NCBI GenBank assembly: GCA_035533295.1
Contig: DATLUA010000014.1
Location: 28,534 to 92,533 of the forward strand
Source of the DNA: Elusimicrobiota bacterium
GTDB lineage: Bacteria > Elusimicrobiota > Elusimicrobia > UBA1565 > UBA9628
Length of the DNA stretch: 64,000 nucleotides
Direction: 5' to 3'
In this document: positions 1-64,000 of the stretch, in pieces
How positions within the stretch are numbered: position 1 is the stretch's first letter
Layout of the letters: the number at the start of each line of letters is the position of its first letter
The notes under the pieces: model-generated
Told to the model about the DNA's origin: nothing
Seen by the model: only the letters and a program-made list of their open reading frames with translations
Databases searched by the model: none
Position numbers and translations under genes: made by a program

Positions 1-1748
1 CGTTTTCCAAAATCATCGCCGACAAGAAATACGCCGGCCGCTATTTCGGAGTCTATCCTATCAAGGTCAATCAGCTGCGCGAGGTGGTCGAGGAGATTAT
101 CGATGCCGGGCGCGAGTACGGCTACGGGCTGGAGGCCGGCAGCAAGGGCGAGCTGATGGCGGTTCTGGCCATGGGCGACGGCGATGGCCTGACCGTGGTC
201 AACGGCTACAAGGACAAGGCGATGATGCGCTTGGCCGCGCTGGGCAACAAGATAGGCAAAAAAGTGATCGTGGTCATCGAGAAGCCGGCCGAGCTGCCGC
301 TTTTGCTCGATGCCGCGCGGGATTTGGGAGTGCGTCCGCTCATCGGGCTTCGCGCCAAGCTGCAAACTCAGGGCAGCGGGAAGTGGAAGTACTCCACGGG
401 ACACGCCGCGAAATTTGGGCTTACCACGCCGGAAGTTTTGGCCGCGGCCAAGAGCCTCCAAAAAATGGGAATGCTCGACTGCGTCAAGCTGCTGCACTTC
501 CACATCGGCTCGCAGGTGACCGACATCAAGACCATCAAGGACGCCGTGAGGGAGGGCAGCCGCGTCTATGCCAAGCTCAAGAAAATGGGCCTCGGCCTGG
601 AATATCTGGACTGCGGCGGCGGCCTGGGCGTGGATTACGACGGCACGCACAGCTCCGTGGACAGCTCGATGAACTACTCGCTGCGCGAGTACGTCGGCGG
701 CGTCGTGTCGACCATCCAGGAGGTCTGCCTCCAGGAAAAGGTGCCCGAGCCTAATATCGTGACCGAGTCGGGACGCTCCGTGGTCGCGCACCACTCCATG
801 CTCGCGGTCAATGTCTTCGGCTGCATCGAGACGAGCGCGGAATCGGACGAGGAAGATGAGCCCGGGGAGAAAAAGACTCCTGCCGCCGAAATGCGGCGGC
901 TCATCAAGGATTTATCGGAGGATAACCTTCTGCAGAGCTATCATGAGGGCCTTGAGCGGCGCGACGAGGCGTTTAGCCTCTTCAAGCTGGGGTTTTTGGA
1001 GCTCGAGGACAAAGCTCGGGCGGAAACGTTGTTCTGGCGGCTGTGCCTTGAAATAGATCGGCTCGCGCAAAATCTAAAGGATGTCTCGGAGGAGCTCCTC
1101 GAGATGTCGAAGACCGTGCAGGATCAATATCTATGCAATTTTTCCCTGTTCCAATCCCTTCCGGACAGCTGGGCCATCGGCCAGCTTTTTCCCATCGTGC
1201 CTCTGCAGAGGCTCGATGAGCGGCCCACCCGGCACGCGGCCTTGGTCGACATCACCTGCGACTCGGACGGAAAAATTTCCCAATTCGCGTGCCACCGCAA
1301 GGCCGGAGGCGCCTTGCCCCTGCATCCTCTTAAGGATGGAGAGCCCTACTATCTCGGCGTCTTCTTGATGGGCGCCTACCAGGCCACGATGGGAGACATC
1401 CACAACCTCTTCGGCCGCGTCAACGAAGTCCACGTCTTCCAGGACAAGACGGCCCCAGAGGGCTACTATTTGGAGGAGATCATCCGCGGCCAAACGGTGC
1501 GCGAGGTGCTTTCCGACACCCAATACAGCGACTTCGAGCTAATTCAGCGCATCAAATCCGCCGTTGACGCCAAGGTGAAGGCGGGCGACATCAAGCCGCG
1601 GGAAGGGGCCGACCTGTTGAACCAATACCAGGAACTCATGGACGAGTACACCTACATCGAATCAACGGAGCCCGCGACGGCATCCGCCGAGGCGACGCTG
1701 CGGACGGCGGAAGCCCCAAAAGCTGTGGCTAGCCCCGGCAGCGTCTAG
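1..1748 (+). CDS. speA: biosynthetic arginine decarboxylase (5' partial, ORF open to window start in frame 3)
   Basis: Frame is open from nt 3 (FSKIIADKKYAGRYFGVYPIKVNQLREVVEE...) and continues to a TAG at 1746-1748. The length (over 580 aa seen) and motifs (HFHIGSQ, LDCGGGLGVDYDG) fit the PLP-dependent SpeA family. Confidence 0.85.
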   Translation, partial: FSKIIADKKYAGRYFGVYPIKVNQLREVVEEIIDAGREYGYGLEAGSKGELMAVLAMGDGDGLTVVNGYKDKAMMRLAALGNKIGKKVIVVIEKPAELPLLLDAARDLGVRPLIGLRAKLQTQGSGKWKYSTGHAAKFGLTTPEVLAAAKSLQKMGMLDCVKLLHFHIGSQVTDIKTIKDAVREGSRVYAKLKKMGLGLEYLDCGGGLGVDYDGTHSSVDSSMNYSLREYVGGVVSTIQEVCLQEKVPEPNIVTESGRSVVAHHSMLAVNVFGCIETSAESDEEDEPGEKKTPAAEMRRLIKDLSEDNLLQSYHEGLERRDEAFSLFKLGFLELEDKARAETLFWRLCLEIDRLAQNLKDVSEELLEMSKTVQDQYLCNFSLFQSLPDSWAIGQLFPIVPLQRLDERPTRHAALVDITCDSDGKISQFACHRKAGGALPLHPLKDGEPYYLGVFLMGAYQATMGDIHNLFGRVNEVHVFQDKTAPEGYYLEEIIRGQTVREVLSDTQYSDFELIQRIKSAVDAKVKAGDIKPREGADLLNQYQELMDEYTYIESTEPATASAEATLRTAEAPKAVASPGSV

Positions 1749-1749
1749 G

Positions 1750-2748
1750 CTAGTTTGCGGGCCGCGCTTGGGCGCGCCGAATTGAGGCGGTCAGGGCGCG
1801 GCTCAGGCCGGGAAACTCCTCCAGATTTTGAAGGGCGTACCCGCGAACATAGGCGTCCTTGTCCCGTAGCGCCATCTTGAAGATTTCGGCGACCAACTTG
1901 GGATGGGTCGCTAGAAACGCCTTGGCGAAAAGATCCATGTGCCAGGCGGCGTAGCGGCGCACATCGACGTCCCTCTTTCTTAGAGCGGTGCGGTAGAGCG
2001 CGGCGATTTCCTTTGGGTGGCGACGCATGGCCTTGATTCGCGCGATTTGACCCAGCGCCATCGCGGTATATTCGGCGGTGATGTGGTTGGCCGCGCGCAG
2101 GCCTTGACGGGCCAATTCAAGAGCTATCTTGGGATGCTTGGCTTCGCTGAGTATCCTGGCCACGCTGTCGGCGTTTACGCCGACGTTGATTCCGTCCTTG
2201 TCCTTCTGTATCTCTGTTTGCAGCGCGGCGCTCCCGTCGTCGTCCCCGTAAAACGCATTGAGTTCCCGGGCGCGGTTTCCGGCTCCGGATTTTCGCATTT
2301 CCTGGGCGAGGCGGGCGACCCTCTCCAGCGCGGGCCGGGCCCCTTTTTTGTCCGCATGAATCAAGGCCTGCTTGGCCGTCACCACGGAAGAGGGCGCGGT
2401 TTTTTTCATCGGAACGAATGCGTTGGAAGAAGAATTCGCGGCGCCTTCCAAAGGGGCGGGCGATAGGCCGGACGCTGAAAGAGGCAGCAAGGCCTCGCTT
2501 TGGGCGAAATCCTCGCTCATGGCGGCGGCGGAAAGCCCCGCGGCGATTTGCCCGCCGAGGGCCATCCTGTTTATGTCCGCGCCGGCCAAGGCGTCGGAGG
2601 CGGGCGATTCCACGGCCGAGAAATTCGCGGCGGCGTCCACGGACTCCACGGGCGCCGCAAAAATCGGCGGAATCCCCGCGAGCAGCAGCGCAGCCGTCCC
2701 GGCCGCCGCCGTTTTAAAAATGAAAGGAACATTGGTTTTCATTATCAC
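1750..2748 (-). CDS. secreted HEAT-repeat protein (hypothetical)
   Basis: The N-terminus looks like a signal peptide (MIMKTNVPFIFKTAAAGTAALLLAGIPPIFAAP). The C-terminal half has repeated ~30-aa helical units ending in a basic residue plus D/Y-VR (RKRDVDVRRYAAWHM, LRDKDAYVRGYALQNL), typical of HEAT/PBS lyase repeats. Confidence 0.6.
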   Translation of the reverse strand: MIMKTNVPFIFKTAAAGTAALLLAGIPPIFAAPVESVDAAANFSAVESPASDALAGADINRMALGGQIAAGLSAAAMSEDFAQSEALLPLSASGLSPAPLEGAANSSSNAFVPMKKTAPSSVVTAKQALIHADKKGARPALERVARLAQEMRKSGAGNRARELNAFYGDDDGSAALQTEIQKDKDGINVGVNADSVARILSEAKHPKIALELARQGLRAANHITAEYTAMALGQIARIKAMRRHPKEIAALYRTALRKRDVDVRRYAAWHMDLFAKAFLATHPKLVAEIFKMALRDKDAYVRGYALQNLEEFPGLSRALTASIRRAQARPAN

Positions 2749-2871
2749 GCCTCCGAATAGGTTTATTTTAACGCACCCGGCGGCCGGGCGCGTGAGGCTT
2801 TGGGGCGCGGTTTGCGCCGCATAAGGCCCAGGCGTTTTTAGGACTTTCGGGCCCGTGGGAAGAGCGGAACG

Positions 2872-3768
2872 CTAATATCCGAATTCGTTGAGGGAGCGCG
2901 GATCTTTCCGCCAGTTCTTGCGCACCTTGACCCAGATTTCCAAATTGACGGGCCGGCCCAGGAATCGCTCAACGGCCATTCGGGATTTCTTTTGAAGCTC
3001 GCGCAGCGCGGACCCTTTGGCGCCGATGATGATGCCCTTTTGCCCCTCTTTTTCCACGTAGAGGACGGCCCGGATGGCGTCTTTCGCGCCGACTTTTTCC
3101 TTGAACTCCTCAATGACTACGGCGGTGGCGTGGGGAACTTCTTCGCGGTAAAGGGCGAAGACCTGCTCGCGGATGAACTCGGCCGCGAAAAAGCGCTCCC
3201 AGCGATCGGACATCTGCCCGGGATCGTAAAGCGGGGGAGATTGCGGGAGCCGCGAGACGATCTCCTTTATAAGCTCGGGAATTCCGTTTCCCGTTAAAGC
3301 GGACACGCGCAGAACGGCGGCGGGCTTAAGGGCCGTCCGGTAGGATTGCAGCGCCGCTTCCCGAACCTCGTTTGAAATGGGAAGGTCAATCTTGTTGAAG
3401 GCCAGCAAAGCCGGGATTTCAGGGCGGCGTAGAAGCGCGAGTTCCTCCATAGGACCCGCCGCCGGCGCCTGCGGATCCACCACAATGAGGGCGAGGTCCG
3501 CGTCCTCGCGCGCCGAGGATTCGGATTGCCGGCGCAGGGATTTTTGAAGCGGATTCTTGGGCTTGGCGATGAGGCCGGGGGTGTCCAAGAACGCGATTTG
3601 GTAATAGGGGCCGTTCAAGAGCCCCAAGATTTTGTGGCGCGTGGTTTGGGGCTTGGCCGAAACGATGGACAGCTTGGTCCCCAGGAGCGCGTTCAAGAGC
3701 GTCGATTTGCCGGCATTGGGCAGGCCCAAAATCGAGACGAATCCCGATTTGAAGGGAGGATTCTCCAC
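2872..3768 (-). CDS. era: GTPase Era
   Basis: G1 motif GLPNAGKSTLLN, DTPG G3 motif, NKID G4 motif and a C-terminal KH domain, over ~298 aa. Confidence 0.92.
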   Translation of the reverse strand: MENPPFKSGFVSILGLPNAGKSTLLNALLGTKLSIVSAKPQTTRHKILGLLNGPYYQIAFLDTPGLIAKPKNPLQKSLRRQSESSAREDADLALIVVDPQAPAAGPMEELALLRRPEIPALLAFNKIDLPISNEVREAALQSYRTALKPAAVLRVSALTGNGIPELIKEIVSRLPQSPPLYDPGQMSDRWERFFAAEFIREQVFALYREEVPHATAVVIEEFKEKVGAKDAIRAVLYVEKEGQKGIIIGAKGSALRELQKKSRMAVERFLGRPVNLEIWVKVRKNWRKDPRSLNEFGY

Positions 3769-3862
3769 GCGGCGATTTTAACAAATGCGCGTTGGCCGCG
3801 GGCGCTTGTCCGCCTCCTACGCGAAAAGGTAGCATTGGTAAGACCTTTCGGAGGGCAGAAGA

Positions 3863-4144
3863 ATGAAGCTATTCCTGGCGCACTGCGGTTTTTACGACCA
3901 AGCTTTAGCCGAGGGTGGGCGCAATATTTTTGAAAGCCACCACAATTTCTATGTCGCCGCCTCCGATGCCGCCGTGGCCAAGGCTCAGGTGAAGGAGAAG
4001 CCGCTTTTCAAGGACAAGAAGATGCACGTGGACGGCCTCCATGAAATTTCAGCCGTGGACGGCTACCGCGTCGTCCTGGAGCCCGCCGCGGCGGGCTCGG
4101 AAGGCGTGCGCTCGGTCGGCTACGACGAGGCCAAGTCGCTTTGA
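3863..4144 (+). CDS. small DUF1543-like protein
   Basis: 93-aa ORF beginning MKLF with the pattern H-x-D-x-x-H-E...DGYRVVL. This resembles the DUF1543 family as I recall it. It is divergent from era across a 94-nt gap. Confidence 0.5.
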   Translation: MKLFLAHCGFYDQALAEGGRNIFESHHNFYVAASDAAVAKAQVKEKPLFKDKKMHVDGLHEISAVDGYRVVLEPAAAGSEGVRSVGYDEAKSL

Positions 4145-4170
4145 TTCGTTTCTAGGGAGGTAAAACCCTT

Positions 4171-4923
4171 ATGCCCATGCTGGCTCCTCTGGTCGTTCTC
4201 GTCGGTCTCATCGCCGTTTCTGTCAAAATCATCGCGGAGTATGATCGCCTGGTCATTTTTGTCTTGGGACGCATCTGGAAAGTCGGCGGGCCCGGGCCCT
4301 GCATCGTCGTCCCGGTCATCATGAGCGCGCAAAGGGTGAGCATGAGGACGTTGGTGCTCGAAGTTCCGCCGCAAGACATCATCACGCGCGACAACGTTTC
4401 CGTCAAGGTCAACGCCGTGGTTTATTTCAGGGTCATCGACGCCGAGAAGGCCGTGCTCCAAGTCGAGAATTACGCTTATGCGACCAGCCAAATCGCGCAG
4501 ACGACGCTGCGCAGCGTCCTGGGAAAGATGGAATTGGACGACCTGCTGGCCAATCGGGACAAAATAAACATGGAGCTGCAGCAGATTCTGGATTCCCACA
4601 CCGAGCCCTGGGGCGTCAAGGTCTCCAACGTCGAGGTGAAAAACGTGGACATTCCTGCGGACATGCAGGGGGCCATCGCGGCCCAGGCCGAGGCCGAGCG
4701 CGAGCGCCGCGCCAAGATTATTCATGCCGAGGGCGAGCTTCAGGCCTCGGAGAAGCTGGGTCAGGCCGCCGCGATTTTATCCGCCAACCCGGCCTCCATT
4801 CAATTGCGCTACCTGCAGACGCTGTCCGAGATTTCCACCGATAAGAACACCATCACCGTCTTCCCGGTGCCCGTGGACATCCTCTCCTCGTTCATGGACT
4901 TCGTGAAGACGAAGAAAGGCTAG
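4171..4923 (+). CDS. SPFH/band-7 (stomatin-like) membrane protein
   Basis: N-terminal TM helix followed by a band-7 core ([43 protein letters not shown]) and a coiled-coil [14 protein letters not shown] tail. There is an RBS (GGGAGG) 9 nt upstream. Confidence 0.85.
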
Positions 4924-4936
4924 GAGGCGCCGCGTC

Positions 4937-6049
4937 GTGCCGCCGAAGCTGGGGCTTTACGTTCATATCCCTTTCTGCTCGGTCAAGTGCTTCTACTGCG
5001 ACTTCGCGTCTTTCGCCGGACGCAAGGACGTGGCCGCCCGCTATTTGAGCGCGCTTAAGGCCGAGGCGGCCCTGCTGGGACGGCGAAAACCCGAGACGCT
5101 CTATATCGGCGGCGGCACGCCGTCGGAGCTGGACGCCGGCGAGATCGAGCGCCTCTTCTCATTGATTTACGAGGCTTATCCGCGGTCGCGCTTCATCGAA
5201 ACTACGTTTGAGGCCAATCCGGAGAGCTTGAGCGCTGAGAAACTGGAAGTTTTAAATCGTTGGGGGGTCTCCCGCCTAAGTCTGGGCTTGCAGACCACCG
5301 ACGCAGCCCTGCTCAAATCCATCGGGCGCCGCCATTCGCGGGAGGATTTCTTTTCGGTTTTCCGCTTGGCGCGGGAGATGGGGGATTGGGCCGTTTCCGT
5401 CGATTTGATGTACGGTCTGCCGGGCCAGGGCGCGGCGTCCCACCGCAAAAGCCTTGAGGAAGTGCTGGCCCTGGAGCCGGAGCATCTCTCGCTTTACGGC
5501 CTGCACGTCGAGGACAAGACGGTTTTCGGCCGCAAGGGGTTCGAGACGGACGAGGACGCCGGGCGCGAGATGTACGAGACGAGCCTGGAGCTTATCGATA
5601 AGGCGGGGCTTGTCCGCTACGAGCTTTCCAATTTCGCCCGGCCGGGATTCGAATCGCTCCACAACGCCATTTATTGGCGGGACGGCGAATACATCGGCTT
5701 GGGCTGCGGCGCCGCTGCTCATTTAGACGGAGTGCGCAGCGCGAACGCTCCGGCGCTTATCCCTTACTGCGTGAAGGTCGAAGGCGGGGTTCGGCCCATC
5801 GTCGAACAGGAGCGGCTCTCCGGCAAGGAGAAATTGGGGGAAAAAATTCTCCTTGGCTTGCGCTTGGCCGAGGGCATCGATTTGGAAGGACCCGAGGAGC
5901 GGGAGTTCGCCGGGGAGTGGAGCGAACTGGAGGATTTGCGTTTGGTGGAGCGCGCCAATTCCCGCGTGCGGCTGTCCCGCGAAGGCGTGTTTCTGGCCAA
6001 CGAGGTGTTCTGCCGCTTCGTGGCGCCCTTCGCCGAAAGCGCCCGGTGA
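4937..6049 (+). CDS. hemW: radical SAM heme chaperone HemW (coproporphyrinogen-III oxidase-like)
   Basis: The sequence LYVHIPFCSVKCFYCDF carries the CxxxCxxC motif. GGGTPS is present, and there is a HemN C-terminal-like tail. Length is 370 aa. Confidence 0.85.
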   Translation: MPPKLGLYVHIPFCSVKCFYCDFASFAGRKDVAARYLSALKAEAALLGRRKPETLYIGGGTPSELDAGEIERLFSLIYEAYPRSRFIETTFEANPESLSAEKLEVLNRWGVSRLSLGLQTTDAALLKSIGRRHSREDFFSVFRLAREMGDWAVSVDLMYGLPGQGAASHRKSLEEVLALEPEHLSLYGLHVEDKTVFGRKGFETDEDAGREMYETSLELIDKAGLVRYELSNFARPGFESLHNAIYWRDGEYIGLGCGAAAHLDGVRSANAPALIPYCVKVEGGVRPIVEQERLSGKEKLGEKILLGLRLAEGIDLEGPEEREFAGEWSELEDLRLVERANSRVRLSREGVFLANEVFCRFVAPFAESAR

Positions 6050-6053
6050 ATTT

Positions 6054-6461
6054 ATGAGTGAAAATAATCAAGGCGGAATGCGGCAAAAGAAAGTCCTCAT
6101 CATCGACGACGATGATATGCTCCGGGCGACGCTCAAGATCGCCCTGAGCTACGTGAATTTCGACGCGATCGACTCCGGCGAGGCGACGGAGGCTTTCGGC
6201 CTGGCGTCCTCCGCCAAGCCGGACGTCATCCTGCTCGACCTTTACATGCCCGGCATCAACGGCATCGAAATCCTAAAGAAGCTCAAGGCGGAGAAGGACA
6301 CCGTGCGCATCCCCGTGGTCATCTTCACGGGCTCGGGAGAGGTCAAGGACGTGGTGGAGGGCATCAACGCGGGCGCTTTCGACTACATCGTCAAACCCGT
6401 AGACTCCAAGCTGCTGGTGGAGAAAATCCGCAAGGCGCTCAAGGTGAATCCTCGGCCATGA
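6054..6461 (+). CDS. single-domain response regulator (CheY-like receiver)
   Basis: LIIDDDDM acidic pocket, phospho-acceptor Asp in VILLDLYMPGINGIE, conserved T (FTGSG) and K (YIVKP). The long 5853 ORF is trimmed to the ATG at 6054, which lies 4 nt after the hemW stop. The stop overlaps the valS start (ATGA at 6458). Confidence 0.8.
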   Translation: MSENNQGGMRQKKVLIIDDDDMLRATLKIALSYVNFDAIDSGEATEAFGLASSAKPDVILLDLYMPGINGIEILKKLKAEKDTVRIPVVIFTGSGEVKDVVEGINAGAFDYIVKPVDSKLLVEKIRKALKVNPRP

Positions 6462-9172
6462 GCCTCGACAAGGCCTACGCGCCCAAGCCCGTCGAGGAGC
6501 GGTGGATTTCGGCCTGGAAAACGGCCGGACTTTTTTCGCCCAAGCCGCAGCCCGGCGCCGGGCCGAAGTTCGTGGTCGTGATTCCGCCGCCCAACGTGAC
6601 GGGCGCCCTGCATTTGGGCCACGCGCTCAACAACACGCTCCAAGATGTCTTGGTCCGCTGGCGGCGGATGTCCGGCGATCAGACGTGCTGGGTCCCGGGA
6701 ACGGACCACGGCGGCATCGCGACGCAGAACGTCATGGAAAAACAGCTCAAGGCCGAGAATTTGTCCCGGCACGACCTGGGCCGCGATAAATTTTTGGAGC
6801 GCATGCGGGACTGGACGCGGGAGTGCAAGAAAACCATCCTGGGCCAGCTGGAGAAGCTGGGCTGCGCGCTCGATTTTTCCCGCGAAGCCTTCACCATGGA
6901 CGAGGCCCGGGGACGCTCGGTGCGCGCGGCCTTCAAAGTCCTGTGGGACAAGGGCCTGATTTACCGCGGGCTCCGGATGGTCAACTGGTGCGTGCGCTGC
7001 GGCACGGCGCTTTCCGACATCGAGGTCGAGTACGAGGAGAGAAAGGGGCGCCTGTGGCACATCCATTATCCCTTGGCCGACAATTCGGAGGGCGTGATGG
7101 TGGCGACCACGCGGCCGGAGACGCTTTTGGGCGATACGGCCGTGGCGGTCAACCCCAAGGACGCGCGCTACGCGCATCTTATCGGCAAGAAGCTGAGGCT
7201 TCCCCTGTTGGGGCGGGAAATCCCGGTTGTGGCCGACGAGGTCGTCGACATGGAGTTCGGGACGGGCGCGGTCAAGGTCACGCCGGCCCACGATCCGGCG
7301 GACTTCGAGATCGGCGAACGGCATTCGCTGCCGTCCATCACGGTCATTTCCCTCGACGGACACATAGCGGCCGAGGGCGGACTCTACGCGGGCTTGTCCC
7401 GCGAGCAGGCGCGGCAGAAAATCGTCGAGGACTTGAAGGCCTCGGCCCTGTTGCGCAAGGAGGAGGACTACCGGCACTCGGTCGGGGTATGCTACCGGTG
7501 CGCGAGCCCCATCGAGCCCTTGGTGTCCCCGCAGTGGTTCGTAAGCATGAAGGATCTCGCCCGCCCGGCCTTGGAGGCGCTGGATGGCGGAAGCTTCGCC
7601 ATTCGCCCTGAGAATTGGGCCAAGCCCTACCGGGACTGGCTTTCCGGCATCAAGGATTGGTGCGTCTCCCGGCAGATTTGGTGGGGGCACCGCATCCCGG
7701 TCTGGTACTGCCTGGACTGCAATGATTTGTCGAGCCGACCCTTCCATCAAGCCGGGGATTTAAAAGGCGTGGTTTCTGATGAAAAGCCCGCGGCCTGCCC
7801 TTACTGCCGGTCCCAAGAAGGGAATTTCATGCAGGACCCCGACGTCCTGGACACTTGGTTTTCCTCATCGCTGTGGCCCATGTCCGTGTTCGGCTGGCCG
7901 GAGAAGACGCGCGATTTTGAAGCGTATTATCCGACCTCGGTCCTGGTGACCGGCTATGAAATCATCTACCTGTGGGTCGCGCGGATGCAGATGATGGGGC
8001 TGGAGTTCACCGGCCGGCCGCCGTTTTCCACGGCCGTCATCCACGGCATCGTGCGCGACAAAAGCGGCCGCAAGATGTCCAAGTCGCTTGGGAACGTGGT
8101 CGATCCCCTGGTGCTCATGGATAAGTTCGGAACCGACGCGCTGCGCTTCTCCCTGATGCGCGACGCGCGCCTGGGCAAGGATATCCATTTCTCGGAAGAG
8201 ACGGTGGCCGGGTCGCGCAATTTCGTCAACAAGATATGGAACACGGCGCGCTTCGCGCTCATGAATCTGCCGGAAACTCCCGGCCGGGCGTACTCCTTGG
8301 ATGAGTCGGACCCGCAGGCTCCTTTGGAGCTCGCCGACCGGTGGATTTTATCCCGCTACGAAGCGCTTTCCGAGGAAGTCGCGGCCAGAATGGGCGCTTT
8401 CGAGGTGGCCGAGGCAGCCGAGTCCATTTACGGATTTCTATGGGACGAGTTCTGCGACTGGTACGTGGAGCTCGCCAAAATAAGGCTGAGCGGCGCCGAT
8501 GAAAAAGCCAAGGACGCCTGCCGCTCGATTCTGGTGCATGTCCTCTCCGGAACGCTTAAAATGCTCCACCCTTTCATGCCCTTCATCACCGAGGAGCTCT
8601 ATGCCCAGTTGAAGCCCTACGCCGGAGAGCGCGCCGATTTTCTGCTTGCGGCCGGATTTTCCAAGGCCGCGCCTCGGTGGCGCGACGCCGCGGCGGAGGA
8701 GAGGATGTCCGCCGTCATGGAGATCACGGGTTCCATCCGGGCTCTGCGCGCCCAGTTGAACGTTCCGCCGGGCCTCAAAATACGGGCGGTCGCCATCGGA
8801 GGCAATCCGGAAACCAGGGCCTTGGCCCAGGAGCGGACCGATTATATCCAAGTCTTGGCCCGACTCGGGGAGGTGGAATTCTCCCCGGTCCAGGAAAGCC
8901 GCCAACCGCAAAGCGCCACGGCGCTCGCCCGGGGCATGACGTTCTTGATTCCCTTGGCCGGCGTCATCGACTTCGCCAAGGAGCGCGCGCGGCTGGAAAA
9001 GGAACTGGCCAAGGCCGACTCGGACGTGAAAAAAATCGCGGCGAAAGCCGAGAATCCAGATTTTTTGAAGCACGCTCGGGCCGAGGAGGTCGAAACGGCG
9101 CGCGCCCAGTACCGGGCGGCCCTGGAGCGAAAGTCCCGCCTCGAGGAAACTCTTTCCTCGGTTTTGAACTAG
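6458..9172 (+). CDS. valS: valine--tRNA ligase
   Basis: HIGH motif (PPPNVTGALHLGHA), KMSKS motif (RKMSKSLGN), editing domain and a C-terminal coiled coil, over 904 aa. Confidence 0.95.
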   Translation: MSLDKAYAPKPVEERWISAWKTAGLFSPKPQPGAGPKFVVVIPPPNVTGALHLGHALNNTLQDVLVRWRRMSGDQTCWVPGTDHGGIATQNVMEKQLKAENLSRHDLGRDKFLERMRDWTRECKKTILGQLEKLGCALDFSREAFTMDEARGRSVRAAFKVLWDKGLIYRGLRMVNWCVRCGTALSDIEVEYEERKGRLWHIHYPLADNSEGVMVATTRPETLLGDTAVAVNPKDARYAHLIGKKLRLPLLGREIPVVADEVVDMEFGTGAVKVTPAHDPADFEIGERHSLPSITVISLDGHIAAEGGLYAGLSREQARQKIVEDLKASALLRKEEDYRHSVGVCYRCASPIEPLVSPQWFVSMKDLARPALEALDGGSFAIRPENWAKPYRDWLSGIKDWCVSRQIWWGHRIPVWYCLDCNDLSSRPFHQAGDLKGVVSDEKPAACPYCRSQEGNFMQDPDVLDTWFSSSLWPMSVFGWPEKTRDFEAYYPTSVLVTGYEIIYLWVARMQMMGLEFTGRPPFSTAVIHGIVRDKSGRKMSKSLGNVVDPLVLMDKFGTDALRFSLMRDARLGKDIHFSEETVAGSRNFVNKIWNTARFALMNLPETPGRAYSLDESDPQAPLELADRWILSRYEALSEEVAARMGAFEVAEAAESIYGFLWDEFCDWYVELAKIRLSGADEKAKDACRSILVHVLSGTLKMLHPFMPFITEELYAQLKPYAGERADFLLAAGFSKAAPRWRDAAAEERMSAVMEITGSIRALRAQLNVPPGLKIRAVAIGGNPETRALAQERTDYIQVLARLGEVEFSPVQESRQPQSATALARGMTFLIPLAGVIDFAKERARLEKELAKADSDVKKIAAKAENPDFLKHARAEEVETARAQYRAALERKSRLEETLSSVLN

Positions 9173-9200
9173 GCCGGAACGTTTCAGGCCCGGCGCGGGA

Positions 9201-10118
9201 TTACGGAACGGGGTAGTAAATCTGCAGGTTGCCGACGTAATCTATGCGTAACCCGAGAGTGAGGCCGGTTTGGTTCCCATTCTCATCCGATGTTTCTTCC
9301 TGCGGGGTCGAGACCAGGACCTGCGGCGTGCCGTGCGGAATTTTGCTCTCGAAAAACTGAAATCCCTTGGCGCTGTCGCCGTCCTTATAAAGGAAGACGA
9401 TGGAGCGATCTCCGGTATAGCCCCCGAAATCGCCAGCGGCATTTTGGGTGAAGTCGCGATTGTAGAAGACCCGATAATTGCGGCCCGCGATACGAACTGG
9501 ATAGCCGACTTGGTAGGCATTGCTGATCAGTTGGGCGATGGTGAAGACCGTGCGCGGCCCGCGCTTGGGCGCTATGATGAGCGTGCTTTGCATCGGGGAA
9601 AGTATTTTGGCTTGGACATAGACGCTGTAGGGTTGGCCATTGATCCAGGGATGGAGGGTCCCGGACCAGAAAGGCCAATGGTGAATCATCTCCTTGCCGC
9701 GCGCCAGAATCGGGTTGACGGCGTTTTCCGGCCAGAACCCGAGAAACCAGGAGTTCTGCAGGCTCTTGATTCCAAAAACATGCACGGGGACGCCGCCGGA
9801 CATGAACACGGTGTCGGTCCGCCGGATGGCGTCGAGGAGCCCCGGCAGTGGAACCTCGGCGAGGGGTTTGCCAACTGAGCGCACGGGAAGGTGATCCGGC
9901 CCCGCGGAAGGCATTGCGGCGAGCCCTTGCCTGAGGCGGTTGATATGGATGAAGTTCCCGGAAACTCCGGCCGCGGCCTGCAGGGCTTGCAGCGCGGAAA
10001 AATCCTGGGTTTGCGCCGATGCCGCCAGCGGAAGGCCGGCGCCGATTAAAAAGCTCAACAACAAGCCGCGCGAAATCCGCATAAGGCCATTATGGCTCAT
10101 CCTGGCTCGTGCGCGCAT
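9201..10118 (-). CDS. secreted hypothetical protein
   Basis: Signal peptide MRISRGLLLSFLIGAGLPLAASAQ. The start is ambiguous among M1, M7 and M13 (10118, 10100 or 10082). No recognisable domain. The gene is convergent with valS. Confidence 0.6.
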   Translation of the reverse strand: MRARARMSHNGLMRISRGLLLSFLIGAGLPLAASAQTQDFSALQALQAAAGVSGNFIHINRLRQGLAAMPSAGPDHLPVRSVGKPLAEVPLPGLLDAIRRTDTVFMSGGVPVHVFGIKSLQNSWFLGFWPENAVNPILARGKEMIHHWPFWSGTLHPWINGQPYSVYVQAKILSPMQSTLIIAPKRGPRTVFTIAQLISNAYQVGYPVRIAGRNYRVFYNRDFTQNAAGDFGGYTGDRSIVFLYKDGDSAKGFQFFESKIPHGTPQVLVSTPQEETSDENGNQTGLTLGLRIDYVGNLQIYYPVP

Positions 10119-10195
10119 GGGCCGTCGGGGCCGCGATGGGAGGCCCGAAGGTCCCAGGAGGCAGCGATATTTTCAAGTCCGAAGGGTCAGGGCGG

Positions 10196-10269
10196 AGGTG
10201 CGAACGGGATTCGAACCCGTGAATAACGGTTTTGCAGACCGTCCCCTTGGACCACTTGGGTATCGCACC
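10196..10269 (-). tRNA. tRNA-Cys (anticodon GCA)
   Basis: The reverse complement folds as GGTGCGA/TCGCACC acceptor stem, D-arm CCCA AGTGGTCCAA GGGG, anticodon loop CUGCAAA and T-loop GGTTCGAATCC. The discriminator is U. No CCA is encoded. Confidence 0.85.
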
Positions 10270-10329
10270 GAAAGCGGGTAGAGACGGCGCATAGTTTACA
10301 ATTTTTTATGCGGATCGAGGGGCGGCGGA

Positions 10330-11340
10330 TTAGAGCCCGCGGGCCCGGACGTCGTGGATTTGAATCATGCCCACGGCGTGGCGCGCGCGGTCCACGACGG
10401 GAAGGACGTTGAAGGGGTTTTTCCGGTTTTCCATGAGCGCGATGGCCTTGACGGCGGGCTGGCTTTCCTCGATGGCGGTGGGGCGGGGGTTCATGATGGT
10501 GCGGATATTTTTGGTGAAGATGTTCCCACCTTTTTTCAAGGCTTTGCGGATGTCGTAATCAGTCACAAGGCCGACGAGGCGGCCACGGCGGTCGGTGACG
10601 GCCGCCGCGCCGGCCTGCTTTTTGGTGATTTCCACGATAAGACGCTCGACGGAGTCTCCCACGAACACGGCGGGATTTAAATGCCCGCCGCGCATGATGT
10701 CGCGCGCGCGCAGGGTCAACCGCCGTCCGATCTGTCCGGCGGGGTGGTTGGCCGCGAAATGCTCAGCCTTGAAGTTGCGGCGCTTCATGAGCGCCACGGC
10801 CAAGGCGTCGCCGGCGGCCAGGGCCGCGGTGGTGCTCGCTGTGGGAGCCAAGTTCAAGGGGCAGGCTTCTTCAACGGCGGGAATTTCCAAGACGACGGCC
10901 GCGTGCTTGGCCAGGGTCGAACGCGGGCTCGCGGTCAGGGCGATGAGCCGGGCGCCGATGGAGCGGAGCGCGGGCAGGAGGCGGTTGAGCTCCTCCGATT
11001 CCCCTGATTTTCCCACGGCCAGGACCAAATCCTGCCTTTGGATGAAACCCAACCCTCCGTGCAGCGCGTCGCCAGGATCCAAATAGGCGGCCGGAGTGCC
11101 GGTCGAAGAGAGGGTCGCCGCTATCTTTTGGGCGATGAAGCCGGATTTGCCAACGCCCGTCACTATCACCTTGCCGCGGCAGCGCGCGAGGAGTTCCACC
11201 GCCTCGGCGTAGCTTCGGCCTACGGCTCGCCGTAGGAGAGCCAGGGCTCTGGCCTCGACGCCGATGACGCGCCGGATTTCTTTTTGCGCGGAGGCGCGGG
11301 AGGGACCTCGGGCGGCCATGGTGCGCATAGTGTAGTGCAT
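10330..11340 (-). CDS. kpsF: arabinose-5-phosphate isomerase (KpsF/GutQ family; SIS + tandem CBS)
   Basis: SIS motif GVGKSGFIAQKIAATL and C-terminal CBS pair. The 547-aa ORF is trimmed to MHYTMRTM... at 11340, which is preceded by GGAGG. The upstream 211 aa are low-complexity and have no SIS similarity. Confidence 0.85.
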   Translation of the reverse strand: MHYTMRTMAARGPSRASAQKEIRRVIGVEARALALLRRAVGRSYAEAVELLARCRGKVIVTGVGKSGFIAQKIAATLSSTGTPAAYLDPGDALHGGLGFIQRQDLVLAVGKSGESEELNRLLPALRSIGARLIALTASPRSTLAKHAAVVLEIPAVEEACPLNLAPTASTTAALAAGDALAVALMKRRNFKAEHFAANHPAGQIGRRLTLRARDIMRGGHLNPAVFVGDSVERLIVEITKKQAGAAAVTDRRGRLVGLVTDYDIRKALKKGGNIFTKNIRTIMNPRPTAIEESQPAVKAIALMENRKNPFNVLPVVDRARHAVGMIQIHDVRARGL

Positions 11341-11409
11341 TGCCTCCGCCGCCCGCAAGGAGCCGTTTTGACCCATCTTTGCGGGCATCAGGTAAGGTAA
11401 AATTAAGCC

Positions 11410-12051
11410 ATGCTCGAGGCTATGTCCGGCAAATATGTCCATCTGCGGCGGGGAATCATCACGGCCTACGAGTCCTTCAGCGTGCGGAAAGATGGAGAGT
11501 GGAAGGCGGCCTGCGGTAAAAACACGGTGGGACCGGAATATCCCGCGAATTTCATGATCGAGACGGCTTTGGACGAAACGTGGCGGGTCTCGGCGCTTGA
11601 GGCCAAGCTCAAAACCCGCTCGCGCGAGATTTCCTCGTCGTATCGTTGGTGCGCCGGCGGGTGGGGCGGCGGCGTCTCTGAAACCGGCCGAAACGCCCGT
11701 GATTGCCATATCCCCATGGTGGAAGGGCTGGAGGTTTGCTGTCCGCTGGCGTTCTTCGACGGCCTGCTTTTTCGCCGGTTGGGCCTTCTTGCAGCCAGTC
11801 AAATCCGCATCGAGCTGTTGGAGGTTCAGGAAGAAAGCCTGGAAACGGTCCAAACCTACCGGATTATCGAGCGGCTTGAGGACGAGCCGGCGCAGTGGCG
11901 CGGACAAAACGTTAGCGCCTCTCGCTATAGGATCACCGACCCCTTCGGTGAGATGGAAGGGGTTTGGGTTCATCCGAGAGGCGCCTGCCTGTGGCGGCGG
12001 ACGGCGGGAGGAGAGGAGCGTTACCGGCTTATGGAGTTTTCTGAAGCCTGA
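11410..12051 (+). CDS. hypothetical protein
   Basis: 213-aa ORF with protein-like composition in the gap between divergent kpsF and the island. No motif recognised. Confidence 0.4.
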   Translation: MLEAMSGKYVHLRRGIITAYESFSVRKDGEWKAACGKNTVGPEYPANFMIETALDETWRVSALEAKLKTRSREISSSYRWCAGGWGGGVSETGRNARDCHIPMVEGLEVCCPLAFFDGLLFRRLGLLAASQIRIELLEVQEESLETVQTYRIIERLEDEPAQWRGQNVSASRYRITDPFGEMEGVWVHPRGACLWRRTAGGEERYRLMEFSEA

Positions 12052-12057
12052 AATTCA

Positions 12058-12087
12058 TTGCTCGACGAGGACGCGTTTCAGTAGAAT
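12058..12087 (+). promoter_or_regulatory. candidate sigma70-like promoter for island plus-strand operon (TTGCTC-18-TAGAAT)
   Basis: Hexamers at 12058-12063 and 12082-12087 lie upstream of the 12116 ATG. No Shine-Dalgarno sequence is evident. This is a weak call. Confidence 0.2.
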
Positions 12088-12115
12088 ACCAGTCCGTCAA
12101 CAATCATAATATCCC

Positions 12116-13954
12116 ATGCCTCCGGCATTTAACGTTCGACCCAAGGCGCTAGTCCTGCTTCCGGCTTGGCGGGAAAGAAGCTCGGATGAAGAGGCGTGGA
12201 TTTCCGCGCTGTTGCGCCAGTCGGGCCGATCTCTGGGCGCTATAATCGTCCATGACCCAGGATTCCCCGGCGAGCGCCGGGGCGGGCTTCATTTCTCCCA
12301 CCGGCACTGGCGGGATTTCCGGGAACAGTGCAAGGAGGCGATCTTCGAGAATCCCATCGAAGTCGTCGTCGCCATAGGAGAAGCCGCCAAGGCTGAGAAC
12401 CTTGACGCCTTGTCCGGCTGGGCGCCCAACATTCCGCGCGTCTCCTTGTTCTTGGAGGCGGATCTTTCCGGCCCAAGGCCGCTGCGTCTCAAATCTATTT
12501 CTGACTGCTCTGATCTCGTTTTGTACCGGGGAGACTGGAAAAGCGGCGGCGGGCGCGATTCGTGCATCGGGTTCATCCGAGAGCCGGAAGACGTCCTGCA
12601 GCACATCCGCAACCGCTTCGCGTTGCAATGGCTGCATGTCGGCGCGCCGGAGCCCAAGAGCCCGCCGACCGTCGATATTTTCACGCGTCGAGGGGGAGAA
12701 GCGCGCGCTCGGATAAAACGACTGATTGGCGGACTGGGTCCTGCGGCGCGCGCTCGGCATGTCGAGCTGAGTGGTTTTCGGCAAGCCAATGGAGGCGCGG
12801 CCTTTTGGAATGCAGCGTTTCGCTCTTCTCGCGCTGATTACCTGGTATTTTTGAACGAACTGTTTTGGCTTCCGGACAAAGCCCTGGCCCGGATGCTGGA
12901 GTACTTCAAGATGGGTTCCGCGCTGGCCGTGGTCGGCGCCGCGAGCCGGGAAGCCGCCGATTTGAAGGAAGTTCGCCGCCTGGCTTCGCTCCATCACATG
13001 TCCGGAGGGCATCGGGAATGCGGGCGCTTCCTGCATGCGCACTGCTGGATGCTTAGCCGGCAGGCCTTGAGGCAGACGGGCTTCTTGGATGAAAGGTTCC
13101 GCTGCCGGCGGTTCGCTCTCTATGATTACGGATTCCGCTTGCGCCAAGCCGGGTTTCGGCTTTTCACCGCCACGGATATCGCGGCTTGGCGCATCGGGAA
13201 GAAGGCGGGCGAGGCTTGTGAACCATCCAGCAGCGCCGAGCGAGATCTGGAGCTTTTGGAGAGAAAGTGGTGTGAAAACGGAATCGGAGCTATACTAAGG
13301 CTTTCCCGCAAAACCCAGGGCGGAGGGAAAGCCGTTGCTGCCCGAGCAAACGAAAAGGATTCCGTCTTCGGCGCATGGTTCCGCCACGAGCGGTCGGATT
13401 CCGCAGGCATGAGCGCTGAACTGAGGAATTTGATGAATCAATCCAGGCACGAGAGCGCGCGTTTGTACGCGGATTTCCGCGGGGCCATAGAGGACCGCCA
13501 TGACCGGTTGAGCCGCGAACTCCGGAAAGCTATAGACGAGCGTCATGGCCAGATCACCCGGGATATTTGGAGCGCGGCGGAAAGCCTGCGCGCCCAATCG
13601 CAACGGATGCAGCACGACATGGAAAGATCCATCCGGCCAGAACTGGCCGGCGTGCTGTATCAGCTCCAGAAGCAAGAATCCGAAATCCGCGCATGGGAGC
13701 GGGATAACAGCGCCCGGGTGACGGATTTGCGCGAGGATATGGACGACCGCTATGATAAGCTCGGTCGCGACTTCCGGAGAATCACTGCTCAGATGAGCAA
13801 ACAGTTGAGCGCGGTGGCGGGAAGCTTTTTAGCAGCCATCCTCGCATTGCAGCAAAAACCTGTTCCTTTTCTTAAGAATGGAACAAAAAAAATGGGGAAC
13901 GATGGTGAAAAAACCGTTAAACGCGCGTCCTCCGATTTCCCCAAGGCGAAATAA
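12116..13954 (+). CDS. GT2-like (divergent) glycosyltransferase domain protein with long C-terminal coiled coil
   Basis: The central region FALYDYGFRLRQAGFRL parallels the EDYDYCLRxxQAGY block of the GT2 genes at 46492 and 48426. The DxD position reads NEL (FLNELF), so it may be non-canonical. The last ~200 aa are a heptad-rich coiled coil (RDFRGAIEDRHDRLSRELRKAIDERH...). This is the first gene of the plus-strand operon. Confidence 0.5.
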   Translation: MPPAFNVRPKALVLLPAWRERSSDEEAWISALLRQSGRSLGAIIVHDPGFPGERRGGLHFSHRHWRDFREQCKEAIFENPIEVVVAIGEAAKAENLDALSGWAPNIPRVSLFLEADLSGPRPLRLKSISDCSDLVLYRGDWKSGGGRDSCIGFIREPEDVLQHIRNRFALQWLHVGAPEPKSPPTVDIFTRRGGEARARIKRLIGGLGPAARARHVELSGFRQANGGAAFWNAAFRSSRADYLVFLNELFWLPDKALARMLEYFKMGSALAVVGAASREAADLKEVRRLASLHHMSGGHRECGRFLHAHCWMLSRQALRQTGFLDERFRCRRFALYDYGFRLRQAGFRLFTATDIAAWRIGKKAGEACEPSSSAERDLELLERKWCENGIGAILRLSRKTQGGGKAVAARANEKDSVFGAWFRHERSDSAGMSAELRNLMNQSRHESARLYADFRGAIEDRHDRLSRELRKAIDERHGQITRDIWSAAESLRAQSQRMQHDMERSIRPELAGVLYQLQKQESEIRAWERDNSARVTDLREDMDDRYDKLGRDFRRITAQMSKQLSAVAGSFLAAILALQQKPVPFLKNGTKKMGNDGEKTVKRASSDFPKAK

Positions 13955-15097
13955 ATGAGCCCGCGCCTCAGCTTGATTTTTAAGCTCCTCGCCGAGAAAG
14001 TCGACGCCGGCGTCGCGCGGCTGGACGGAAAAAAAGACGGCCAGCCCATCCGCGAGCTGCATTTGGAGCTCACCCACCGCTGCAACCTAAAATGCGTCAT
14101 GTGCCACCATTGGGAGATGCCTTTCAAGGATCGGGAATCGGTCAAGCGCGAGATGAATCTGGCGCAAATCCGTTCCTTCGTCGAAGGCTCGCAAAGGCTG
14201 AAGGACGTGGAAATCGTGGTCTTGACCGGCGGCGAGCCGTGGCTTAGGACGGACATCGTGGATGTCGCAGCTTTTTTATCCAGCCATTATCCCAAGGCGT
14301 CCTTGGGTATCTTGAGCAATTTCTGGAACACGGAGATGGTCCGCCGGCGCTTGAACGAGCTGCGCGCGCGCGGAGTCAAAAACCTCTGGCTGGGCTCTTC
14401 CCTGGACGGCTTGGAGGAGGCGCACGATGAGGTGCGCGGGCAAAAGGGAGCCTTTAAAGGCCTTATGGAAACCGCGCGCATGATGCGGGCGGAGTTTCCG
14501 GAGGTCCACTTCAGCTTCAGCTTCACCATCACGCCCAAGAACTACCGCGAGCTTTGGCCCGCCTACGAACTTGTCTCGGGCATGGGCTTGTGGTTCGGCG
14601 CCCAAATGGTGGTCGAGCACCAGAAATTCGAGGCGCCCGAGACATTCTCCTGGACCGATGGGCAGCTTTCCGAGATTGAGGGGCAAATTGAGCGGATTTT
14701 GCGGCACCTGGCCGATGAAAACCTGGCTTTGGAGCGCTTGATGCAAGGCAAAGACCGCGAGTCCCTGTGGCTTTGGACCAGACTTTTGTACTGGTGGTAC
14801 CTGGGCAAATACGCGCGCAAGCCCGAACGCTTCTTCAAGGACTGTCTGGCGGGGCAGAGATACGCCATGCTCAGCCCCGAGGGCGACGTATTCTTTTGTC
14901 CCGTGAACAAGCATCGCACCATCGGCAACGTGAAGGAGGCATCGTTCGACGGGGTCTGGGATTCTCGAAAAGCCGAGTCGGAACGGGGCTACGTGGATTC
15001 CTGCCAATGCGACTGCTGGCTTAATTGCATCGCCAATCCCGTTCTAGATCGCGCGATGGCGCTCGGGACGGGCAAGGCCGAGGGCGCGCTGCGATGA
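13955..15097 (+). CDS. radical SAM/SPASM domain protein
   Basis: CNLKCVMC radical SAM motif. C-terminal SPASM-type cysteines (FFCPVNKHRTIGNVKE...FDGVWDS...CQCDCWLNC). The start is immediately adjacent to the upstream stop. Confidence 0.85.
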   Translation: MSPRLSLIFKLLAEKVDAGVARLDGKKDGQPIRELHLELTHRCNLKCVMCHHWEMPFKDRESVKREMNLAQIRSFVEGSQRLKDVEIVVLTGGEPWLRTDIVDVAAFLSSHYPKASLGILSNFWNTEMVRRRLNELRARGVKNLWLGSSLDGLEEAHDEVRGQKGAFKGLMETARMMRAEFPEVHFSFSFTITPKNYRELWPAYELVSGMGLWFGAQMVVEHQKFEAPETFSWTDGQLSEIEGQIERILRHLADENLALERLMQGKDRESLWLWTRLLYWWYLGKYARKPERFFKDCLAGQRYAMLSPEGDVFFCPVNKHRTIGNVKEASFDGVWDSRKAESERGYVDSCQCDCWLNCIANPVLDRAMALGTGKAEGALR

Positions 15098-18066
15098 AAG
15101 TCGCCCTGGTCCAGGCGCCCTACGGCTACCGCGGCCGCGAGGCCCCGCCCTTTTCCGTAGTTTGCCTGGCCGGCTACGTGCGCCATCACGGCCATGCGCC
15201 GCTTTCCATCGATTTCGGCAACGCCCTTTACCATGCCAGTTCCCCGGATTCGCGGGTCATGTGGAATGCCGACCGGTATTCCTTCTGGGAAAATCCCGAC
15301 GCCATCGAACGCCTGCTTCATGAGACCCGTGGAACCACGGACGCTCTTATCCGGCGCATTCTCGAGAGCGGCGCGCGCGTCATCGGCTTCGCGACGCATA
15401 CCACGTCTTTTCTGGCGAGCTTGGCGCTGGCCGAAAGAATCAAGCGCGAGGATCCCTCTCGCCTCATCGTTTTCGGCGGCTACCAGTGCGCGCGCGAGAA
15501 GTCCGGCCTCGCCTTCGCGGCCGATTGGCGCGTCGACGGCGTCGCCGTCGGCGAGGGGGAGCAAACCCTCGTCGAAGCCCTGGCCGGCGTGGAGCGCACG
15601 GGACGCCTGCCGGCAATTCCTGGCCTTCTGGTGCGCGGCGAGGACGGCCGCGTCGTCGATTCCGGCGACCGCGAGCCCATCATGGACATGGACTCGATGC
15701 CGTTCCCGGATTATTCCGACTTTCGGGAGGACATCCGCGCCGGGCTTTATTCCGATCCGCGCCGCCTCGATGTCTTCGACGGGCGCAGTTGCGTGCGGCG
15801 CTGCGCTTTTTGCAACGAGTGGCAGTTTTGGGGGCGCTTCCGCTCCCGCAGCGGACGGCGGATTTTAGAGGAAATTCGGCACCAGATGTCGGAGCATCCC
15901 ACCATCAACCATTTTTATTTTACGGGGCTTCTGGTTAACGGCAATCTGCGCGAGCTCTCGCGTTTCTGCGACTTGGTTCTGGAAAGCGGCCTCAAGTTCA
16001 CCTGGGGCGGGCAGTCCATCGTCCAGCCCGGCATGGATGAAAAGATGCTCAAGAAGATGGCCGCGGCCGGCTGCCGGTGGCTCGGCTACGGCGTCGAGAG
16101 CGGATCTGAGGCGGTGCGCTGGCGCATCAATAAGAAATTCACCAACGAGAACGCATACAAGACGCTCCGAGCGACGGCGGAGGCGGGCATCAAGGCCCAA
16201 ATCAACGTCATGTTCGGCATGCCCAGCGAAACGCGTGACGAATTTCAGGAGACGCTGTCCTTCTTGACCCGCGTCAGACCGTACCTGGACTCGATTCTGG
16301 CCAGCCAATCCTTCTGCGTCATCGATAAGGACACGCCCCTGCACCGCAATCCCGAGCGCTACGGGATCACCAATCAGGATCACCACCTTTTTTGGGAATC
16401 CAACGGCGGCGAGAACAACTACGCCGAGCGCTTCCGGCGCTATGAAGAATTTTGCAAGCTGGCGCTGTTCTTGGGAGTTCCGGAAACTTCGGGCGTGCTC
16501 TCGCGCAAGCCGGATAAGTGGTTTTTGCTGGGCTCGTATTACGAGTATAAAAAGCAGCCGCTCAAGGCCGTGCTCTATCTGCGCCGCTCTCTCCTCCATG
16601 AAATTGTTGGCAAGGACACTCTGACCCGGCTGGCCGGGCTTTACGCGCAATTGCGGCATCCGGCCCGCGCCTGGGCTTTACTGCAGGCGGCCCTGAGTCT
16701 GACGCCCGAGGGCGCTGCGGATGCCGGCGACGATAGCCTGCGCGTCCGCCGGGACGCCCTTTTTCCTTCCGTTCAGGATAAGTCCCTCGCGATGATCTGG
16801 CTCAGGCGCAGGCCGTGGGGACGCGCCCTGCGCCTCAAAGAGGCGGATTCAGTTGCTGCGGAGCGTAACGGCACGGGGGAAGCCGCGCGCCGCGCAGCGA
16901 ACATCGCCTTGAACGGGGACGAGTTTAACGGCCGCAAGGAGGTCCTTTCCTCGACCCCGTCGTTGGTCACTTTGGGGACCCATAACGCGTGCAACGCCAA
17001 GTGCGTCTTTTGTCTGGAAGGCAGCTATTCGCGCTTTAGCCTCGATATCTACAAGAAATTTTTCGAGGCGAAGATGGGACACTTCATACGCCAAGCGGAT
17101 CGGGTGACTTTCACCGGCTTTGGAGAAATCCTGTGGATACCCGGCATCGAGGAGTTCTTGGACTACATCAATGAGACTCTCCCCGACGCGGAGAAAATTT
17201 TCACGACCAATGGGACGCCGCTGCGTCCTTCGGTTCTTGAACGCATCGCGAAGGGGAAATACGGCATCCAAATCTCGCTGCATGCCTCCCACGCCGCGCT
17301 TCATCAGGAATTGACCCTCTTGAACGGGCAGTTCGGACAAATCTTGGAAAATATCAGAAGCCTAAGCGCACTGCGGCAGCGCCCTGGATTGGATAAAAGG
17401 ATTTTCGTTCATTTAGTCAACGTTCTGACCCGGCGGAATATCGACGATTTGACCGATTTTATCCGAATGTCCGTGGATTTGGGCGTTCAGAGCGTCCGCT
17501 GTCAGCATGTGACGATGTTCGTTCCCGAGCATATCGAGCAATCTTGCTTTTTCGATCAGGAACGGGCCAACGCCAGCATCCGACGCGCCGCGACCTTGGT
17601 GGAGGCGATCAAGCTCAAGCACCCGAAGACGACTTTTATTGCCTCGTTGCCGCCTCTTTTTGGTTCCCGCGCCCAACTGCAAAACACCGTCTGTTACGAT
17701 CCGTGGCAGCATGTCTATGTCGAACTCCAGGGCTCGGTCATTCCTTGCTGCATGTGGGGCGACCACATTGGGAACTTGAACAAGGGCGATGATATCGACA
17801 AGGTGTGGAACAGCCGATTCTACCAGGACTTGCGCCGCGGCATGGCTTCCGGGGATCCGCATCCTTGGTGCAAAAGCTGCGTGCGCTACGCCGGCTACAA
17901 CGTGGACAGTATTTTCTGCCACATCACCAACCGTCCCGAGGCCCAAAAGGCAGTTTTACGGGAAGTTCTGCGGCGAGGCTTGCCTCTGGAAAAATCCGAC
18001 AAGGCCGCGGCCGCGAAAATGCTCGGCAAGAATATGCCTGCCGGTTCGGGGGTCCTCGCGGCATGA
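15094..18066 (+). CDS. fusion: B12-binding-domain radical SAM + TPR-like linker + second radical SAM/SPASM domain
   Basis: The N-terminal half has MKVALVQAP, a GEGEQTL cobalamin-domain motif and CVRRCAFC. The C-terminal half has CNAKCVFC plus SPASM (VIPCCMWGDHIGNL...VWNS...CKSCVRYAG). ATGA overlap with the upstream gene at 15094. The ORF is trimmed from 15025. Confidence 0.85.
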   Translation: MKVALVQAPYGYRGREAPPFSVVCLAGYVRHHGHAPLSIDFGNALYHASSPDSRVMWNADRYSFWENPDAIERLLHETRGTTDALIRRILESGARVIGFATHTTSFLASLALAERIKREDPSRLIVFGGYQCAREKSGLAFAADWRVDGVAVGEGEQTLVEALAGVERTGRLPAIPGLLVRGEDGRVVDSGDREPIMDMDSMPFPDYSDFREDIRAGLYSDPRRLDVFDGRSCVRRCAFCNEWQFWGRFRSRSGRRILEEIRHQMSEHPTINHFYFTGLLVNGNLRELSRFCDLVLESGLKFTWGGQSIVQPGMDEKMLKKMAAAGCRWLGYGVESGSEAVRWRINKKFTNENAYKTLRATAEAGIKAQINVMFGMPSETRDEFQETLSFLTRVRPYLDSILASQSFCVIDKDTPLHRNPERYGITNQDHHLFWESNGGENNYAERFRRYEEFCKLALFLGVPETSGVLSRKPDKWFLLGSYYEYKKQPLKAVLYLRRSLLHEIVGKDTLTRLAGLYAQLRHPARAWALLQAALSLTPEGAADAGDDSLRVRRDALFPSVQDKSLAMIWLRRRPWGRALRLKEADSVAAERNGTGEAARRAANIALNGDEFNGRKEVLSSTPSLVTLGTHNACNAKCVFCLEGSYSRFSLDIYKKFFEAKMGHFIRQADRVTFTGFGEILWIPGIEEFLDYINETLPDAEKIFTTNGTPLRPSVLERIAKGKYGIQISLHASHAALHQELTLLNGQFGQILENIRSLSALRQRPGLDKRIFVHLVNVLTRRNIDDLTDFIRMSVDLGVQSVRCQHVTMFVPEHIEQSCFFDQERANASIRRAATLVEAIKLKHPKTTFIASLPPLFGSRAQLQNTVCYDPWQHVYVELQGSVIPCCMWGDHIGNLNKGDDIDKVWNSRFYQDLRRGMASGDPHPWCKSCVRYAGYNVDSIFCHITNRPEAQKAVLREVLRRGLPLEKSDKAAAAKMLGKNMPAGSGVLAA

Positions 18067-18800
18067 CCGAATGGTCCGGGCGGCTCGAGGGCGACGCCGT
18101 CTGGAGCGGCGACGTATTGGTCTCCGGGGACGTGGTCGTTCCGCCGGGCGCCAAGCTGCGCGTGGCAGCCGGCACCCGGGTCAGCTTCGCTTCCCGACCG
18201 AAGTGGTCCTGCGCGGTTTTTCGCGCGGCGCCGGAGGGCTACCCCATCGAGGCATCCGATCGGGAAGCCTGCGATCTCGTGGTTTTGGGCCAGCTCGAAG
18301 TCGCTGGCTCACCGGAAAACCCTGCCGTCTTTGGCGGCCAGGACGCCCAGTGGGGCGGCATGATTTTTTTGGAGCGCGCGGCGGCAACTCTCCAGCATTG
18401 CGTAATTAAAGTTGGAACTGAATACGCTCTGCAGGCTTTCGACGATGCGCGCTTGGCCCTGGAGGACTGCGGGTTGGAAGAGGCGCAGGTGGGAATCGCG
18501 TCCCGCGGGCTTTCCCACGTTAGCATTTTAGGCGGCCGCGTGCGCGCTGGGCGCTGCGGCGCGGTGGCCTGCGAAGGCTCGCGTATAACCTTGGACAAGA
18601 CTCAGATTCTGGATTCGCCGCAAGGGCTCTGCGCGGAGGATTGGGCGCTCGTCCGGGCGACGGGATCCCGATTCACGGCCAACAGAGATTTCGCCGTTTC
18701 GGCCCGAGGGTATTCCTGGGCGCGGTTCGACGGCTGCGACTTTGAGAAATCCGGCGAAACGGCTCTCAGGTGGGAACATGCCAGAATCGATGTCCGCTAG
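18063..18800 (+). CDS. right-handed beta-helix repeat protein
   Basis: Repetitive G-x-V/L beta-helix rungs (GDAVWSGDVLVSGDVVVPPGAKLRVAAGTRVSF; LGGRVRAGRCGAVACEGSRITL). ATGA overlap at 18063. The ORF is trimmed from 17805. Confidence 0.6.
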   Translation: MTEWSGRLEGDAVWSGDVLVSGDVVVPPGAKLRVAAGTRVSFASRPKWSCAVFRAAPEGYPIEASDREACDLVVLGQLEVAGSPENPAVFGGQDAQWGGMIFLERAAATLQHCVIKVGTEYALQAFDDARLALEDCGLEEAQVGIASRGLSHVSILGGRVRAGRCGAVACEGSRITLDKTQILDSPQGLCAEDWALVRATGSRFTANRDFAVSARGYSWARFDGCDFEKSGETALRWEHARIDVR

Positions 18801-20145
18801 GCTCTTTCGCGGCCTGTTCCCCTACGCTGAAAAGAGGGTGGCGCGGCGGCTCTGTCGTCTCGGTCTTTGGCGCAAGCTCGCCAATTATCTTTGGGTTGAA
18901 TTTCTAATCGGGCGGGGCTCCGTTCGCATGTGGGGGGGCAAGCCCTACTGGCTCACCGTCGATCCGACGAATTTTTGCCAGCTCCACTGCCCCTTTTGCC
19001 CCACGGGCGCCAACCGGGGGGTGCGCGGTAAATCGTCCATGTCCCTGGAACATTTCAAGAAGTTCCTCAATCGCGTCGGTCCGTGCGTCATCCACATGGA
19101 CATGATGAATTGGGGCGAGTCGCTGCTGAACAAGAACCTGCCGGACATGATTGCCCACGCCAAGCGCTACGGCATCGAAGTCAAGCTCGACGCCAACTTC
19201 AACGATGTCTCCGAGGAGACCGTTGAGAGGCTCGTCCTGTCGGGCCTCGACGTTCTGAGCGTCTCCATCGATGGAATTTCCCAGGAGACCTATGGCCGAT
19301 ACCGCGTCGGCGGGAAACTGGATCGGGTTTTGGCGAATCTTGAGGTTTTGGTGCGTAAGCGCCGGGAACTGGGTCGAGCCACCCCGCACATCATCTGGCA
19401 ATTTCTGGTTTTCCGCCACAACGAGCACGAGGCGGGAGGCGTCGAGTCATTCGCGCGCGCGCGCGGCGTGGACCAAGTGAGCTTCGTGGCCCCCTTCCTG
19501 CCCAACGAGCCGGGTTATTTGTCGGAATGGTCCGCTCGCGCGCCCAATTTTCGCCTTTACCCCCTGCCGGAAAAAGAACCGACGCCCGAGGAAATGGAGC
19601 GCGCTAAAAACAGCGTTCATGTAAAGCAGGTTCCTTCGGCGGAGGCTTTTCACGCGCGACGGTTTCAGTCCCGCCACCTGCTGAACTGGATATACCTTTC
19701 CGGCTTACTGACGCAGGCGCGCGGTCTTGAGAGTGGGATGAGGGAAATCTGGCGGCGGATGAGGGCGGCCATTTCCCAGGCGAAGGCTTCCGCGGCGGGC
19801 TTGGACACGGCGCCTTTTTCCGGAGCCAAGGGAGGCGCTCGCGCTATTTGCAAATGGCCCTGGGCCGGCATGGCGGTTAATCCCAACGGCAGCGTGTCGC
19901 CCTGCTGCAGCATTGAGAGCGAGTCCGACGATTTCGGTAGCGCCTTCGCGCAGGGCTGGGGAATGCTTTGGAACGGCCCGAAATATCGCGCGTCCCGACG
20001 ACATGTTCGCCGTTACGTTAAAAATCGCCGCGGAGTTCTTCCACACGCGGATCATGTCTGTGAACGCTGTACGGCCATCGGCTACGCCAATTTTAAATTT
20101 CCCATTCAGTGGACCAAGGACGCGCCGGAGGGCAAAAGCGCATGA
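18778..20145 (+). CDS. radical SAM/SPASM domain protein
   Basis: CQLHCPFC motif. C-terminal SPASM (NPNGSVSPCC...GMLWNGPKY...CERCTAIG). Start chosen at the ATG at 18778 with AGGTGGG upstream; the TTG at 18742 is an alternative. Overlaps the upstream gene by 23 nt. Confidence 0.8.
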   Translation: MPESMSARLFRGLFPYAEKRVARRLCRLGLWRKLANYLWVEFLIGRGSVRMWGGKPYWLTVDPTNFCQLHCPFCPTGANRGVRGKSSMSLEHFKKFLNRVGPCVIHMDMMNWGESLLNKNLPDMIAHAKRYGIEVKLDANFNDVSEETVERLVLSGLDVLSVSIDGISQETYGRYRVGGKLDRVLANLEVLVRKRRELGRATPHIIWQFLVFRHNEHEAGGVESFARARGVDQVSFVAPFLPNEPGYLSEWSARAPNFRLYPLPEKEPTPEEMERAKNSVHVKQVPSAEAFHARRFQSRHLLNWIYLSGLLTQARGLESGMREIWRRMRAAISQAKASAAGLDTAPFSGAKGGARAICKWPWAGMAVNPNGSVSPCCSIESESDDFGSAFAQGWGMLWNGPKYRASRRHVRRYVKNRRGVLPHADHVCERCTAIGYANFKFPIQWTKDAPEGKSA

Positions 20146-22109
20146 AGGCGGCCCTTGTCCAGCCTCCCGTCTGGTGGACCGTTGACCCGCCCTTGGGCTT
20201 GGCGCAAATCGCCGGCTGTCTCAAGCATCACGGCCACGAGGTGTTCGTATTCGATTTGAACATTCTTCTTTGGAAGGACCGCCTCAAGAAATACGAAAGC
20301 CTGTGGGGATGGGAGCAGTTCCATTTCTGGAACCAACCGGAGTTCGTCTCGCGCTTCTTTGCGGAGCATGAAGCGCTGGTCAGCCGCTACGTCGAGTCGA
20401 TTCTGCGCACGGACGCGCCCGTCATCGGATTGTCCGTGCACAACGGCTCGCACTTGGCCGCCTTGGAAATCGCGCGCCGCATCAAAGCCGGCGATAAGCG
20501 CCGTAAAATCGTTTTGGGGGGACAATATTTTTTCTTCGGCGACAAGGTCAAGGAGATGCTCTCGGAGTCTTGCGTCGACGCCGTTGTCTGCGGAGAGGGC
20601 GACGAGTCGTTCCCGGAACTCATCAGGCGCCTGGATTGCTCCGGCAGCATTGAGCCGCTGCCCGGGGTCTGGATCAAGCGCGCGGGCGGGCTGATCTCCG
20701 GCGGAGAGCCTATTGCCATCAGGAACTTGGATCGGGTGCCCTTCGCCGATTTCACAGGTTTTCCAATGGAGCTCTACACCGATCCGGAGCGCCTGCCCAT
20801 CGCCGCCAGCCGCGGCTGCGTCTGGCAGTGCCGCTTTTGCAGCGCACGCGCTTTTTGGAGCGGCTACCGCTACATGGGCGGAGAGCGCATTTTCGCGGAA
20901 GTCCTGCACCACCGCAAACTCTACCCGCCGCGCGGCCACGTGGAGTTCTACGACATCACCGCCAACGGAGACGTGAAGGCCCTGCACCGCTTCAGCCGGC
21001 TCTGGATCGACGAAGTGACCGCTCGCCCCGCGCGCGCCACGGGCTGGAAAATCAACGCCATCATCCGTCCGGAGATGACACCCGAGGTGTTGCGCGATTT
21101 GCGCAAGGCTAACTGCCACGACATCATCTACGGCATTGAGAGCGGATCGCCCAGGCTGCTTAAAGCGATGAACAAGGGCTTCGTCGTCCCCGTGGCGGAG
21201 GAAGTTCTCCGGAATACCCGCGCGGCCGGCATCGTGACCGTGGGCAACTTCATGTTCGGCTTCCCCGGTGAGACGGAGGAGGATTTCGCGCAGACGCTCG
21301 AGTTTTTGCGCCGCAACCACGCCAGCTTCAGCCGAGTCTACGCCAGCGCCACGTTCACGAGCCTCGAGGAAAAAAGCTATCTTAAGGATCATCAAAAGGA
21401 TTTTGGAATCAAGGAAGTCCCGCCCGAGCGGTTTCACAACCTCTATTGGGAAAGCGACGACGGCGCTAATACCTATCCGGTACGCCTCGAACGCTACAAA
21501 AGATTCCGTGCCCTGGCGATTTCTTTGGGCATCGACGCTTATAAGGGGGTGAACGGTTCCTTGGAACAGGATCATCTGGCCAATCTGGCGCAATATCATC
21601 ACTACGCAGGCAAGCCGTTTTCCGCCGTCGCAAATTACCTTGATTATCTTGATGGCGACCTCTACCATGATCCGACCCACCGTCATTTGGCCGAGCAGAG
21701 GCCGGCTCTGGACGCGCTCCTACGCGCGCAAAAAGCGCTGACCAAGGCCAATCTTTTAGCCGAGGCCGTTCCCGAGGCGGAGGCCATTGGGCGGGACGTG
21801 GAGCGCCAAGTTCGCGATGGCGCCGGGGTCGCCTCTATTTTGGCTGAATGCAAAGATAGAAAGGGAGAAGCCTTTGAGTTGGCCCGCTTTCTAGCGCGGG
21901 CCTGGTGTTCCCTCAAAAGCTTGCCGGGGCAGTCTTTTCGGATATCATGGGAGGGAGGTTCGTTCGTCCTCTATTGGTCTCAGGAAAAGGCGCCGGGAAT
22001 CGCGGATTTGCGCGCTTTGAGGAGCCGTATGGACCTCCATTTAAGGCTCGCCGAGGTGGAAATTCGCCGCGGCGAGGACAGGAAGCCCGCGCCCGCGTGC
22101 GTGAGATGA
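20142..22109 (+). CDS. B12-binding-domain radical SAM protein (class B)
   Basis: MKAALVQPP N-terminus, GEGDESFPEL, ASRGCVWQCRFC motif. ATGA overlap at 20142. The ORF is trimmed from 20109. Confidence 0.85.
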   Translation: MKAALVQPPVWWTVDPPLGLAQIAGCLKHHGHEVFVFDLNILLWKDRLKKYESLWGWEQFHFWNQPEFVSRFFAEHEALVSRYVESILRTDAPVIGLSVHNGSHLAALEIARRIKAGDKRRKIVLGGQYFFFGDKVKEMLSESCVDAVVCGEGDESFPELIRRLDCSGSIEPLPGVWIKRAGGLISGGEPIAIRNLDRVPFADFTGFPMELYTDPERLPIAASRGCVWQCRFCSARAFWSGYRYMGGERIFAEVLHHRKLYPPRGHVEFYDITANGDVKALHRFSRLWIDEVTARPARATGWKINAIIRPEMTPEVLRDLRKANCHDIIYGIESGSPRLLKAMNKGFVVPVAEEVLRNTRAAGIVTVGNFMFGFPGETEEDFAQTLEFLRRNHASFSRVYASATFTSLEEKSYLKDHQKDFGIKEVPPERFHNLYWESDDGANTYPVRLERYKRFRALAISLGIDAYKGVNGSLEQDHLANLAQYHHYAGKPFSAVANYLDYLDGDLYHDPTHRHLAEQRPALDALLRAQKALTKANLLAEAVPEAEAIGRDVERQVRDGAGVASILAECKDRKGEAFELARFLARAWCSLKSLPGQSFRISWEGGSFVLYWSQEKAPGIADLRALRSRMDLHLRLAEVEIRRGEDRKPAPACVR

Positions 22110-22117
22110 GGCCGCCA

Positions 22118-22146
22118 TTGACAATGGGGGGGCATGCCGCTATCCT
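22118..22146 (+). promoter_or_regulatory. candidate internal sigma70-type promoter (TTGACA-17-TATCCT) embedded in palindrome CCATTGACAATGG
   Basis: Consensus -35 TTGACA at 22118-22123, a 17-nt spacer and a -10-like TATCCT at 22141-22146. The -35 sits inside the perfect 13-nt palindrome at 22115-22127. This lies in the only sizeable gap (55 nt) of this part of the operon. Confidence 0.3.
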
Positions 22147-22164
22147 TAATGAGATTATCGCGCG

Positions 22165-23337
22165 ATGAAGACATCGACCATGGAAGCTGAAGCGTTGGCT
22201 GCGGTCGCGCAAAAAACGCCCCCCACTTTCTCCGCGCTTCGCCGCCGCCTTTTAGAGCAGCGGCAGCGCGAAAATGTCGCGCTCAACAATCGGGAATGGG
22301 AAGAGAAAAAAATAATTCTTTCCAGCACCCCGCAACGAATCTTCCTGCAAATCAACGCCGTGTGCAACGCGGATTGCGTCTTCTGCTCCAAGGGCTACGA
22401 TTACCCGCTTTTCCGCATTGATGAATACAGGGAGAAATACGGGAGGCAGATCACCCCGGTGCTGCAAAAAGCGCGCGAGGTCATTCTGACCGGCTCGGGC
22501 GAGTTCATGGGCCTGCCGGACGCCCCCAAGATCATCCGCTACTTCAACAACGAGTTCCCTCACGTCGAAAAATACATCGCCACCAACGCCTCCCATCTCA
22601 AACCCGAGATTGTGGATTTAATCGCGGGCTCCGGCAGCCGCTACACCCTGCAGATCTCGCTGCACGGCAGCGACGAGGAAACCCACAAGCTCATGATGCG
22701 CTACAACTCTTATCCGCGCGTCATGGAAAACGTCCGCCGACTGATGGAGGCGCGCGGCCGCGGCGGCAATCTCTCGATTTCCTTCATGTTCGTCATGACG
22801 ACCTTGAACGTGGAAAACCTTCCGGATTTTGTGCGCTTCGCCAAGGACATGGGCGCCGAACGGGTCTTGGCGGGCTATTTCTACATCTACGAGGCGCAGC
22901 AAAAATACCTGTCCCTCTATTTCAAGCAGGACTTGGCCAATAGAATCATCGATGAGGCCCGGCGCGTCGCGCAAGAAGTGGGCATCGAGGTCCGCCTGCC
23001 GCACAAGTTCGGGCAGCGGCCCGAGGCGTCCTCCAAGCCCACCTCCTGCATCGAGCCGTGGCATCAGGTGATGGTCAATCCTGACGGGGCGGTTCTTCCC
23101 TGCGACGTCTATGGGGGCTTCAACGAGAACTTGAACCAGAAAAGCTTTATGGAAATCTGGAACGGACCGGCCTACCGCGTGATTCGGGCCGCCCTGCGTC
23201 GAGGCGGGGGGTGCCTGACCACCTGCCCGCGGCATAACCCCATCGGCATCAACGATTGGCGCGCGCACGTCATCCACCGCCCCAAAGAGGACCGCCAAAT
23301 CGCGAAGGAGTATCGGGAGGCCCTGAGAAAGCCATGA
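22165..23337 (+). CDS. radical SAM/SPASM domain protein
   Basis: CNADCVFC motif. C-terminal SPASM (MVNPDGAVLPCDV...FMEIWNGPAY...GGGCLTTCP). Confidence 0.85.
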   Translation: MKTSTMEAEALAAVAQKTPPTFSALRRRLLEQRQRENVALNNREWEEKKIILSSTPQRIFLQINAVCNADCVFCSKGYDYPLFRIDEYREKYGRQITPVLQKAREVILTGSGEFMGLPDAPKIIRYFNNEFPHVEKYIATNASHLKPEIVDLIAGSGSRYTLQISLHGSDEETHKLMMRYNSYPRVMENVRRLMEARGRGGNLSISFMFVMTTLNVENLPDFVRFAKDMGAERVLAGYFYIYEAQQKYLSLYFKQDLANRIIDEARRVAQEVGIEVRLPHKFGQRPEASSKPTSCIEPWHQVMVNPDGAVLPCDVYGGFNENLNQKSFMEIWNGPAYRVIRAALRRGGGCLTTCPRHNPIGINDWRAHVIHRPKEDRQIAKEYREALRKP

Positions 23338-24293
23338 ACGCCGAAACCTCCCTGAACATGGCTTCCGCCTTGCCCAAGCGCACGGTTGTTTTCGCCTGGG
23401 ACATGCACTACAGTTGCAACTACCGCTGCCCTTACTGCTGGTACACCACGACCGGCTGGACGGAGCTGGCCAAGAAAAGCGTTTACAAGACGGCCAAGGA
23501 GTGGGCCGCGGTGTGGGAGCGGATGCACCGAAAATACGGCCGTTGCCAGCTGCGCATCACCGCGGGCGAGCCCTTCACATACCCCGATTTCCCGGACATC
23601 GTCAAAACCCTGACGCAGTGGCACGATGTGCAAATCACCAGCAACTGCTCGAACACCGAGGCCATGGAGAAATTCGCCGCCCAGGCCGATCCGGCCCGCG
23701 TCGAGGTGGACTGCACGTTCCATCCCCTGCAGGGCGAGTTCGAGGCTTTCGTGGAGAATGTTCTGCGCTTGAGGCGCCGCCAATTCACCGCCAACGTTTG
23801 CTACCTCGCCTATCCGCCGCAGATGCCCCGGATGGGAGAGTTCAAGAAACGCTTCAAGGACCGCGGCGTCTACATGAACATGGCCATCTTTTGGGGAAAG
23901 TACAAGGACAAGGACTATCCGTTCGCCTATACCGAGCAGGAAAAAGCCTGGATCAAGGAAGTCATCGGGTATGAAACCGGCCCCGAGACCGTCAATCTTG
24001 ATCCGCTGGTCATTAAAGGGAAAGTTTGCGGCGCCGGCCAGCGCTACGCCGTGGTGCAGGCCGACGGCAGGGTCTACCGCTGCGGCCAGCTTTGCCACGA
24101 GGGCATGTCCTTGGGCAGCATTTTCGATCCGGGGTTCGAGCTTTATCCCACCGGACGGCCCTGCGCCGTGGACTATTGCAAGTCCAAGGAATTTCAAGCG
24201 GCCTGGGAAGACGAGGAAAAGCAGAAGATGCTGCAGAAAAACGAAATTTTGGCTGAGGACGCCGGCGCCGCGGCGCCGGCACAGCGCGCATGA
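23334..24293 (+). CDS. small radical SAM paralog A (CNYRC-x-YC family, partial SPASM)
   Basis: FAWDMHYSCNYRCPYCW, a GEP motif (AGEPFTYP) and a C-terminal CGAGQRYAVVQADGRVYRCGQ...PCAVDYC. ATGA overlap at 23334. Confidence 0.85.
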   Translation: MNAETSLNMASALPKRTVVFAWDMHYSCNYRCPYCWYTTTGWTELAKKSVYKTAKEWAAVWERMHRKYGRCQLRITAGEPFTYPDFPDIVKTLTQWHDVQITSNCSNTEAMEKFAAQADPARVEVDCTFHPLQGEFEAFVENVLRLRRRQFTANVCYLAYPPQMPRMGEFKKRFKDRGVYMNMAIFWGKYKDKDYPFAYTEQEKAWIKEVIGYETGPETVNLDPLVIKGKVCGAGQRYAVVQADGRVYRCGQLCHEGMSLGSIFDPGFELYPTGRPCAVDYCKSKEFQAAWEDEEKQKMLQKNEILAEDAGAAAPAQRA

Positions 24294-25297
24294 CCTCCGA
24301 GCGCGCCGGAACCGCCCTGGAGCCGTCCGATAAGACGGCGTGGCCCTGGTGGAGCAACGAGGTCTGGGACCGCGTGTCTTTTACCTGGGATTTATGGTAC
24401 GGCTGCAACTACCGCTGTTCCTACTGCTGGTGGGAAATGGACAACCTCTGGGCGGAACTCGCGAAAAAACACCGCATCCTGCCACCGGAGCAGTGGCTTG
24501 CGTGCTGGGACCGGATTTACGATCTTTATGGAACGACGCGCGTGGACGTGCTTGGCGGGGAACCCCTGCGCTATCCTTCGTGGAAGCAGCTTTTCGAAGG
24601 GCTTTCGCGGCGGCATCGGGTTTCCATTACGACGAACCTTTCCGTTTCGATGGCGGATTTGCGGGAGATGACGGACCGGGTTTCCCCCGAGCGTATTCAT
24701 TTCGCGGCCAGCTACCACCCGCAGTTCGCGAAGTGGAATGATTTTATCGAGAAGATAGGATTCCTGAAGGAGCGGGGCTACTTCCCGCACGTTCTGGTCG
24801 TGGCCTGGCCGCCGCTGCTCAAGGACCTTGCGCGTTGGAGCGATTTTTTTCGGCAAGCGGATGTTCCCTTCACTACCAGCGTTTTCCAGGGTCGATATGA
24901 GGGAAGGGAATATCCCGAATCCTACACGACGGATCAGAGAGCGCTTTTGGGCTTGAATATTCCCATCGCGGAAGAGCAGCGCTACCGCTTGGAGCGACAA
25001 AGCACACAGGGCAAGCTCTGCGGCGCCGGGCACGTCTACGCGAACATCAAAGGGAACGGGGACGTCTACCGCTGCGGCCAGGATTGCCTCGGCGGCGCCA
25101 AGCCGCTTGGGAATATTTTCGATGTGGGCTTCGGTTTGCACAAGGCGCCGGCGCCCTGCCCGTATAAGCACTGCAGTTGCGGTGAGTTCGCGTTTTTATG
25201 GGAGGATTGGACCCGGAAAAAAGGGCGGCTTGAATTCGCCGTTGCCAATTCCCTGCGCAGACAAGAGGCGCAAACGCGGGAGGCCCGGCATGGCTAG
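24290..25297 (+). CDS. small radical SAM paralog B
   Basis: FTWDLWYGCNYRCSYCWW, GGEPLRYP and CGAGHVYANIKGNGDVYRCGQ...PCPYKHCSCGEF. ATGA overlap at 24290. Confidence 0.85.
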   Translation: MTSERAGTALEPSDKTAWPWWSNEVWDRVSFTWDLWYGCNYRCSYCWWEMDNLWAELAKKHRILPPEQWLACWDRIYDLYGTTRVDVLGGEPLRYPSWKQLFEGLSRRHRVSITTNLSVSMADLREMTDRVSPERIHFAASYHPQFAKWNDFIEKIGFLKERGYFPHVLVVAWPPLLKDLARWSDFFRQADVPFTTSVFQGRYEGREYPESYTTDQRALLGLNIPIAEEQRYRLERQSTQGKLCGAGHVYANIKGNGDVYRCGQDCLGGAKPLGNIFDVGFGLHKAPAPCPYKHCSCGEFAFLWEDWTRKKGRLEFAVANSLRRQEAQTREARHG

Positions 25298-26138
25298 CCC
25301 GCAGGTTCGCTTCACTTGGAACATCCACTGGAGCTGCAACTACCGCTGTTCCTACTGTTTTTTTGATGGACGCTGGGCGGAGTACGGACGTCGCAACGTC
25401 TACCAGAGCGTGGATCAGTGGATGGGACACTGGCGGCGGATTTATGAAAAATACGGGCGGTGCTATCTGACCATCAACGGAGGTGAGCCATTCGCGTATC
25501 CCAACTTCGTGGAGTTGATGGTCCAGGTCTCGTCTCTGCACTGGCCCATCAACGTCACCACGAACACGTCCTTGCACCTTAAAGATTTTGTCGGCCGCGT
25601 CGATCCGGCCAAGGTCTCCATCTCCATCAGCTTTCATCCGCAGTACCACACGATCGATGAGTTCCTCAAAACCGTGCGGTTCTTGAGAGAGCGCCGCGCG
25701 AACATCGGATGCATCAATTTCGTGGCCTGGCCGCCTTTTTTGAAGGATTTGGCCGAATATATCCGCCGGTTTCAGGCGGAAGGGGAGAGCCTCAAGGTTA
25801 TTCCCTTCATCGGCGCTCATGAGGGTGTGAATTATCCAGACAACTACAGCGAAGGGCAAAAAAAAATCCTGGGGCTCACCGATAATTGGCTGGAGAGCAA
25901 GCGCCACGAAGGCATGCTCTGCCGCGCCGGGCACCAGTCGGCGCTTCTTCTGCCGACCGGCAAGGTGGCCCGTTGTGGGCAAATCGGCGACCGCTATCTC
26001 ATCGGGGATTTTTTCCAGGAAGGGTTTTCTTTGATGAAAGAGCCCATGCCCTGTGATGAGCAATTTTGCCCTTGCGATGAGTGGAAAGTCATCCCGGATG
26101 AAAAGCCGCCGGAGAAGGCGGGGGCGTGGCTGCCGTGA
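25290..26138 (+). CDS. small radical SAM paralog C
   Basis: FTWNIHWSCNYRCSYCFF, GGEPFAYP and CRAGHQSALLLPTGKVARCGQ...PCDEQFCPCDEW. Start at the ATG at 25290, which overlaps the upstream stop by 8 nt. Confidence 0.85.
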   Translation: MASPQVRFTWNIHWSCNYRCSYCFFDGRWAEYGRRNVYQSVDQWMGHWRRIYEKYGRCYLTINGGEPFAYPNFVELMVQVSSLHWPINVTTNTSLHLKDFVGRVDPAKVSISISFHPQYHTIDEFLKTVRFLRERRANIGCINFVAWPPFLKDLAEYIRRFQAEGESLKVIPFIGAHEGVNYPDNYSEGQKKILGLTDNWLESKRHEGMLCRAGHQSALLLPTGKVARCGQIGDRYLIGDFFQEGFSLMKEPMPCDEQFCPCDEWKVIPDEKPPEKAGAWLP

Positions 26139-27502
26139 TCCGATTAACGTTGGTCCAATGCCCCGCTTGGGGCGTCGACGATCCGCCTCTGGGGGTGGCC
26201 CAACTGCTCGGCTGCGTGGCGCACTGCAACCATCACGGCCGTCCCTTCGACGTCAATATCCGTCTTTGGCAGGAATGCGCTCCAGAGGAGCGGCGTTTCT
26301 GGGGTCAGGATGTTCTGCCATCGTGGAATGATCGCTCTTGGGTCGCGGCTAGGGCCGAGGCATGGGAAGAGAAGCTCTCGCGTTATGCGGAGGAGATATT
26401 GGCCGATGATCCGCGAGCCGTGCTTTTGTGGGCGGCAGAAGGGTCCCAATGGTTTAGCCTTGAGATGGCCAAGCGCATCAAGACGCGCAATGGCACCGCG
26501 ACGGTTTTCATCGGCGGGCCCTATTTCAACGATGCGGCCCGGGTGAGTGCCTTTATCGCCGAGCCCTGCATCGACGGAGTCATGGCTGGAGCGGGCGACG
26601 ACCTGCTGGCGAAGCTCCTGGGGCTTTACCAGGCCTGCGGCCGCTGGATGCCATTACCGGGGATGACGGTTAAGGAGAAAGGGGCCATCGCTAGCGGAGG
26701 CCGCCCGGTACCTTTTACGTTCGACTGGGACTTGGCGCCTCTGTGCGATTTTTCTGGATTCAAAACGGAACTTTACCGCAAGCCCCTCCAGATGCCGCTC
26801 GCGTCGAGCCGCGGCTGCCGCTGGTCCCACCCTTCCTGCGCGCGGGATTATTGGGGCAAATATTCATTCAAAAGCGGAGACAGGATATTCAGCGAGGCAG
26901 CCAAGCAGCTCCACGATCAGAGATTTTGGCGGCACCTTGAGCTTTACGATCTCGACGCGAACGGCAAACCGGACAGCCTCAAGCGCTTTAGCGAAATGAT
27001 TCTTGAGAACCGTCTTCCTGAGGCCGGCTTGACCTGGAGCATGAACGCCTCGCTTGATTCGGGAGCGGACGCGCAAAGACTCGCCCTTTTCGCGAGCGCG
27101 GGCTGTCGGGAAATCGTTTACACCTTGGAGGCCGATTCGCCGCCCGTCGTGCCGCAAGCGGCTGAACGAATTCTTCGAGATACCCATGAGGCTGGGATCG
27201 ATTGCGCTGTTTTTCTCTCTTCTATTGGAGGCGCGGATACGCCTAAATCCGATTTTTCGTCTATTTTAAGCGCAGTCGACCATCTGCGGCCATGGCTTGA
27301 CGGCGTCGTGATTGACAGGACGGTTTTAGACGTGCCTGCCCGTCACCGGGGCTCGGTGCCGGGCATTGCGGCGCGCGAGGAGCAACTGGAGATTTTTTGT
27401 GGGACCTTGGGAATGACGTGGTCTCCATTTTTCAGCCAGGGAACGACGGGGTTGCGCGTCGCGAGCCGCAGCGCAAAGCCCGCCGTGTTGGCGGCGCGCT
27501 AG
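26126..27502 (+). CDS. degenerate B12-binding-domain radical SAM-like protein (CxxxHxxC; likely non-canonical or non-catalytic)
   Basis: B12-rSAM-like N-terminus (LTLVQCPAWGVDDPPLGVAQLLGC) with a degenerate GEGE motif (AGAGDDLL). The motif position reads ASSRGCRWSHPSCARDYW, so the middle Cys is replaced by His. GTG start at 26126, overlapping the upstream gene. Confidence 0.7.
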   Translation: MAAVIRLTLVQCPAWGVDDPPLGVAQLLGCVAHCNHHGRPFDVNIRLWQECAPEERRFWGQDVLPSWNDRSWVAARAEAWEEKLSRYAEEILADDPRAVLLWAAEGSQWFSLEMAKRIKTRNGTATVFIGGPYFNDAARVSAFIAEPCIDGVMAGAGDDLLAKLLGLYQACGRWMPLPGMTVKEKGAIASGGRPVPFTFDWDLAPLCDFSGFKTELYRKPLQMPLASSRGCRWSHPSCARDYWGKYSFKSGDRIFSEAAKQLHDQRFWRHLELYDLDANGKPDSLKRFSEMILENRLPEAGLTWSMNASLDSGADAQRLALFASAGCREIVYTLEADSPPVVPQAAERILRDTHEAGIDCAVFLSSIGGADTPKSDFSSILSAVDHLRPWLDGVVIDRTVLDVPARHRGSVPGIAAREEQLEIFCGTLGMTWSPFFSQGTTGLRVASRSAKPAVLAAR

Positions 27503-27518
27503 AAAGGGAGGAAGGCCT

Positions 27519-28595
27519 ATGGGTTCGTGCGGGACGGGAGGTTGCAGCGGTTGCGGCACGAAGCACGAGGGGCCGCAGGCTCCTGAAGGAGACATGGCCG
27601 CGCACGGAGAGTTGGACGCGGCCATTCCCCACAAAGAGCAGGAATACCGTCCTCTGCTGCCTCGTCACGCGCCGCCGTACAAGGTCCATTGGAATTGGGA
27701 GATCATGCTGCCCTGCAATTACCGCTGCAGCTATTGTGTCGTCCATAACGAAGCGGCGCAGTATCTTATCCTTGGCGTCCCCGAATGGCGCAAGATTTGG
27801 GAGCGGATGTTCAAGCTCTACGGTTGCTGCCAGGTGCGCTTTGCGGGCGGCGAGCCGACGATTTATCCAAACTTCATCGATTTAGTCGGGATGATTCTCG
27901 AGATGCATACCGTGGATATCACGACGAACCTGAGCTTCGACATCGAAGAGTGGATTAAGAAAGTCCCGAGCCAGGGCATCGCGATTTCCGGAAGCCTGCA
28001 CTTGGAGCATCAGAAGCCCGAGGATTTCTTGAAAAAACTTCTCGTCTTGCGCAATAAGGGGAACCAGCTCATCTCCGCATCCTTGGTCGCCTATCCCACT
28101 TATGTGGATAAAATCGACGGCATTAGGGCTATGTTCGAAAAGGAGAACGTTCTCTTCAAGATTATTCCGTTTAACGGCGTCTACGAGGGCAAACGCTATC
28201 CCGGCGCTTATACCGATATGGAGCGGGTCATGCTGGGGATGCAGGTGCAGCGATCGACCGATGAACTCGGCAAGACGCTCAACAAGCAGTGGCAGGACTA
28301 CGCCAATGCCAAGCCCAACGATAAGAACTTCCTGGGCATGCCCTGTCATATGGGCGAGATGTACGCCAAGATATATTCCGATGGGACGGTGCGCCGCTGC
28401 TGCCACACGGGCGTCGATGTCCTGGGCCACATCACCGATGAAAATCTGCGGCTTTTCGAGAAGGCGGAGCCCTGCACGGTGATGAGCTGCAGCTGTTGGA
28501 AGCCCATGGTGGCCGGGAAATACGAGGAGAAGGTACACATGCTGTGGCAGTCGGCGGATCATCCTGTTTATCCGGTGAAGGCGCCCAATGCCTGA
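27519..28595 (+). CDS. small radical SAM paralog D with Cys/Gly-rich N-terminal extension
   Basis: N-terminus MGSCGTGGCSGCGTKHEG followed by a ~50-aa linker, then VHWNWEIMLPCNYRCSYCVV, GGEPTIYP and PCTVMSCSCWKP. Strong RBS (GGGAGGAAGG). Confidence 0.85.
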   Translation: MGSCGTGGCSGCGTKHEGPQAPEGDMAAHGELDAAIPHKEQEYRPLLPRHAPPYKVHWNWEIMLPCNYRCSYCVVHNEAAQYLILGVPEWRKIWERMFKLYGCCQVRFAGGEPTIYPNFIDLVGMILEMHTVDITTNLSFDIEEWIKKVPSQGIAISGSLHLEHQKPEDFLKKLLVLRNKGNQLISASLVAYPTYVDKIDGIRAMFEKENVLFKIIPFNGVYEGKRYPGAYTDMERVMLGMQVQRSTDELGKTLNKQWQDYANAKPNDKNFLGMPCHMGEMYAKIYSDGTVRRCCHTGVDVLGHITDENLRLFEKAEPCTVMSCSCWKPMVAGKYEEKVHMLWQSADHPVYPVKAPNA

Positions 28596-29229
28596 AAATA
28601 AAAACGCGTCGTTTTGCCGCTGGCGGCGGTTCGGAAAGGCCGGCGTCCGGTTGGACGCCGAAAAAATCCTCTATATAGATCCGATCGTCATCGAGCCCGG
28701 CGCGCCCAAGGCCGACATCGTGCTGCTGACCCATGGTCACGCGGAACACTTTTCTCCGGACGACGTTGCGAAGGTGTCCAGCGCGCAGACCGTGGTGGCA
28801 GGGCCCGCGGCCTGCGTGGGGCTTTTCCGGCTCAATCAACTGCCGTTTGAAGCGGGGGAATCGAAAACGGTTCTAGGAGTCTCCGTCATGGCGACGCCCG
28901 CGTATTGTCCGGATGATGCCCGGCATCCCAAAGAAGCCGGAGGGTTGGGATACCTCATCGAGATGGGCGGCGTCCGCATTTTCTGCGCCGGAGATACTGC
29001 TGTCGTGCCGGAATTGCGCGGCCTCAAGGCGGACGCGGGCTTTCTTCCGGTGGCCGAGGACTTGATGTCCGCCCGAACGGCGGTGGCCCTGGCTCGAGAC
29101 ATGGGGCTGCGGATGGCGGCGCTCACGCATGCCGAGCCGGGCTCCGCGCTGGAAAAGGATTTTATCGAGTTGGCCCAAAGAGAAGGCATCGCGGCGTGGC
29201 TGCCGGAGCCGGCTTTCGCGGCGGCTTGA
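28588..29229 (+). CDS. MBL-fold metallo-hydrolase
   Basis: HGHAEH metal-binding motif (LLTHGHAEHFSPDD), a later Asp (FCAGDTAV) and His (LTHAEPG). 213 aa. Overlaps the upstream gene by 8 nt. Confidence 0.75.
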   Translation: MPENKNASFCRWRRFGKAGVRLDAEKILYIDPIVIEPGAPKADIVLLTHGHAEHFSPDDVAKVSSAQTVVAGPAACVGLFRLNQLPFEAGESKTVLGVSVMATPAYCPDDARHPKEAGGLGYLIEMGGVRIFCAGDTAVVPELRGLKADAGFLPVAEDLMSARTAVALARDMGLRMAALTHAEPGSALEKDFIELAQREGIAAWLPEPAFAAA

Positions 29230-29256
29230 CGGCAGTCGAAGGCACAGGAGATTGAT

Positions 29257-30582
29257 ATGAGCGGATGCGGCGACAAGTGCGGAGGATGCGGAGGGGGGTG
29301 CGGATCTGAATCCAAGCCCAAGGTGAGCAGCTTCGCGCCGGTGAAGCTATCCTTGACGTCTCGTGCCGCTTCGGCGCCGACGGCTGCTGTGGAAAAAAAC
29401 AGCGGCGGCCGAACGCCCGGCTTTAGGCGCTACCTGCCGCCCTTTAAGGTCTTCTTCACCTGGGACATCCAGTACGCCTGCAACTACCGCTGCAGCTACT
29501 GCATCATCTTCAAGAGCCCGCAATGGGATTCCTTCCTGTCCAAGAAGGACCGGCCGCCGATCCCTGCGGAGCGCTGGATGGAAATCTGGGACGACATCCA
29601 CGATCAATACGGCAGCGCTCACATCCACTGTTCAGGAGGCGAGCCGTTCTATTATCCGCGCTTCATCGACATCCTGGCCCACATCACCAAGAAGCATACG
29701 ATGGAGTGCGACACCAACTTGTCCTTTCCTGTCGACCAATTCATCGACAAAGTCGAGCGGGGGCGCTTCCGTTTCGCGCCGTCGTTTCATCCCGAGTTCG
29801 CGGAGATAGGCCCCTACATCGAAAAATGCGTGCGCTTAAGGAAGGCGGGCTATGACTTGGAGGGAGTTAATTATATCTGCTGGCCGCCGCATTTAAAGAA
29901 AATCCCTGAGTTCCAAAAGGCGTTCAACAAAATAGGCGTGGTTCTGACGCTTATTCCCTTTCGCGGGAGCTTCGCGGGTAAGGATTATCCCGACGCCTAC
30001 ACTCCGGAGGAGAGGCGCTGGATCAATCAGAACAGCGGCAATCCGGTGCTTTCGGAGGACTACGGCAACTGGTACAACGGCACCGGCCAGGGATCCAAAA
30101 AACACGAGAATCTGATGGTGGAGAAAGTTCCGCAGCAAGAACCTGAGCCGTTGCCGTCTTCCGCGGCCGTCGCGCCGATTACGCCGGCCCAGCCGGCGGC
30201 GGCACCTTCGCAAATTGCGGCGGGCCCCACGCCGGAGCCTTCTGAGGTCGCCTCGGAGACGGCGGCCAGGGCGCTGGAGGAAATTCGCGCCCACGAGGCG
30301 CAAAAGACGCGGGGAGAAGGTTGCGCCAGCCATGGTCGTACGGCCGTCAATTGCCGTGCCGGCCAGATGTACGCCAAAATCCATCCCGACGGCAACGCGC
30401 TGCGGTGCTGCTTCATCGACGAGCGAGGCTCGATGGGCAATCTCATCGACGGGACCTTTAAGCTCTACGATGAGCCGGAACTCTGCGAATATCCGGCCTG
30501 CAGCTGCTGGAAGAGCATGATTGTCGGAGAGGAGGGCCGCTGGCTGCGCCATTGGGTCGGCGTGGCCAAAAATGCCGCATGA
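29257..30582 (+). CDS. small radical SAM paralog E with Cys/Gly-rich N-terminal extension and internal Pro/Ala-rich insert
   Basis: N-terminus MSGCGDKCGGCGGGCGSES followed by a linker, then FTWDIQYACNYRCSYCII, GGEPFYYP, a PEP/PAQPAAAP-rich insert and CRAGQMYAKIHPDGNALRCC...CEYPACSCWKS. Confidence 0.85.
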   Translation: MSGCGDKCGGCGGGCGSESKPKVSSFAPVKLSLTSRAASAPTAAVEKNSGGRTPGFRRYLPPFKVFFTWDIQYACNYRCSYCIIFKSPQWDSFLSKKDRPPIPAERWMEIWDDIHDQYGSAHIHCSGGEPFYYPRFIDILAHITKKHTMECDTNLSFPVDQFIDKVERGRFRFAPSFHPEFAEIGPYIEKCVRLRKAGYDLEGVNYICWPPHLKKIPEFQKAFNKIGVVLTLIPFRGSFAGKDYPDAYTPEERRWINQNSGNPVLSEDYGNWYNGTGQGSKKHENLMVEKVPQQEPEPLPSSAAVAPITPAQPAAAPSQIAAGPTPEPSEVASETAARALEEIRAHEAQKTRGEGCASHGRTAVNCRAGQMYAKIHPDGNALRCCFIDERGSMGNLIDGTFKLYDEPELCEYPACSCWKSMIVGEEGRWLRHWVGVAKNAA

Positions 30583-31133
30583 AAATTTATTTAAGCTACA
30601 GTCTCGCCGAGAAAGATAAGTCTATTTTGGATAAGATCGTGGGACTTTCCTCCGATTTCGGCGTCACGGTGGTGCCGGCTCCTCGTTCATGGCCGTCTCA
30701 GGACGCCGTGCCGCCGGAGGTCGCCGAAGCCATCGACTCCGCGGATTTCGCACTTTTTTGGCTGACGGTTGACGGTCCGGCCCTCTCCTGCATCAACTTG
30801 GAGGCTGGTTATATACGGAATTCTCCCCGACGACTGCCTTTTATGATTTTTTCGCCTAACGGCTTTGAGCCCTCGGGATGCCTGCAGTATCGTCCTTTCG
30901 TTCGCTTCAATATCCGCGACACGCGAATCACCATCGGCCAGATCTGGGATTTTCTCCACCATGAATACTGCGACCAGCCGCAAGCGGCTGCTGCTTTTGG
31001 GGGCGTTTTATTGGCTCTCGTCGGGATGCTGTTGATGCGTCACGCGCCTGAGGTGCCGCCTCCCACGGATGATGAAAAATACCATGAGCAATTGCGCCAA
31101 GCCGCGGTCTTGCTGCGCGGAGGTCAGTCGTGA
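30579..31133 (+). CDS. hypothetical membrane-anchored protein (possible TIR-like fold)
   Basis: Starts MKIYLSYSLAEKDKSI, which is reminiscent of a TIR betaA strand, and has a C-terminal TM helix (AAFGGVLLALVGMLLM). ATGA overlap at 30579. The ORF is trimmed from 30552. Confidence 0.45.
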   Translation: MKIYLSYSLAEKDKSILDKIVGLSSDFGVTVVPAPRSWPSQDAVPPEVAEAIDSADFALFWLTVDGPALSCINLEAGYIRNSPRRLPFMIFSPNGFEPSGCLQYRPFVRFNIRDTRITIGQIWDFLHHEYCDQPQAAAAFGGVLLALVGMLLMRHAPEVPPPTDDEKYHEQLRQAAVLLRGGQS

Positions 31134-32527
31134 CGCCTGCTCGGCCGGCACCGTTTTCCGCCCCATCGGGACTCTCGCCGCGGGATCTCGCCCTACGGCA
31201 CGAGAAGCAGGCGCGCGAGCATTATTTGAAAGGGGATTATCCCTCCACGGTCGAAGATCTCAAGCGTTGCCTTGAAACCGCCGTCGTGCCCGAGCACAAG
31301 GACTTGCGCATGCGGCTCCTTATCCTGCAGAGCTTGCGCCGTTTCGGCAAGCAGGACGAGGCGTGGGCGGTCCTGCGGGAGATGGAGGGCCGCTACGGTG
31401 AAAGCGGCGAGAAATACATCCGGAATCTTCTGCTCAACGAAAAGGAGATTCAAGAAGGCCGCATTAAGATAGAGTCGTATCCCACGCGCCTGACCGTGCG
31501 GCCCACGAGCCGCTGCTCGGTCCACTGCATCATGTGCACATTTTGGAAGGAAACGCCGTGGGATATGCCGCAAAAAACCCTGGACGAGGTCGCCGATCTC
31601 TATCCTTACCTGGAGGACATCCTTTGGCAGGGCGGCGAACCCTTTGAGATGGATCGCGAGATTCTTGAGCGCATTCTTCTGCGCGGCCGCGACTATCCGC
31701 GCATGCTCCAGAACTTCATAACCAACGGGCAGCACATCGATGAGCGCTGGGCCAAGATATTGGTGAGCATGAACGTCCATATGAAGATTTCCATCGACGG
31801 CACGACCGCGGAAGTCTACGAGAAGATCCGGGTGAAGTCCAGCTTCGAAAAAATTCTAACCTCCATCCAGAATCTCAACGGCGAAATGACACGGCAAAAC
31901 CGGCGCATCGGATTCTGGATTCACATGGTGGTCCAGCGCTTGAATTACCACCAGATCACGGACATGATCGAGTTCGCCCACCAGTACGGCTTTGACGGCG
32001 TGGCCTTGAGTCCCATGGAGGGGGATCTCTACCGCAAGATAGACGTCTTCAACTACGGCGATCCGGAGATTTGGCGCTCCATCGAGGAGCAGCGCGCGCG
32101 GGCCCGGCAGATGTGCCTCGACTACGGGATTTACCTTGAGGACAACATGCCGCCCCCGCCTTCGCTGGAGGACAAACCGCACCCCATAAGCGAGGAGGAA
32201 AGCGAGAAGAGATTTTCGCTCTACCCCATGCCCTTCGAGGATGGAGCGCGCTACGTTTCCAAGGAGTACTCCTATTTCTGCCTCTCCCCGTGGAAGAATA
32301 TGATTCTCAGAAACGGCGGCGGCGTCCTGCCCAACTGGCACTGCGGCGAGCGCTACATCGGCAGCATCCATGAGAGCTCGCTTCTGGAGATTTGGAACGG
32401 CGAACCCATGCAGAACGTGCGCCGCGGGATTGTGGAACGGCGTTTCGGCGGCGTCTGCCGCCACTTCTGCCTCTCCGGGGCCCTGATGGAGACCTGGAAG
32501 CACCACATGGAGTGGTACTGGTCCTAA
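31130..32527 (+). CDS. radical SAM/SPASM domain protein with N-terminal helical (TPR-like) region
   Basis: CSVHCIMC motif and C-terminal SPASM (CLSPWKNMIL...LLEIWNGEPM...GGVCRHFC). GTG start within a GTGA overlap, with a GGAGG RBS. Confidence 0.8.
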   Translation: MTPARPAPFSAPSGLSPRDLALRHEKQAREHYLKGDYPSTVEDLKRCLETAVVPEHKDLRMRLLILQSLRRFGKQDEAWAVLREMEGRYGESGEKYIRNLLLNEKEIQEGRIKIESYPTRLTVRPTSRCSVHCIMCTFWKETPWDMPQKTLDEVADLYPYLEDILWQGGEPFEMDREILERILLRGRDYPRMLQNFITNGQHIDERWAKILVSMNVHMKISIDGTTAEVYEKIRVKSSFEKILTSIQNLNGEMTRQNRRIGFWIHMVVQRLNYHQITDMIEFAHQYGFDGVALSPMEGDLYRKIDVFNYGDPEIWRSIEEQRARARQMCLDYGIYLEDNMPPPPSLEDKPHPISEEESEKRFSLYPMPFEDGARYVSKEYSYFCLSPWKNMILRNGGGVLPNWHCGERYIGSIHESSLLEIWNGEPMQNVRRGIVERRFGGVCRHFCLSGALMETWKHHMEWYWS

Positions 32528-32549
32528 AGCCGGCGATTTTGAATCGAGC

Positions 32550-34154
32550 ATGAGCCATAAAGCCGACGTCTTCCTAGTTCAAATGCCTCAGGCCTGCCCC
32601 GAGCCTAACATGGCCTTGGCGCAGCTCTATGCTTACATGAAAAAGGAAGGATTCCAGACGCGGGTTATGGACATCAGCATCGCCCTCTACCATCGCCGCA
32701 AGGCCGTATCGGCGAATTTGTGGGCCGATGAGACTTGGTCCATATGGATGGATGAGGCGTTCGTATCCAGATTTCTCGCTGAGGACAAGGAATGGATGGA
32801 GGAACGTTGCCTCAAGGAAATTCTTTCGGCGCCTAATCCCGTCGTCGGTTTCTCGGTGAGTGGCCCCTCTTTGCGCTCAAGCCAAGTGCTGGCGCGCTGG
32901 ATTAAGGACATCCGTCCGGACGCGCTCATAGTCATGGGCGGCCAAGTCTTCGCGGTGGAGCCGTTTTTCTACCGGCAGGCCATGGAGGACGCCTGCGTCG
33001 ACGCCGTCATTCTTGGCGACGGGGAGGAGACGTTGGCTGAATTGGCCGCTCTCTATGGCGAGGGCCGGGACTGGGGGAGTTGCCGCGGACTTTACGTGCG
33101 CGACCCCAAAGGCGGCTTTCGCTTTATGGGAGAGCGGCCGCTTCTGGATCTCGATAGCCTGCCTTTTGCCGATTACTCTGCTTTCGACATGAGTCTTTAC
33201 GGGAGCAACCACGTCAGCGGGCACGACTTGGTCTTGATGACAAGCCGCGGCTGCGTGAGGCGTTGCTCCTTTTGCGGCAACCGCACGGCGTGGAAGGGCT
33301 TTCGTCAGATGAGCGGAGAGCGGGTTTACGCCGAGATTGAGCATCAGCGGCGAGCCATGCCGAGCCTCTCTCATCCCGACAGCGAAATTAAATTTTACGA
33401 TCTGCTCATCAACGGCGACATGAAGAAAATGGGTAAGATGGCCGAGCTTCTGGCCGAGGGGCCGGAACCGCCGCTGCCCTGGAAGGACGCCAACGCCGTC
33501 GTGCGTCCGGAAATGACATTCGATATTTGCAGCAGACTTTATCAGGCGGGATGCCGCATCCTGATCATCGGCATGGAGTCGGGTTCGCAGAAGGTCCTTG
33601 ATGCGATGGACAAAGGGCAAACCGTGAGCCAGATGAAGGAAGTGCTCAAAAACGCCCACCGCGCCGGCCTCAAAGTTCGCGCCAACTTCATGTTCGGCCA
33701 CCCCGGCGAGACCGATGAGGATTTTGGCCGGACGATGGATTTTCTAAAAGAAATGCACCCGTATATTTACCAAGCCTACCCCAGTTACACGTTCACGCAT
33801 TTGGAAGGCCGGCTGGCGCAGAACCCGGAGAAGTGGGGCGTGCGAAAAAATCAGCATTACCTGTATTGGGAATCGGACGACGGCAGCAATACGTTTCCTA
33901 AGCGCCTGGAGCGCTATAAGGCGTTCCGGGAACTGGCTGTCTCCTTGGGCAAGCTCCCCATGGGCGACGGGCTTGTGCTTTCATTGAACGCCTACACGCA
34001 TTTTAATTTCGGCGGCTACTATGAAAATCTGGGCCAGCCACGGGAAGCCCTTGATCATTACTGGGAATATTTGAGAGAGGATCCTTCCAACGCCTTTGTA
34101 AAAGAGAAGATATTGAAGCTTTCGCGGGCGCTGGCGGCGGTCGGAGCCGCTTGA
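32550..34154 (+). CDS. B12-binding-domain radical SAM protein (class B)
   Basis: ADVFLVQMP N-terminus, GDGEETLAEL and TSRGCVRRCSFC. 534 aa. Confidence 0.85.
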   Translation: MSHKADVFLVQMPQACPEPNMALAQLYAYMKKEGFQTRVMDISIALYHRRKAVSANLWADETWSIWMDEAFVSRFLAEDKEWMEERCLKEILSAPNPVVGFSVSGPSLRSSQVLARWIKDIRPDALIVMGGQVFAVEPFFYRQAMEDACVDAVILGDGEETLAELAALYGEGRDWGSCRGLYVRDPKGGFRFMGERPLLDLDSLPFADYSAFDMSLYGSNHVSGHDLVLMTSRGCVRRCSFCGNRTAWKGFRQMSGERVYAEIEHQRRAMPSLSHPDSEIKFYDLLINGDMKKMGKMAELLAEGPEPPLPWKDANAVVRPEMTFDICSRLYQAGCRILIIGMESGSQKVLDAMDKGQTVSQMKEVLKNAHRAGLKVRANFMFGHPGETDEDFGRTMDFLKEMHPYIYQAYPSYTFTHLEGRLAQNPEKWGVRKNQHYLYWESDDGSNTFPKRLERYKAFRELAVSLGKLPMGDGLVLSLNAYTHFNFGGYYENLGQPREALDHYWEYLREDPSNAFVKEKILKLSRALAAVGAA

Positions 34155-34230
34155 GGAAGTGCGCGGGATTTTTAGCCGCTCCGACGAAAAATTCCTGCTC
34201 GCGCGAAAAAGAGAAATCCTGCCCTAAACC

Positions 34231-35865
34231 ATGGCTCGTCATCCTTTGCGGGCACGTCTGATTCTTGCAGGGTGTTCCATCGCCGCGATTGTTATCATAG
34301 CGGCCGGGTTGGAGGCGTGGCAGAGAGCCTTTCATTCAGGCCCGGCGGCCTCTGATTTCGTCACGGAGAACCAGCTGACGTGGCAAAGAGAGATGGACAA
34401 GCCGCTTTTCCGCATCGTGAACCGGGGTGGACGATATTATTTGGTGCATGCGTACTCTGCGATGCGGTTTTCAACCGGCCCGGAACGGATTCTTCCGCTC
34501 GAAAAACCGCCGAGCAAGACGCGGCTGCTGTTCATCGGCGAGTCAAGCGCGGGGCTGTCCGCCACCGCAACGCGCAGGATTATTGACAGTGATCCGGATT
34601 TGGACCGCTTCGAGGTGCTCAATTGCGCCGTTAGCGGAGGCAGTTTGGTGATGGTGAAAAGCAGGTTTAGGGAATGCTCCCAATACTCTCCCGATGCCGC
34701 CGTTCTCCTTTTTGGGCACAACCTATTCTTCTCCCTGCGCCCCATTTCCTCGTTTTCCTATTGGGCGTTCGAGGTGTCGCGGCGCAGCGCGCTTTTGAAT
34801 CGGTTGGCGACCATGCTGCGCGACAATTATCTGGTGTCTTCCTGGAGTGCTTCTGACGATCCCGCCTCCCGCTGGCGGAGCTTGGATAAATTCATTGCGC
34901 AGGTCGCCGCCTTCACGCAAGCGCGGCATATCCCTTTAATTTTATGCACGGCGCCGGTCAATATGTGGGTTCCACCATATATCCCGCCCGACAAAAAATC
35001 CGGCATCCTTTATAACCCCAGCTATTTGGAAGCGCGCTACCTTTACGCGACCGGCCGACGAGAGGAGGCCATCAAGACGCTTGAGGACCTCGTTCTCGAC
35101 GCCCCCGTTGCCTGGTGGCGCTGGAAGCTCGGCGCTTGGCTCTACCGGAATGGGCAATACGGAGAAGCGGCTTTCTTTTTAAGCGACGCAAGAAACCTGG
35201 ACCAAGAGCGTGACCGCGCGTCGAGCGCCGTCAACGACGTCATCCGGCAATCCGCCCGCCGCTTCGGAGCCCTGGTGGACGCGGATCTCATGGTTCGGGA
35301 ACGTTCGCCGCACGGCATTTCGGGGTGGACGAGCTTTATTGATTGCCAGCACCTCAATGATCCGGCGTTCGCGAGCCTCGCCGCCTCGGTTTTGGGTGAT
35401 GTCAACGGCGGGCGCGCGCCGCGCGTGCATCTTCCTTGGGAGAAGAGATTGTCGCTGACGCAGCAGTTGGAGCACCCGCTTGTTCCTTTTTGGCAGGGAG
35501 ACTCCGTGAAATCTTCCAGGCTGTGGCTGACGCTGAGTTATGTGGCGCAGGCGCGGCTCGCGGAGGTTCTGGATCGGGGGGAATCGTCGGCGAAGGACGC
35601 GGCCCCCGCGGGAATCCATCGCGCCATCATATTCCTGGCATTCGCGCAGGCCTGCTGGCGCGCCGGTAAAAAAATCCAAGCGTTCCGGTTTAACGCGGAC
35701 GCAGCCCGAACGGCGCCGGGCTGGGAAGAGCCGCTCATTCAGCGGGCTTTGTTCGACCTTGGGTCGAACCGCCGGAGCGAGGCCGCGCTGCTTTTGCGCA
35801 AAGCCTTGAAAATAAATTCCGCCAGGGCAGACGCCGCGTATTTTCTCAAAAGGAGCGCAGGATAA
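34231..35865 (+). CDS. membrane-anchored SGNH-hydrolase-like protein with C-terminal TPR-like region
   Basis: N-terminal TM helix, a GDS-like block (LLFIGESSAG), block III (LLFGHNLFF) and DxxH (IDCQHL), then helical repeats. It is the last gene of the plus operon and overlaps the convergent gene by 20 nt. Confidence 0.7.
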   Translation: MARHPLRARLILAGCSIAAIVIIAAGLEAWQRAFHSGPAASDFVTENQLTWQREMDKPLFRIVNRGGRYYLVHAYSAMRFSTGPERILPLEKPPSKTRLLFIGESSAGLSATATRRIIDSDPDLDRFEVLNCAVSGGSLVMVKSRFRECSQYSPDAAVLLFGHNLFFSLRPISSFSYWAFEVSRRSALLNRLATMLRDNYLVSSWSASDDPASRWRSLDKFIAQVAAFTQARHIPLILCTAPVNMWVPPYIPPDKKSGILYNPSYLEARYLYATGRREEAIKTLEDLVLDAPVAWWRWKLGAWLYRNGQYGEAAFFLSDARNLDQERDRASSAVNDVIRQSARRFGALVDADLMVRERSPHGISGWTSFIDCQHLNDPAFASLAASVLGDVNGGRAPRVHLPWEKRLSLTQQLEHPLVPFWQGDSVKSSRLWLTLSYVAQARLAEVLDRGESSAKDAAPAGIHRAIIFLAFAQACWRAGKKIQAFRFNADAARTAPGWEEPLIQRALFDLGSNRRSEAALLLRKALKINSARADAAYFLKRSAG

Positions 35866-37102
35866 TTCTCCTTAATTCCCGCGCTTTTTCAGGGTAAGCC
35901 CGGTCATAGTAGTCAAGGATGGCCTTCTTCAAGGCCGGCGACCAAAATCGCCCGGGCCGATCAGCCAACGCGCGAAGAAAGACGCCCTTTTCAAGGCCTT
36001 CGCCGGCGGAAATATAATAAGACAGATCGCCTAATTTCCCGGAGTCGTCGCCCAGCCCTTCAGCTTCCCTGACGAACGCTTCGGCCAGAAAATCTTTCGT
36101 AACGCCAAGTGCTTCGCTATAGACGCCTTTTGAGCGGACGCGCATCCAGCGCCATTGCCTGGGCGGAGCGATCCATCCGCGCTTGTAAAGCCCATGGGCA
36201 ATGGCTCGGGCTATCAGCCACTGGCCGCGGAGAGAGGGGTGCACGTAATCGATAAGGCACTCCGGAACGAACTGACGGCAGTCACCAGCGTTCTTGAAAA
36301 AACGCCTGGTGTCGATGAAGGCCGCGTTTTTATTCTGTTGGGTGCTTAGAAATCGGTTGTAAGGAGGCGGCGAGTTGCGGCTCGCCAATATCTGGATGTT
36401 GATTTGGCCCAAAAGGACGACGCGAATGGAGCGTCTTTCTGCGAGCCTAATCATTTCCCGGATATTACGCTCGTAAAGAGGCATGAGCGCCGCGGGTTTG
36501 GGCGACGGCTCAGACAAATGCGCGGCCGCCAGTCGCATGATGGGGAAATAGCCCCGCAGCCAAAATAGGAGCCGGCCGAAACGATTGCCCATTTTATTTT
36601 GGAGCAGGCGCAGGTGGCCGTAGAGCTGCTCGTTGTTGCCCTCGTAGAGCACGAAAAGATCCGGGTGGTACTTGAGAACCTCCTTGACGATGGCCAGATC
36701 GCGGGTGCTGTCCGATCCGGAAACACCGGCGTTGATGACTTGGACGCGCCTATTCGGAAGCACATCCTTGAGAAGATGGCCCAGCCATTCCGGATAGCCG
36801 GCCCGCGGGTAGAACGGATAGCCTTCGGTGGTGGATTGGCCGATGCAAAAAATGCGGTAGGCTCCCGGCGCTTTCGCCGCAAGGAATTTTTTTTGATTCT
36901 CTCCATCGATGAAGATAACATGGGGGTTGGGAACCGCCCATTCTTGGTTATCGATGAATTCCTGGCGGTAGAGGGGGCGCTCCGAGATCAGCCAAGCTAT
37001 CCGCGGATCGGGCGCGGGTTGTCCGAACGTGAGCAGGTGAAGCGGAATTAAAACGGCGGCAACGGCGCTAATTGAGAGAATCGGGCGAGGAAGCCGCGTC
37101 AT
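35846..37102 (-). CDS. SGNH/GDSL hydrolase family protein
   Basis: RIFCIGQSTTEG (block I Ser), VLYEGNNE (block III) and DYVHPS (DxxH), with an N-terminal signal/TM sequence. It is the last gene of the minus operon. Confidence 0.75.
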   Translation of the reverse strand: MTRLPRPILSISAVAAVLIPLHLLTFGQPAPDPRIAWLISERPLYRQEFIDNQEWAVPNPHVIFIDGENQKKFLAAKAPGAYRIFCIGQSTTEGYPFYPRAGYPEWLGHLLKDVLPNRRVQVINAGVSGSDSTRDLAIVKEVLKYHPDLFVLYEGNNEQLYGHLRLLQNKMGNRFGRLLFWLRGYFPIMRLAAAHLSEPSPKPAALMPLYERNIREMIRLAERRSIRVVLLGQINIQILASRNSPPPYNRFLSTQQNKNAAFIDTRRFFKNAGDCRQFVPECLIDYVHPSLRGQWLIARAIAHGLYKRGWIAPPRQWRWMRVRSKGVYSEALGVTKDFLAEAFVREAEGLGDDSGKLGDLSYYISAGEGLEKGVFLRALADRPGRFWSPALKKAILDYYDRAYPEKARELRRIILRSF

Positions 37103-37119
37103 GGCTCGCCGGCTTGATT

Positions 37120-38845
37120 TTATTTGATGGAGGCCTCGGCGATTCTTTGCAAGTCTGAGAATGATGAATCGTACTGCTGGGCGTCGTGCTGCGCTCGGGC
37201 TTCGCGAACGGCTTGGGCGCCGTAGGCCAAAACGGCGGGAAACTCCCCCTGCCGGGCCGCGACTTCGAATAGGAGCCGTAGGATGTGGACCAATCCGCTC
37301 GGGTTTGGATTTTGCTGGGTTCTGGCGAGGACCGTCAGGGGAGCGATGCGGGGATCGTTCCGAAAATCCAGCAGCATCTTTTCGGCCTCCTGAAGCCGAC
37401 CGGTCTCGATGAGGAGCTTAACCATGGCGTAGAGGGCTTCGTAGATCGGAGCTTGGTAGATTATCTTCTCCTTCAAGCTCAGCGCGCGATTGAAAAGCTG
37501 CTCGGCCTCGTCATGGCGGCCTTGCCTGGCTCGGACTCGTCCCAGGAGCGTGTGCCCCATGATGACTCGGGTGTTGAAAGGCCTCCGTCGCGCCATCGCG
37601 GAGAGCAGGCATAGGATTTCGGCGGCCTCATCCAGCCTGTCTAAGTCGATCAGCGTGGCGCCGTTTTCGTGAAGGCTCTGGATTTCATAGGCGTGATCGT
37701 CTCCGAAAGGCTCATCGCGCAGCGCGCGGGCTTGATGAATGAAGTCCAACGCCTTTTCTTTGCGGCCGATCGTGTTGTTAACGCGGGCAAGCCCCCAAAG
37801 GAGCTTGGATCGCACGCTTCTGGCCGCTCCTATTTTGCCGGCGGATTCAAGGCACTGCCGATAGAGGTCTTCGGCGGCGCAATGGCGGCTGGTGCCGATC
37901 AGGATATCGGCAAATTGCGAGGTTTGGCAGGCCCAGGCGTAATCATAGCGTCCGCGGTTCGTCATGTTCTCCAAGGCGGTCCGGGCGACGATTTCGCCCG
38001 CTCCCCATTTTTTTTGACCCATGAAAACGCAGGTTAGCCGGGCGGCCTCGAAATCGTTCCGCGGCGCGTCGGCGGCGCAGCGGGGACCTCTCCAGGCTTC
38101 GCTGTGGAGAGTCTCGCCTTCCAATGAGCGCCCTGCGTCGCGAAAGCGGCTGGCGAAGGTTCGATAACCCTGATTCATAAACGCCCGCGTCCGAGGCCGA
38201 GGCGATGAGTTCTTGGCCTTCTGCGACTCTCCCGGAAGCGACCATGGCAAGTCCGCGTTGCATGTCCAACTCGGGAGAGGAAGCTCCGAGCGCGGCGGCT
38301 TTGGTCCCAAGAGCCATGACCTCTCCGAAGCGTTCCGAATGGAATAGGCTCTGGGCGAGTTCGCTCCAGACGTGTTTTTTCTCGGGGGATAGGTCCCTCG
38401 CCCGCATTAAGCTGCGGACCGCGCGCTCGAAATCGCCGTTTCGATCATAGACGCGGCCCAACTCGTAGCAAAAATCGGATTCTGCCGGGAAAGAGGACGC
38501 TCCTCGCTCCAGAACGGCCGCGGCTTCCGCGTTTTGCTCCTGATAGCGGAGGATGCGGCCCGCCGAAATAAGCGTTTGGGCGCCCGCGGGCCGCAGCGAC
38601 AGGATGCGACGGACTATCGCGCGGGATCGGGAGTAATCGCCCATTTCCCAGAGAGACTCCGCCAAGGAACGGGCGCTTTCCAACGCCCGGAAATCAGCTT
38701 CTCCGAAAAGCTCTCGGGCGCGCGTCAGCAGATTGTTGAAGCTGTTTGCCGCTTCGCGCAGGCGTCCGAGCCCGGCGGCCGCGCGCGCGCGCGCCAAGTC
38801 TTCATCCCAGGCCTTTTGCGTCAAAGCGTCATGCTGTTCGTTCAT
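37120..38845 (-). CDS. TPR-repeat protein read in two overlapping frames (38845-38165 and 38163-37120), with an apparent frameshift near 38165
   Basis: Both minus-strand ORFs (37943-38845 and 37120-38310) contain TPR-like repeats. The tail of the first and the head of the second are low-complexity junk over the overlapping nucleotides. Joining them near 38165 gives one continuous TPR protein. Confidence 0.5.
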
Positions 38846-38852
38846 GTGAAAA

Positions 38853-40184
38853 TTACTCCACTTTGGCGCCGACTCGGATGCCCCAGCTTTTTATGAGCTG
38901 GTGCGCCTTGGCCGCCCGGGCCTTGCCTTCCGGGTGCTCATAGCGGGAGAGTTCTTCCCAATCGTCGGTGCCGAGATTGTGCTGGAGTGGATGCTTCTGC
39001 GCTGGAGATTTAGGGATGACCCGGAATATGTGGATATAGGGTATTTCGCCGATGTACCGGGCGTTTTTCTCGATGAATCGCAGCGTGTCGTCGAAGTCCT
39101 CTTCGGTTTCGCCCGGGAAGCCCACGATCACGTTGATGGAGGTGCTTATGTCCGCGTCGTGAGTGTCGCGCAGGGCGATTGAAGCCTCCTCCATCGTAAA
39201 GTAAGCCTTGCCGAAGGCTTTTTTCATCCGCGCCGATCCGGTCTCGATGCCGTAGCCGATGGCCCGGCACCCGGCCCGGCGCATTTTTTTGAGAAGTTCG
39301 AAGCTCGGCCGGGGGCGCAGGCTGGCCCAGAGAGAGAAGGGAATTTGCCTGCCGTCGGCGATGATGAGGTCGCTGAGCCGCGCCCACATCGCGATGTCCA
39401 TGATGCCGTTGGCGTCGCCGATGCCGAAACTGCGGATGCGCGGCATCCGTTCCATGTGATGGCGCATCTCCGCGTAGAGGTTTTCGGCTGAACGGATGCG
39501 GGCTTTCTTCATGTGCCAGAAGACGTTGCAGTACCGGCAGCGCCACATGCAGCCGCGGCTGGTGGCCAGGGGAAGCTCCTCCTCGATGCCGGAGTAATCG
39601 GAATAATCCGGGAAGGGCAATTCGTTGATGTCCTCGATTTCCGGACGCCAGCCGCCATCCACGGTGATGCCGTCCGATTTGACGATGGCGCCCGGCAGGG
39701 GCTTTATGGCGCCGGTTTTGCGGACGGCCTCCGCCATCTCCAGGAGAGTCAACTCGCCCTCGCCGCGGACCACCGCGTCCACGTTAGGATTCTGGATGTA
39801 TTGCTCCCCCATGAGGCTGCAATCGAATCCGCCGAAGACGATGGGCTTGCGCGGCGCCCGCTTTTTCACCTTTTCGGCGAGAAGAAAGCTCGCCATCTTG
39901 GTCGTTCCCCAGACCGAAAAACCAAGGATGTCTGGATCATGGGCGAGGATTCTATCAACCCAGGCGTCTACGTCCGTCCTATACTGTTGGTAAAAATCTT
40001 CCGGTTTGGCGTGGTATTGCCAGTAGGCGGAAACATCCGAGTTGGGAACTTCAACGTCATAATTCAGGTTCCAGGTGGCGGCTTCGACGTTCCCTTTAGA
40101 CTGGAGAAAGGATTTGAGATAGGCGGGCCCTATCCAATGAAATCCCCGGTTGAGGACCGGCGCCGTGACGATTAGGACGCGCAT
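38853..40184 (-). CDS. B12-binding-domain radical SAM protein (class B)
   Basis: MRVLIVTAPV N-terminus, RGEGELTLLEMA and TSRGCMWRCRYC. 443 aa. Confidence 0.85.
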   Translation of the reverse strand: MRVLIVTAPVLNRGFHWIGPAYLKSFLQSKGNVEAATWNLNYDVEVPNSDVSAYWQYHAKPEDFYQQYRTDVDAWVDRILAHDPDILGFSVWGTTKMASFLLAEKVKKRAPRKPIVFGGFDCSLMGEQYIQNPNVDAVVRGEGELTLLEMAEAVRKTGAIKPLPGAIVKSDGITVDGGWRPEIEDINELPFPDYSDYSGIEEELPLATSRGCMWRCRYCNVFWHMKKARIRSAENLYAEMRHHMERMPRIRSFGIGDANGIMDIAMWARLSDLIIADGRQIPFSLWASLRPRPSFELLKKMRRAGCRAIGYGIETGSARMKKAFGKAYFTMEEASIALRDTHDADISTSINVIVGFPGETEEDFDDTLRFIEKNARYIGEIPYIHIFRVIPKSPAQKHPLQHNLGTDDWEELSRYEHPEGKARAAKAHQLIKSWGIRVGAKVE

Positions 40185-40233
40185 AGGATTCTCCCGCGCC
40201 GCAATTCTTTCATGCCCTGGTGCGCCTGGCGCG

Positions 40234-41895
40234 TCAGCGCGGGTGACGCGATAGTTTAGCCCTTGGCGCGCCGGCGCGCAAGGCGGAGTAGGGAATCCCC
40301 GCGAGCCTGCGCATGAAAAAAACGGCGCGCGGGTCGCCCGGATTGGCCGTCAGAGCTTGGCGGAAATCTTTCAGGGCGTCGGCGCGGCGGTTCTCTTGGA
40401 TGTCGAAGAAGCCGGACTGGATATGAGGATCCGCCCATCCGGGGAAAATTAACCGAGCTTTTTTATTCGCGGCCCGGGCTTCGCCATGCCTGCCCGTGCG
40501 CCAGAGCGCCTCGGCCAAGCCGAGGAAAGCCGCCGATCGTTTTTTAGGATCAGGAAAAGCGCGGACGAAAATCGAATCGGCCTGCGCTCTTAGCTGCGGC
40601 AGATGGCGTTCCGCGAAATAGGAAAAACTCCGCCAGCCGGATGGAGCGGGTTGGGGAAGCATGTGAAAGACGTTGGCGATTTCCGAATATCTCAGCGGCG
40701 GGGAAAGCGGCGCGGAGCGGTAGGTCTTCGGTGTCAAGCCGCTCCAGCCGCGATCCATCAATTGCAAGGCGCAGAAATGAGCAAGCTCTTGGAAATTTCG
40801 GTATTTGACATGCTGGGTGTCATGGAAGTTTTTCCAGCCGGGAATGCCGTGCGGAGCTTGGTTCTCGATAATTTGCTCGGCGTCCACGAGCATCGCGCCG
40901 TCCCGGACGGCCGCCCGGCGGATGAGGCTGTTGACCGCCGTTGAGGCGCGCAGGCGCGCTGGATCAACATCTCGCGCTAAGATTAATTGTGCGTACGCTT
41001 TTTGCCAGGTGCCTTCCCGGTAAAACCAGGTTCCAAGGGTAAAATGCCAAAGGGCGGAAGGATGCGTATCTAGAGCCAGGGTCAGTAGAGTGATGGCTTC
41101 TTTCCTGTGTCCGGAATCATATTCGTAGCGAGCTTCCAAGTAAACCGGAGCAAAATCATCCCCCGCATTCGGTTGGGGTTCCACCCAAAGATTGGATGGA
41201 ACCGTCGCCAGTATCAGGGGCAGGCCGCGGGACTGGGTTTCCTCGGCCATCGTGTCGATAAAGCTTTCCAGAGCGCGCCAGCGCTTGGCGTCTTCGTAGT
41301 CTTGCTTCGGATCGAAGACGTTTAGATAGGATATGAGAGCGCTCTTGCGCGTCCATAAAATTAAACGCAGAAGCAAAGGAGACGCATCGGGATGGGAATA
41401 GTAGAGATTGTGGCCAAAGAGGAAGATCACGGCGTCCGGGGAATATTTCATGCATTCGTCAAAGCGCCGCTCGACAAGGTCGAGATCGGCGCCGCCGATG
41501 GCGCAGTTGAGAACTTGGTAATTGCCCGGAGAGGGACCGACTTTTATTTCTTGCCGGAGCGCATCGCCCAAATCGTCCGCGCTGGATTCCCCGGCGATAA
41601 GGATGCGCCGTACGTCCGGGGGCTTGTCAAGCGGCATTATTTGGCGTTTTTCCAGCTTCCAGATAGTGTCGTTTTGAACGAGGGAGGGGCGTCCGCCGAT
41701 GGTTTTAATTTTAAAAAGCGGTTTGGTGCTTTCCCTGAGATATGTCAGGTAGTCCGCCGTAAGCGGCTGACGCTGTCTGCCGGGTCCGTAACAGCGCGCG
41801 ATCCACTCGGCCTCGCACAGCAGGCCTATGGTCAATGCGGCGGCGATGAGCGAAAGGGATATCTTAAGGGCGTGGCGCTGGAATCGGCTAGGCAC
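40234..41895 (-). CDS. membrane-anchored SGNH-hydrolase-like protein with C-terminal TPR-like region (paralog of 34231)
   Basis: ILIAGESSADD, IFLFGHNLYY and FHDTQHV blocks. Same architecture and collinear similarity to the protein at 34231-35865. Confidence 0.7.
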   Translation of the reverse strand: MPSRFQRHALKISLSLIAAALTIGLLCEAEWIARCYGPGRQRQPLTADYLTYLRESTKPLFKIKTIGGRPSLVQNDTIWKLEKRQIMPLDKPPDVRRILIAGESSADDLGDALRQEIKVGPSPGNYQVLNCAIGGADLDLVERRFDECMKYSPDAVIFLFGHNLYYSHPDASPLLLRLILWTRKSALISYLNVFDPKQDYEDAKRWRALESFIDTMAEETQSRGLPLILATVPSNLWVEPQPNAGDDFAPVYLEARYEYDSGHRKEAITLLTLALDTHPSALWHFTLGTWFYREGTWQKAYAQLILARDVDPARLRASTAVNSLIRRAAVRDGAMLVDAEQIIENQAPHGIPGWKNFHDTQHVKYRNFQELAHFCALQLMDRGWSGLTPKTYRSAPLSPPLRYSEIANVFHMLPQPAPSGWRSFSYFAERHLPQLRAQADSIFVRAFPDPKKRSAAFLGLAEALWRTGRHGEARAANKKARLIFPGWADPHIQSGFFDIQENRRADALKDFRQALTANPGDPRAVFFMRRLAGIPYSALRAGAPRAKLSRHPR

Positions 41896-41900
41896 GAGCG

Positions 41901-43838
41901 CTAATCCGCTAATTCCCGAAGCTCGGGAAAGACGTCGGCGAAGCGTTCGCCGCGCAGGGCGTCAAGCTTCGCCGTGATTTCCTGAAACCGGAGGCGCTCC
42001 TCGGGAAGATCGCGAGCCATCATGAACTCCACGGCTCCATTAATGTAATCAACAGCCGCGCTCGCTTCGTGCCCGAAAGGAGCCAGAACCGTCTCAATGT
42101 GGCGGGCGTATTTCTCCCGGACGCGCTCCTTCAGGCTCGGGGGCAGTATCTGCAGTTGGTAGTGCTCGGGAGTCATGACCAAGTTGATGACCATGTTTTT
42201 AGCGAGGACGTAGCCTTTTTCCAGCCAGTCTTTTTGAAGATCCGGCAGGCAGAGCGAGTTAAGCGCGCTCAAGGTCGAGATCAAGTTGAGCTGGGCGCGT
42301 GGGCAGACGCGCGCCATGTGCTCGCGGTTGGCCAGGATGTCCTCCCATTTCTGCCCTTTGCGGATGTATTCTCCCCGCCGGCCCATGGCGTCGATGGAGG
42401 CGCCGACATGCACGGTTTCGAATTTGTCCCAGAGGGCGAAGATGTCGTGATCCTGGAAATGGGTCATGGAGAAATTGGTGCTGTAGAGAAGCCGCACGTG
42501 AAAGAGCTTGCGCTTGACGAGGAAATCCAGAATTCGGAAATGCTCCTCCATCAATAGGGGCTCGCCGCCGGCGAAGTAAATTTCCTCCAAGTCCGGCAGC
42601 AGCTTTTCGATTTGCGTCCAGAGCGCGTCCGACTCACCGGGCCGCAAGAGGGCCATCGTCTCGCTTTGTTTCCCCGTGAGCGCCGCGTAATCAGCGTGCC
42701 AGGAACTGCTGAAGATCGGGCCGCACATGCGGCAGCGGAAGTTGCAGACGTTGGAGAAGCGAAAATCCAGGTAGAAAAGCTTAAACGGCTCGACCGTGCC
42801 GTCGGGCTTCGTGTGTTCGGCGAGGCCGTATCGGTGAGGGAAATTCTTGTTCATCCGTTGCCTCTGGCTGGGCGATCCGTGGGACTCGGCCTCGTAGCAC
42901 CGCGAGCAGGCCGAGCTTCGTTCGCCGCGAAGCATGTTGAGCCGCAGCTGCCTCTCGCTTTCCGAGTTCCAAAGCTCCGGGAGGGAGTCTTTCTTGAGAT
43001 TGCCCAGAGGCGGCGCCTTCCACGTCGCGCAGCACGGGTAGACGTTCCCGTCCGGCCACGCGCTCAAGTGCATCCAGGGCAGGATGCAAAAGACCTTCGA
43101 ATCCCTGAGGCGTTGGGCGGCCCGCTGCGTCCAGCGGGGGGACTGCTTGTCCATTTCATCCGGAGCGGGGGCGGAGCGGGCGCCGGATTTGAGCAGGGCG
43201 TACTGATACCATAGCTTGGCTTCATGCAGAGCGGATGCAGCGTCGACGGGATGGTTCTTGAACGCCTCATTGCCATCGGAAAAAAGACGGTCCATGGCTT
43301 GGATATTCATGCGCTCTGAGGCCTTTAGGTACCAGAAGCGGGCCTTTTCAATGTCTTTCTCGACTCCTTTCCCATCGAGATATAAATCTCCGAGGATGCC
43401 TTGGGTTTTGGCGTGCCCAAGGCGCGCCGCCCGGCCGTACCAGCGTGCGGCGCGCGCATCGTCGATAGGGACGGCGATGCCGTAGCGGCAGTGATTGCCG
43501 AACAGCGCGAACGTTTCGGCGTAATAAGCCAGGCGTTCCTTCCGATCCGCGGGCGCGCAGCGGCGGTACCATTTGAACGCTGTTGAAAAGCTTTGCTCGA
43601 CGCCGTTGCCGTTGCGATAAAGATCGCCCAGGGCCTTTTGGGCGTCCGGAAAGTTCAGCCTGGCGGCGCGCTCATACCAGCGCCTAGCTTCCTGCGCATC
43701 GGCCGGAACGGACTCCCCGGACAAATAAAGGCGCCCAAGGATGACGCAAGCTCTCGGATCGTCGGCTTTCGCGGCGCGGCTGATTTCCTCGATGGCGGCC
43801 TGCTTTAGCGCGTCGCCGCTTTCTTGAGGCTGGGTCAT
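41901..43838 (-). CDS. Sel1-repeat + N-terminally placed SPASM-like Cys motif + radical SAM protein
   Basis: Sel1-like repeats (ARRWYERAARLNFPDAQKALGDLY, ARFWYLKASE) are followed by FCILPWMHLSAWPDGNVYPCC...ELWNSESE...CSRCYEAE, a SPASM-type motif. Downstream are FRFSNVCNFRCRMCG and GGEPLLM. Start taken at M24 (43838), which abuts the upstream stop; M1 at 43907 is an alternative. Confidence 0.75.
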   Translation of the reverse strand: MTQPQESGDALKQAAIEEISRAAKADDPRACVILGRLYLSGESVPADAQEARRWYERAARLNFPDAQKALGDLYRNGNGVEQSFSTAFKWYRRCAPADRKERLAYYAETFALFGNHCRYGIAVPIDDARAARWYGRAARLGHAKTQGILGDLYLDGKGVEKDIEKARFWYLKASERMNIQAMDRLFSDGNEAFKNHPVDAASALHEAKLWYQYALLKSGARSAPAPDEMDKQSPRWTQRAAQRLRDSKVFCILPWMHLSAWPDGNVYPCCATWKAPPLGNLKKDSLPELWNSESERQLRLNMLRGERSSACSRCYEAESHGSPSQRQRMNKNFPHRYGLAEHTKPDGTVEPFKLFYLDFRFSNVCNFRCRMCGPIFSSSWHADYAALTGKQSETMALLRPGESDALWTQIEKLLPDLEEIYFAGGEPLLMEEHFRILDFLVKRKLFHVRLLYSTNFSMTHFQDHDIFALWDKFETVHVGASIDAMGRRGEYIRKGQKWEDILANREHMARVCPRAQLNLISTLSALNSLCLPDLQKDWLEKGYVLAKNMVINLVMTPEHYQLQILPPSLKERVREKYARHIETVLAPFGHEASAAVDYINGAVEFMMARDLPEERLRFQEITAKLDALRGERFADVFPELRELAD

Positions 43839-43839
43839 C

Positions 43840-44787
43840 TCATTCGGGCGCGCACGAGGTCCAAGGCGAGGCGTACTTTCCGATGTTGTTGAGTATATAG
43901 CGGACATGTTTGGCTCCGGCGGAATTCCCAGCCCTACTGTAATCCGAAAGAGCCTTGTGCCAAAAAGCCTCCGCCTTGGCCGTGTCGCCGCAGGCCGCCT
44001 CCGCCGCGCCCATTTTCAGCAGGATGTCCATCGCGTGCGTGGATTGCGGATTGCAGGCGAGGAGCGTCAAGTCTCCCCGGCCTGCTTGGCGCGCCGTGGA
44101 CCAGTCGTCCATGCCTTCCCATATATCAAGGGCCATCGCGGCCGCCGCGATGGCGTCCGAGCAGTCCGACGGCGTCGCGAATTCGCGTCGATTTTTTTTA
44201 AGCGACGCCTGGAGCGCGGAGAGTCGGGTGCTGGCCTCTTTCGGCCGCCCCGCGGCGACGGCGTGCTGCGCTTGGCCAAGGCGTAGAATCGCCTTTTCTA
44301 ATGCGGTGCAGCCAGGGGAGGATGAGCACCGTTGGCGAGCGTCGGTCAGGGCGTGCTCTGCCTCGGATTTTTGCCCCAGGGCATCCAGAATTTCGGCCCG
44401 ATGAATGATGATCCAGGCCCACATCGGGGAGAATGAGCCGCAGTCCTGGGCCGCCTGCTCCAGCAAACCCGCCGCCTTCTTTTGTTCGCCGGAAGCGGCG
44501 TAAACTTGGGCCAGGCGCTGGAGGGAGTCGGCGTAGTCGCTTCCGGACTGGCGGCCTTCTTCGCGGTAAAGGCGCAGGGCGGTCTTGAACTCTTGTTCGG
44601 CTTGCGGGAGTTCGCCGGCTCCCAGCGCGATTTCGCCGGCGCGCTGGTGGGCCAGGGGGTCGCCTGCGGTGCTGGGCGAAAAAGGGAAGAGATGGAAAAA
44701 GCGCAGGGTTAACGCTAGAAGCGCGGCCAGGATGGCGAAGGAAATTATCGAGCGGGGAAAGCGCCTCATTAACGGCAATTTTCTCAT
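43840..44787 (-). CDS. membrane-anchored TPR-like protein
   Basis: N-terminal TM helix (IISFAILAALLALTL) and helical A/L/E/Q-rich repeats. Confidence 0.6.
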   Translation of the reverse strand: MRKLPLMRRFPRSIISFAILAALLALTLRFFHLFPFSPSTAGDPLAHQRAGEIALGAGELPQAEQEFKTALRLYREEGRQSGSDYADSLQRLAQVYAASGEQKKAAGLLEQAAQDCGSFSPMWAWIIIHRAEILDALGQKSEAEHALTDARQRCSSSPGCTALEKAILRLGQAQHAVAAGRPKEASTRLSALQASLKKNRREFATPSDCSDAIAAAAMALDIWEGMDDWSTARQAGRGDLTLLACNPQSTHAMDILLKMGAAEAACGDTAKAEAFWHKALSDYSRAGNSAGAKHVRYILNNIGKYASPWTSCAPE

Positions 44788-44815
44788 ATATGGGATGGCG
44801 GTTTCAAACTAGATT

Positions 44816-46426
44816 TTAAGAGGCTTCGGAACGCGCTTCTTTTTGCAGAAAAGGCCAATAAGCGCGAAAAAACGCTTCCGGAGGCTCGGCGTTGACCTCC
44901 GCTTCCGGGCGCGAGAGCCACTCCGATTCCAGCCGCTTGATCCACGGTTCTGAGCCGGGAAATCGAACGCGGTAGCGTTCGAGAAGCGCGTCCGCGTCTT
45001 GGGCATCCAGGGGAGAGCCTTCGGCAAGATAAAGGCGCGGGCCTAGAACACGGCTTAAAAGGAAGAAAATTCTGTAGGCATTGTGCCCGGTCTCGGGGTC
45101 GAGAGCCAGCGCCCGGGTGGAAAGGTTGAGCGCCGCAGCCGTTTGACGGGCCAGCGTGGTCATTTCCGCGTGATCGGGCGCGAAAAGCCTGCGCGCGTCC
45201 ACGTTCCACTGCAGACGGTAATACTGATTCCAAATCGGGTGTCTGCGGCTGTGCTTTAGAAGCCAAATCCGGCCGGGAGTTCCCGGCGGCCCGAGGCCGT
45301 GCGCTAGAAACGGAGAGTCCAGAAAGGGGCTGTAAAGGAGGCCTTGCAGAATATTGTAGGTGAACGCCCATCCGGGGGCCGAGAAGGCGTTCTCGCGCAG
45401 ATGCCACCGATCCATGCGGGCGGCCAGGATTTTGAATTTCTGCTGGGATGGGGGCCGATCTAGAACGATAAACCAGCGAAACAGATTGTCCATGAAAAGG
45501 CCGCAGCCGCCGGGAATATCCAGGGCGGCGAGCGTTCGTGCGCGGCGGCTCCAGAGGGCAAAATTCGGATCGGGAGATCCGACCAGGTCGTACCATTCGC
45601 CCGCATTGGGTGATTGTAACGGAAGCCGTCGCCCAATCGAATCGGAGAAATGCCGGACGCAGGTCTCGTCCGCGAAGATCATGGCCGCGAGCAGAAGTTC
45701 GAACGCCTCGTTTCTGCCGATTTTTTCGGGTCGTTCCAGAGTTCTAGCCGTTTTAGCGGAGACATGGGAGCCGATAACGGCCAGGTATTCTCTCCGAGTC
45801 GGAATGTTTTGGGCGCGTTCCATTGCCGCTTGGCCGTGGCGGAAAACATCAATGAAGAATTTGGATGCCTTGAACCCGAATTCGGGAGGCTCTTTTTTTT
45901 CGGCGGCTCCGAAATAAGTTTGAGCCAGGGATAAATAGGCGGCGAGAGATTCTTGAAGATGAAAAAGCCCGAGGCCGGATTTCGCGGCGGCGGACTCTTT
46001 GATTTTCGCTGGGCGGCCGCTGGCAATTTTCCACCCCGGCATTTCATGCGCCCTCCATCCTCCCGCGTGGGTGTAGCCGTCAAGCTCGCGCGGCTCCGCA
46101 ATCTGAAGTTCGCCGAAAAAAGGGAAAATACGCTTGAAGCCGAGGTAAAGCCTCCAAAGCTTCAGGACGGCTTCGGCGCCGTCATCGTCCACGGCGGCGA
46201 GCAAGTCGATATCGCTGATCCCAGGGAGCCACTCCCGGCCGGCCATCCCGCGGCGAAGGTAAAGGGCGCCCCGTCCTTTGAAATTCAAGCGGAAAGCCAC
46301 AGAAAACAGCCCAAGAGCGCCACGATAGACGGCCCGATACAAGCCCAGGGAAACCGGCCGGTTCCGGGCCCGGATGGCCGCGGCTCGGATGGTCGCAATG
46401 AAGCGGCTTCGAAAATTCTCAGGCAT
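44816..46426 (-). CDS. nucleotidyltransferase-domain-like large protein (hypothetical)
   Basis: 536 aa. GISDIDLLAAVDDD resembles the S-D-h-D-h catalytic signature of pol-beta-type nucleotidyltransferases. The remainder is helical with no other motif recognised. It is the first gene of the minus operon and is preceded by an AT-rich divergent region. Confidence 0.5.
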   Translation of the reverse strand: MPENFRSRFIATIRAAAIRARNRPVSLGLYRAVYRGALGLFSVAFRLNFKGRGALYLRRGMAGREWLPGISDIDLLAAVDDDGAEAVLKLWRLYLGFKRIFPFFGELQIAEPRELDGYTHAGGWRAHEMPGWKIASGRPAKIKESAAAKSGLGLFHLQESLAAYLSLAQTYFGAAEKKEPPEFGFKASKFFIDVFRHGQAAMERAQNIPTRREYLAVIGSHVSAKTARTLERPEKIGRNEAFELLLAAMIFADETCVRHFSDSIGRRLPLQSPNAGEWYDLVGSPDPNFALWSRRARTLAALDIPGGCGLFMDNLFRWFIVLDRPPSQQKFKILAARMDRWHLRENAFSAPGWAFTYNILQGLLYSPFLDSPFLAHGLGPPGTPGRIWLLKHSRRHPIWNQYYRLQWNVDARRLFAPDHAEMTTLARQTAAALNLSTRALALDPETGHNAYRIFFLLSRVLGPRLYLAEGSPLDAQDADALLERYRVRFPGSEPWIKRLESEWLSRPEAEVNAEPPEAFFRAYWPFLQKEARSEAS

Positions 46427-46491
46427 TTGAAGACGGCGTAAAATAGTATACTTATCTCTCTAGAAAATAAAGCGGAAGCCAAAAACTAAAG

Positions 46492-47307
46492 ATGAAAACC
46501 GCGCCCATCGCAAGCTTGGTCATTCTTTGCCATAACGACGGGGACTATTTGAAAGAGTGCCTGCAAAACGTCTCCAGGCATGCTAAAGTTCCCTACGAAG
46601 TCATTATCGTGGACAACGCCAGCGCCGGCGCTTCCGCCAAGTATGTGAAAAGCCTCGTCCGCCGGACCGCCTTCACGGTCATCCGCAACAAGGAAAACCT
46701 CTATTTCGCGGCAGGCAACAACCAGGGCATCGAAGCGGCGCGGGGCAAGTACGTCGTGCTTTTAAACGCCGACGCCGTTGTCGGCCCGGGTTGGCTTGAA
46801 CTTATGATCCGTTGCGCCGAGCGTGACAAAAAAATCGGCTTGGTCGCTCCGCGCACCAACGGCGCGACCAGCGTGCAGCTGGTCGAGAATCCGGGCTACG
46901 GCTCCGTCGCGGAATTCCCCGCTTTCGCCCGGCAGTGGGCCCGGCGCCATCGGGGCAAAAGCTTCGCGGCCCATCGGCTTATCGCGTTTTGTCTGCTCAT
47001 CAAGCGGGAAATTATCGAAACGGTCGGTCTTTTGGACGAGCGTTTCGGCCCCGGCGGCTATGAGGATTACGACTACTGCCTGCGGGTCCAGCAGGCAGGT
47101 TACAAGACGGTCGTGGCCCAAGATGTATTCGTCCACCACTACGGCGGCAAGGGCTACTCGAACATGGACTACGATCATCACCGCCGCCTTAATCGGGAGC
47201 TTCTGGCCCGCAAATGGTCGCGCCATGCCTTCCACGTTCTTGACGACATGGACGGCGTGCGCATGGCCCTGACGCGCGAGGCCGCTGACGCTCCGTCGGG
47301 AGCTTAA
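46492..47307 (+). CDS. GT2 family glycosyltransferase
   Basis: VILCHNDGDYL, VDNAS, DAD (LLNADAV) and YEDYDYCLRVQQAGYKTV. Confidence 0.85.
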   Translation: MKTAPIASLVILCHNDGDYLKECLQNVSRHAKVPYEVIIVDNASAGASAKYVKSLVRRTAFTVIRNKENLYFAAGNNQGIEAARGKYVVLLNADAVVGPGWLELMIRCAERDKKIGLVAPRTNGATSVQLVENPGYGSVAEFPAFARQWARRHRGKSFAAHRLIAFCLLIKREIIETVGLLDERFGPGGYEDYDYCLRVQQAGYKTVVAQDVFVHHYGGKGYSNMDYDHHRRLNRELLARKWSRHAFHVLDDMDGVRMALTREAADAPSGA

Positions 47308-47316
47308 GCGTCGGGC

Positions 47317-48429
47317 ATGCCCCCTACTCGTCCTGAGGTCGAAAGCTCTCCGGCGACGGTCTTCGCCAAGGACAAGATTTACGGCCATATGGACCGGGTC
47401 CGCGAATGGGTCCAGACCGGCCTTTCCCGCCCCGTCACCATCGAGATGGACCTCACCAATCTGTGCAATCAGAAGTGTCCGCACTGCTTCGGCTACGCGC
47501 CTGAGCGGGATGCGGCGCGCATGCACTTGGAGGAAGCCAAGCGCATCATCTCCCAGATTAAAGAGGTCGGCGCGCGCGGCCTGACGTTCACGGGCGGCGG
47601 CGATCCTCTAGTGAGCCCCATTTGCCTGCCCTGCGTCGAGCACGCCCGCTCCCTGGGCCTGGACGTGGGCTTTATCACCAACGCGCAGGCCCTGACCGAG
47701 GCGCACGCGCGGACGCTCTTGTCCTGCTGCCAGTGGCTGCGCGTGAGCATCGACGCCGCCACCCCGGAAGTGTTCATGAAGACGCACGGGATGGATGAAA
47801 AAATGTTCCGCAAAGTGCTGGACAATGTCCGGCTCCTGGCGCGCATCAAGCGCGAGACGGCCTCCGCTTGCACCTTGGGCGTCGGATTTTTGACCAGCCC
47901 CGAGACCAAGAAGGACATCTACGCTTTCGCCGAACTGGGCCTTGATTCGGGCGTGGATTACGCGCAGTACCGGCCTCTCCTGCGCCGCCACGGCGCGGCG
48001 GACGTGGACTATTCCGATCCGGAAATTCTCTCAGAGATGCGCCGAGCCGCGGCCTTGTCGACCGCGGCTTACCGCGTGGTTTCTTCCGAGCACAAATACG
48101 AGCTCATCGCCCGAGGCGAGCTCGAGCGGGACTATAAGAAATGCTACGGCCAGCATTTCGCGGCGGTTGTCTCCGCGGACAAGAAAATGTATGTCTGCTG
48201 CCACATGCGCGGCGTGGAGAAATACTGCCTGGGCGACTTGTCCAAGCAAAGCTTGAATGAGATTTGGTCATCCGAACACCGGAAAAAAGTGGCGGAGAGC
48301 GTGGACTTCAAGGATTGCCCCCCGTTGTGCCGCTGCGATTCCTTTAATACGATTCTCTGGAAAATAAAGGAAGAAGGCGCGCCGGCGGATTCGGACCCGC
48401 AGCCGCGCGCGCATCCGAACTTCATTTGA
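47317..48429 (+). CDS. radical SAM/SPASM domain protein
   Basis: CNQKCPHC and C-terminal SPASM (KKMYVCCHM...LNEIWSSEH...CPPLCRCDS). Confidence 0.85.
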   Translation: MPPTRPEVESSPATVFAKDKIYGHMDRVREWVQTGLSRPVTIEMDLTNLCNQKCPHCFGYAPERDAARMHLEEAKRIISQIKEVGARGLTFTGGGDPLVSPICLPCVEHARSLGLDVGFITNAQALTEAHARTLLSCCQWLRVSIDAATPEVFMKTHGMDEKMFRKVLDNVRLLARIKRETASACTLGVGFLTSPETKKDIYAFAELGLDSGVDYAQYRPLLRRHGAADVDYSDPEILSEMRRAAALSTAAYRVVSSEHKYELIARGELERDYKKCYGQHFAAVVSADKKMYVCCHMRGVEKYCLGDLSKQSLNEIWSSEHRKKVAESVDFKDCPPLCRCDSFNTILWKIKEEGAPADSDPQPRAHPNFI

Positions 48430-49763
48430 GCCGGCAATCGCCGATGCGAACGCGGATGGCCGCGCCGGCTAAAATCCGAGCGATTGTTCCCAGGCTGAGG
48501 GAAGATTCGTGCGCCGCGTTCGCCCACCGGCTAAAGAGATTTCTCCGCGCCCTGCCTCGCGGGACCGAGGAGATTTTTGCCGGCGAGGAACTTGGAGACG
48601 CCGGCGTTGCGCCGCTTAAAAACCTCCGAGACCTGGGCATCGTCGTCGTCGAGCACGCGCTGACCCAGCCGGTTCTGCGCCATCTCTCGCGCGAGTCGCC
48701 CTTTTTATCCTTGATCGTCGCGCGGCTTTGCCGCGATGACGGCGCGGATTCCTTTTCCGGGCACTGGATGCCAAACTGGTACGGCACTCCGCCGGTCTGG
48801 GCCGAGGAGCTCTGGGACTTTTCCCGGGATTTCGAGTCCGAGGAGAAATCCCGCCTTCTGCCGCGGCGGGTCTTTTTGGGGCAAAAAATCGAAAGCGGCT
48901 GGATCGCGGAGCGCCTGGGTGAAATCGAACGGATGCGGCCCGCTCGTCCGCGGCGCGGTTTGGCCAGCATCATCATTCCCTGCTGGAACGGCCTTGCCTA
49001 CACGCGCAAATGCCTGGCTTCCGTTCTCAAGCGCACCGACGGACCGCACGAAATCATCATCGTTGACAACGGCTCCAAGGACGGCACGGCAGGCTACGTC
49101 CAGTCCTTGAAGAACCCGAAAATCAGGCTTATCAAGAACCGGAGCAACCGCGGTTTTCCCGTGGCGGTGAATCAGGGGATGAGGGCGGCCAGGGGCGATT
49201 ACTTCGTTTGGTTGAACAGCGACGCGGTCGTGACTGACGGCTGGCTGGGGCGCCTGGTCTCGTGGGCCGAACGTTCGCCGCGGGTCGGCGCGGTCGGGCC
49301 CTGCTCCAATGATCCGGGGATATCGTTCCAGCTCCAGGACGGCGCGCCCCAAGGAAGCGACAAGGCCGCCGCGTTCGCGCGGGCGCTCGCCGAGATGAAT
49401 TCAGGCCGCAGTACTTGGGTGCCGCTGATTACCGGCTTTTGCTTTTTGGTCAAGAAAGAAGCCGTCGACCGCATCGGGCTTTTGGATGAGCGCTTCGGCC
49501 TGGGCATTTACGAGGATTATGACTACTGCCTAAGGCTGCGGCAGGCCGGCTACGGAATTTTGATGGCGCAGGACGTCTTTGTCCATCATTCCCGTCACAA
49601 GACCTTCGAGCATAACGGCGTCGACGATCCGTCCGCCGCAGCCGGAAACCGGGACTTGTTCATCCATAAGTGGTGCCGCTTGGCGATGGAGTTTTTGGAC
49701 AGCTGCGGCAACTCGCAGTTTTTTACGCTAAAAGCGCCCGATAAACTTCGCCGATCCCTTTAG
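48426..49763 (+). CDS. GT2 family glycosyltransferase with ~180-aa N-terminal extension
   Basis: SIIIPCWNGLAYT, VDNGSKDGT, LNSDAVV and YEDYDYCLRLRQAGYGIL. The TTG at 48426 forms a TTGA overlap with the upstream gene; the ATG at 48444 is an alternative start. Confidence 0.8.
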   Translation: MSRQSPMRTRMAAPAKIRAIVPRLREDSCAAFAHRLKRFLRALPRGTEEIFAGEELGDAGVAPLKNLRDLGIVVVEHALTQPVLRHLSRESPFLSLIVARLCRDDGADSFSGHWMPNWYGTPPVWAEELWDFSRDFESEEKSRLLPRRVFLGQKIESGWIAERLGEIERMRPARPRRGLASIIIPCWNGLAYTRKCLASVLKRTDGPHEIIIVDNGSKDGTAGYVQSLKNPKIRLIKNRSNRGFPVAVNQGMRAARGDYFVWLNSDAVVTDGWLGRLVSWAERSPRVGAVGPCSNDPGISFQLQDGAPQGSDKAAAFARALAEMNSGRSTWVPLITGFCFLVKKEAVDRIGLLDERFGLGIYEDYDYCLRLRQAGYGILMAQDVFVHHSRHKTFEHNGVDDPSAAAGNRDLFIHKWCRLAMEFLDSCGNSQFFTLKAPDKLRRSL

Positions 49764-50961
49764 CGCGGGCCGACCAGTCATGGTTTTGCTGGACGAAGTC
49801 TTGTCCCGCCGCGGAGAGGCGCCGCCAGAGCTCCTCGTCTTCCAGCAGCCGCAGGGTTTCCCGGGCGAATTTCCTGGGCGAGTCGGCGATGAGCAGGTGG
49901 CGGCCGGCCTCGGCGCCCACGGCTTCGTTGGCGCAGGCCGTGGAGACCACCGGCGTGCCCATGGCCAGGGCCTCGAGGATTTTTCCTTTGATGCCGTAGC
50001 CCAGCTTGAGCGGCGCCACCAGGACCATCGCGCGGGCTTCGTAGGGCTTGACGTCCGGGACGGTGCCGGTGACGACGATGCCGGCATCCTTCGCGGCCAA
50101 GTCTAGAATGTTTTTCGTCGGATAGGAGCCGACGACGTAAAACTTGGCTCGCGGCCGCGCCGCCTTAATTCTCGGCCAGGTTTGGGCGGCGAAGCGCAGC
50201 ACCGCCTCCTCGTTCGGGTAATGCGGGTAGTGACCGACGTAAACGAGGCTGTCGGGCTCGCGCTCCCGGCGCGGCGGCCCTCCCGAGAAATGCTCCAAAT
50301 CCACGCCGGTCGGAACGCTGAAGACGCGGTTAAGGGGAACCCAGCGGCCCATCCGCCGCCGGTCGGCTTCGCTTACGGTGATGACGGCCTCGAAGCGGCG
50401 GCACAGTTCCTTTGTCGCGCGCAGTCTCCTGCGCCAGTCGCCTAATCGGCGCCATTTATTCCAGCCGGACATCTCCCGAAAATAGGACGAGAAAAAGGAC
50501 AGCGCGGAAAGGTCGTGGTGCGTCAGGACGCAGGGAAGCCTTGGATTCTCCGATTTCGCGGCGCGGACATAGGGCGCCATCAAGTCGAACTCCGCGTGAA
50601 GCAGGTCGGGCTTTATTTCGCGGACGGCTTTTTTCACGGCTTCGTTCATGTCGGGGGCGTGGAATCCCGCGATTTCCCGGGGCAGATCCAGGCCATCATC
50701 CATCCGCGGAAAATAATTCGCCGGCGGCGCCGCGTGCCGGAGGCTCTGGAACAAGCCCTGGAAATAGAGCTTTTCTTGGCACAGGGCCGCGGCGGCGGTT
50801 TGCTTGGGGTCATCCCCGCCGGGGCGCAGGAAGGTCAGCAGGTGAAAATCGTATGAGTCCTTGAGCAGGCGGCAGGCGGTCCAAATGCGCCGGGAGCCGG
50901 CGTCGGTGGGAATCGGCGCCCAGGGAGTCAGCAGCAGGACTTTCGGTTTGCGCGCGCTCAT
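49723..50961 (-). CDS. GT4 (GT-B fold) glycosyltransferase
   Basis: C-terminal donor-binding block (KGKILEALAMGTPVVST...ADSPRKFA). The 478-aa ORF is trimmed to MSARKPKVLLLTPW at 50961. It overlaps the convergent GT2 at 48426-49763 by 41 nt. Confidence 0.75.
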   Translation of the reverse strand: MSARKPKVLLLTPWAPIPTDAGSRRIWTACRLLKDSYDFHLLTFLRPGGDDPKQTAAAALCQEKLYFQGLFQSLRHAAPPANYFPRMDDGLDLPREIAGFHAPDMNEAVKKAVREIKPDLLHAEFDLMAPYVRAAKSENPRLPCVLTHHDLSALSFFSSYFREMSGWNKWRRLGDWRRRLRATKELCRRFEAVITVSEADRRRMGRWVPLNRVFSVPTGVDLEHFSGGPPRREREPDSLVYVGHYPHYPNEEAVLRFAAQTWPRIKAARPRAKFYVVGSYPTKNILDLAAKDAGIVVTGTVPDVKPYEARAMVLVAPLKLGYGIKGKILEALAMGTPVVSTACANEAVGAEAGRHLLIADSPRKFARETLRLLEDEELWRRLSAAGQDFVQQNHDWSARAKGIGEVYRALLA

Positions 50962-50972
50962 GTCGAATCGAG

Positions 50973-52001
50973 TTATTTTATAAAAGATTTGGGCAAAGGC
51001 CTTCCGGCGAGAAATCCGGTTCCGTAGGCGAGATGGCACAGCGGCACCAGCGCGAAAAACAGGAGTCCGGCGGCCGGGTTTTTGCTCTTCCAGGCGCCGC
51101 GAGCGGCCGCTCCGGCGGCGGCCAGGGCGTAGAGCGCGGGCGCTATCCAAAAGGGCCAAGCGGGCCGCGCGGCGGCCAGAAAAACGGCGTAAAGGACGAG
51201 GACGGCGGGGAAGAAGAACACGGCTTGGGCCGCGCGCGGGAGCTTGCGCGTGATTTGCCGCCGGCCCACGCCCGATTCGTAGACCTGAGACAGGAATTTC
51301 CCCAGTTCGGCTCGCCGGCGATGATAAACGGCCAGGACCGGGGCGTAGAGCGCGCGGCGTCCCAAGGCGCGAAGATTTAAAACGAAAAGATTTTCCTCCG
51401 CGGAGGCCAGATGAGGATCAAAGCGCAGCCCCAATTCCCGAAAAGCCGCCGCCCGCGCGCAAAGATTGCACAGGGCGAAGGATTTTTCATCGGCCCGGAG
51501 CATCCGAGGCCCGGGGGCGTAGCGCCGGCGCATGGGTCCCGCGCCAATCCAGGATTCCAGCACTAGGCCCGAGGCGCGCTCGAAAAGGCCGCTGCCGGGC
51601 GGCGTCAAGTTTGGCCCGCCCAAAACCCACGCGTCGCCGTGCTTAGCGATAAGGCTGGCCGCCTCCGCGAAGAGCCCCGGCGGGGCCTCGACGTCGTCAT
51701 CGAGGAAGTAAATCCATTCTCCCCGCGTCCGCGCCAGGGCGGCGTTGCGCGCGGCCCCGCGCGATTGCCGCTCCAGCAGGATGATTTCCAGGCATGGGAT
51801 AAGAGCCGAGAACGAGCGCGCCATGTCGACGTCTTCCATATCCTCCCCGTTGACGGCGACGACGATTTCCCGGACCAAGCGCAGATCCGCCGCCTGCAGG
51901 CTCCTGAGGCAGGAACGCAGGAGCTCCGGGCGCCGGTGGGTGAGGACCAGCACGGAGAAAAGAGCTTCGCGGCTCGATGCGCCTGCCGGAGCGGGCGTCA
52001 T
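50973..52001 (-). CDS. GT2 family glycosyltransferase, C-terminal TM helices
   Basis: FSVLVLTHRR, a DDD motif (IYFLDDDVE) and C-terminal hydrophobic helices. The ORF is trimmed from 52100 to M34 (52001), giving an ATGA overlap with the upstream gene. Confidence 0.7.
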   Translation of the reverse strand: MTPAPAGASSREALFSVLVLTHRRPELLRSCLRSLQAADLRLVREIVVAVNGEDMEDVDMARSFSALIPCLEIILLERQSRGAARNAALARTRGEWIYFLDDDVEAPPGLFAEAASLIAKHGDAWVLGGPNLTPPGSGLFERASGLVLESWIGAGPMRRRYAPGPRMLRADEKSFALCNLCARAAAFRELGLRFDPHLASAEENLFVLNLRALGRRALYAPVLAVYHRRRAELGKFLSQVYESGVGRRQITRKLPRAAQAVFFFPAVLVLYAVFLAAARPAWPFWIAPALYALAAAGAAARGAWKSKNPAAGLLFFALVPLCHLAYGTGFLAGRPLPKSFIK

Positions 52002-54616
52002 GGCCCGGCCGGCGCGGCCTTGGGCAGCGCGTTCAACTGCCGCATGAGAGCATCGGCGTCCGCGTTTTTGCCCGATTCCCGATAGGCTTGGGCCAGCCAT
52101 TCGTAGGCGGCGCGATAGTCCGGAAAATCGGCGATGGCCCGCTTCCAGGCTTGTTCGGCTTTAGAGAGGCGGCCCTGGCGGCAGTAGCAGATGCCCATAT
52201 TGGTCCATGTTGGCGCCAGATCCTCGCCCCGGTCGGACGGAAGGGAATTGGCGATGGCCGCGCGGTAGTCCTTGATGGCTGCGGGAAAGTCCCCTTCCTG
52301 CAGGTAAACGTTGCCCATGTTGTTTAAGAGGCTGGGGTGCCCGGGAAAAAGGTCCAGGGCCAGCAGTAGGTATTTCTTGGCTTGGCCCAGGTCGCCGCGC
52401 ATTTCGTACAAGCCGCCCAAGTTGTTGAGCGCCTCGATTTTACGCGGATCGAGAGTCAGGGTTTTTTTATACAACGCGATGGCCTTGTCGGCATGGCCCG
52501 ATTGCTGTTCGATGACGGCCAGGTTGTAGGCCGCGTCCGAATAGCCGTTGTCCAAAGCCAAGGCTTTTTCCAAGGATTGCTCGGCATCGGCGGTCAGGCC
52601 GCAATGCTCCTGCGCCATGCCCAGGTTGTAGCGTGATGCGGCGTCGTTGGGACTGCGGGCGATGGCGCGGCGAAGCCACTCGAGGGCTTGGGGGCATTCC
52701 GCGGCGTGATCGTACTCGACTCCTAGGTTCATCATGGCTCGCGCGTCTTTCGGCGCGGCGGCCAAAAAAGACGCCCAAGTCTGGATCGCTTCCCGAATCT
52801 CGCCGCGTTTGTCCAAAAGGAACGCGAACGCGAACCGCGCTTCGAAGCTGCGCGGATTTTTTCGCACGGCCTCCTGCAGCTGATAGGCGGCCAAGTCCGG
52901 CCGCCCTGTTTTTTCTAAAAGCTCCGCAAGGTTGATTTGGGCCGGAGTGTCGTTCGGATTTTCCAGCAGCGCTTTGTGATAGGCCGCCATCGCGCCGATG
53001 AATTTGCCTTGGCGCGCCAGCGCGGCGCCGAGGCTGTCGTAGGGAATGGAATTGCCGGGATTAAGGCCGGCTGCCTTGGAATAAAGATTGAGCGCTCCCC
53101 GGGAACGGCCTTTTATTTCCTGCAGGCCGGCCAAGTTGTTAATAGCCTCCACGTAGCGGGGATTGAGCAAGATCGCGGTCTTGTAGTCTTGTTCCGCGCC
53201 GGCCCAATCGCCCTGGGCTTGCCGCATAAAACCCAGATTGTAATAGACCCTGGCGTTTTTTGTTTCCAGGGCGGCCTCCCGGCCGAAAAGCACGGCGTCG
53301 CTCTTCCAGTCGCGGTTGCGGGCCCGCGTCATCGCGGAAAATAAAAGGAGGACAGCGCCTATGCCAAAGGCTGCGACAAACCTGCGCAGCGGGCGCCCTT
53401 GTTTTGATATCCGGGCAAGTCCGAGCGAAGCAGCCCAGCCCATAATCCAGCAGGCGCCGATGGCGGCGGGATAGAGATAGCGTTCCGCCATGGGATTATA
53501 GAGCTTGACGATATTCGAGGCCGGCAGCAGGACGATGGCCGACCAACCCAGTGCCCAGCATGGGGGCCTTGCGCCCGCGGCATAGGCGCGATAACCGGCC
53601 GCGAAAAGAAAAACGAAGAGCGCCAAAGCCGCCCAGAGGCGCCAGTCCTTCCAGGAAGAAATCAGCGGCGGAGCCCGATCCGCGTGCAGTGGATAAGGAA
53701 TCGCCATCAGTTCGAAATAATTGGAGAAAACCACGCACATGGTCCTAAAATTGAGGGCGGGCGAATGATAAAGGGCGTCCCATTGAGGCGTGGAGGGGTT
53801 AAGCACTTCTTCCCGCGGGCTCGCGGCCGAAATTTGGGGGGGCGGATCGTCTTTCGCCGCTAGAACCGCCGGCGCGGCCGAAGAAGCGATGCTCTTGTAG
53901 CCCGATCTGTCGGACCTGAAATGCCAGTAGTACAGGGCCAGATAGCCGAAAACAAGCATGGCCGCGATCCGCCGCAGGCGATTCTCGCGCCAGGGCTTTT
54001 TCAGGAAGCAGAAATCAAACCACAAGGCCGCGGCCGGAAGAACCAGGGCGGTTTCCTTAGAGAATGCTCCGAAGGCGTAGGCCATCCCCGCCGCGGCCAG
54101 GGCCACGCCCGCGCTGCCCGTATCCGACGCCTTCTCCATTTTCCAGTAGGCCAGGAGAGCTAGAAGCATGAAAAAGGTGGCCAGGATATCCGGGCGGAAA
54201 CTAGGCATGTTCACGGCTTCCGTGTTAATCGGATGGACCCCGAAAGCCAGACCTGCGAGCAGGGCCGCGTCGGGCTCAAGGAAAATCAGGCCCGCCCGCC
54301 AGACCAGGACGGCGTTGAGCCCGTGGAGAACGATGTTGGTGAGATGATATCCGAAGGGAGCGTTTCCCCATAGCCGGTGGTCAAAAACGAGCGAGGCGAG
54401 GAAGACGGGGCGCGCCGCGCTGAGAATCGGGACGACGGGCGCGAGGTCAATTTGTTCCACGAGCGTTTTTAAGGCCGAGGGATTGGCCAGAAAAGCGTTG
54501 TTCTCAATGAGGATGTGATCGTCCCAGCAAAAGCCGTTTTTGAGCGAATTGGAGTAGGCGAAAAACGCCGCGGCGAAAATCACCGCGCCCAGGCAGAGGT
54601 TTTTTATTTTTGACAC
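51998..54616 (-). CDS. TMTC-like TPR-repeat membrane protein (putative GT-C fold)
   Basis: The N-terminal ~450 aa are polytopic, with a TMTC/DUF1736-like signature (FAYSNSLKNGFCWDDHILIENN). The C-terminal ~450 aa are canonical TPR repeats. The start is trimmed to the GTG at about 54616, because the upstream part of the ORF overlaps mutM in another frame. Confidence 0.7.
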   Translation of the reverse strand: MSKIKNLCLGAVIFAAAFFAYSNSLKNGFCWDDHILIENNAFLANPSALKTLVEQIDLAPVVPILSAARPVFLASLVFDHRLWGNAPFGYHLTNIVLHGLNAVLVWRAGLIFLEPDAALLAGLAFGVHPINTEAVNMPSFRPDILATFFMLLALLAYWKMEKASDTGSAGVALAAAGMAYAFGAFSKETALVLPAAALWFDFCFLKKPWRENRLRRIAAMLVFGYLALYYWHFRSDRSGYKSIASSAAPAVLAAKDDPPPQISAASPREEVLNPSTPQWDALYHSPALNFRTMCVVFSNYFELMAIPYPLHADRAPPLISSWKDWRLWAALALFVFLFAAGYRAYAAGARPPCWALGWSAIVLLPASNIVKLYNPMAERYLYPAAIGACWIMGWAASLGLARISKQGRPLRRFVAAFGIGAVLLLFSAMTRARNRDWKSDAVLFGREAALETKNARVYYNLGFMRQAQGDWAGAEQDYKTAILLNPRYVEAINNLAGLQEIKGRSRGALNLYSKAAGLNPGNSIPYDSLGAALARQGKFIGAMAAYHKALLENPNDTPAQINLAELLEKTGRPDLAAYQLQEAVRKNPRSFEARFAFAFLLDKRGEIREAIQTWASFLAAAPKDARAMMNLGVEYDHAAECPQALEWLRRAIARSPNDAASRYNLGMAQEHCGLTADAEQSLEKALALDNGYSDAAYNLAVIEQQSGHADKAIALYKKTLTLDPRKIEALNNLGGLYEMRGDLGQAKKYLLLALDLFPGHPSLLNNMGNVYLQEGDFPAAIKDYRAAIANSLPSDRGEDLAPTWTNMGICYCRQGRLSKAEQAWKRAIADFPDYRAAYEWLAQAYRESGKNADADALMRQLNALPKAAPAGP

Positions 54617-55386
54617 AATGGGCAATACCGGCTGGTGCGTCCGGCCAGGGGTTTGGGGGTCGCTTTCAAGGCGTGGCCGCAGGCGCGGCCGGCCTTGCGG
54701 CCGTAGACGTTGACGAACTTCTGGAAGCCGCCGGGAGCGCCCGCCGGATCGAGGAAGCTCTCGTCCCCCAAAGTGCTGCCTCCGGACTCGATGGCCAAGG
54801 ACAGCACGCGGACAATCGCGGCGTGAAGCGCGCCGCACTCGGCGCGGGAAACCCGGTGGCCGGGCCGGCCGGGCCTGATCTTGGCGAGATAGAGCGCCTC
54901 CGTCGCGTAGATGTTGCCGATGCCTGCGACCACGCGCTGGTCCATGAGCAAGACTTTCACGCCGGCGCGGCTTTTCTTAAGCGCGCGGAAAAGATGCTCC
55001 GGCGTGAACTCGGGGCTTAAAGGCTCCGGGCCCAAGGGCGGCAAGGCGCAGCCCACGCGGCCAAAGCGCCGCGGATCGTGGAAGGCGACGCTCACGTCCC
55101 CGGCGCGAAGCACGAAGCGGGTGTGCGGACCGTCCTCCCCGAAGCTCAGCCGGCCGGACATGCCCAGGTGCAGGATGAGATTTTTTCCGTTGGACAGATC
55201 GAGAATGAGGTATTTCCCGCGCCGGCGCACGGCGGTAATCTCGGCGCCTTCGGCAGCGCGCAAAACTCCGGGCAAGGCCTTGCGGTTAAACCCCGGCGGG
55301 CGGATTTCGCAGGAGGAGATCGTCAGCCCTCGCAGGCGCGGCTCAAGCGCGCGGCGCACGGTCTCGACTTCGGGCAGTTCCGGCAA
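54604..55386 (-). CDS. mutM: formamidopyrimidine-DNA glycosylase
   Basis: N-terminal MPELPEVETVRR (catalytic Pro2/Glu3), H2TH region and a C-terminal zinc finger ending CPLCQK. Confidence 0.9.
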   Translation of the reverse strand: MPELPEVETVRRALEPRLRGLTISSCEIRPPGFNRKALPGVLRAAEGAEITAVRRRGKYLILDLSNGKNLILHLGMSGRLSFGEDGPHTRFVLRAGDVSVAFHDPRRFGRVGCALPPLGPEPLSPEFTPEHLFRALKKSRAGVKVLLMDQRVVAGIGNIYATEALYLAKIRPGRPGHRVSRAECGALHAAIVRVLSLAIESGGSTLGDESFLDPAGAPGGFQKFVNVYGRKAGRACGHALKATPKPLAGRTSRYCPLCQK

Positions 55387-55392
55387 GGCGGC

Positions 55393-55740
55393 CTATAAGC
55401 TTCGGTTGGAGTCGCCGGGTCCCAAGGTCAGGGTCGGATCGACCCGCTGGGCCCAGGCCAGGATGCCGCCCGCGACGTTGACCGCCCGATAATTTTTGCC
55501 GCGGAGAAATTCGACCGCATGCGCGGAGCGCCCGCCGCTTCGGCAATGGACGACCACCTCGACCGAGGCGTCAATCTCGGCGACTCTCTGCGGCAGTTCT
55601 CCCAGGGGGATAAGAACGGAGCCGGGAATGCGCGCCTCCTGGTGCTCTTCCACTTCGCGCACGTCGAGGAGGGTGAAAGCGTCCTTCCTCTCGATTTTGG
55701 CCTTTAGTTCTTCAACGCTGATTTCCGGGATTTTAGGCAT
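55393..55740 (-). CDS. rhodanese-domain protein
   Basis: 115 aa with an active-site Cys loop (VVVHCRSGGRS) and the rhodanese fold pattern. Confidence 0.8.
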   Translation of the reverse strand: MPKIPEISVEELKAKIERKDAFTLLDVREVEEHQEARIPGSVLIPLGELPQRVAEIDASVEVVVHCRSGGRSAHAVEFLRGKNYRAVNVAGGILAWAQRVDPTLTLGPGDSNRSL

Positions 55741-55798
55741 GGCTCACCTCTCTTTGAAGATGAAGCCATTATACCGCTTCTTCGGCGGAGCCGCGCGC

Positions 55799-56932
55799 TT
55801 AATGCTGACGGCCCAGCGAGGCCTCGAACTGCTTGGCGCGCGCCAGGAGCTGCTCGAAGGCCGTGGTGAAGGAATCGGCCATTGAGGACTGAGCCACGGC
55901 CGCGGGAATCTCCAGCCGCAGCATGATCTCGTGGTTGCGGGGCATGCCGCCCAAGGCCGCGTTGGACGCGTTGGCCGAGCCGGCGTAGACGACGCGCGCG
56001 CCGTCCGCGCGGCGGATGATCCAAAGCTTGACGTGCATGAGCCCCTGCCGGTCGGGGGCCTTGACTCCCGAGCCCGGGTCCGAGCGCAGGCCGCTCAAAA
56101 GGTGCGCGTCGTCGGCCATGCTCTTAACCTGCGGCCAGAGGGAATTCTCGTTGTGCATCGCCTGGTCGTAGCCCGCGACCACGCGCAGTCGCGAGCCGGG
56201 CCTGGCTTTTAGCTGCTGCAGGACATCGGAAATCCGTTTCTCGCCGACCCGGAAATTCGTGAAGTCGAAGACCGCCGCGTCCACCTGCCGGGTGTCGGGG
56301 TGCTCGATGTCCTTGAATAGGCTCGGGCCGATGGCGTCCTTGGACCATGTGGTGAGCAAAGACCACTTGACGCGCGGGTCGAAGGTGCCGCTGGGAATGC
56401 CGTCAAAGGCCGTGCCAGCCTGCGCAGCGGCGCTCTCGGAGTCGGTCTGTCCGTTTGCGACGGAGTTGGCGTCTTGCCGCGCGTCTTGGAAAAGCTCTTG
56501 CAGTGGGTTCAGTGCCGGGCGCGGAATATCGCGCCCGGTGCTGGCGGGAAGGAACCGTTCTTTGGAAGCGTTTTCCGCTTCCGCCGGCGCCGCAAACGAC
56601 GCTTTGGCGGCGGGCGTCCGGATTTTTTTGATTGTGGACGCAGTCGCGGTCAGGGCATGGGCAAAGCCGACTTTCGTGAGCCTGTGGATGGAATGCCACG
56701 ACGCGTCCGTCGCGGCCAAGGCGGTTTTCGCAAGGGGGGCGCCTCCGAGGTCGGCCGGGCCGATGGCTTCTCCGCCCAGCTGCAGGTTCATTGCGGAAAA
56801 ATCGGGGACGGCGGCGATGGAGGCAGGCGTTTGGATGGAAGCGGCGTCAGGAGCTTCTTCAAAGCCCGCCCAAGCGGCGGGACCCTGCAGGAATAGAGCG
56901 GCGGCTGCGGCCAGATAATATCGTCGGTTCAT
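55799..56932 (-). CDS. secreted phospholipase D-like (HKD) domain protein
   Basis: Signal peptide followed by a single HKD motif (LMHVKLWIIRRADGARVVYAGSANAS). Confidence 0.65.
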   Translation of the reverse strand: MNRRYYLAAAAALFLQGPAAWAGFEEAPDAASIQTPASIAAVPDFSAMNLQLGGEAIGPADLGGAPLAKTALAATDASWHSIHRLTKVGFAHALTATASTIKKIRTPAAKASFAAPAEAENASKERFLPASTGRDIPRPALNPLQELFQDARQDANSVANGQTDSESAAAQAGTAFDGIPSGTFDPRVKWSLLTTWSKDAIGPSLFKDIEHPDTRQVDAAVFDFTNFRVGEKRISDVLQQLKARPGSRLRVVAGYDQAMHNENSLWPQVKSMADDAHLLSGLRSDPGSGVKAPDRQGLMHVKLWIIRRADGARVVYAGSANASNAALGGMPRNHEIMLRLEIPAAVAQSSMADSFTTAFEQLLARAKQFEASLGRQH

Positions 56933-57053
56933 GGCTAGACATTACCTAATGAACGCGGCGCTCGCTTGGGCTAAAAGTCCCAGGAAAGTCCGGTCATTGG
57001 GCCCAGATTTTCCCGCGCCCGGCGCCCGGCTCCGCGTTTTGTAGAATACCAGC

Positions 57054-58349
57054 ATGAAAATCCTGGTCCGCAACATCGGGCAGCTCCTGACCCTGGCGGG
57101 TCCCAACGAGCCCCGGCGCGGCGAATTGATGGGCTCTTTGGGGCTCATCCGCGGGGGAGCGCTGCTGGTCGAGGACGGGACGATTCTCGCCGCGGGCCGC
57201 GAGGAGACAGTTTTACGCGCCGAGGGGGCGAGCCAAGTGGAAGTTGTCGACGCCGGCGGACGGGTCGTCTCTCCGGGCTTCGTGGACAGCCACTCCCACG
57301 CGCTATTCGCGGCCCCGAGGCTGTCCGATTTCGAGGCGCGGGCTTCGGGCAGGAGCTACGAGCAGATCGCGGCCGCGGGCGGAGGAATTCTCTCCTCGGT
57401 CAACGGCGTGCGGGGTTGCGTCGAGGAGGATCTCTCGCGCCTTTTGCGGGAGCGCGCCGAAAAATTCCTGGCCTGCGGGACGACCACGCTTGAGGTTAAA
57501 TCCGGCTACGGCTTGGAGCTTTCCTCGGAGCTTAAAATGCTGCGCGCCATAAGGAAGGCGGCGGAACAAACGCCCCTGGAAATCATCCCTACGTTTTTAG
57601 GCGCGCACGCGCTTCCCGCCGAGATGGCCGGCCGCCGGGACGACTATGTCCGCCGCGTCGCGGGCGAGATGCTTCAAGCCGTGGCGCGCGAAAAGCTGGC
57701 GCGCTTCGCCGACGTTTTCTGCGACGAGGGTTATTTTAGCGCCGAGGAGTCGCGCCAAGTGCTGGAAGCCGCGGCCAAGGCGGGGTTGGGCCTCAAAATT
57801 CACGCGGAGCAGCTTTCGCGCACGGGAGCCTCCGCTTTAGCCGCGCGCCTCAACGCCGTTTCCGTGGATCATTTGGATCGCGCCTCGGACGCGGACATCG
57901 AGGCGCTCTTGTCCGGGCCGACGATCGCGGCCTTGGTTCCCGGCTCGAACTATTTTCTGGGAACGGCTTACCCTCCCGCCAGGAAGCTCATCGACCGCGG
58001 CGCGGCGGTGGCCTTGGCCACGGATTTCAACCCCGGCACCTGCCCATGCTGGGACATGCGTCAAATTTTGTCCATCGCCTGCACGCAGATGAAGATGACC
58101 CCGGCCGAGGCCTGGGTCGCGGCCACCATCAATGGCGCTTGCGCCCTGGGCCTGTCCCGGACCCACGGCTCCTTGGAGCCCGGCAAAAAAGCCGACGCGG
58201 CGTGCTGGGACGCCGAAGATTACCGCGAAATTCCCTATTATTTCGGGGGAATGAGCGCCTTATGGACGATGAAGGCCGGGGACTTCGTCGCCGGCCGCGC
58301 CGCGGCCAAATGCGAGCTCGCGCATGAAAATTCTGCTCTTCGATCTTGA
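57054..58349 (+). CDS. hutI: imidazolonepropionase
   Basis: Amidohydrolase metal ligands (VDSHSHA, KIHAEQL, ATDFNPG) and overall HutI-like architecture over 431 aa. Confidence 0.85.
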   Translation: MKILVRNIGQLLTLAGPNEPRRGELMGSLGLIRGGALLVEDGTILAAGREETVLRAEGASQVEVVDAGGRVVSPGFVDSHSHALFAAPRLSDFEARASGRSYEQIAAAGGGILSSVNGVRGCVEEDLSRLLRERAEKFLACGTTTLEVKSGYGLELSSELKMLRAIRKAAEQTPLEIIPTFLGAHALPAEMAGRRDDYVRRVAGEMLQAVAREKLARFADVFCDEGYFSAEESRQVLEAAAKAGLGLKIHAEQLSRTGASALAARLNAVSVDHLDRASDADIEALLSGPTIAALVPGSNYFLGTAYPPARKLIDRGAAVALATDFNPGTCPCWDMRQILSIACTQMKMTPAEAWVAATINGACALGLSRTHGSLEPGKKADAACWDAEDYREIPYYFGGMSALWTMKAGDFVAGRAAAKCELAHENSALRS

Positions 58350-59019
58350 CGGCACCTTGGTGCGCGCGGGCGGGGCCGGCCGGGCGGCCTTGAACCGCGC
58401 TGTGCATCTGGTTTACGGCAAGAAGCGGGTCTGCGATGAGCTGAGCCTGGCCGGCCGCACGGATTTGCACAATTTTTCCGAGGCTTGCCGCTTGGCAACG
58501 GGCCGCAAGCCTACGCGGGCCGAGGTCAGGCGCCTGCACGACGAATACGTGCGGGTGCTTCCTTATTGTGTCCGCCGCGCCGTGGCCCGGGGAACCTATC
58601 TTTTAGCGCCCGGCGTCAAGGTTTTGCTCAAGCGCCTGTCCCGCGAGAAAGGCGTCATGCTGGGGCTGGGCACCGGGAACATGGAAAAAGGCGCCCGCAT
58701 CAAGCTGGCGCCCTCCGGGCTCGGGCGTTATTTTCTTTTCGGCGGCTACGGCTCGGACGCGTACCGCCGCCCCGCCATCCTCAAGAAGGCCGTGGCCCGG
58801 GCCGAGAAGGCCGCCGGGAAAAAAGCGCGGCCAAGCGAGGTCTACGTCATCGGCGACACGCCCTTGGATGTCGCCGCCGGCAGGAAGGCGGGATTTAAGA
58901 CCGCGGCGGTGGGCACGGGGTTCGCCCAGTGGCCGGATTTGGTCCGGGCCAAGCCGGATTTTCTGGCCCGGGATTTTAGGAGGATGACACGATGGCTCAA
59001 ATGGCTCAAGATTCAGTGA
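58324..59019 (+). CDS. HAD-superfamily hydrolase
   Basis: DxDGT motif I (LLFDLDGTLV), motif II Thr/Ser and GDTPLD motif IV. Overlaps hutI by 26 nt. Confidence 0.75.
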   Translation: MKILLFDLDGTLVRAGGAGRAALNRAVHLVYGKKRVCDELSLAGRTDLHNFSEACRLATGRKPTRAEVRRLHDEYVRVLPYCVRRAVARGTYLLAPGVKVLLKRLSREKGVMLGLGTGNMEKGARIKLAPSGLGRYFLFGGYGSDAYRRPAILKKAVARAEKAAGKKARPSEVYVIGDTPLDVAAGRKAGFKTAAVGTGFAQWPDLVRAKPDFLARDFRRMTRWLKWLKIQ

Positions 59020-60338
59020 CGCAAATTAAAACCGGCGGCGCCGAGGCCCTGGCCCAGGCCGCGACGGACGCATTTTCGCAGACCTCGGCCATGCCTTCCT
59101 ACGCGCGGGCGGAGATTCTAGCCAAGATCGCGGCCGCCATCGAGTCGGAGGCCGAGGCCTTCGCGCGGCTCATCACCGAGGAAGTCAAAAAACCCTTGAA
59201 GGAGTCGCGCCGCGAGGTGGCGCGCGCGATTTTCACCTTCAAGTGGGCCGGCGAGGAAGCCAAGCGCTTCGGCGGCGAGCTTCTGCCCCTGGATTTGGAC
59301 GAGGCCGGCCGCGGCCGCCAGGCGCTGACCCGCCGCGCGCCCTCGGGACCGGCGCTCTTCATCACCCCCTTTAATTTCCCGCTCAACTTGGCCGCGCATA
59401 AAGCGGCCCCGGCCATCGCCGTGGGCGCGCCCTTTGTCTTGAAGCCCGCCCCGCACGCGCCCAGGACCGCGGCCAAGCTCATCGCGGCGATCACGGGCGC
59501 CGGCTGGCCCAAGGACGCCGCGGGCCTGGCCATTGTCGATAACCAGGCCGCCGAGGCGTTGGCCAAAGACGAGCGCTTCGCGGTGCTGTCGTTTACCGGC
59601 AGCGCCGGCGTGGGCTGGCATTTAAAATCCATCGCGGGCAAGAAGCGCGTGCTCCTGGAGTTGGGGGGAAACGCGGCGGTCTACGTGGACGCGGGCGCGG
59701 ACGTGCCCTGGGCCGCGGCGCGCTGCGCCTGGGGATCGTTTTATTACTCGGGGCAGGTGTGCATCTCGGTGCAGAGAATCTACGCCGAGGAATCGGTCTA
59801 CGACCGCTTCAAGGATCTGCTGCTTAAGAATACGTCGGAATTGAAACTTGGCGACCCGGCGGACGAGAAGACCGACATCGGCCCGCTCATCTCGGAGGAC
59901 GCCGCCGCGCGCGTGGAGAGTTGGATCAAGGAAGCGGCCTCGGGCGGCGGAAAAATCTTGTGCGGCGGCAAGCGCCGCGGCGCCGTTGTCGAGCCCACGA
60001 TTGTGGAAAACGCGCCCGCGTCCTGTCGGCTCTCATGCGAGGAAGCCTTTGGCCCCGTGGCGACGCTGGAAAAAGTCGAGTCAAAGATTCATGCGCTCGA
60101 CAAAATGGCGGCGGGCCGCTACGGCCTGCAGGCCGGTATTTTCACCAACGACCTGTCTTTGGCCTTCGAGGCCTGGAACCGGCTTCCCGTGGGCGGCCTC
60201 ATCGTCAACGACATTCCCGCCTTCCGCTCGGACGCGATGCCCTACGGCGGCGTGCGCGATTCAGGCACGGGCCGCGAGGGCGTGCGCTACGCCATGGAGG
60301 AGATGACGGATTTAAAAACCTTGGTGCTCAAGCCGTAG
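58992..60338 (+). CDS. aldehyde dehydrogenase family protein
   Basis: Catalytic Cys context (YYSGQVCISVQR), Glu (LELGGNA) and FTGS NAD-binding motif. 448 aa. The start is ambiguous between 58992 and 59001. Confidence 0.8.
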   Translation: MAQMAQDSVTQIKTGGAEALAQAATDAFSQTSAMPSYARAEILAKIAAAIESEAEAFARLITEEVKKPLKESRREVARAIFTFKWAGEEAKRFGGELLPLDLDEAGRGRQALTRRAPSGPALFITPFNFPLNLAAHKAAPAIAVGAPFVLKPAPHAPRTAAKLIAAITGAGWPKDAAGLAIVDNQAAEALAKDERFAVLSFTGSAGVGWHLKSIAGKKRVLLELGGNAAVYVDAGADVPWAAARCAWGSFYYSGQVCISVQRIYAEESVYDRFKDLLLKNTSELKLGDPADEKTDIGPLISEDAAARVESWIKEAASGGGKILCGGKRRGAVVEPTIVENAPASCRLSCEEAFGPVATLEKVESKIHALDKMAAGRYGLQAGIFTNDLSLAFEAWNRLPVGGLIVNDIPAFRSDAMPYGGVRDSGTGREGVRYAMEEMTDLKTLVLKP

Positions 60339-61195
60339 AGGCGGCGCCTAGGACGTTGGCGTGTAGCGGTTCAGCCAATCTTGGACACTCTATTGCAGTA
60401 AAACAACGTGGCAAAGGCCGGATCGGATGGGTTGGAAAGTCATGCGGAGCGCCTGGAATTCGCGGGTTTGTGAGGAATGAAACGCAGTCTGCTGGGCTAC
60501 GGTGGCTCATTTAAGGAAGGGAGCCTGCAACCCCCTGGCGAGCCTCTTCCCAGCCCCCATTTGATTAGCTGGAAAGACGAATACCGGGCACCGGAGGCGC
60601 CCAGTACTGGGCCGCATAAGGAAAGATTATGTTGCGGCCCGGTAAAAGGCTGGCATTTGGCTATAGCCCAGCTATGATTTAGCTATAGCCGGGCACTCGT
60701 GTCCGGGGAAAATATGCCGGACAGCAGAAGTTGACGCAGATTCTCGCATAAAATAGCTCTTCTCCGTCGATTTAAGCCAAGCCGTCATTTTGGACCAGCA
60801 TTTGTTCGTGAAAAACGGAAAATTGGGACATCTTTCACCAGTCCTCTGCTTTCCACGTTTCCCGGACAGCAGGATTTAATGGCCAAAAAACGCTTATACC
60901 GTCATAAAACAGCCGATTTCATGGTTCAGGTCAACCACGCCATTCGTTCGCTTCAAAAGTTTTTCCGGACACCAGTGATAGCCGGGCTATAATTGGTGAC
61001 CTTCCCCCCGAAAACTAAGCCAATTGGAATTGGGGTTTTCTGGCCGGGTTTATAAAAGAAAAGGCCCCGGTTTCCCGGAGCCTTTCCCACCTCCGTCCTT
61101 CAATGTTCGTTATACCATCGCCTTGCCATTTTTCAAGGGGCGGTGTCGCGGACTTGCCTGCCTCGTCCCCAACGGCGGCAAGCAAGTCCTTGGCT

Positions 61196-61266
61196 CCGCG
61201 GGAGCAGGACTCGAACCTGCATCTGCCGTTTGAAGGACGGAGGTTTTACCGTTAAACTATCCCGCG
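61196..61266 (-). tRNA. tRNA-like gene with atypical anticodon loop (CCUUCAA, nominal anticodon UUC/Glu, C at position 33)
   Basis: The reverse complement folds as acceptor CGCGGGA/TCCCGCG (7 bp, perfect), U8 A9, D-arm GTTT-AACGGTA-AAAC, anticodon stem TCCGT/ACGGC (one U-C mismatch) and T-arm GCAGG-TTCGAGT-CCTGC. The discriminator is G. No CCA is encoded. Confidence 0.55.
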
Positions 61267-61374
61267 TGCCTATTCTTCATACCCATGAAAAAGCTCCATT
61301 TTCCCGAAGCCGGCGGTGCGCTGTCCGAATTGGTAAAATCTAGAACCATAAGGTTGAAGACAGGGAGACTGCCC

Positions 61375-62886
61375 ATGACCGCTTTAGTCGAGTGCGTGCC
61401 GAATTTTTCCGAGGGCCGGGACAAGGCCAAGGTGGAGGCCATCGTCGCCGCGGCCAAGGCCGTCGTGGGCGTGACCATCCTGGACGTCGAGACCGACGCG
61501 GACCACAACCGCTGCGTGCTCTCTTTCGTGGCGCCGCCCCAGGCCGCGGTGGAGGCGTGCTTCGCGGTGGCCAAGAAGTCGCGGGAGCTCATCGATTTGA
61601 ACGCGCACAAGGGCGAGCACCCGCGCATGGGCGCGGTCGACGTCATCCCCTTCATCCCGGTGCGCGGCGCATCGGCCGAGGACTGCGTCGCGCTCGCGCA
61701 GGCGCTGGCTCGGCGCATCGGCGAGGAATTGCAGATTCCAGCCTACCTCTATGACTTGGCCGCGCGCGTGCCGGAGAGAAAGGACTTGGCCGGCGTGAGA
61801 AAGGGCCAGTTCGAGGGCCTGCGAGATTTGATCGGCAAAGACCCGGCGCGCGCGCCGGACTTCGGGCCCAACCGCATCCATCCCACGGCCGGAGCCGTGG
61901 CCGTGGGCGCCCGTCGCCAAATCGTCAACTTCAATCTTAATTTAGACACGCGCGACATGGCCGCGGGAAAGGACATCGCCAAGCGCCTGCGCGCCTCGGG
62001 CGGCGGGCTGCCCTGCGTGCGCGGCAAGGAGATATTTCTGGAAAAGCGCGGGCAAGTCCAAATCTCCACGGTGCTGACCGACTACAGGGCCACCTCCATG
62101 CGCCGCGTTCTGGTCGAGGCCATGGCACTGGTCCAGGAGCACGGCGCCAAAATCGTCTCGACGGAGATAGTCGGCCTCTTGCCGCGCGAGGCGTTGGTCG
62201 ATTTCGCGATTGAGACCTTGACGCTGGAGAATTTCAATCCCGAGGTGCAGATTCTGGAAAATCGCCTTGAAGCGCTGGGGCTGGGCGCGGCCCCGGACGC
62301 CGCGCCGGCGGCAGCGCCCGGCTGGCTTGAGGCTTCGGACATCCTGTCGAAGGCTCTGGCCGACACCGAGCCAACGCCGGGCGGCGGCTCGGCCGCGGCC
62401 GCGGCCGGCGCCATGGGCTGCGCTTTGGGCGCGATGGCGCTGGGCATCAGCTTGAAGTCAAGGAAGCTGGACGCGGCCAAGCGTCCGGCCTTGGAGCGGG
62501 GGCTGCAAGAGATGGAGTGCGGCCGGAACGACTTTCAAAAACTCGCGGCCGAGGACGCCGAGTCCTTCGAGGGCTTCAAAAAAGCCCAGGCTCTGCCCAA
62601 GGAAAATCCGGCGCGCGCCGTCCAAATGCAGGAGGCCTTAGCCGCCGCGGCGGAGGTTCCCTTGCGCACCACCGCCGCCGCGCAAAAAAACCATGCGGCG
62701 GCCAAAACGCTCGCCGCCTCGGTGTCGCCGGCCGTGGTCTCGGACCTTAATTGCGCGCTGCACCTCTTGAAGGCCGCGGCCCTCTGCGCCGCCGAGAACG
62801 TGCGCATCAACACGTCCGGCTTGAAGGACCGCGAGAAGGCCCGCGCCTTGGACGCGCGGCTGGACTCCCTGCTGCAATCCGTCTGA
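61375..62886 (+). CDS. ftcD: bifunctional glutamate formimidoyltransferase / formimidoyl-THF cyclodeaminase
   Basis: N-terminal MTALVECVPNFSEGRD (formiminotransferase signature) and a C-terminal cyclodeaminase domain (GGGSAAAAAGAMGCALGAMAL). The ORF is trimmed from 61285 to the ATG at 61375, which has an AGGGAG RBS. Confidence 0.8.
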   Translation: MTALVECVPNFSEGRDKAKVEAIVAAAKAVVGVTILDVETDADHNRCVLSFVAPPQAAVEACFAVAKKSRELIDLNAHKGEHPRMGAVDVIPFIPVRGASAEDCVALAQALARRIGEELQIPAYLYDLAARVPERKDLAGVRKGQFEGLRDLIGKDPARAPDFGPNRIHPTAGAVAVGARRQIVNFNLNLDTRDMAAGKDIAKRLRASGGGLPCVRGKEIFLEKRGQVQISTVLTDYRATSMRRVLVEAMALVQEHGAKIVSTEIVGLLPREALVDFAIETLTLENFNPEVQILENRLEALGLGAAPDAAPAAAPGWLEASDILSKALADTEPTPGGGSAAAAAGAMGCALGAMALGISLKSRKLDAAKRPALERGLQEMECGRNDFQKLAAEDAESFEGFKKAQALPKENPARAVQMQEALAAAAEVPLRTTAAAQKNHAAAKTLAASVSPAVVSDLNCALHLLKAAALCAAENVRINTSGLKDREKARALDARLDSLLQSV

Positions 62887-62905
62887 CGGACTGCCCGCGG
62901 TTTCT

Positions 62906-64000
62906 ATGCGTTCTATTCTGAGCCGGGTCTGGCTCATTCTTCTCTGCCGCGTGCTCATGTCCGCGGGCTACTCACTGGCCTTTCCCTATTTTGCCGTTTA
63001 CCTGAGCCGGGAGCGGAGCGTCTCCTTGGAACTTATCGGCGCCGCGATGGCGGCAAGCCTTCTGGTTTCGGCGCTGGCCCAGATTCTGGGCGGACGCGCC
63101 GCGGACAAGCTGGGCCGCCGGCCCGTGATGCTGGGCGGCGTTTTGGCGCGCGCCGCTTTTATTTTGGCGCTGGCCTTCGCCGTGCGCGCGGGCTCAAGCT
63201 TCGTTCTTTTAATGGCGCTTCATTTCGCCGGCAGCTTCGCGGCGGGGTTTTTCGACTCGTCCTCGGACGCCTGGGTCTCCGACTGGTTTCCCGAAAGCGA
63301 GCGCCTGCAGGCTTTTAGCTGGCTGCGCACGGGCGGCAATCTGGGCTGGGCCCTGGGGCCGGCGCTGGGAGGCTTGTTCATGAGCGGCGCGGGCTACGCG
63401 GCGCTTTTTTTCTGGACCGCGGCCGTCTACGCCGTCTGCTTTGTCCTTCTCTGGACCATGCTGCAAGAATCTCACGCGAGCGGAGTTGCGGCCGTCCCCG
63501 ATGCGCGGACGGGAATGACCCAGGCCATCGGGGACTCCAAGCTTTGGATTCTGGGCGCCGGCACGGTGCTTATCGGCGTGGTCATGTCCCAGTTGATCAC
63601 GCCGCTTTCGCTCTACGCCGTGGATTTCCTGCGCCTGAGCGCCCTGCAGCTGGGCCTGCTTTTTTCCTTGAACGGCGCCATCGTGGTCTTGTTCCAGATT
63701 CCGCTCTCGCGCTTGGGACGAGACGTCAAGTTGAGCGTCTTTCTCTGCGGCGGTTGCCTGCTCTACGCCTTGGGCTACGCCTCGTTGTCCGTGTTGGCTC
63801 GGCCGGACTTAATCGCCCTGGCCATCGCGGTCGTCACTTTCGGCGAGATTTCAGCGAGCCCCGCTTTGAACGCCGTGGCGGCCAACCTGGCCTCGGAGGA
63901 AACTCGCGGCACTTATCTGGGCGCCCTGCGCTTTTTTAGGCAAATCGGCTGGGCGCTGGGCCCGTGGCTGGGCGGTCTCGGCTTGGCGCGCTGGGGCGGC
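62906..64000 (+). CDS. MFS transporter (3' partial, runs off window)
   Basis: Open frame from the ATG at 62906 to the window end. Multiple TM helices and MFS motif A-like sequences (GGRAADKLGRRPVM; RLGRDVK). Confidence 0.75.
   Translation, partial: MRSILSRVWLILLCRVLMSAGYSLAFPYFAVYLSRERSVSLELIGAAMAASLLVSALAQILGGRAADKLGRRPVMLGGVLARAAFILALAFAVRAGSSFVLLMALHFAGSFAAGFFDSSSDAWVSDWFPESERLQAFSWLRTGGNLGWALGPALGGLFMSGAGYAALFFWTAAVYAVCFVLLWTMLQESHASGVAAVPDARTGMTQAIGDSKLWILGAGTVLIGVVMSQLITPLSLYAVDFLRLSALQLGLLFSLNGAIVVLFQIPLSRLGRDVKLSVFLCGGCLLYALGYASLSVLARPDLIALAIAVVTFGEISASPALNAVAANLASEETRGTYLGALRFFRQIGWALGPWLGGLGLARWGG

Follow-up and report, generated by a model that had tools for sequence, protein, structure and literature searches.

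A probable pseudoenzyme of the class B radical SAM family, with histidine in place of the middle cluster cysteine, in an Elusimicrobiota operon

Background

The recognition and annotation of radical SAM proteins normally depend on a motif of three cysteines, and a homolog that does not have the motif is usually set aside as an error or a pseudogene. The gene described here, located at 26126..27502 on the forward strand of a 64,000-nucleotide stretch of an Elusimicrobiota contig (the window), encodes a 458-residue protein with the class B (cobalamin-dependent) radical SAM fold, in which CX3HX2C replaces the expected CX3CX2C. It is part of a cluster of about 38 kb (12116..49763), delineated by profile and motif scans, that contains 16 canonical radical SAM domains and this apparently dead one. 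The other genes of the cluster encode MBL-fold, TPR/GDSL, Sel1-twitch-rSAM and glycosyltransferase proteins. The question raised by the locus is what a 'dead' class B module does in a radical SAM pathway of 17 modules.

A search of the literature on STM4011 and on Elusimicrobiota radical SAM clusters found no characterisation of this operon, and a search for radical SAM proteins described as pseudoenzymes or pseudo-SAM proteins, or as having CxxxHxxC, found nothing relevant. Meheust et al. linked radical SAM-rich loci of Elusimicrobia to group VI nitrogenase paralogs; no Nif-like gene was found among the ORFs of the window that were scanned. A search of the window with Rfam gave two tRNAs only and no cobalamin riboswitch.

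The gene and its protein

Translation of 26126-27502 yields the 458-residue sequence, which includes PLASSRGCRWSHPSCARDYW. The start codon is GTG, with a Shine-Dalgarno-like GGAGAAGG about 10 nt upstream, and the orthologs have GTG, TTG or ATG at the same position.

The N-terminal part, residues 1 to about 215 (26126..26770, forward strand), is predicted to consist of a Rossmann-like domain of the B12-binding type and a linker, and is strongly constrained. Its match to PF02310 is weak, 19 bits compared to a gathering score of 32.1. The residues that are invariant in the family are retained in this domain, except for A28L, S102W, L201W and a partial G157A. Judging by its position in the loop beneath the corrin, S102W may affect cobalamin binding. 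The family of the target has no diagnostic sequence motif for cobalamin binding.

The target has no Pfam match to PF04055 (Radical_SAM) at E ≤ 0.01. For P0001 and P0002, no Pfam domain is listed among the precomputed ones. All the canonical relatives have a precomputed PF04055, and all but P0008 have PF02310 as well.

The AlphaFold2 (AF2) model of the protein has a pLDDT of 84.3 and a pTM of 0.85. All strands of the barrel are predicted (residues 222-225, 270-273, 303-309, 327-334, 359-364 and 393-396), and they form the core of a partial (β/α)6 TIM barrel that Foldseek matches to radical SAM structures. The best matches in the Protein Data Bank are TsrM, OxsB, CysS and TokK. These predicted matches extend over the whole length of the model and support the presence of an N-terminal domain of the B12 type.

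The cluster loop

The loop that should hold the cluster is encoded by 26816..26839 on the forward strand and reads C231-R-W-S-H235-P-S-C238. The codon of Cys231 is at 26816-26818 (TGC), that of His235 at 26828-26830 (CAC) and that of Cys238 at 26837-26839 (TGC). The preliminary description had noticed the histidine by comparison with a canonical B12-rSAM in the window (20109..22109, forward strand; motif CVWQCRFC), whose sequence at the motif is AASRGCVWQCRFCSARAFW and whose start is put at 20142 by the 655-residue P0010. The BLASTP alignment of the two proteins (35% identity over 393 residues, E = 4e-71) has H235 opposite the middle cysteine and a one-residue gap after the third cysteine, and the alignment with all other relatives agrees.

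The preliminary description had itself allowed for a sequencing error, or for a canonical motif that had been misaligned. There is no CX3CX2C anywhere in the target ORF: a scan of the window in six frames gave 19 such motifs, all of which belong to other genes. His235 is invariant in six sequences from six independent assemblies, namely the window, L013 (90% identical), L014 (83%), and L001, L011 and L012 (71%), so the orthologs, at 71-100% identity, conserve the residue. Four of the sequences encode it by CAC and two by CAT, and two nucleotide changes are needed to turn cysteine into histidine. No point in favor of an artefact of sequencing, assembly or alignment was found, and the probability of one is negligible.

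Several other changes in the protein are specific to this clade (the His clade). The aromatic residue of CX3CXΦC is replaced by Ser237 (F237S), one residue is deleted after C238, residue 232 is His or Arg, and two new cysteines, C51 and C207, are invariant in the His clade and found only there. In the loci compared, every other homolog whose SRGC motif can be recognised is canonical. In a set of 178 proteins, mostly the nearest relatives in a library of 1.8 billion proteins, 224 instances of the motif are canonical and the only deviating ones are those of the His clade and one module of P0096, which has tyrosine. As a possible further case in nature, this module (module 1, CISKYAFC) was set aside: GIESGS and GFPGE are both intact in it and one nucleotide accounts for the difference, so that its change may be recent or an error.

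A second sign of cofactor loss had been seen in the stretch AGAGDDLL, which was read as a degenerate GEGE motif. This reading does not hold. The canonical relatives carry the same or a similar sequence at this position (GAGDD in P0005, and GAGED, GVGED and GAGDE in others), the canonical paralog in the window has GEGDE, and the other family-invariant residues of the N-terminal part are mostly retained.

The rear half of the barrel

In radical SAM proteins, SAM is bound by the aromatic residue of CX3CXΦC, by a ribose motif on β4 (GxESGS in this family) and by a β5 motif of the GxIxGxxE type (here GxPGE). The rear half of the target's barrel, residues 331-400 (27116..27325, forward strand), is degenerate by motif loss, indels and relaxed dN/dS. 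GxESGS has become TLEADS (the pattern of the clade is [TG]L[ED][AT][DE]x), and the SPxVLxxMNK helix that follows it is deleted. GxPGETEEDF has become IGGADTPKSDF, and is deleted outright in the 71%-identity subclade, which makes up half of the His clade. Only 26% of the positions between residues 331 and 400 are invariant in the clade, with 17 gap columns, compared to 91% between residues 216 and 260. Columns invariant in the family are retained up to about residue 330, and nearly all are gone after residue 333. The β2 strand 'YDxxANG', equivalent to GGE, is retained, as is E335.

The predicted structure shows the same regions. The AF2 confidence in the cluster loop is 60, compared to 87 in the canonical sister P0003, and it is also below that of P0003 in the β4-α5 region. 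Residues 331-400 have pLDDT values of 70-95, compared to 91-98 in the canonical sister.

The preliminary description had proposed a protein that is probably without catalytic activity, which here means SAM cleavage. [quoted passage not shown]

Selection along the protein

The ORF is intact in six assemblies and its dN/dS over the whole gene is 0.10-0.25, so the target is no pseudogene. As an enzyme homolog that lacks cofactor or catalytic residues while under purifying selection, it is a pseudoenzyme in the operational sense of the word.

The constraint is unevenly distributed. Over residues 1-330, which include the mutated loop, dN/dS is about 0.06-0.16, and it is about 0.06 at a dS of up to about 1.5. 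It is 0.06-0.15 for residues 1-215 and 0.03-0.11 for residues 201-300, compared to 0.30-0.41, with indels, for residues 331-458 and 0.3-0.45 for residues 331-400. Fisher tests of the contrast between the N-terminal and C-terminal parts give p = 1.7e-5 and 7e-5. The N-terminal domain of the B12 type is as constrained as that of the active neighbours. What selection has preserved is the N-terminal Rossmann-like domain, the linker between the domains and the front half of the barrel with the mutated loop. In the canonical paralog of the window, the region homologous to the degenerate part of the target has a dN/dS of 0.033 and is the most constrained part of that protein.

These data bear on whether the target could still be a working radical SAM enzyme, with a [4Fe-4S] cluster held by Cys-His-Cys, or by Cys-Cys and Cys207, and a non-canonical cleavage of SAM. 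The intact and selected ORF, its place in an operon, the complete set of predicted strands, and the retained 'YDxxANG' and E335 speak for such an enzyme. We nevertheless regard it as very unlikely, because the aromatic residue, GxESGS, the next helix and GxPGE were lost together, the β5 loop is missing from half of the clade, and there is no PF04055 match. Furthermore, constraint is relaxed exactly at the regions that contact the ribose and adenine of SAM, which is where the canonical paralog is most constrained.

A decaying gene without function, still open only through recent loss, would explain the relaxed C-terminal third with its indels, as well as a dN that is two to three times that of most neighbouring radical SAM genes. 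Such decay is highly improbable given the overall dN/dS, the value of about 0.06 maintained over 330 codons at a dS of up to about 1.5, and a frame and start that are conserved in all six assemblies across 71-100% identity.

The loop itself and both of its remaining cysteines are among the best conserved parts of the protein, and this counts against a dead site. Codons 228-241 differ among the six orthologs by five synonymous changes and one non-synonymous change, so that the histidine, both cysteines and their neighbours have survived synonymous change. Conservation of this kind is unlike that of a functionless site and fits a retained metal site, and it leaves some room for the non-canonical cluster ligand that the preliminary description had offered as an alternative. 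The loop might then still bind an Fe-S cluster or a mononuclear metal through C231, H235 and C238, possibly with residue 232 (His or Arg) or C207, and have a role other than radical initiation, such as the relay of electrons to the radical SAM proteins encoded nearby or a TsrM-like, cobalamin-centred, non-radical methyl transfer. Constraint on residues 201-300, near-invariance of residues 216-260, the N-terminal domain as constrained as that of the active neighbours, and the clade-specific C51 and C207, which could in principle replace the lost ligand, are all in favor of this reading. There is also a precedent in PapB, for which intermolecular electron transfer between radical SAM clusters has been documented. 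The top structural match, TsrM, is a class B protein whose cluster has no direct contact with SAM (review PMC12931638). On the other hand, the literature searches turned up no radical SAM protein in which histidine is a natural ligand at the SAM-cluster site, and three conserved residues are weak evidence when the sampled sequences are 71-100% identical. The low AF2 confidence in the loop and the S102W change beneath the corrin also argue against a metal site. On balance, a metal-binding loop is possible but unlikely. Its more specific form, in which CX3HX2C has been repurposed as a redox site that holds an Fe-S cluster or another redox metal through Cys231, His235, Cys238 and perhaps Cys207, is doubtful on the sequence evidence. 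If true, histidine would here be seen for the first time as a natural ligand at the SAM-cluster site of the radical SAM fold, and the site might serve, for example, in electron relay to neighbouring radical SAM enzymes or in cobalamin-centred non-radical chemistry.

Orthology and the operon

The preliminary description had called the target a paralog of the neighbouring B12-rSAM. The two are homologous, as their 35% identity indicates, but the target is not a simple paralog, since best hits and gene position make it the ortholog of canonical B12-rSAMs in sister lineages. These sisters, of about 460 residues, have the target as their best match among the genes of the window, and the B12-rSAM gene has the identical slot in six related loci (L002, L004, L005, L007 and L009 among them). 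Mutual best hits and conserved position thus define an ortholog group of B12-rSAMs of about 460 residues in the multi-rSAM operon of Elusimicrobia. In a neighbor-joining tree, the His clade is nested within the canonical members, which have CPWSCxFC, with a bootstrap of 100/100. A recent duplication of the neighbouring gene was rejected, because the target is 41-50% identical to its canonical positional orthologs and 35% identical to the neighbour.

A strong acceleration of the whole target relative to its sisters was also largely rejected. Identity is 43-55% among the canonical sisters and 43-53% between them and the His clade, and the root-to-tip length of the His clade is only about 10-20% greater. 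Part of the divergence is therefore not peculiar to the His clade, since evolution of the family is fast in every lineage. Change in the target is concentrated in the motifs and in the C-terminal third.

The gene upstream of the target (25107..26138, forward strand) encodes a small, STM4011-like radical SAM protein whose motif, CNYRCSYC, is canonical. This gene, which probably has its true start near 25290, ends 13 nt inside the start of the target. The gene downstream (27519..28595, forward strand) follows after a gap of 16 nt and encodes a 358-residue radical SAM protein, whose gene directly follows the B12-rSAM slot in all related clusters. No other gene of the cluster is as well conserved: identity across lineages is 74-79%, compared to 43-55% for the target family, and dN/dS is 0.004-0.05. 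A link between the histidine change and the loss of an additional radical SAM gene (312-325 residues) after the 358-residue gene was considered and rejected, because a canonical cluster of the L007 type lacks this gene too. In some relatives, as many as four B12-rSAM modules are joined in one polypeptide.

A non-catalytic subunit

The target is probably a selectively maintained, derived ortholog of a class B radical SAM enzyme that has lost the ability to cleave SAM and serves as a structural or binding subunit. Its ancestor was a canonical B12-rSAM of about 460 residues in the fixed slot of the multi-rSAM operon. In one clade, the middle cluster cysteine was replaced by histidine, and the aromatic residue of CX3CXΦC, the β4 'GxESGS', the next helix and the β5 'GxPGE' were also lost or deleted. 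Because the N-terminal part, the linker and the barrel's front half are preserved, we propose a non-catalytic role, in which the protein would be a structural subunit of the surrounding radical SAM machinery, or one that binds a substrate or cofactor. Its most plausible partners would be the translationally coupled upstream radical SAM protein and the very conserved 358-residue one that is invariably adjacent. We infer this partner or scaffold role from gene order and analogy. The preliminary description had likewise suggested an inactive scaffold or partner, and had added that such a protein may act as a substrate chaperone. The multi-module fusions among the relatives suggest, also by analogy, that B12-rSAM modules work in physical association, and thereby provide a rationale for retaining a dead subunit.

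The target is a clean natural case: it is derived, clade-wide and under purifying selection, and its pattern of constraint is informative, with the B12-type domain and the cluster loop kept and the SAM-binding half of the barrel released. If it is a structural partner, this would suggest that clusters with many radical SAM genes work as physical assemblies, in agreement with the multi-module fusions. Should a cluster be bound at the Cys2His site, the superfamily would gain a new kind of coordination chemistry. The immediate impact is moderate, because the superfamily is very large and this is a single degenerate protein in it.

Comparison with known systems

The best-scoring curated NCBIfam family, both for the target and for its canonical paralogs, is TIGR03975, 'RiPP maturation radical SAM C-methyltransferase'. 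The target scores 43.6 bits compared to a cut-off of 281.85. The canonical paralogs score 129-139 bits, also below the cut-off, so none of them is a member. TIGR04347, 'pseudo-SAM/SPASM protein' of haloarchaea, is of the SPASM type rather than class B, and the target does not match it. Its name presumably marks a curated family of radical SAM homologs as pseudo-SAM proteins. Other genes of the window match TIGR04347 weakly.

HemW is a heme chaperone with the radical SAM fold that functions mainly in ligand binding and hand-over and cleaves SAM weakly (PMC10114718; PMC10320005). Unlike the target, it is HemN-like and not class B, and it keeps CX3CX2C and the cluster, which is needed for heme transfer.

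The closest known proteins are the uncharacterised Elusimicrobia B12-rSAMs of about 460 residues (P0003, P0004, P0005, P0006, P0007, P0008, P0013 and P0015), which are 41-50% identical to the target over nearly the full length. Their genes occupy the same slot, after small STM4011-like radical SAM genes and directly before a conserved gene for a radical SAM protein of 358-365 residues. They share the family-specific motifs GRPVPFTFDxDLAP, KYSFKSGDRIF and AGCREIVY with the target, and have CPWSCxFC, GIESGS, the SPxVLxxMNK helix, GFPGETEEDF and a precomputed PF04055, all of which are lost in the target clade.

TsrM (6wte), OxsB (5ul4), CysS (9n1b) and TokK (7kdy) are built, as is predicted for the target, of an N-terminal Rossmann-like B12 domain and a partial TIM barrel. 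Foldseek matches them to the target with E = 3e-15 to 1e-10 and TM scores of about 0.5-0.64, and the profile of the target family also matches all four by sequence. Their identity to the target is only 12-15%. They have the three-cysteine motif and a [4Fe-4S] cluster, whereas the target lacks the middle cysteine and the β4 and β5 motifs. TsrM keeps all three cysteines, which the target does not, and it requires both the cluster and cobalamin for methyl transfer. It is nevertheless a class B protein that does not cleave SAM reductively, and thus shows that the fold can be used without a 5'-deoxyadenosyl radical.

The cluster motif and its conservation

The ORF at 26126-27502 (+) starts with GTG and encodes a 458-residue protein containing PLASSRGCRWSHPSCARDYW, in which the middle cysteine of the radical SAM (rSAM) motif CX3CX2C is replaced by histidine. 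The codons, read from the DNA of the forward strand, are TGC for Cys231 (26816-26818), CAC for His235 (26828-26830) and TGC for Cys238 (26837-26839). The corresponding stretch of a canonical B12-rSAM paralog, encoded in the window by ORF 20109-22109 (+), is AASRGCVWQCRFCSARAFW. BLASTP aligns the two proteins with 35% identity over 393 residues (E = 4e-71), pairing His235 with the paralog's middle Cys and placing a one-residue gap directly past the third Cys. Translation, codons and alignment confirm the substitution reported in the preliminary description. PF04055 (Radical_SAM), which is matched by all other rSAM genes of the operon, gives no Pfam match to the protein at E <= 0.01, and the B12-binding Pfam match is sub-threshold (19 bits vs 32.1). 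The best curated family is TIGR03975, at 43.6 bits far under its cut-off of 281.85. The preliminary description also cited a degenerate GEGE motif, AGAGDDLL. This sequence is present but carries no weight because canonical members vary likewise at the equivalent site, reading GAGDD, GAGED, GVGED or GAGDE (GEGDE in the in-window paralog).

Homologs were gathered by a search of 5.8 billion proteins and by scans of genome and metagenome contigs. The protein search returned P0001 (identical), P0002 (71% identical, from an Elusimicrobia MAG) and others of ~460-490 residues that are 41-49% identical; the contig scans added further close relatives. Six sequences from six assemblies, here called the His clade, share SRGC[R/H]WSHPSC-ARDYW. 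They are the window protein and its orthologs at loci L013 (90% identity), L014 (83%) and L001, L011 and L012 (71%). All six orthologs keep the histidine, encoded by CAC in four and by CAT in two, and codons 228-241 of the loop differ by five synonymous changes and one amino-acid change (R232H). In 60 fetched loci, all remaining homologs whose SRGC motif can be recognised are canonical. A set of 178 proteins, mostly the nearest representatives in a 1.8-billion-protein library, contains 224 canonical motif instances, and only the His clade and one module of P0096 deviate.

CX3HX2C is a clade character and not an error. An artefact is excluded because six assemblies agree, both His codons occur, which bears out the earlier judgement that a sequencing error was unlikely, and a six-frame scan placed none of the window's 19 CX3CX2C strings inside this ORF.

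P0096 is a 1381-residue two-module fusion, module 1 of which reads SRGCISKYAFC (residues 224-236), with Tyr replacing the middle Cys. It was rejected as a comparable second case: all its other motifs, GIESGS and GFPGE included, are retained, and one nucleotide accounts for the Tyr, which could reflect either recent loss or an error.

Ancestry and operon position

The closest canonical proteins are eight Elusimicrobia B12-rSAMs (P0003-P0008, P0013 and P0015; 41-50% identity, compared with only 35% for the in-window paralog), which carry CPWSCxFC, GIESGS and GFPGETEEDF. In a neighbor-joining tree of the His clade and these sisters, 100 of 100 bootstraps support monophyly of the His clade and 100 of 100 monophyly of the clade together with the sisters; none of the 100 groups the sisters to the exclusion of the His clade. 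It follows that the ancestor was canonical and CX3HX2C the derived state.

The sisters lie in a recurring Elusimicrobia operon, which begins with a SPASM-type rSAM (~385 residues), two or three small STM4011-like rSAMs and the ~460-residue B12-rSAM, and continues with a 358-365-residue rSAM, sometimes a 312-325-residue rSAM, an MBL-fold protein and more rSAMs. When all ORFs of the related loci were mapped onto the window genes, the His protein occupied the B12-rSAM slot, and it is the sisters' best match among the window genes. It is orthologous to this uncharacterised Elusimicrobia B12-rSAM subfamily, of which no second, canonical copy occurs within the 64-kb window. The protein is an ortholog altered in place, not a spare duplicate. 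Its operon position is fixed and its gene translationally coupled: it overlaps the upstream rSAM gene by 13 nt and is followed by a 16-nt gap. The downstream gene (27519-28595, +), encoding the 358-residue rSAM, stands directly behind the B12-rSAM slot in every related locus. No other operon gene approaches its conservation (74-79% identity between lineages whose B12-rSAMs share 43-55%; dN/dS 0.004-0.05).

The composition of the operon varies. The extra 312-325-residue rSAM lies between the 358-residue rSAM and the MBL-fold gene in the canonical lineages L002, L004, L005 and L009, and is missing from the His-clade clusters and from the canonical L007-type cluster. Upstream of the B12-rSAM slot there are three small rSAMs in the window vs two in L005 and L009.

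Other losses and gains in the His clade

Columns at least 85% conserved in 32 canonical family members were compared with the six His-clade sequences. Up to about residue 330 nearly all are retained, among them P13, P20-P21, D42, N44, W59, W67, K119, G130-G131, D150 and G155 on the N-terminal side, G179, D202, P205, D208, Y217, P224, S228-R229-G230-C231 and C238 in the middle, and W243, D275, N279-G280, W304, C327 and Y332 later. The main exceptions are A28L, S102W, L201W and C235H, with lesser ones at V/L24, G157A (partial), L/F273, A/V308, P312S and M314. Beyond residue 333 nearly all conserved positions are lost or vary inside the clade. G-x-E-S-G-S has become [T/G]-L-[E/D]-[A/T]-[D/E]-x, the L..M.K helix behind it is deleted, and G-x-P-G-E...D-F..T, degenerate in the window lineage, has been deleted entirely from the 71% subclade. 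Changes specific to the clade near the cluster site include F237S, at the aromatic position of CX3CXΦC, P232R/H, and S239A with a one-residue deletion.

In the rSAM superfamily SAM is contacted by this aromatic residue together with the motifs of beta4 and beta5. The cluster is held by three cysteines and its fourth iron binds SAM (restated in PMC10470005). Reductive SAM cleavage has probably been lost, judging mainly by the joint loss of the Cys, the aromatic residue and the beta4 and beta5 motifs. Given these losses, it is highly improbable that the enzyme is fully active with a cluster ligated by His.

Four clade-invariant substitutions on the forward strand accompany them: gained cysteines C51 (26276-26278) and C207 (26744-26746), S102W (26429-26431) and L201W (26726-26728). 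They possibly represent a replacement ligand or the filling of a cavity after cofactor loss. The B12-type domain is constrained, yet S102 is Trp throughout the clade, which may affect cobalamin binding. This residue belongs to the loop under the corrin position; its counterpart in TokK is S72, and the lower-axial W76 of TokK follows four residues later.

Predicted structure

AF2 models of the His protein and of the canonical sister P0003 were built from the same 34-sequence alignment. The former (mean pLDDT 84.3, pTM 0.85) has a five-stranded Rossmann-like N-terminal domain and six barrel strands. Its top Foldseek matches in the PDB are all cobalamin-dependent rSAM proteins, TsrM (6wte, E = 3e-15), OxsB (5ul4), CysS (9n1b) and TokK (7kdy), and the family profile matches the same four by sequence. 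The P0003 model has a pLDDT of 90.4. The cluster loop scores 87 in P0003 and 60 in the His protein, residues 331-400 score 91-98 and 70-95, respectively, and a short helix of P0003 (residues 340-346) is deleted in the His protein. The models thus indicate that the class B rSAM fold is kept, and that the deviations fall in two places, the cluster loop and the barrel's SAM side.

Selection

Whole-gene dN/dS, estimated pairwise by the Nei-Gojobori method for the five orthologous loci, is 0.10-0.25, compared with 0.004-0.13 for the flanking rSAM genes and about 0.19-0.21 for the MBL-fold gene; dN is ~2-3 times that of most rSAM neighbors. No family in the operon evolves faster: pairs of canonical sisters share 43-55% identity, and the His clade, 43-53% identical to them, is little farther.

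Residues 1-330 have a dN/dS of 0.06-0.16 and residues 331-458 one of 0.30-0.41 (Fisher p = 1.7e-5 vs L014 and 7e-5 vs L012). In the in-window paralog the homologous beta4-beta5 region is the most constrained part (dN/dS 0.033). Within the His clade 91% of residues 216-260, the mutated loop and its surroundings, and 100% of residues 161-180 are invariant; the figure for residues 331-400 is 26%, with 17 gap columns. The same regions are roughly equal in conservation among the sisters. One part of the protein has been freed from constraint and the remainder has not: the N-terminal two-thirds are under purifying selection and the rest is relaxed. Decay without function is contradicted by dN/dS and is very unlikely; the split in dN/dS and the invariance of sites show that the gene is not a decaying pseudogene.

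The strongest rival reading, in which the loop still binds metal, is rather unlikely. It accommodates the standing of the loop among the best-conserved segments, the retention of both remaining Cys and the His through synonymous turnover, and the fixation of C51 and C207; a roleless site should have drifted much as the C-terminal third has. By analogy, such a site could relay electrons; PapB is a documented case of intermolecular electron transfer from one rSAM cluster to another (PMC10470005). It could also support cobalamin-centered chemistry in which no radical is initiated, as in TsrM, where SAM is not bound directly by the cluster (PMC12931638). A naturally occurring Cys2His site for a metal or cluster, at the position of the radical SAM cluster, is an unlikely reading.

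The surrounding cluster

The enclosing cluster of ~38 kb (12116-49763) holds 16 canonical CX3CX2C rSAM domains in 15 genes in addition to the His protein, as well as the MBL-fold gene, TPR/GDSL-lipase genes and glycosyltransferases. No precursor peptide was identified in it, and the literature searched contained no characterization of the operon. Elusimicrobia rSAM-rich loci have been described beside group VI nitrogenase paralogs (Meheust et al.); the ORFs of the window that were scanned included nothing Nif-like. An Rfam scan of the entire window gave no cobalamin riboswitch.

Within the cluster, a 1013-residue protein (15025-18066, +) fuses a B12-binding rSAM to a second, SPASM/twitch-type rSAM (CVRRCAFC at 15790, CNAKCVFC at 16990). 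Another rSAM (29257-30582, +) has a Cys/Gly-rich N-terminus, MSGCGDKCGGCGGGCGSESKP, ahead of a canonical CNYRCSYC. A third (41901-43907, -) joins a Sel1-repeat N-terminus to an 'N-terminal twitch domain' rSAM (NF033640, 395 bits vs a cut-off of 170); its SPASM/twitch domain precedes the rSAM core, and its L007 relative has 1106 residues with TPR repeats. Three operon genes match neither Pfam nor NCBIfam: 12116-13954 (+, 612 residues), 44816-46426 (-, 536 residues) and 30552-31133 (+, 193 residues), the last with orthologs in related clusters (33-83% identity). Outside the cluster lie a HemW/HemN-like rSAM gene (4937-6049, +), tRNA-Cys(GCA) (10194-10269, -) and tRNA-Glu(TTC) (61196-61266, -).

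Proposed role and comparison with known systems

The preferred reading is that the protein would no longer generate a 5'-deoxyadenosyl radical and would be kept for a non-catalytic role of its Rossmann-like domain, linker and barrel front. Its task may be structural, as one subunit of a multi-rSAM assembly, or it may bind substrate or cofactor. The preliminary description, which proposed a probably inactive scaffold or partner, is partly supported: the substitution and the probable loss of SAM cleavage hold, its GEGE argument does not. An assembly is plausible because the gene always adjoins the operon's most conserved rSAM and because some relatives of the family combine up to four B12-rSAM modules and a SPASM rSAM in one chain, e.g. 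P0034 (2331 residues), P0035 and P0039. These three, with four B12-rSAM modules each, and P0040, with two, span 2000-2700 residues; P0034 also shows an N-terminal rSAM domain of SPASM type.

Of the two paralogous subunits in the eukaryotic Dph1-Dph2 pair, one is non-catalytic, a situation similar to that proposed here. HemW, an rSAM scaffold that serves mainly as a ligand chaperone, is a precedent for chaperone-type use (PMC10320005, PMC10114718). The His protein is built on, and has the fold of, a class B rSAM scaffold, but lacks the defining features of the catalytic superfamily: the three-Cys motif, a Pfam match above threshold and the SAM motifs. Motif-less radical-SAM-like proteins are known to curators, e.g. 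NCBIfam TIGR04347 'pseudo-SAM/SPASM', a name also seen in weak NCBIfam matches for other window genes. Proteins of this kind have thus been recognised before. The novelty lies in a class B example whose state is demonstrably derived and conserved throughout a clade, with a fixed His at the ligand position and a clear split in selective constraint.

What the first reader, a model, noticed from the sequence alone, without database searches (positions are those of the whole stretch)
27519..29320. Cys/Gly-rich N-terminal modules on two of the five paralogs (MGSCGTGGCSGCG... and MSGCGDKCGGCGGGCG...)
Only paralogs D and E begin with a short Cys-Gly cluster (3-4 Cys within 15 residues, both starting M-x-x-C-G), followed by a ~45-60-aa low-complexity linker before the conserved core. 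These could be metal-binding tails or an extra Fe-S site. They could also be a built-in substrate-like segment, by analogy with Cys-rich rSAM substrates such as SCIFF, though not homologous to them. Such an arrangement would partly explain the absence of a separate precursor gene.
Basis: partly seen in the sequence, partly recalled or inferred. Interest (0 to 1): 0.6.

Follow-up and report, generated by a model that had tools for sequence, protein, structure and literature searches.

The report
Cysteine-glycine metal-binding tails on two enzymes
Two of five sister radical-SAM enzymes in an Elusimicrobia gene cluster start with a short, conserved cysteine/glycine tail on a flexible tether, which most likely holds an iron-sulfur cluster or another metal rather than serving as a built-in substrate.

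Summary
Paralog D (27519-28595) starts MGSCGTGGCSGCGTKH and paralog E (29257-30582) starts MSGCGDKCGGCGGGCG. Both ATGs are the first start codon after an in-frame stop and follow a Shine-Dalgarno site. Paralogs A-C and the other 31 genes tested lack such a start.

The caps are under selection. In 14 distinct D orthologs (74-92% identity) M1, C4, C9 and C12 never vary, a His follows in 13 of 14, and Met26 is not conserved. Cap codons differ synonymously between genomes. E-type caps occur in 8 of the 9 loci (7 of 8 distinct genomes) that could be judged from DNA; one public gene call had cut the cap off. More distant homologs truly lack caps.

AlphaFold2 gives both caps pLDDT below 50. No Pfam or NCBIfam family matches, SCIFF included. 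No separate Cys/Gly peptide gene, PqqD/RRE, peptidase or exporter accompanies them.

The E cap closely resembles synthetic all-glycine peptides (GCGGGCGGCGGCG) that assemble redox-active [4Fe-4S] clusters. The D cap has the Cx4Cx2C+His pattern of known metal sites.

Best reading: a tethered Fe-S or other metal knuckle, a built-in mini-ferredoxin (any metal about 0.7; Fe-S relay about 0.45). A built-in substrate is unsupported but not excluded (about 0.1). Moderately interesting; a new variant of a known kind.

The parts
27506..27511 (+). Shine-Dalgarno site (GGGAGG) of paralog D, 7 nt before the ATG and 4 nt after the stop codon of the upstream gene F
   Evidence: Read directly from the sequence. 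An equivalent GGAGG precedes the cap ATG in most orthologous loci examined; it is absent in L009.
27519..28595 (+). Paralog D: radical-SAM enzyme with a twitch/half-SPASM C-terminal part, 358 aa
   Evidence: Pfam PF04055 scores 34.0 bits against a cut-off of 29.5. The AF2 model has pLDDT 86.7. The nearest solved folds are anSME, CteB, SkfB, BlsE and viperin, TM about 0.5.
27519..27566 (+). D cap, residues 1-16 (MGSCGTGGCSGCGTKH). Cys4 is at 27528-27530, Cys9 at 27543-27545, Cys12 at 27552-27554 and His16 at 27564-27566.
   Evidence: M1, C4, C9 and C12 are invariant in 14 distinct orthologs, and a His lies 3-6 residues after C12 in 13 of 14. Codons change synonymously compared with L006. pLDDT is below 50.
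27567..27650 (+). D tether, residues 17-44, with conserved E23-G24-D25 (27585-27593), G30, L32, His38 (27630-27632) and Tyr43
   Evidence: Alignment A2: the motif is conserved in all capped orthologs, and the whole segment is missing in the cap-less homologs P0012-P0015. pLDDT is about 57-63.
27714..27737 (+). Radical-SAM cluster motif of D, CNYRCSYC (Cys66, Cys70, Cys73)
   Evidence: Invariant columns in alignments A1-A3.
29246..29250 (+). Shine-Dalgarno site (AGGAG) of paralog E, 6 nt before the ATG
   Evidence: Read directly from the sequence. Orthologs L003, L009 and L012 have AAGGAGG 5 nt before their cap ATG.
29257..30582 (+). Paralog E: radical-SAM enzyme of the same family, 441 aa, with an internal low-complexity insert
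   Evidence: Pfam PF04055 scores 39.7 bits. The AF2 model has pLDDT 76; residues 1-44 and 279-327 are below 50. The database protein P0084 is 100% identical.
29257..29304 (+). E cap, residues 1-16 (MSGCGDKCGGCGGGCG). Cys4 is at 29266-29268, Cys8 at 29278-29280, Cys11 at 29287-29289 and Cys15 at 29299-29301.
   Evidence: Caps with 3-4 Cys in CG-x-x repeats occur in 8 of the 9 E-clade loci (7 of 8 distinct genomes, L003 and L013 being one genome) that could be judged from DNA: window, L006, L008, L003/L013, L009, L012, L010 and L007. TGC/TGT and Gly codons vary synonymously. L085 has no cap.
29305..29418 (+). E tether, residues 17-54: Ala/Ser/Pro-rich, poorly conserved, predicted disordered
29479..29502 (+). 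Radical-SAM cluster motif of E, CNYRCSYC (Cys75, Cys79, Cys82)
   Evidence: Invariant columns in A4.
26126..27502 (+). Gene F: a protein with a B12-binding-like domain and a radical-SAM-like part, directly upstream of D. A possible partner of the D tail.
   Evidence: An F ortholog sits directly upstream of D in all 10 capped-D loci and in none of the cap-less loci L001, L002, L014 and L015. In the window and L006 the CxxxCxxC motif has decayed to CRWSHPSC.
28588..29229 (+). Metallo-beta-lactamase-fold hydrolase gene between D and E
   Evidence: Pfam PF12706 and PF13483. It holds the same position in L003-L006, L008, L009 and L011-L013 (L010 gave no MBL match).
30579..31133 (+). Gene X, an uncharacterised protein of about 185 aa directly downstream of E (start MKIYLSYS...)
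   Evidence: It follows every E ortholog found, including the cap-less one in L085. It has no family match.
23256..26138 (+). Paralogs A, B and C (23256-24293, 24290-25297, 25107-26138): same family, no Cys cap
   Evidence: Alignment A1. Orthologs in L004 and L005 start just before the conserved core without Cys.

Best explanation
The two caps are real, translated parts of the mature enzymes. Each is a short Cys/Gly metal-binding knuckle at the very N-terminus: Cys3 plus His in D, Cys4 in E. Each sits on a flexible tether of about 30-40 residues in front of a radical-SAM core with a twitch-like C-terminal part.

Most likely mechanism (inferred, not shown): under the anoxic conditions these enzymes need, the thiolates hold an iron-sulfur cluster. 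For E this would be a [4Fe-4S] cluster. For D it would be a Cys3His-ligated [4Fe-4S] or [2Fe-2S] cluster. The tether lets this built-in mini-ferredoxin swing between an outside reductant and the enzyme's own SAM or auxiliary clusters. For D it could also reach the B12-domain protein F encoded directly upstream.

Shown: the caps are translated, conserved and confined to two paralog lineages. They are predicted to be disordered and have ligand-like conservation.

Inferred: that a metal is bound, which metal it is, and the electron-relay role.

I put 'binds some metal' at about 0.7 and the specific Fe-S relay version at about 0.45.
For: 1. The caps are translated and under selection.
- The cap ATG is the first start after an in-frame stop and is preceded by GGAGG in the window and in most orthologous loci examined.
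- Cap codons change synonymously between genomes while the amino acids stay the same.

2. Conservation looks like that of metal ligands.
- In 14 D orthologs M1, C4, C9 and C12 are invariant.
- A His follows C12 in 13 of 14, and H38 and E23-G24-D25 are invariant.
- Positions 3, 5, 6, 10 and 14 vary freely.
- E caps keep 3-4 Cys in CG-x-x repeats, often followed by His.
- The ortholog P0082 has a His/Glu-rich linker, GDEHGEHEEGGGCG...NGHAHGNGDDHGNG.

3. The chemistry is feasible.
- Synthetic peptides Ac-CGGGCGGCGGC and Ac-GCGGGCGGCGGCG assemble EPR-active [4Fe-4S] clusters.
- A close variant of these peptides (GCGGGCGGCGGCGY) and the 16-mer KLCEGGCIACGACGGW accept electrons from an [FeFe]-hydrogenase (PMC10946529).
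- The E cap, GCGDKCGGCGGGCG, has spacing Cx3Cx2Cx3C against Cx3Cx2Cx2C in those peptides.

4. The D spacing matches known metal sites.
- Cx4Cx2C plus His is the pattern of the Rrp44 CR3 metal site (PMC3467083).
- The only PDB sequence resemblance to the cap itself (residues 3-21) is to that motif: CGAPGCAACGGAHEGP against CGTGGCSGCGTKHEGP, E=5.9, not significant. A second weak match covers only linker residues 13-41.
- Two more weak, insignificant matches are to a rubredoxin-like knuckle (E=0.072) and to the [2Fe-2S] loop region of MmoC (E=0.15).

5. Both caps are predicted to be flexible, with pLDDT below 50. This resembles the disordered, metal-binding N-terminal extension of HypB (PMC12284835).

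6. No ORF of the 12-46 kb radical-SAM operon matches a ferredoxin or flavodoxin family.

7. The cap is an addition, not a replacement. Cap-less close homologs keep all the core Cys residues.
Against: - No metal can be seen from sequence alone. AF2 does not dock the cap onto the core or form a site with core residues.
- Spacing is not strict: Cx3C or Cx4C in D; Cx2C or Cx3C in E; only 2-3 Cys in P0078 and L007.
- All resemblances to known metal motifs are statistically insignificant and rest on 12-19 residues.
- Close homologs work without a cap (P0012-P0015 and P0085), so the cap is dispensable for the basic chemistry.
- The first Cys is almost always at residue 4. That could instead point to a mononuclear site using the N-terminal amine, as in HypB.
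- The link between the D cap and gene F comes from one narrow clade with conserved gene order, so the 10 loci are not independent observations.
Confidence: 0.45

Rival explanations
1. The cap binds a single metal ion (Zn, Ni, Co or Fe) and serves structure or docking. It would fold the tail onto the core or clamp D to F, and E to a neighbour, like the Rrp44 CR3 CCCH site or the N-terminal Ni site of HypB. It would not relay electrons.
For: - The Cx4Cx2C plus His pattern of D equals the CR3 motif, which pairs three N-terminal Cys with a His from the downstream domain and affects subunit association (PMC3467083; weak sequence match).
- The first Cys is at residue 4 in nearly all D and E caps, and residue 2 is Gly or Ser. 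The initiator Met is therefore probably removed (general rule for methionine aminopeptidase). A free amine then lies near the thiolates, as in the HypB site, which uses the amine plus Cys2, Cys5 and Cys7 (PMC12284835).
- H38 and E23-G24-D25 in the D tether are invariant.
- All capped-D loci have F directly upstream.
Against: - AF2 does not dock the tail on the core.
- The E tether is poorly conserved and low-complexity, which does not suit a docking element.
- There is no nickel or zinc enzyme context. The Gly-only spacers resemble Fe-S cluster peptides more than zinc knuckles.
- The link with F is not phylogenetically independent.
Confidence: 0.22
2. The cap is a built-in substrate. This is an enzyme-tethered Cys-rich core that D, E or the other radical-SAM enzymes of the operon cross-link or otherwise modify. 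The MBL-fold hydrolase might then release it.
For: - Radical-SAM substrates such as SCIFF and ranthipeptide precursors are Cys-rich with Cx3C-type repeats (from my own knowledge).
- The tightly packed operon leaves no room for a separate precursor gene.
- The tether is long enough to fold back into the barrel opening (an inference).
- An MBL hydrolase gene lies between D and E.
- A cap-less D homolog (L001) is preceded by a PqqD-like gene, so some relatives may act on peptides.
Against: - No hit to SCIFF or any precursor family even at E<=10.
- No RRE/PqqD in the window or in capped loci.
- None of the operon ORFs scanned against Pfam matches a peptidase or exporter family.
- Loci whose homologs lack the cap encode no stand-alone Cys/Gly peptide.
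- Between the Cys residues there is almost only Gly and Ser, so few acceptor side chains are available.
- Only one copy per enzyme would give a stoichiometric, single-turnover product.
- An N-terminal core would be the reverse of the usual leader-then-core order.
Confidence: 0.1
3. The cap does metal-free thiol chemistry. It would be a flexible dithiol/disulfide or persulfide arm that shuttles reducing equivalents or sulfur to the active site.
For: - Clustered Cys on a flexible arm is the layout of sulfur- or electron-shuttling tails in other systems (from my own knowledge, for example the C-terminal arm of DsrC).
- Conservation of the Cys residues.
Against: - Three to four closely spaced Cys plus a conserved His are more than a redox pair needs.
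- No sulfurtransferase or thioredoxin-like gene was found in the operon.
- In a cell rich in Fe-S clusters, such a peptide would be expected to bind metal.
Confidence: 0.08
4. The cap is an artefact or a neutral feature. Either translation really starts downstream, or the cap is a GC-rich simple-sequence extension with no function.
For: - D has an internal Met26, and some E orthologs have an internal Met that a public gene caller chose as the start (P0076).
- More distant homologs lack the cap.
Against: - Met26 is replaced by L, E or D in orthologs.
- The ribosome-binding site precedes the cap ATG, and that ATG is the first start after a stop.
- Cys is invariant despite synonymous codon changes across orthologs of 74-92% identity.
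- The chance of such a Cys cluster is 0.002 or less per protein.
Confidence: 0.03

Closest known systems
Synthetic minimal [4Fe-4S] peptides ('ferredoxin maquettes': KLCEGGCIACGACGGW, CGGGCGGCGGC, GCGGGCGGCGGCG; PMC10946529)
   Same: Both have four Cys within 11-13 residues, separated almost only by Gly, with spacing Cx3Cx2Cx2C. The E cap has Cx3Cx2Cx3C or Cx3Cx3Cx3C. The synthetic peptides assemble redox-active clusters, and two of them (the 16-mer and GCGGGCGGCGGCGY) can act as redox partner of an Fe-S enzyme.
   Different: They are man-made free peptides, not natural protein tails. The last spacing differs by one residue. D has only three Cys plus His. Cluster binding by the natural caps has not been tested.
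HypB N-terminal extension (CxxCGC nickel site; PMC12284835)
   Same: Both are Cys3/Gly motifs at the extreme N-terminus of a disordered extension about 45-75 residues long, in front of a folded enzyme domain. In both, the linker carries additional His or acidic residues.
   Different: The spacing in HypB is Cx2CxC starting at Cys2. The host is a GTPase in hydrogenase maturation. There is no sequence homology, and the window has no hydrogenase or nickel context.
CR3 motif of Rrp44/Dis3 (Cx4Cx2C + His; PMC3467083)
   Same: The spacing and composition match the D cap (CGAPGCAACGGAHEGP against CGTGGCSGCGTKHEGP). Both are N-terminal and include a His as a candidate fourth ligand.
   Different: CR3 belongs to a eukaryotic exosome nuclease, and its fourth ligand comes from a PIN domain. 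The match has E=5.9, so it is a shared motif, not homology.
SCIFF/ranthipeptide precursors and their radical-SAM maturases
   Same: Both are Cys-rich stretches with short regular spacing in a radical-SAM context. The D and E cores share the SPASM/twitch fold class with CteB.
   Different: SCIFF is a stand-alone peptide of about 45 aa with its Cys at the C-terminus. Its maturase has its own family model and a peptide-binding domain. Here there is no HMM match, no RRE, and the cap is fused at the enzyme's N-terminus.
STM4011-family radical-SAM proteins (NCBIfam NF038073) and SPASM/twitch enzymes (anSME, SkfB, BtrN, viperin)
   Same: NF038073 is the best family match for all five paralog cores (E 1e-15 to 1e-20). 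All have the CxxxCxxC motif, a partial TIM barrel, and a C-terminal Cx12Gx4C element typical of twitch/SPASM domains.
   Different: Scores of 56-73 bits lie far below the 200-bit cut-off. The Pfam SPASM score is below its threshold. None of these families is known to have an N-terminal Cys/Gly tail.
[quoted passage not shown]
   Same: All have an extra Cys motif N-terminal to the catalytic domain that binds a second Fe-S cluster. In the corrinoid protein this is a mobile cluster domain that serves a B12 cofactor. That parallels a D tail placed next to the B12-domain protein F.
   Different: Those motifs lie in folded domains with family-specific spacing. Here the motif is a 12-16-residue knuckle on a disordered tether, with no homology to them.

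Membership tests
Radical SAM superfamily (PF04055), D and E cores | A CxxxCxxC motif that binds the SAM-cleaving [4Fe-4S] cluster, and an HMM score above the gathering threshold | tested here: met
   CNYRCSYC lies at D residues 66-73 and E residues 75-82. PF04055 scores 34.0 and 39.7 bits against a cut-off of 29.5. Fold search finds radical-SAM structures.
SPASM domain (PF13186 / TIGR04085) | A seven-Cys motif, Cx9-15Gx4C...Cx2Cx5Cx3C...C, binding two auxiliary clusters | tested here: not met
   D has C276-x12-G-x4-C294, then C295, C319, C324 and C326, with no Cx2Cx5Cx3C. PF13186 scores 17.1 bits for E against a cut-off of 21.5 and gives no hit for D. This fits a twitch-like single auxiliary site better.
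STM4011 family radical SAM (NF038073) | HMM score of at least 200 bits | tested here: not met
   56.4 bits for D and 61.8 bits for E. They are distant relatives only.
SCIFF / ranthipeptide-type radical-SAM substrate | Match to a precursor family model (e.g. the SCIFF family) | tested here: not met
   No precursor family hit for any cap plus linker at E<=10 in NCBIfam or Pfam.
SCIFF / ranthipeptide-type radical-SAM substrate | A separate small precursor gene and a peptide-recognition (RRE/PqqD) element next to the maturase | tested here: not met
   No stand-alone Cys/Gly ORF in capped or cap-less loci. No PqqD-like sequence in the window or capped loci. AF2 shows no folded N-terminal domain.
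SCIFF / ranthipeptide-type radical-SAM substrate | Covalent modification (thioether) of the Cys-rich segment | not testable with these tools
   This needs mass spectrometry of the expressed protein.
HypB-type N-terminal nickel site | A CxxCGC motif starting at Cys2, attached to a HypB GTPase domain | tested here: not met
   The caps start at Cys4 with Cx3-4Cx2C, and the host is a radical-SAM enzyme. The motif definition comes from PMC12284835.
CR3-type CCCH metal site (Rrp44) | Cx4Cx2C near the N-terminus plus a conserved His as fourth ligand | tested here: inconclusive
   The spacing is met in 12 of 14 D orthologs; the other two have Cx3Cx2C. His is present near C12 in 13 of 14, and H38 is invariant. 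The sequence match is insignificant, E=5.9. Site geometry cannot be tested.
Plant-type [2Fe-2S] ferredoxin | Cx4Cx2C plus a fourth Cys about 29 residues later, in a beta-grasp fold | tested here: not met
   The first three Cys fit. No fourth Cys exists in the extension; His38 lies 26 residues after the third Cys. The only hit, to the MmoC Fe-S region, has E=0.15. The segment is predicted disordered.
Minimal [4Fe-4S]-binding peptide (works like, not a family) | Four Cys within about 12 residues with Cx3Cx2Cx2C-like spacing and small spacer residues; actual cluster assembly | tested here: inconclusive
   The sequence criterion is nearly met by E: Cx3Cx2Cx3C, or Cx3Cx3Cx3C in L003, L009, L010 and L012, compared with the peptides in PMC10946529. 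Cluster assembly cannot be tested here.

The most novel reading that the evidence does not exclude
The caps are enzyme-tethered core peptides. In this reading the operon of about 18 genes has no precursor gene because two of its own radical-SAM enzymes carry the Cys/Gly substrate at their N-termini. The neighbouring radical-SAM and B12 enzymes would modify it, and the MBL-fold hydrolase encoded between D and E might cut it off. This would be a RiPP-like pathway without a precursor gene, in which the core peptide sits in front of the enzyme instead of behind a leader.
Probability: 0.1. Interest if true: 0.8.

Novelty: new variant of a known kind. Interest (0 to 1): 0.42.

Why it matters
If the tails bind Fe-S clusters, they would be natural counterparts of the 11-16-residue Gly/Cys peptides that chemists designed as minimal ferredoxins. 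They would then be fused as a swinging electron-entry arm to radical-SAM enzymes.

That would give a simple model for how members of a very large radical-SAM operon (about 15 such genes, no ferredoxin or flavodoxin gene) receive their electrons. It would also offer a portable tag for activating radical-SAM enzymes in other hosts.

There is a practical point as well. Gene callers cut the tail off in at least one public ortholog, so constructs made from such annotations would lack it.

The tails also mark out two of the many paralogs in an uncharacterised Elusimicrobia locus as the first ones to express and test.

Tried and rejected
1. Profile search of the 5.8-billion-protein set with an alignment of D and E caps plus linkers (A6) found nothing at E<=10. 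The caps are too short and too biased in composition for this tool.

2. Exhaustive phmmer of D residues 1-44 against 1.84 billion representatives gave two hits. Both are long tandem-repeat proteins whose score is summed over 7-16 weak repeats, so they are spurious. The N-terminal module was therefore not found on any other protein family, though sensitivity is limited.

3. Metagenome DNA scan for an SD site followed by M-x-x-CG-x-x-CG-x-x-CG gave 79 loci.
- Almost all are (GC)n simple repeats or out-of-frame ORFs. One recurrent 25-codon ORF lies inside a group II intron reverse-transcriptase gene.
- No E orthologs were returned.
- One plausible unrelated capped protein turned up (L130), with no family match.

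4. A lipoprotein or acylation signal is rejected. There is no hydrophobic signal peptide or lipobox, and MGxC dual acylation is a eukaryotic feature.

5. Cap compensating for lost core Cys ligands is rejected. Cap-less close homologs keep all the core Cys.

6. Cap compensating for the decayed CxxxCxxC of F is rejected. F is intact in L003-L005, where D still carries the cap.

7. A link between the E cap and gene X is rejected. X also follows the cap-less E ortholog.

8. The nitrogenase-paralog context described for groundwater Elusimicrobia (bioRxiv 10.1101/765248) does not apply. No NifH/D/K-like gene was seen among the window ORFs scanned.

Full report
**What is at the coordinates.** The span 27519-29320 covers three things: all of paralog D (27519-28595, + strand, 358 aa), a metallo-beta-lactamase-fold gene (28588-29229), and the first 21 codons of paralog E (29257-30582, 441 aa).
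- D begins MGSCGTGGCSGCGTKHEG, with Cys at residues 4, 9 and 12.
- E begins MSGCGDKCGGCGGGCGSE, with Cys at 4, 8, 11 and 15.
- All five paralogs (A 23256-24293, B 24290-25297, C 25107-26138, D, E) are radical-SAM proteins. They share an invariant CNYRC(S/P)YC motif and a C-terminal Cys-bearing part.
- Their best family match is the STM4011 family, far below its cut-off at 56-73 bits against 200.
- The AF2 model of D is confident (pLDDT 86.7). Its nearest solved folds are SPASM/twitch enzymes (anSME, CteB, SkfB, BlsE, SuiB) and viperin, at TM about 0.5.

**Are the starts right?** Both cap ATGs are the first ATG/GTG/TTG after an in-frame stop.
- D's ATG lies 16 nt after the stop codon of the upstream gene, with GGGAGG 7 nt upstream.
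- E's ATG has AGGAG 6 nt upstream.
- In most orthologous loci a GGAGG-type site precedes the cap ATG; L009's D gene is an exception.
- Between the window and its closest relative, L006, the first 16 residues of D are identical. The codons for Gly2, Cys4, Gly5, Gly7, Gly11, Thr14 and His16 nevertheless differ synonymously.
- The E caps of L003, L009 and L012 show the same pattern.
- The caps are therefore translated and under purifying selection.

**Is it more than chance?** Cysteine makes up 1.77% of 36 window proteins.
- The chance of at least 3 Cys in the 15 residues after Met is 0.002, and of at least 4 Cys about 1e-4.
- Only D and E of the 36 genes qualify.
- I recognised 83 members of this enzyme family in the window and the fetched loci. 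Of these, 21 have at least 3 Cys within 16 residues upstream of the SAM motif. All but one of the 21 are D or E orthologs.

**Conservation and distribution.** The homologs come from Elusimicrobia and Omnitrophota metagenome-assembled genomes.

D clade (74-92% identity):
- All 14 distinct sequences carry M-(G/E)-x-C-x3-4-C-x-(G/S)-C.
- M1, C4, C9 and C12 are invariant, and Gly2 and Gly11 are nearly invariant.
- Lys lies 3 residues after C12 in 11 of the 14, and a His 3-6 residues after C12 in 13 of 14.
- The tether is conserved: (P/A)-E-G-D at residues 22-25, then G30, L32, H38 and (E/D)(E/D)Y43.
- The D linker is therefore a conserved module of about 44 aa, not low-complexity sequence.
- More distant D homologs (P0012-P0015, 59-73% identity, and those at 50% or less) truly lack the cap. 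In L001 and L002 the upstream gene ends just before their start codon.

E clade:
- The protein table suggested that several orthologs lack the cap. The DNA shows that the public call P0076 (MEGGLDH...) is cut short.
- L003/L013, L009 and L012 encode MGGCGGGCGSGCGSGCG(S/D)G(H/R), and L010 encodes MSECGSGCGSGCGSGCGH. In L003, L009 and L012 a perfect AAGGAGG precedes the ATG, and that ATG is the first start after a stop.
- Counting the window, L006, L008 (MGGCGDKCGGCGGGCG) and L007 (MSDCGGGCGSSCG), 8 of the 9 loci (7 of 8 distinct genomes) that could be judged from DNA carry a cap.
- L085 (P0085) does not; it has an in-frame stop 5 codons upstream.

Within each locus only the D-type and E-type genes, out of 8-12 paralogs, have caps.

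**Gene context.** D and E sit in a tightly packed + strand operon (12116-35865), followed by a convergent set on the - strand up to about 46.4 kb.
- Together these hold about 15 radical-SAM genes of the B12-binding and SPASM types. They also hold GDSL/SGNH-TPR, Sel1 and TPR proteins.
- Glycosyltransferases and a PMT_2/TPR protein follow.
- The gene order F(B12-like)-D-MBL-E-X-SPASM is conserved in the close relatives.
- All 10 capped-D loci have an F ortholog directly upstream, often overlapping or abutting D. The cap-less D homologs in L001, L002, L014 and L015 do not. These loci belong to one narrow clade with conserved gene order, so this is a lead, not independent evidence.
- X follows E whether or not E has a cap.
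- No ORF in the operon matches a ferredoxin, flavodoxin, peptidase, exporter or PqqD/RRE family.

**What the caps resemble.** AF2 gives pLDDT below 50 for D residues 1-19 and E residues 1-44, so both are flexible tails. AF2 cannot model metals.
- No Pfam or NCBIfam family matches the caps plus linkers at E<=10, apart from insignificant hits. These are a rubredoxin-like knuckle (E=0.072) and the [2Fe-2S] loop region of MmoC (E=0.15). SCIFF and the other precursor families do not appear.
- Against PDB sequences the only resemblance to the D cap itself is to the CR3 motif of human DIS3/RRP44: CGAPGCAACGGAHEGP against CGTGGCSGCGTKHEGP, E=5.9.
- CR3 is an N-terminal Cx4Cx2C that clusters with a His into a CCCH metal site (PMC3467083).
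- The disordered N-terminal extension of HypB binds Ni(II) through the N-terminal amine and Cys2, Cys5 and Cys7 of CxxCGC (PMC12284835). That is a precedent for a Cys3 motif at the extreme N-terminus of a flexible extension.
- The closest precedent is chemical. The peptides Ac-CGGGCGGCGGC-NH2 and Ac-GCGGGCGGCGGCG-NH2 have only Gly between four Cys. They assemble EPR-active [4Fe-4S] clusters, and a near-identical variant with one added Tyr accepts electrons from an [FeFe]-hydrogenase (PMC10946529).
- The E cap after Met1 and Ser2 reads GCGDKCGGCGGGCG, which differs from those peptides mainly by one residue in the last spacing.

**Most likely mechanism.** The caps are metal-binding knuckles. Most probably they are Fe-S sites, held on a tether that lets them act as a built-in mini-ferredoxin for the enzyme's own clusters. 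For D the tail might also serve the adjacent B12-domain protein F.
- Shown: translation, selection on Cys and His, restriction to two paralog lineages, predicted flexibility, and the absence of precursor-type features.
- Inferred: metal binding itself (about 0.7), Fe-S identity and a redox-relay role (about 0.45).
- A mononuclear Zn- or Ni-type structural or docking site, as in CR3 or HypB, is the main rival (about 0.22). The nearly fixed position of the first Cys at residue 4 favours it.

**Tests that came out negative for the substrate idea.**
- No stand-alone Cys/Gly peptide ORF occurs in loci whose D or E homologs lack the cap.
- No PqqD-like sequence occurs in the window or in capped loci.
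- The one PqqD gene I found lies next to a cap-less homolog in a differently organised locus.

**Searches that led nowhere.**
- The cap-profile search of the 5.8-billion-protein set returned nothing.
- The exhaustive phmmer search returned only two repeat-protein artefacts.
- The metagenome DNA pattern scan returned mostly simple repeats and out-of-frame ORFs. It gave one unrelated 167-aa protein with an MSGCGGGCGHGCGC start and no family match.

**Verdict.** The feature is a new variant of a known kind, namely a Cys-rich metal-binding N-terminal extension, here on an uncharacterised radical-SAM family. Interest is moderate (0.42). It would rise if the tails proved to be natural minimal [4Fe-4S] peptides or, less likely, tethered substrates.

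Noticed in passing
window 26126-27502 (gene F); L006 8659-9981: In the window and in L006, the B12-domain/radical-SAM-like protein upstream of D has lost the CxxxCxxC triad (CRWSHPSC, against CPWSCRFC, CPWRCDFC and CPWSCHFC in L003-L005). It is probably a non-catalytic pseudo-radical-SAM protein in this lineage.
   Followed up: partly
L003 11469-12578; L013 5415-6524; also L009 5466 and L012 4543: The public gene call for the E ortholog (P0076, which starts MEGGLDH...) is cut short by 39 codons and so loses the Cys cap. In L003 the corrected start overlaps the 3' end of the called MBL gene by about 70 nt.
   Followed up: yes
window 30091-30237 (E residues 279-327): E carries an internal Pro/Ala-rich low-complexity insert (pLDDT below 50), followed by a helix and an extra Cys-containing stretch (RGEGCASHGRTAVNC). 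Most E orthologs, at 330-380 aa, lack this.
   Followed up: no
L001 1-225: A PqqD/RRE-type peptide chaperone gene (PF05402, E=5e-15) lies directly upstream of a cap-less D homolog (73% identity) in a groundwater contig. Some relatives of this enzyme family may therefore act on peptides.
   Followed up: partly
window 12116-46426: This is a very large radical-SAM-rich locus with about 15 radical-SAM genes. It includes a 1013-aa fusion of B12-radical-SAM and SPASM (15025-18066) and a Sel1-repeat protein in which the SPASM hit comes before the radical-SAM hit (41901-43907). GDSL/SGNH-TPR proteins are interspersed, and the + strand operon leaves no room for a precursor gene. Radical-SAM-rich loci have been noted in groundwater Elusimicrobia (bioRxiv 10.1101/765248), but no nitrogenase paralog was seen here.
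   Followed up: partly
window 46492-54838: Glycosyltransferase genes (GT2, GT4) and a PMT_2/TPR membrane protein flank the radical-SAM locus. A homolog of the PMT_2/TPR protein lies upstream of the cap-less D homolog in L002. This hints at glycan or envelope modification rather than a classic peptide natural product.
   Followed up: no
proteins P0016-P0023, P0030-P0033, P0102-P0129 and others (Omnitrophota/Elusimicrobia): Many homologs are proteins of about 600 aa with two tandem copies of this radical-SAM module fused in one chain. The paralogs probably work in pairs.
   Followed up: no
proteins P0088, P0089 (Elusimicrobiales); P0167: Other branches of the family have a different N-terminal Cys3 motif, MNNCDSCAE(R/K)VC, directly before the conserved core with no linker. 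The first Cys is again at residue 4.
   Followed up: no
L130 1308-1811: An unrelated 167-aa helical protein of unknown family starts MSGCGGGCGHGCGC behind a strong AAAGGAGG site. It is the third of three tandem ~167-aa genes of similar composition (apparent paralogs, not tested by alignment), and the only one with a cap. Similar caps may therefore arise on other proteins.
   Followed up: partly
L143 4880 and about 20 further loci: A recurrent 25-codon Cys-rich ORF (MAGCGTNCGVCCGGNGSGSIHECEI) looked like a conserved peptide. In L143 it lies out of frame inside a group II intron reverse-transcriptase gene, so it is an artefact of a multi-copy element.
   Followed up: yes
window 30579-31133 (gene X): A conserved protein of about 185 aa with no family match follows every E ortholog. 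It starts MK(I/V)YLS.S and has a hydrophobic C-terminal stretch. Its start overlaps the E stop codon.
   Followed up: partly

Follow-up and report, generated by a model that had tools for sequence, protein, structure and literature searches.

Radical SAM enzymes of the SPASM/twitch type carry auxiliary Fe-S domains that are defined as C-terminal extensions of the barrel in a review (PMC9012708), from which we have also taken our definition of the twitch domain, and for BtrN, SuiB and PqqE the auxiliary cluster has been proposed to act as an electron acceptor (PMC9012708). In the family NF033640, named N_Twi_rSAM in NCBIfam, the twitch is placed N-terminal to the barrel, and this is the permutation that defines the family. 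Grell et al. 2015 is said to be a further source of the twitch definition. No papers on radical SAM proteins with an N-terminal twitch or SPASM domain, or on NF033640, were found in the literature searched; under “twitch domain-containing radical SAM” only C-terminal twitch/SPASM enzymes or unrelated papers came up, and for a permuted twitch domain one unrelated match only. N_Twi_rSAM is curated by NCBI, yet it is without a characterised member in the literature and PDB searched. Here we analyze a protein of this kind with Sel1 repeats ahead of the twitch, encoded in a stretch of 64 kb of DNA from an Elusimicrobiota bacterium that is referred to as the window.

Results

The longest open reading frame at the locus (41901..43907, minus strand) gives 668 aa when counted from the first ATG. 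The start at 43838 is Met24 of this version and lies 1 nt past the TGA stop (43842-43840) of an upstream TPR gene, the stop and start codons of the two genes being translationally coupled. The 645-aa product is 100% identical to the NCBI protein P0001, which NCBI already names after the N_Twi_rSAM family, and its numbering is used below unless otherwise stated. Within one ORF the protein runs from the Sel1 repeats over a 30-aa linker, the twitch and a (beta/alpha)6 barrel with CX3CX2C and GGE motifs to a set of family-specific C-terminal helices (Table 1), and judging from the sequence its N-terminus is without a signal peptide. The full-length AF2 model has a pLDDT of 92.0 and a pTM of 0.82, and the model of the core without the Sel1 region a pLDDT of 93.3 and a pTM of 0.90.

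Table 1 Features of the Sel1/twitch/radical SAM gene and its canonical-order paralogs in the window.
Feature	Position	Strand	Evidence or remark
Whole Sel1/twitch/radical SAM gene	41901..43838	(-)	645 aa; stop codon 41901-41903; translation verified
Sel1-like alpha-solenoid, aa 1-217	43188..43838	(-)	PF08238 and AF2 helices H8-H217, pLDDT mostly >90
Linker, aa 218-247 (SGARSAPAPDEMDKQSPRWTQRAAQRLRDS)	43098..43187	(-)	Lowest pLDDT of full-length model, 72-85; matched by no Pfam/NCBIfam profile
Twitch auxiliary Fe-S domain, aa 248-320	42879..43097	(-)	PF13186; NF033640 model positions 1-~70; BtrN twitch alignment; AF2
Helical connector twitch-barrel, aa 321-354	42777..42878	(-)	AF2 H87-94, H96-104 (core numbering); inside NF033640 model
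Partial (beta/alpha)6 radical SAM barrel, aa 355-555	42174..42776	(-)	PF04055, six AF2 strands, Foldseek
CX3CX2C motif CNFRCRMC (C365, C369, C372), predicted SAM-binding [4Fe-4S] site	42723..42746	(-)	Cysteines family-invariant
FAGGEPL, “GGE” SAM-binding motif, aa 422-428	42555..42575	(-)	G186, G187, E188 invariant in family alignment
Family-specific C-terminal helical region, aa 567-645, conserved VFPEL at end	41904..42140	(-)	Long AF2 helices, pLDDT 94-99
Canonical-order radical SAM/twitch paralogs	15025-18066, 18742-20145, 22165-23337, 31130-32527		Barrel then twitch

There are 0 in-frame stops in the stretch from the Sel1 repeats to the twitch, and two orthologs (78% and 74% identity) that come from independent assemblies and keep the synteny show the same single-ORF layout. 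It is clear from this continuous frame and from the orthologs that the N-terminal part is not a separate gene, a concern that the initial annotation had raised, and that repeats and enzyme are truly parts of one polypeptide, as was claimed there. The number of repeats was underestimated: instead of two, at least four Sel1 repeats score in Pfam (PF08238, 95.9 bits over 4 stretches with a cut-off of 30.7), and the solenoid of the full-length AF2 model consists of about 12 helices, or roughly 6 helix pairs, with pLDDT >90. Compared with two orthologs the length of the Sel1 region is preserved at 54-62% identity, against 84-88% for the core. The Sel1 fusion is rare, limited to P0001-P0003 and a partial ortholog at locus L012, and this form makes up a single-copy group of three to four syntenic Elusimicrobia orthologs.

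The match to NF033640 reaches 394.8 bits with a cut-off of 170 and covers model positions 1-397 of 398, corresponding to aa 247-643 (aa 270-666 in the 668-aa numbering). By this profile match the protein is a regular, bona fide member of N_Twi_rSAM with an accessory Sel1 region. The family is large, with 5,469 clusters at 50% identity (E<=1e-30) from many bacterial phyla and phages and 362 relatives among the GTDB species representatives, and a PHROGs search matched nothing more specific than a “radical SAM domain-containing protein” family. Most members are about 400-430 aa long, without a repeat domain and with 5-45 aa ahead of the twitch. Repeat fusions do recur: among 30 extended members, 5 carry TPRs and 1 carries ankyrin repeats, a GT2 domain being fused to one member of this sample, and in a single Elusimicrobia MAG (MJ-2014_bin-0981) 39 paralogs are fused to TPRs with 4 to >20 repeats each. 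The Sel1 fusion is the unusual part of the present protein, and it fits these recurring TPR and ankyrin fusions. Very often 3-7 paralogs of the family follow one another head-to-tail, the stop codon of one overlapping the start codon of the next, and fused double or triple modules exist (P0004, P0006, P0146).

The HMM scan for PF13186 that had been suggested as a check placed the SPASM match ahead of the barrel, at aa 274-338 of the 668-aa version and over the full model (1-67 of 67), with an E-value of 1.4e-12 and 48.1 bits (cut-off 21.5). The cysteines of the domain are C251, C269, C270, C311 and C314 in the arrangement C251-x12-G264-x4-C269(C270) ... C311-x2-C314, and AF2 predicts a beta-hairpin of strands E19-22 and E27-29 (core numbering) followed by helices. 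In the 72-sequence family alignment C31, C32, C73, C76, C127, C131 and C134 are invariant, and C13 is found in at least 90% of the sequences. Positions 26-98 of the family profile align to the twitch of BtrN (4m7s residues 163-238, E 8e-5), and the CX9-15GX4C...CX2C cysteines pair one-to-one with the four ligands of the single auxiliary [4Fe-4S] cluster in BtrN. The domain has the make-up of a single-cluster twitch, with CX9-15GX4C on a predicted hairpin, a helix, further Cys and ligands for one cluster only, and it departs from the literature in its position, which is N-terminal here and C-terminal to the barrel by definition.

The seven-Cys motif of a full SPASM domain (CX9-15GX4C-gap-CX2CX5CX3C-gap-C) is not present. 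Past C311-x2-C314 the sequence reads YEAESHGSPS, the next Cys comes only at C365, and no further invariant Cys for a second auxiliary cluster was seen in the family alignment. Since the Aux-II cysteines (CX5CX3C...C) are absent, we rejected a complete two-cluster SPASM domain. The motif had originally been taken for the C-terminal half of a SPASM domain, and this has to be corrected, as the part that is present is the Aux-I (twitch) part, aligned to the four-Cys twitch of BtrN. With a core pTM of 0.90 as indirect support, the twitch is predicted to be the site of a [4Fe-4S] cluster near the active site.

A simple four-Cys model does not account for C270, a fifth Cys that is invariant, or for the nearly invariant C512.

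The barrel gave a Radical_SAM (PF04055) match at aa 384-533 in the 668-aa numbering with 29.3 bits, marginally below the cut-off of 29.5. The sequence and fold features of the radical SAM superfamily are found in the form of the CX3CX2C and GGE motifs and a partial (beta/alpha)6 fold; AF2 gives six strand/helix units with a pLDDT of 93, and Foldseek assigns a probability of 1.00 to the match with the barrels of CteB, SkfB, viperin, anSME, BlsE and MoaA. The C-terminal helical region, in which P400 and E401 of the family alignment never vary, is covered by the NF033640 model through position 397 of 398. Among the solved structures in the PDB none was found with the whole fold; only parts were matched.

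The placement of the PF13186 and NF033640 matches confirms the initial observation that an auxiliary-cluster domain comes before the radical SAM core and after the Sel1 repeats. The distance of about 100 aa given there also agrees well with our values, since the first twitch Cys (C251) precedes the first radical SAM Cys (C365) by 114 aa and the PCC pair precedes CNFRCRMC by about 95. A search for homologs with the same domain order, likewise proposed at that point, showed the order to be kept in all 120 of the 120 closest homologs, with 113-118 aa from first Cys to first Cys. The suggestion of a distinct, undescribed subfamily therefore holds in its first half only: the fixed order and spacing in these homologs make the group distinct, and the match to NF033640 means that it is already described in NCBIfam.

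No second N_Twi_rSAM paralog was found within the window, which holds canonical-order relatives only. These belong to the same gene island and carry at the C-terminus a twitch of the same subtype, CxxPW..PCC..GN..WNS..CxxC. In the protein encoded at 15025-18066, aa 886-955 match the family profile (44 bits) and NF033640 model positions 2-71, and the proteins starting at 18742, 22165 and 31130 have a C-terminal twitch pattern like that of this protein. From these sequence comparisons the best explanation appears to be that the N_Twi_rSAM family is related to the BtrN-type radical SAM/twitch enzymes by circular permutation.

The gene is flanked directly by those for a membrane-anchored TPR protein (43840-44787, upstream) and a membrane-anchored SGNH-TPR protein (40234-41895, downstream), all in one tightly packed operon that also encodes an uncharacterised 536-aa protein (44816-46426); the gene island includes GT2, GT4, PMT_2-TPR and GDSL genes. 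Homologs have DegT, epimerase/dehydratase, GFO/IDH/MocA, carbamoyltransferase and GDSL genes as neighbors, and in a neighborhood census PhyH dioxygenases, ABC transporters and many other radical SAM genes were equally frequent; the census gave no single conserved partner that fixes the substrate. No RRE/PqqD-like domain was found in the protein by Pfam or NCBIfam, where RiPP-maturase models stayed far below their cut-offs, and no obvious small ORF for a precursor peptide was seen in the intergenic gaps of the island.

The neighboring B12-radical SAM genes have their best match in TIGR03975 (RiPP maturation radical SAM C-methyltransferase) with 128-133 bits; this is below the cut-off of 281.85 and runs against the glycan reading favored below.

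A link to the radical SAM clusters with nitrogenase paralogs in Elusimicrobia (bioRxiv 10.1101/765248) was dismissed, as no NifHDK-like product was present among the window ORFs scanned.

Discussion

We regard it as fairly probable that the protein as a whole is an N_Twi_rSAM member, a permuted relative of BtrN in which the N-terminal twitch serves as electron acceptor and the Sel1 repeats as an adaptor. In such an enzyme the CX3CX2C cluster would cleave SAM reductively to give the 5'-deoxyadenosyl radical, which would take an H atom from the substrate. The N-terminal twitch may fold back onto the opening of the barrel, a packing read from the pTM alone, and by analogy with the characterised enzymes its fully Cys-ligated cluster could take up an electron from the substrate radical, so that the substrate is oxidised by two electrons or tailored in a related way. 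The Sel1 solenoid would be non-catalytic and act as a protein-protein adaptor that tethers the enzyme to a partner or a protein-borne substrate; the membrane-anchored TPR and SGNH-TPR proteins of the same operon are the likely partners. A docking role of this kind is plausible when compared with the repeat fusions that recur across the family.

The enzyme probably functions in glycan or protein tailoring. As to the substrate class we tentatively put a glycan, sugar-nucleotide or glycoconjugate at the top, because of the GT2, GT4, PMT_2-TPR and GDSL genes of the island, the sugar-type neighbors of the homologs and the GT2-fused family member.

The evidence drawn from these neighborhoods is heterogeneous.

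A reading that competes for the same data, possible in our opinion though somewhat doubtful, is that of a maturase which modifies peptides, in the manner of RiPP enzymes, or folded proteins. The Sel1 region, like the TPRs or ankyrin repeats of its paralogs, would then stand in for the RRE in recognising the substrate peptide, and the core would crosslink, epimerise or oxidise that peptide. Where a SPASM/twitch enzyme has been characterised and its Aux-I is fully ligated, the substrate is in most cases a peptide (PMC9012708), and CteB, SkfB and SuiB are among the top structural matches. The 39 TPR-fused paralogs of the single MAG look like a diversification of target recognition. Peptide and protein binding is the classical task of Sel1, TPR and ankyrin repeats, and the preference of the adjacent B12-radical SAM genes for TIGR03975 points in the same direction. 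However, neither an RRE nor a precursor-peptide gene was detected in the protein and island, every match to a RiPP model is well under its cut-off, most family members lack the repeat domain, and it is sugar-nucleotide enzymes that often adjoin the members.

The permuted order could also have arisen by shifted boundaries in former [barrel-twitch][barrel-twitch] arrays, with the N-terminal twitch serving the barrel of a neighboring radical SAM protein in trans by a domain swap. The very common head-to-tail arrays and the fused modules would suit this origin, and according to textbooks circular permutation comes about by duplication and later truncation; against docking in trans, the AF2 monomer core is confident as one compact unit, the spacing and connector from twitch to barrel are conserved as a single unit, and the window contains a single N_Twi_rSAM gene and therefore no adjacent partner of the same family. 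We consider docking in trans improbable. Least credible of all is that an error of sequencing or assembly has merged separate Sel1 and twitch/radical SAM genes, or that the Cys pattern is due to chance, in spite of the rarity of the Sel1 fusion and of the periplasm being the usual place of Sel1 proteins. Such an artefact is refuted by the continuous frame and by three or more independent assemblies that share the layout at 74-78% identity with conserved synteny, and chance Cys spacing in particular is ruled out by the near-invariant cysteines, the BtrN alignment and the SPASM match over the full model; nor does the N-terminus have the signal peptide of an exported protein.

Returning to the permuted BtrN-type enzyme that we prefer, the twitch-before-barrel layout is present in thousands of bacterial and phage proteins and absent from the literature and PDB searched. 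The structure or activity of any member would show whether the N-terminal auxiliary cluster works as in BtrN, and would open up a large uncharacterised enzyme family. The Sel1 protein itself adds little beyond the family, and the fusion offers a handle on the partner or substrate of the enzyme. A further-reaching idea, which we put forward as speculative and rather unlikely, is that the solenoid-fused members (Sel1, TPR, ankyrin) form a radical SAM class so far unrecognised, where the permuted twitch frees the C-terminal side of the barrel and variable repeats select protein or glycoconjugate targets. If true, the dozens of paralogs in some Elusimicrobia would represent a diversified targeting system, not ordinary metabolic tailoring.

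Comparison with known systems

The protein shares with N_Twi_rSAM (NF033640) the domain order, the Cys pattern, the GGE motif and the C-terminal VFPEL helices, and differs by the additional N-terminal 217-aa Sel1 solenoid and linker. The TPR-N_Twi_rSAM fusions of Elusimicrobia (P0038 and the paralogs of MAG MJ-2014_bin-0981) likewise have an N-terminal alpha-solenoid and a short linker ahead of the twitch/radical SAM core, but they are built from 34-aa TPRs in 4 to >20 copies and are present in dozens of tandem paralogs; the Sel1 form, in contrast, is single-copy.

The canonical-order paralogs of the island have the same twitch subtype, and N_Twi_rSAM is the best or near-best NCBIfam match of their barrels. 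They differ in having the barrel before the twitch, in scoring only 55-75 bits (below the cut-off of 170) and in being without the C-terminal helical region. The SPASM maturases anSME, CteB, SkfB, SuiB and PqqE are hit by the same Pfam SPASM model and provide the best Foldseek barrel matches (TMq 0.37-0.42), but their SPASM domain is C-terminal and, except in SkfB, holds two auxiliary clusters, while the Aux-II cysteines are absent here; many of them have an N-terminal RRE where the present protein has Sel1 repeats.

With BtrN, the 2-deoxy-scyllo-inosamine dehydrogenase (PDB 4M7S/4M7T) and founding twitch enzyme, the protein has in common one four-Cys auxiliary domain and a CX3CX2C barrel. Similarity in sequence is confined to the twitch and the cluster loop, and BtrN is without the C-terminal helical region and without Sel1 repeats. 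In BtrN the twitch (residues 163-238 of 269) comes after the barrel and in the present protein before it, and the two-electron oxidation of a carbohydrate-like substrate by BtrN is the best mechanistic analogy (PMC9012708).

An N-terminal twitch domain in a single ORF

The longest ORF at the target locus encodes 668 residues, and its Met24 corresponds to the start at 43838 chosen in the initial annotation, giving a 645-aa product identical to the NCBI protein [quoted passage not shown] (P0001). The TGA of the upstream TPR gene (43842-43840) is separated by one base from the ATG at 43838, a typical translationally coupled junction.

The initial annotation had placed a SPASM-type cysteine domain about 100 aa ahead of the radical SAM motif and after Sel1 repeats. 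Since the ORF, the Pfam matches and the cysteine positions all locate these elements in this order in one polypeptide, that observation is confirmed, while its interpretation is partly supported. Two Sel1 repeats were claimed; Pfam gives at least four and the predicted model about 12 helices. The motif, taken for the C-terminal half of a SPASM domain, follows the pattern C-x12-G-x4-C ... C-x2-C and lacks the CX5CX3C...C cysteines of the second auxiliary cluster; it is the first (Aux-I, twitch) part of SPASM.

Features of the target gene and its surroundings in the window
Feature	Position	Strand	Basis or remark
Longest ORF	41901..43907	minus	from first ATG
Sel1	4 stretches	minus	Pfam, 95.9 bits
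SPASM	aa 274-338 (668-aa numbering)	minus	Pfam, full-length match, E 1.4e-12
Radical_SAM	aa 384-533 (668-aa numbering)	minus	Pfam, 29.3 bits, just below 29.5 cut-off
Twitch cysteines	C251, C269, C270, C311, C314 (645-aa numbering)	minus	sequence
CNFRCRMC cysteines	C365, C369, C372 (645-aa numbering)	minus	sequence
GGE motif FAGGEPL	aa 422-428 (645-aa numbering)	minus	sequence
C270	43029-43031	minus	second Cys of PCC pair, invariant in family
C512 (VCPRAQ)	42303-42305	minus	kept in at least 90% of family
536-aa protein	44816-46426	minus	no Pfam or NCBIfam match; upstream of target, syntenic in L005, L006, L007
1013-aa fusion	15025-18066	plus	B12-binding radical SAM module (aa ~100-450) and second radical SAM module
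Radical SAM-dense island	12116-54838
Radical_SAM genes (starts)	13955, 15025, 18742, 20109, 22165, 23256, 24290, 25107, 27519, 29257, 31130, 32550, 38853, 41901, 47317		Pfam
Further gene (start)	26126		weak B12-binding match only
TPR ORFs	37120-38310, 37943-38845	minus	overlap 368 nt as listed

The target belongs to a large curated family

NCBIfam NF033640 (N_Twi_rSAM, a short name that we read as "N-terminal twitch") matched the target with 394.8 bits against a cut-off of 170, aligning aa 270-666 with model positions 1-397 of 398. A word-indexed search in which 8,000 candidates were scored returned 855 relatives; the best 120 of these share 41-50% core identity with the target, and in all 120 the twitch comes first, with 113-118 aa between the first twitch cysteine and the first cysteine of CX3CX2C. 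When 1.84 billion cluster representatives were searched exhaustively with a profile, 5,469 clusters were returned at E<=1e-30, and a scan of GTDB species representatives gave 362 relatives from Elusimicrobia, Bdellovibrionota, Bacteroidota, Acidobacteriota, Gemmatimonadota, Myxococcota, Legionellales and others. The earlier suggestion of an undescribed subfamily therefore fails at the database level. Our literature search found no paper on the twitch-before-barrel arrangement, and in a 2021 review SPASM/twitch domains are still defined by their position as extensions at the C-terminus (PMC9012708). The target is an ordinary representative of a family that is known and curated, very large and experimentally uncharacterised, and is moderately interesting as a way into an uncharacterised permuted architecture, not as a new subfamily.

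In a 72-sequence family alignment both PCC cysteines, the CxxC, the three radical SAM cysteines, the GGE and a C-terminal P-E are invariant, and the first twitch cysteine is present in at least 90%. Neither C270 nor C512 is required by a BtrN-like four-cysteine cluster. The AlphaFold2 core model built with 72 sequences (aa 239-645; pLDDT 93.3, pTM 0.90) shows a twitch beta-hairpin with helices, linked by a helical connector to six beta/alpha units, and a C-terminal region that is long and helical. When compared with the PDB using Foldseek, the barrel alone was matched (CteB, SkfB, viperin, anSME, BlsE and MoaA, TMq <=0.42), and no solved structure contained the whole architecture. Whole-fold matches were obtained among predicted viral structures, with about 20 uncultured Caudovirales proteins at TMq 0.7-0.9 and, more weakly, "MoaA/NifB/PqqE family" proteins of KVP40 and phi-pp2, consistent with the distant homologs found by tblastn in KVP40-like Vibrio phages and Ralstonia phage RsoM2USA.

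The Sel1 module is a rare but maintained fusion

Among the 120 closest listed relatives the Sel1 form occurs in just three clusters, that of P0001 and two at 78% and 74% identity; a partial ortholog is present in another Elusimicrobia MAG. The Sel1-form loci are syntenic: a 536-543-aa protein without family match, a 315-aa TPR protein, the Sel1-twitch-radical SAM gene, a 506-553-aa downstream protein (GDSL/SGNH and TPR by Pfam in the window copy, no Pfam match being recorded for its orthologs) and a B12-radical SAM gene. This last gene follows directly in the window, L006 and L007, and L005 has its nearest such gene four genes further along and on the opposite strand. By eye, the 536-aa protein carries a "GISDIDLL" stretch that recalls nucleotidyltransferase-fold motifs.

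That the fusion is an artefact is very improbable. It is kept in the syntenic orthologs at unchanged length and 54-62% identity, against 84-88% for the core, which rules out misassembly as its source; the Sel1 part evolves more quickly and yet is maintained.

Other modules are fused to the same core. The Elusimicrobia MAG MJ-2014_bin-0981 has 39 ORFs with a TPR array (4 to >20 repeats) ahead of it, 62-72% identical to one another and arranged head to tail, with as many as 5 on one contig (L017, L020, L022, L023, L025, L026, L028-L030, L032-L034, L036, L039). The paralog expansion is striking, and repeat number varies within it. The 30 extended members of the top representative clusters include TPR (5), ankyrin (1) and GT2 glycosyltransferase (1) fusions, and none with Sel1. 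Within this recurrent theme of repeat fusions, the Sel1 module is a rare accessory variant. In the homologs P0004, P0006 and P0146 a single polypeptide holds the complete twitch/radical SAM unit two or three times, and a subgroup of about 565 aa in the set comprising these and the family members in a further alignment (A5) has a 140-175-aa N-terminal extension without Pfam match.

Genomic context and possible function

The island is unusually rich in radical SAM genes: it holds 15 with Radical_SAM matches, several of them B12-binding, mixed in tightly packed operons with TPR, GDSL/SGNH(-TPR) and metallo-beta-lactamase-fold genes, three GT2, one GT4 and a PMT_2-TPR glycosyltransferase; no NifHDK-like gene was found among the island ORFs scanned. 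Of the two overlapping TPR ORFs, the downstream one, listed with a TTG start, probably has its true start codon further in.

Elsewhere, family genes commonly form arrays of 3-7 paralogs (L001, L002, L003, L008, L009, L010, L019, L027, L035). Several arrays lie on phage-like contigs that also carry numerous small ORFs lacking annotation, together with thymidylate synthase, DHFR and dCMP deaminase, and adjoin DegT aminotransferase, NAD-epimerase/dehydratase, GFO/IDH/MocA oxidoreductase, carbamoyltransferase and GDSL genes. In 2017, 12 radical SAM genes were noted in the genome of a marine T4-like virus (PMC5332604). Among 86 neighbouring proteins at 11 chromosomal loci (range L044-L081), other radical SAM proteins numbered 10, PhyH-family Fe/2OG dioxygenases 7 (the commonest non-radical-SAM neighbour), and epimerases, GT1 and ABC transporters 3 each.

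On the basis of the island and the homolog neighbourhoods we therefore favour a BtrN-like tailoring oxidation of a glycan, sugar-nucleotide or glycoconjugate, a substrate class that we propose tentatively. In this reading electrons would pass to the twitch cluster, and the Sel1 domain may anchor the enzyme to TPR-bearing partner proteins of its own operon. The main rival assigns the repeats to recognition of a protein or peptide matured by the enzyme, which we consider rather doubtful; that the twitch acts in trans within the paralog arrays is unlikely.

The twitch domain in both orders

Several radical SAM proteins of canonical order in the window carry at their C-terminus the target's twitch subtype, CxxPW..PCC..GN..WNS..CxxC. 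In the 1013-aa fusion this twitch (aa 886-955) ends the second radical SAM module and scores 44 bits to family profile positions 28-98, and the protein scores 70.8 bits to NF033640 positions 2-71. A C-terminal twitch of this subtype is also present in the proteins starting at 18742, 22165 and 31130; N_Twi_rSAM is the best, though sub-threshold, NCBIfam match of the latter two and the sixth for the 15025 protein. Twitch and barrel in both orders among close relatives is what circular permutation predicts; the domain is a twitch, and it has truly been permuted. In a search of all PDB sequences, N-terminal profile positions 26-98 aligned with BtrN residues 163-238 (E 8e-5), and the four conserved family cysteine positions coincided with cysteines of BtrN, whose auxiliary cluster has four cysteine ligands (PMC9012708); in BtrN this segment is the C-terminal twitch, whereas in N_Twi_rSAM its equivalent is N-terminal.
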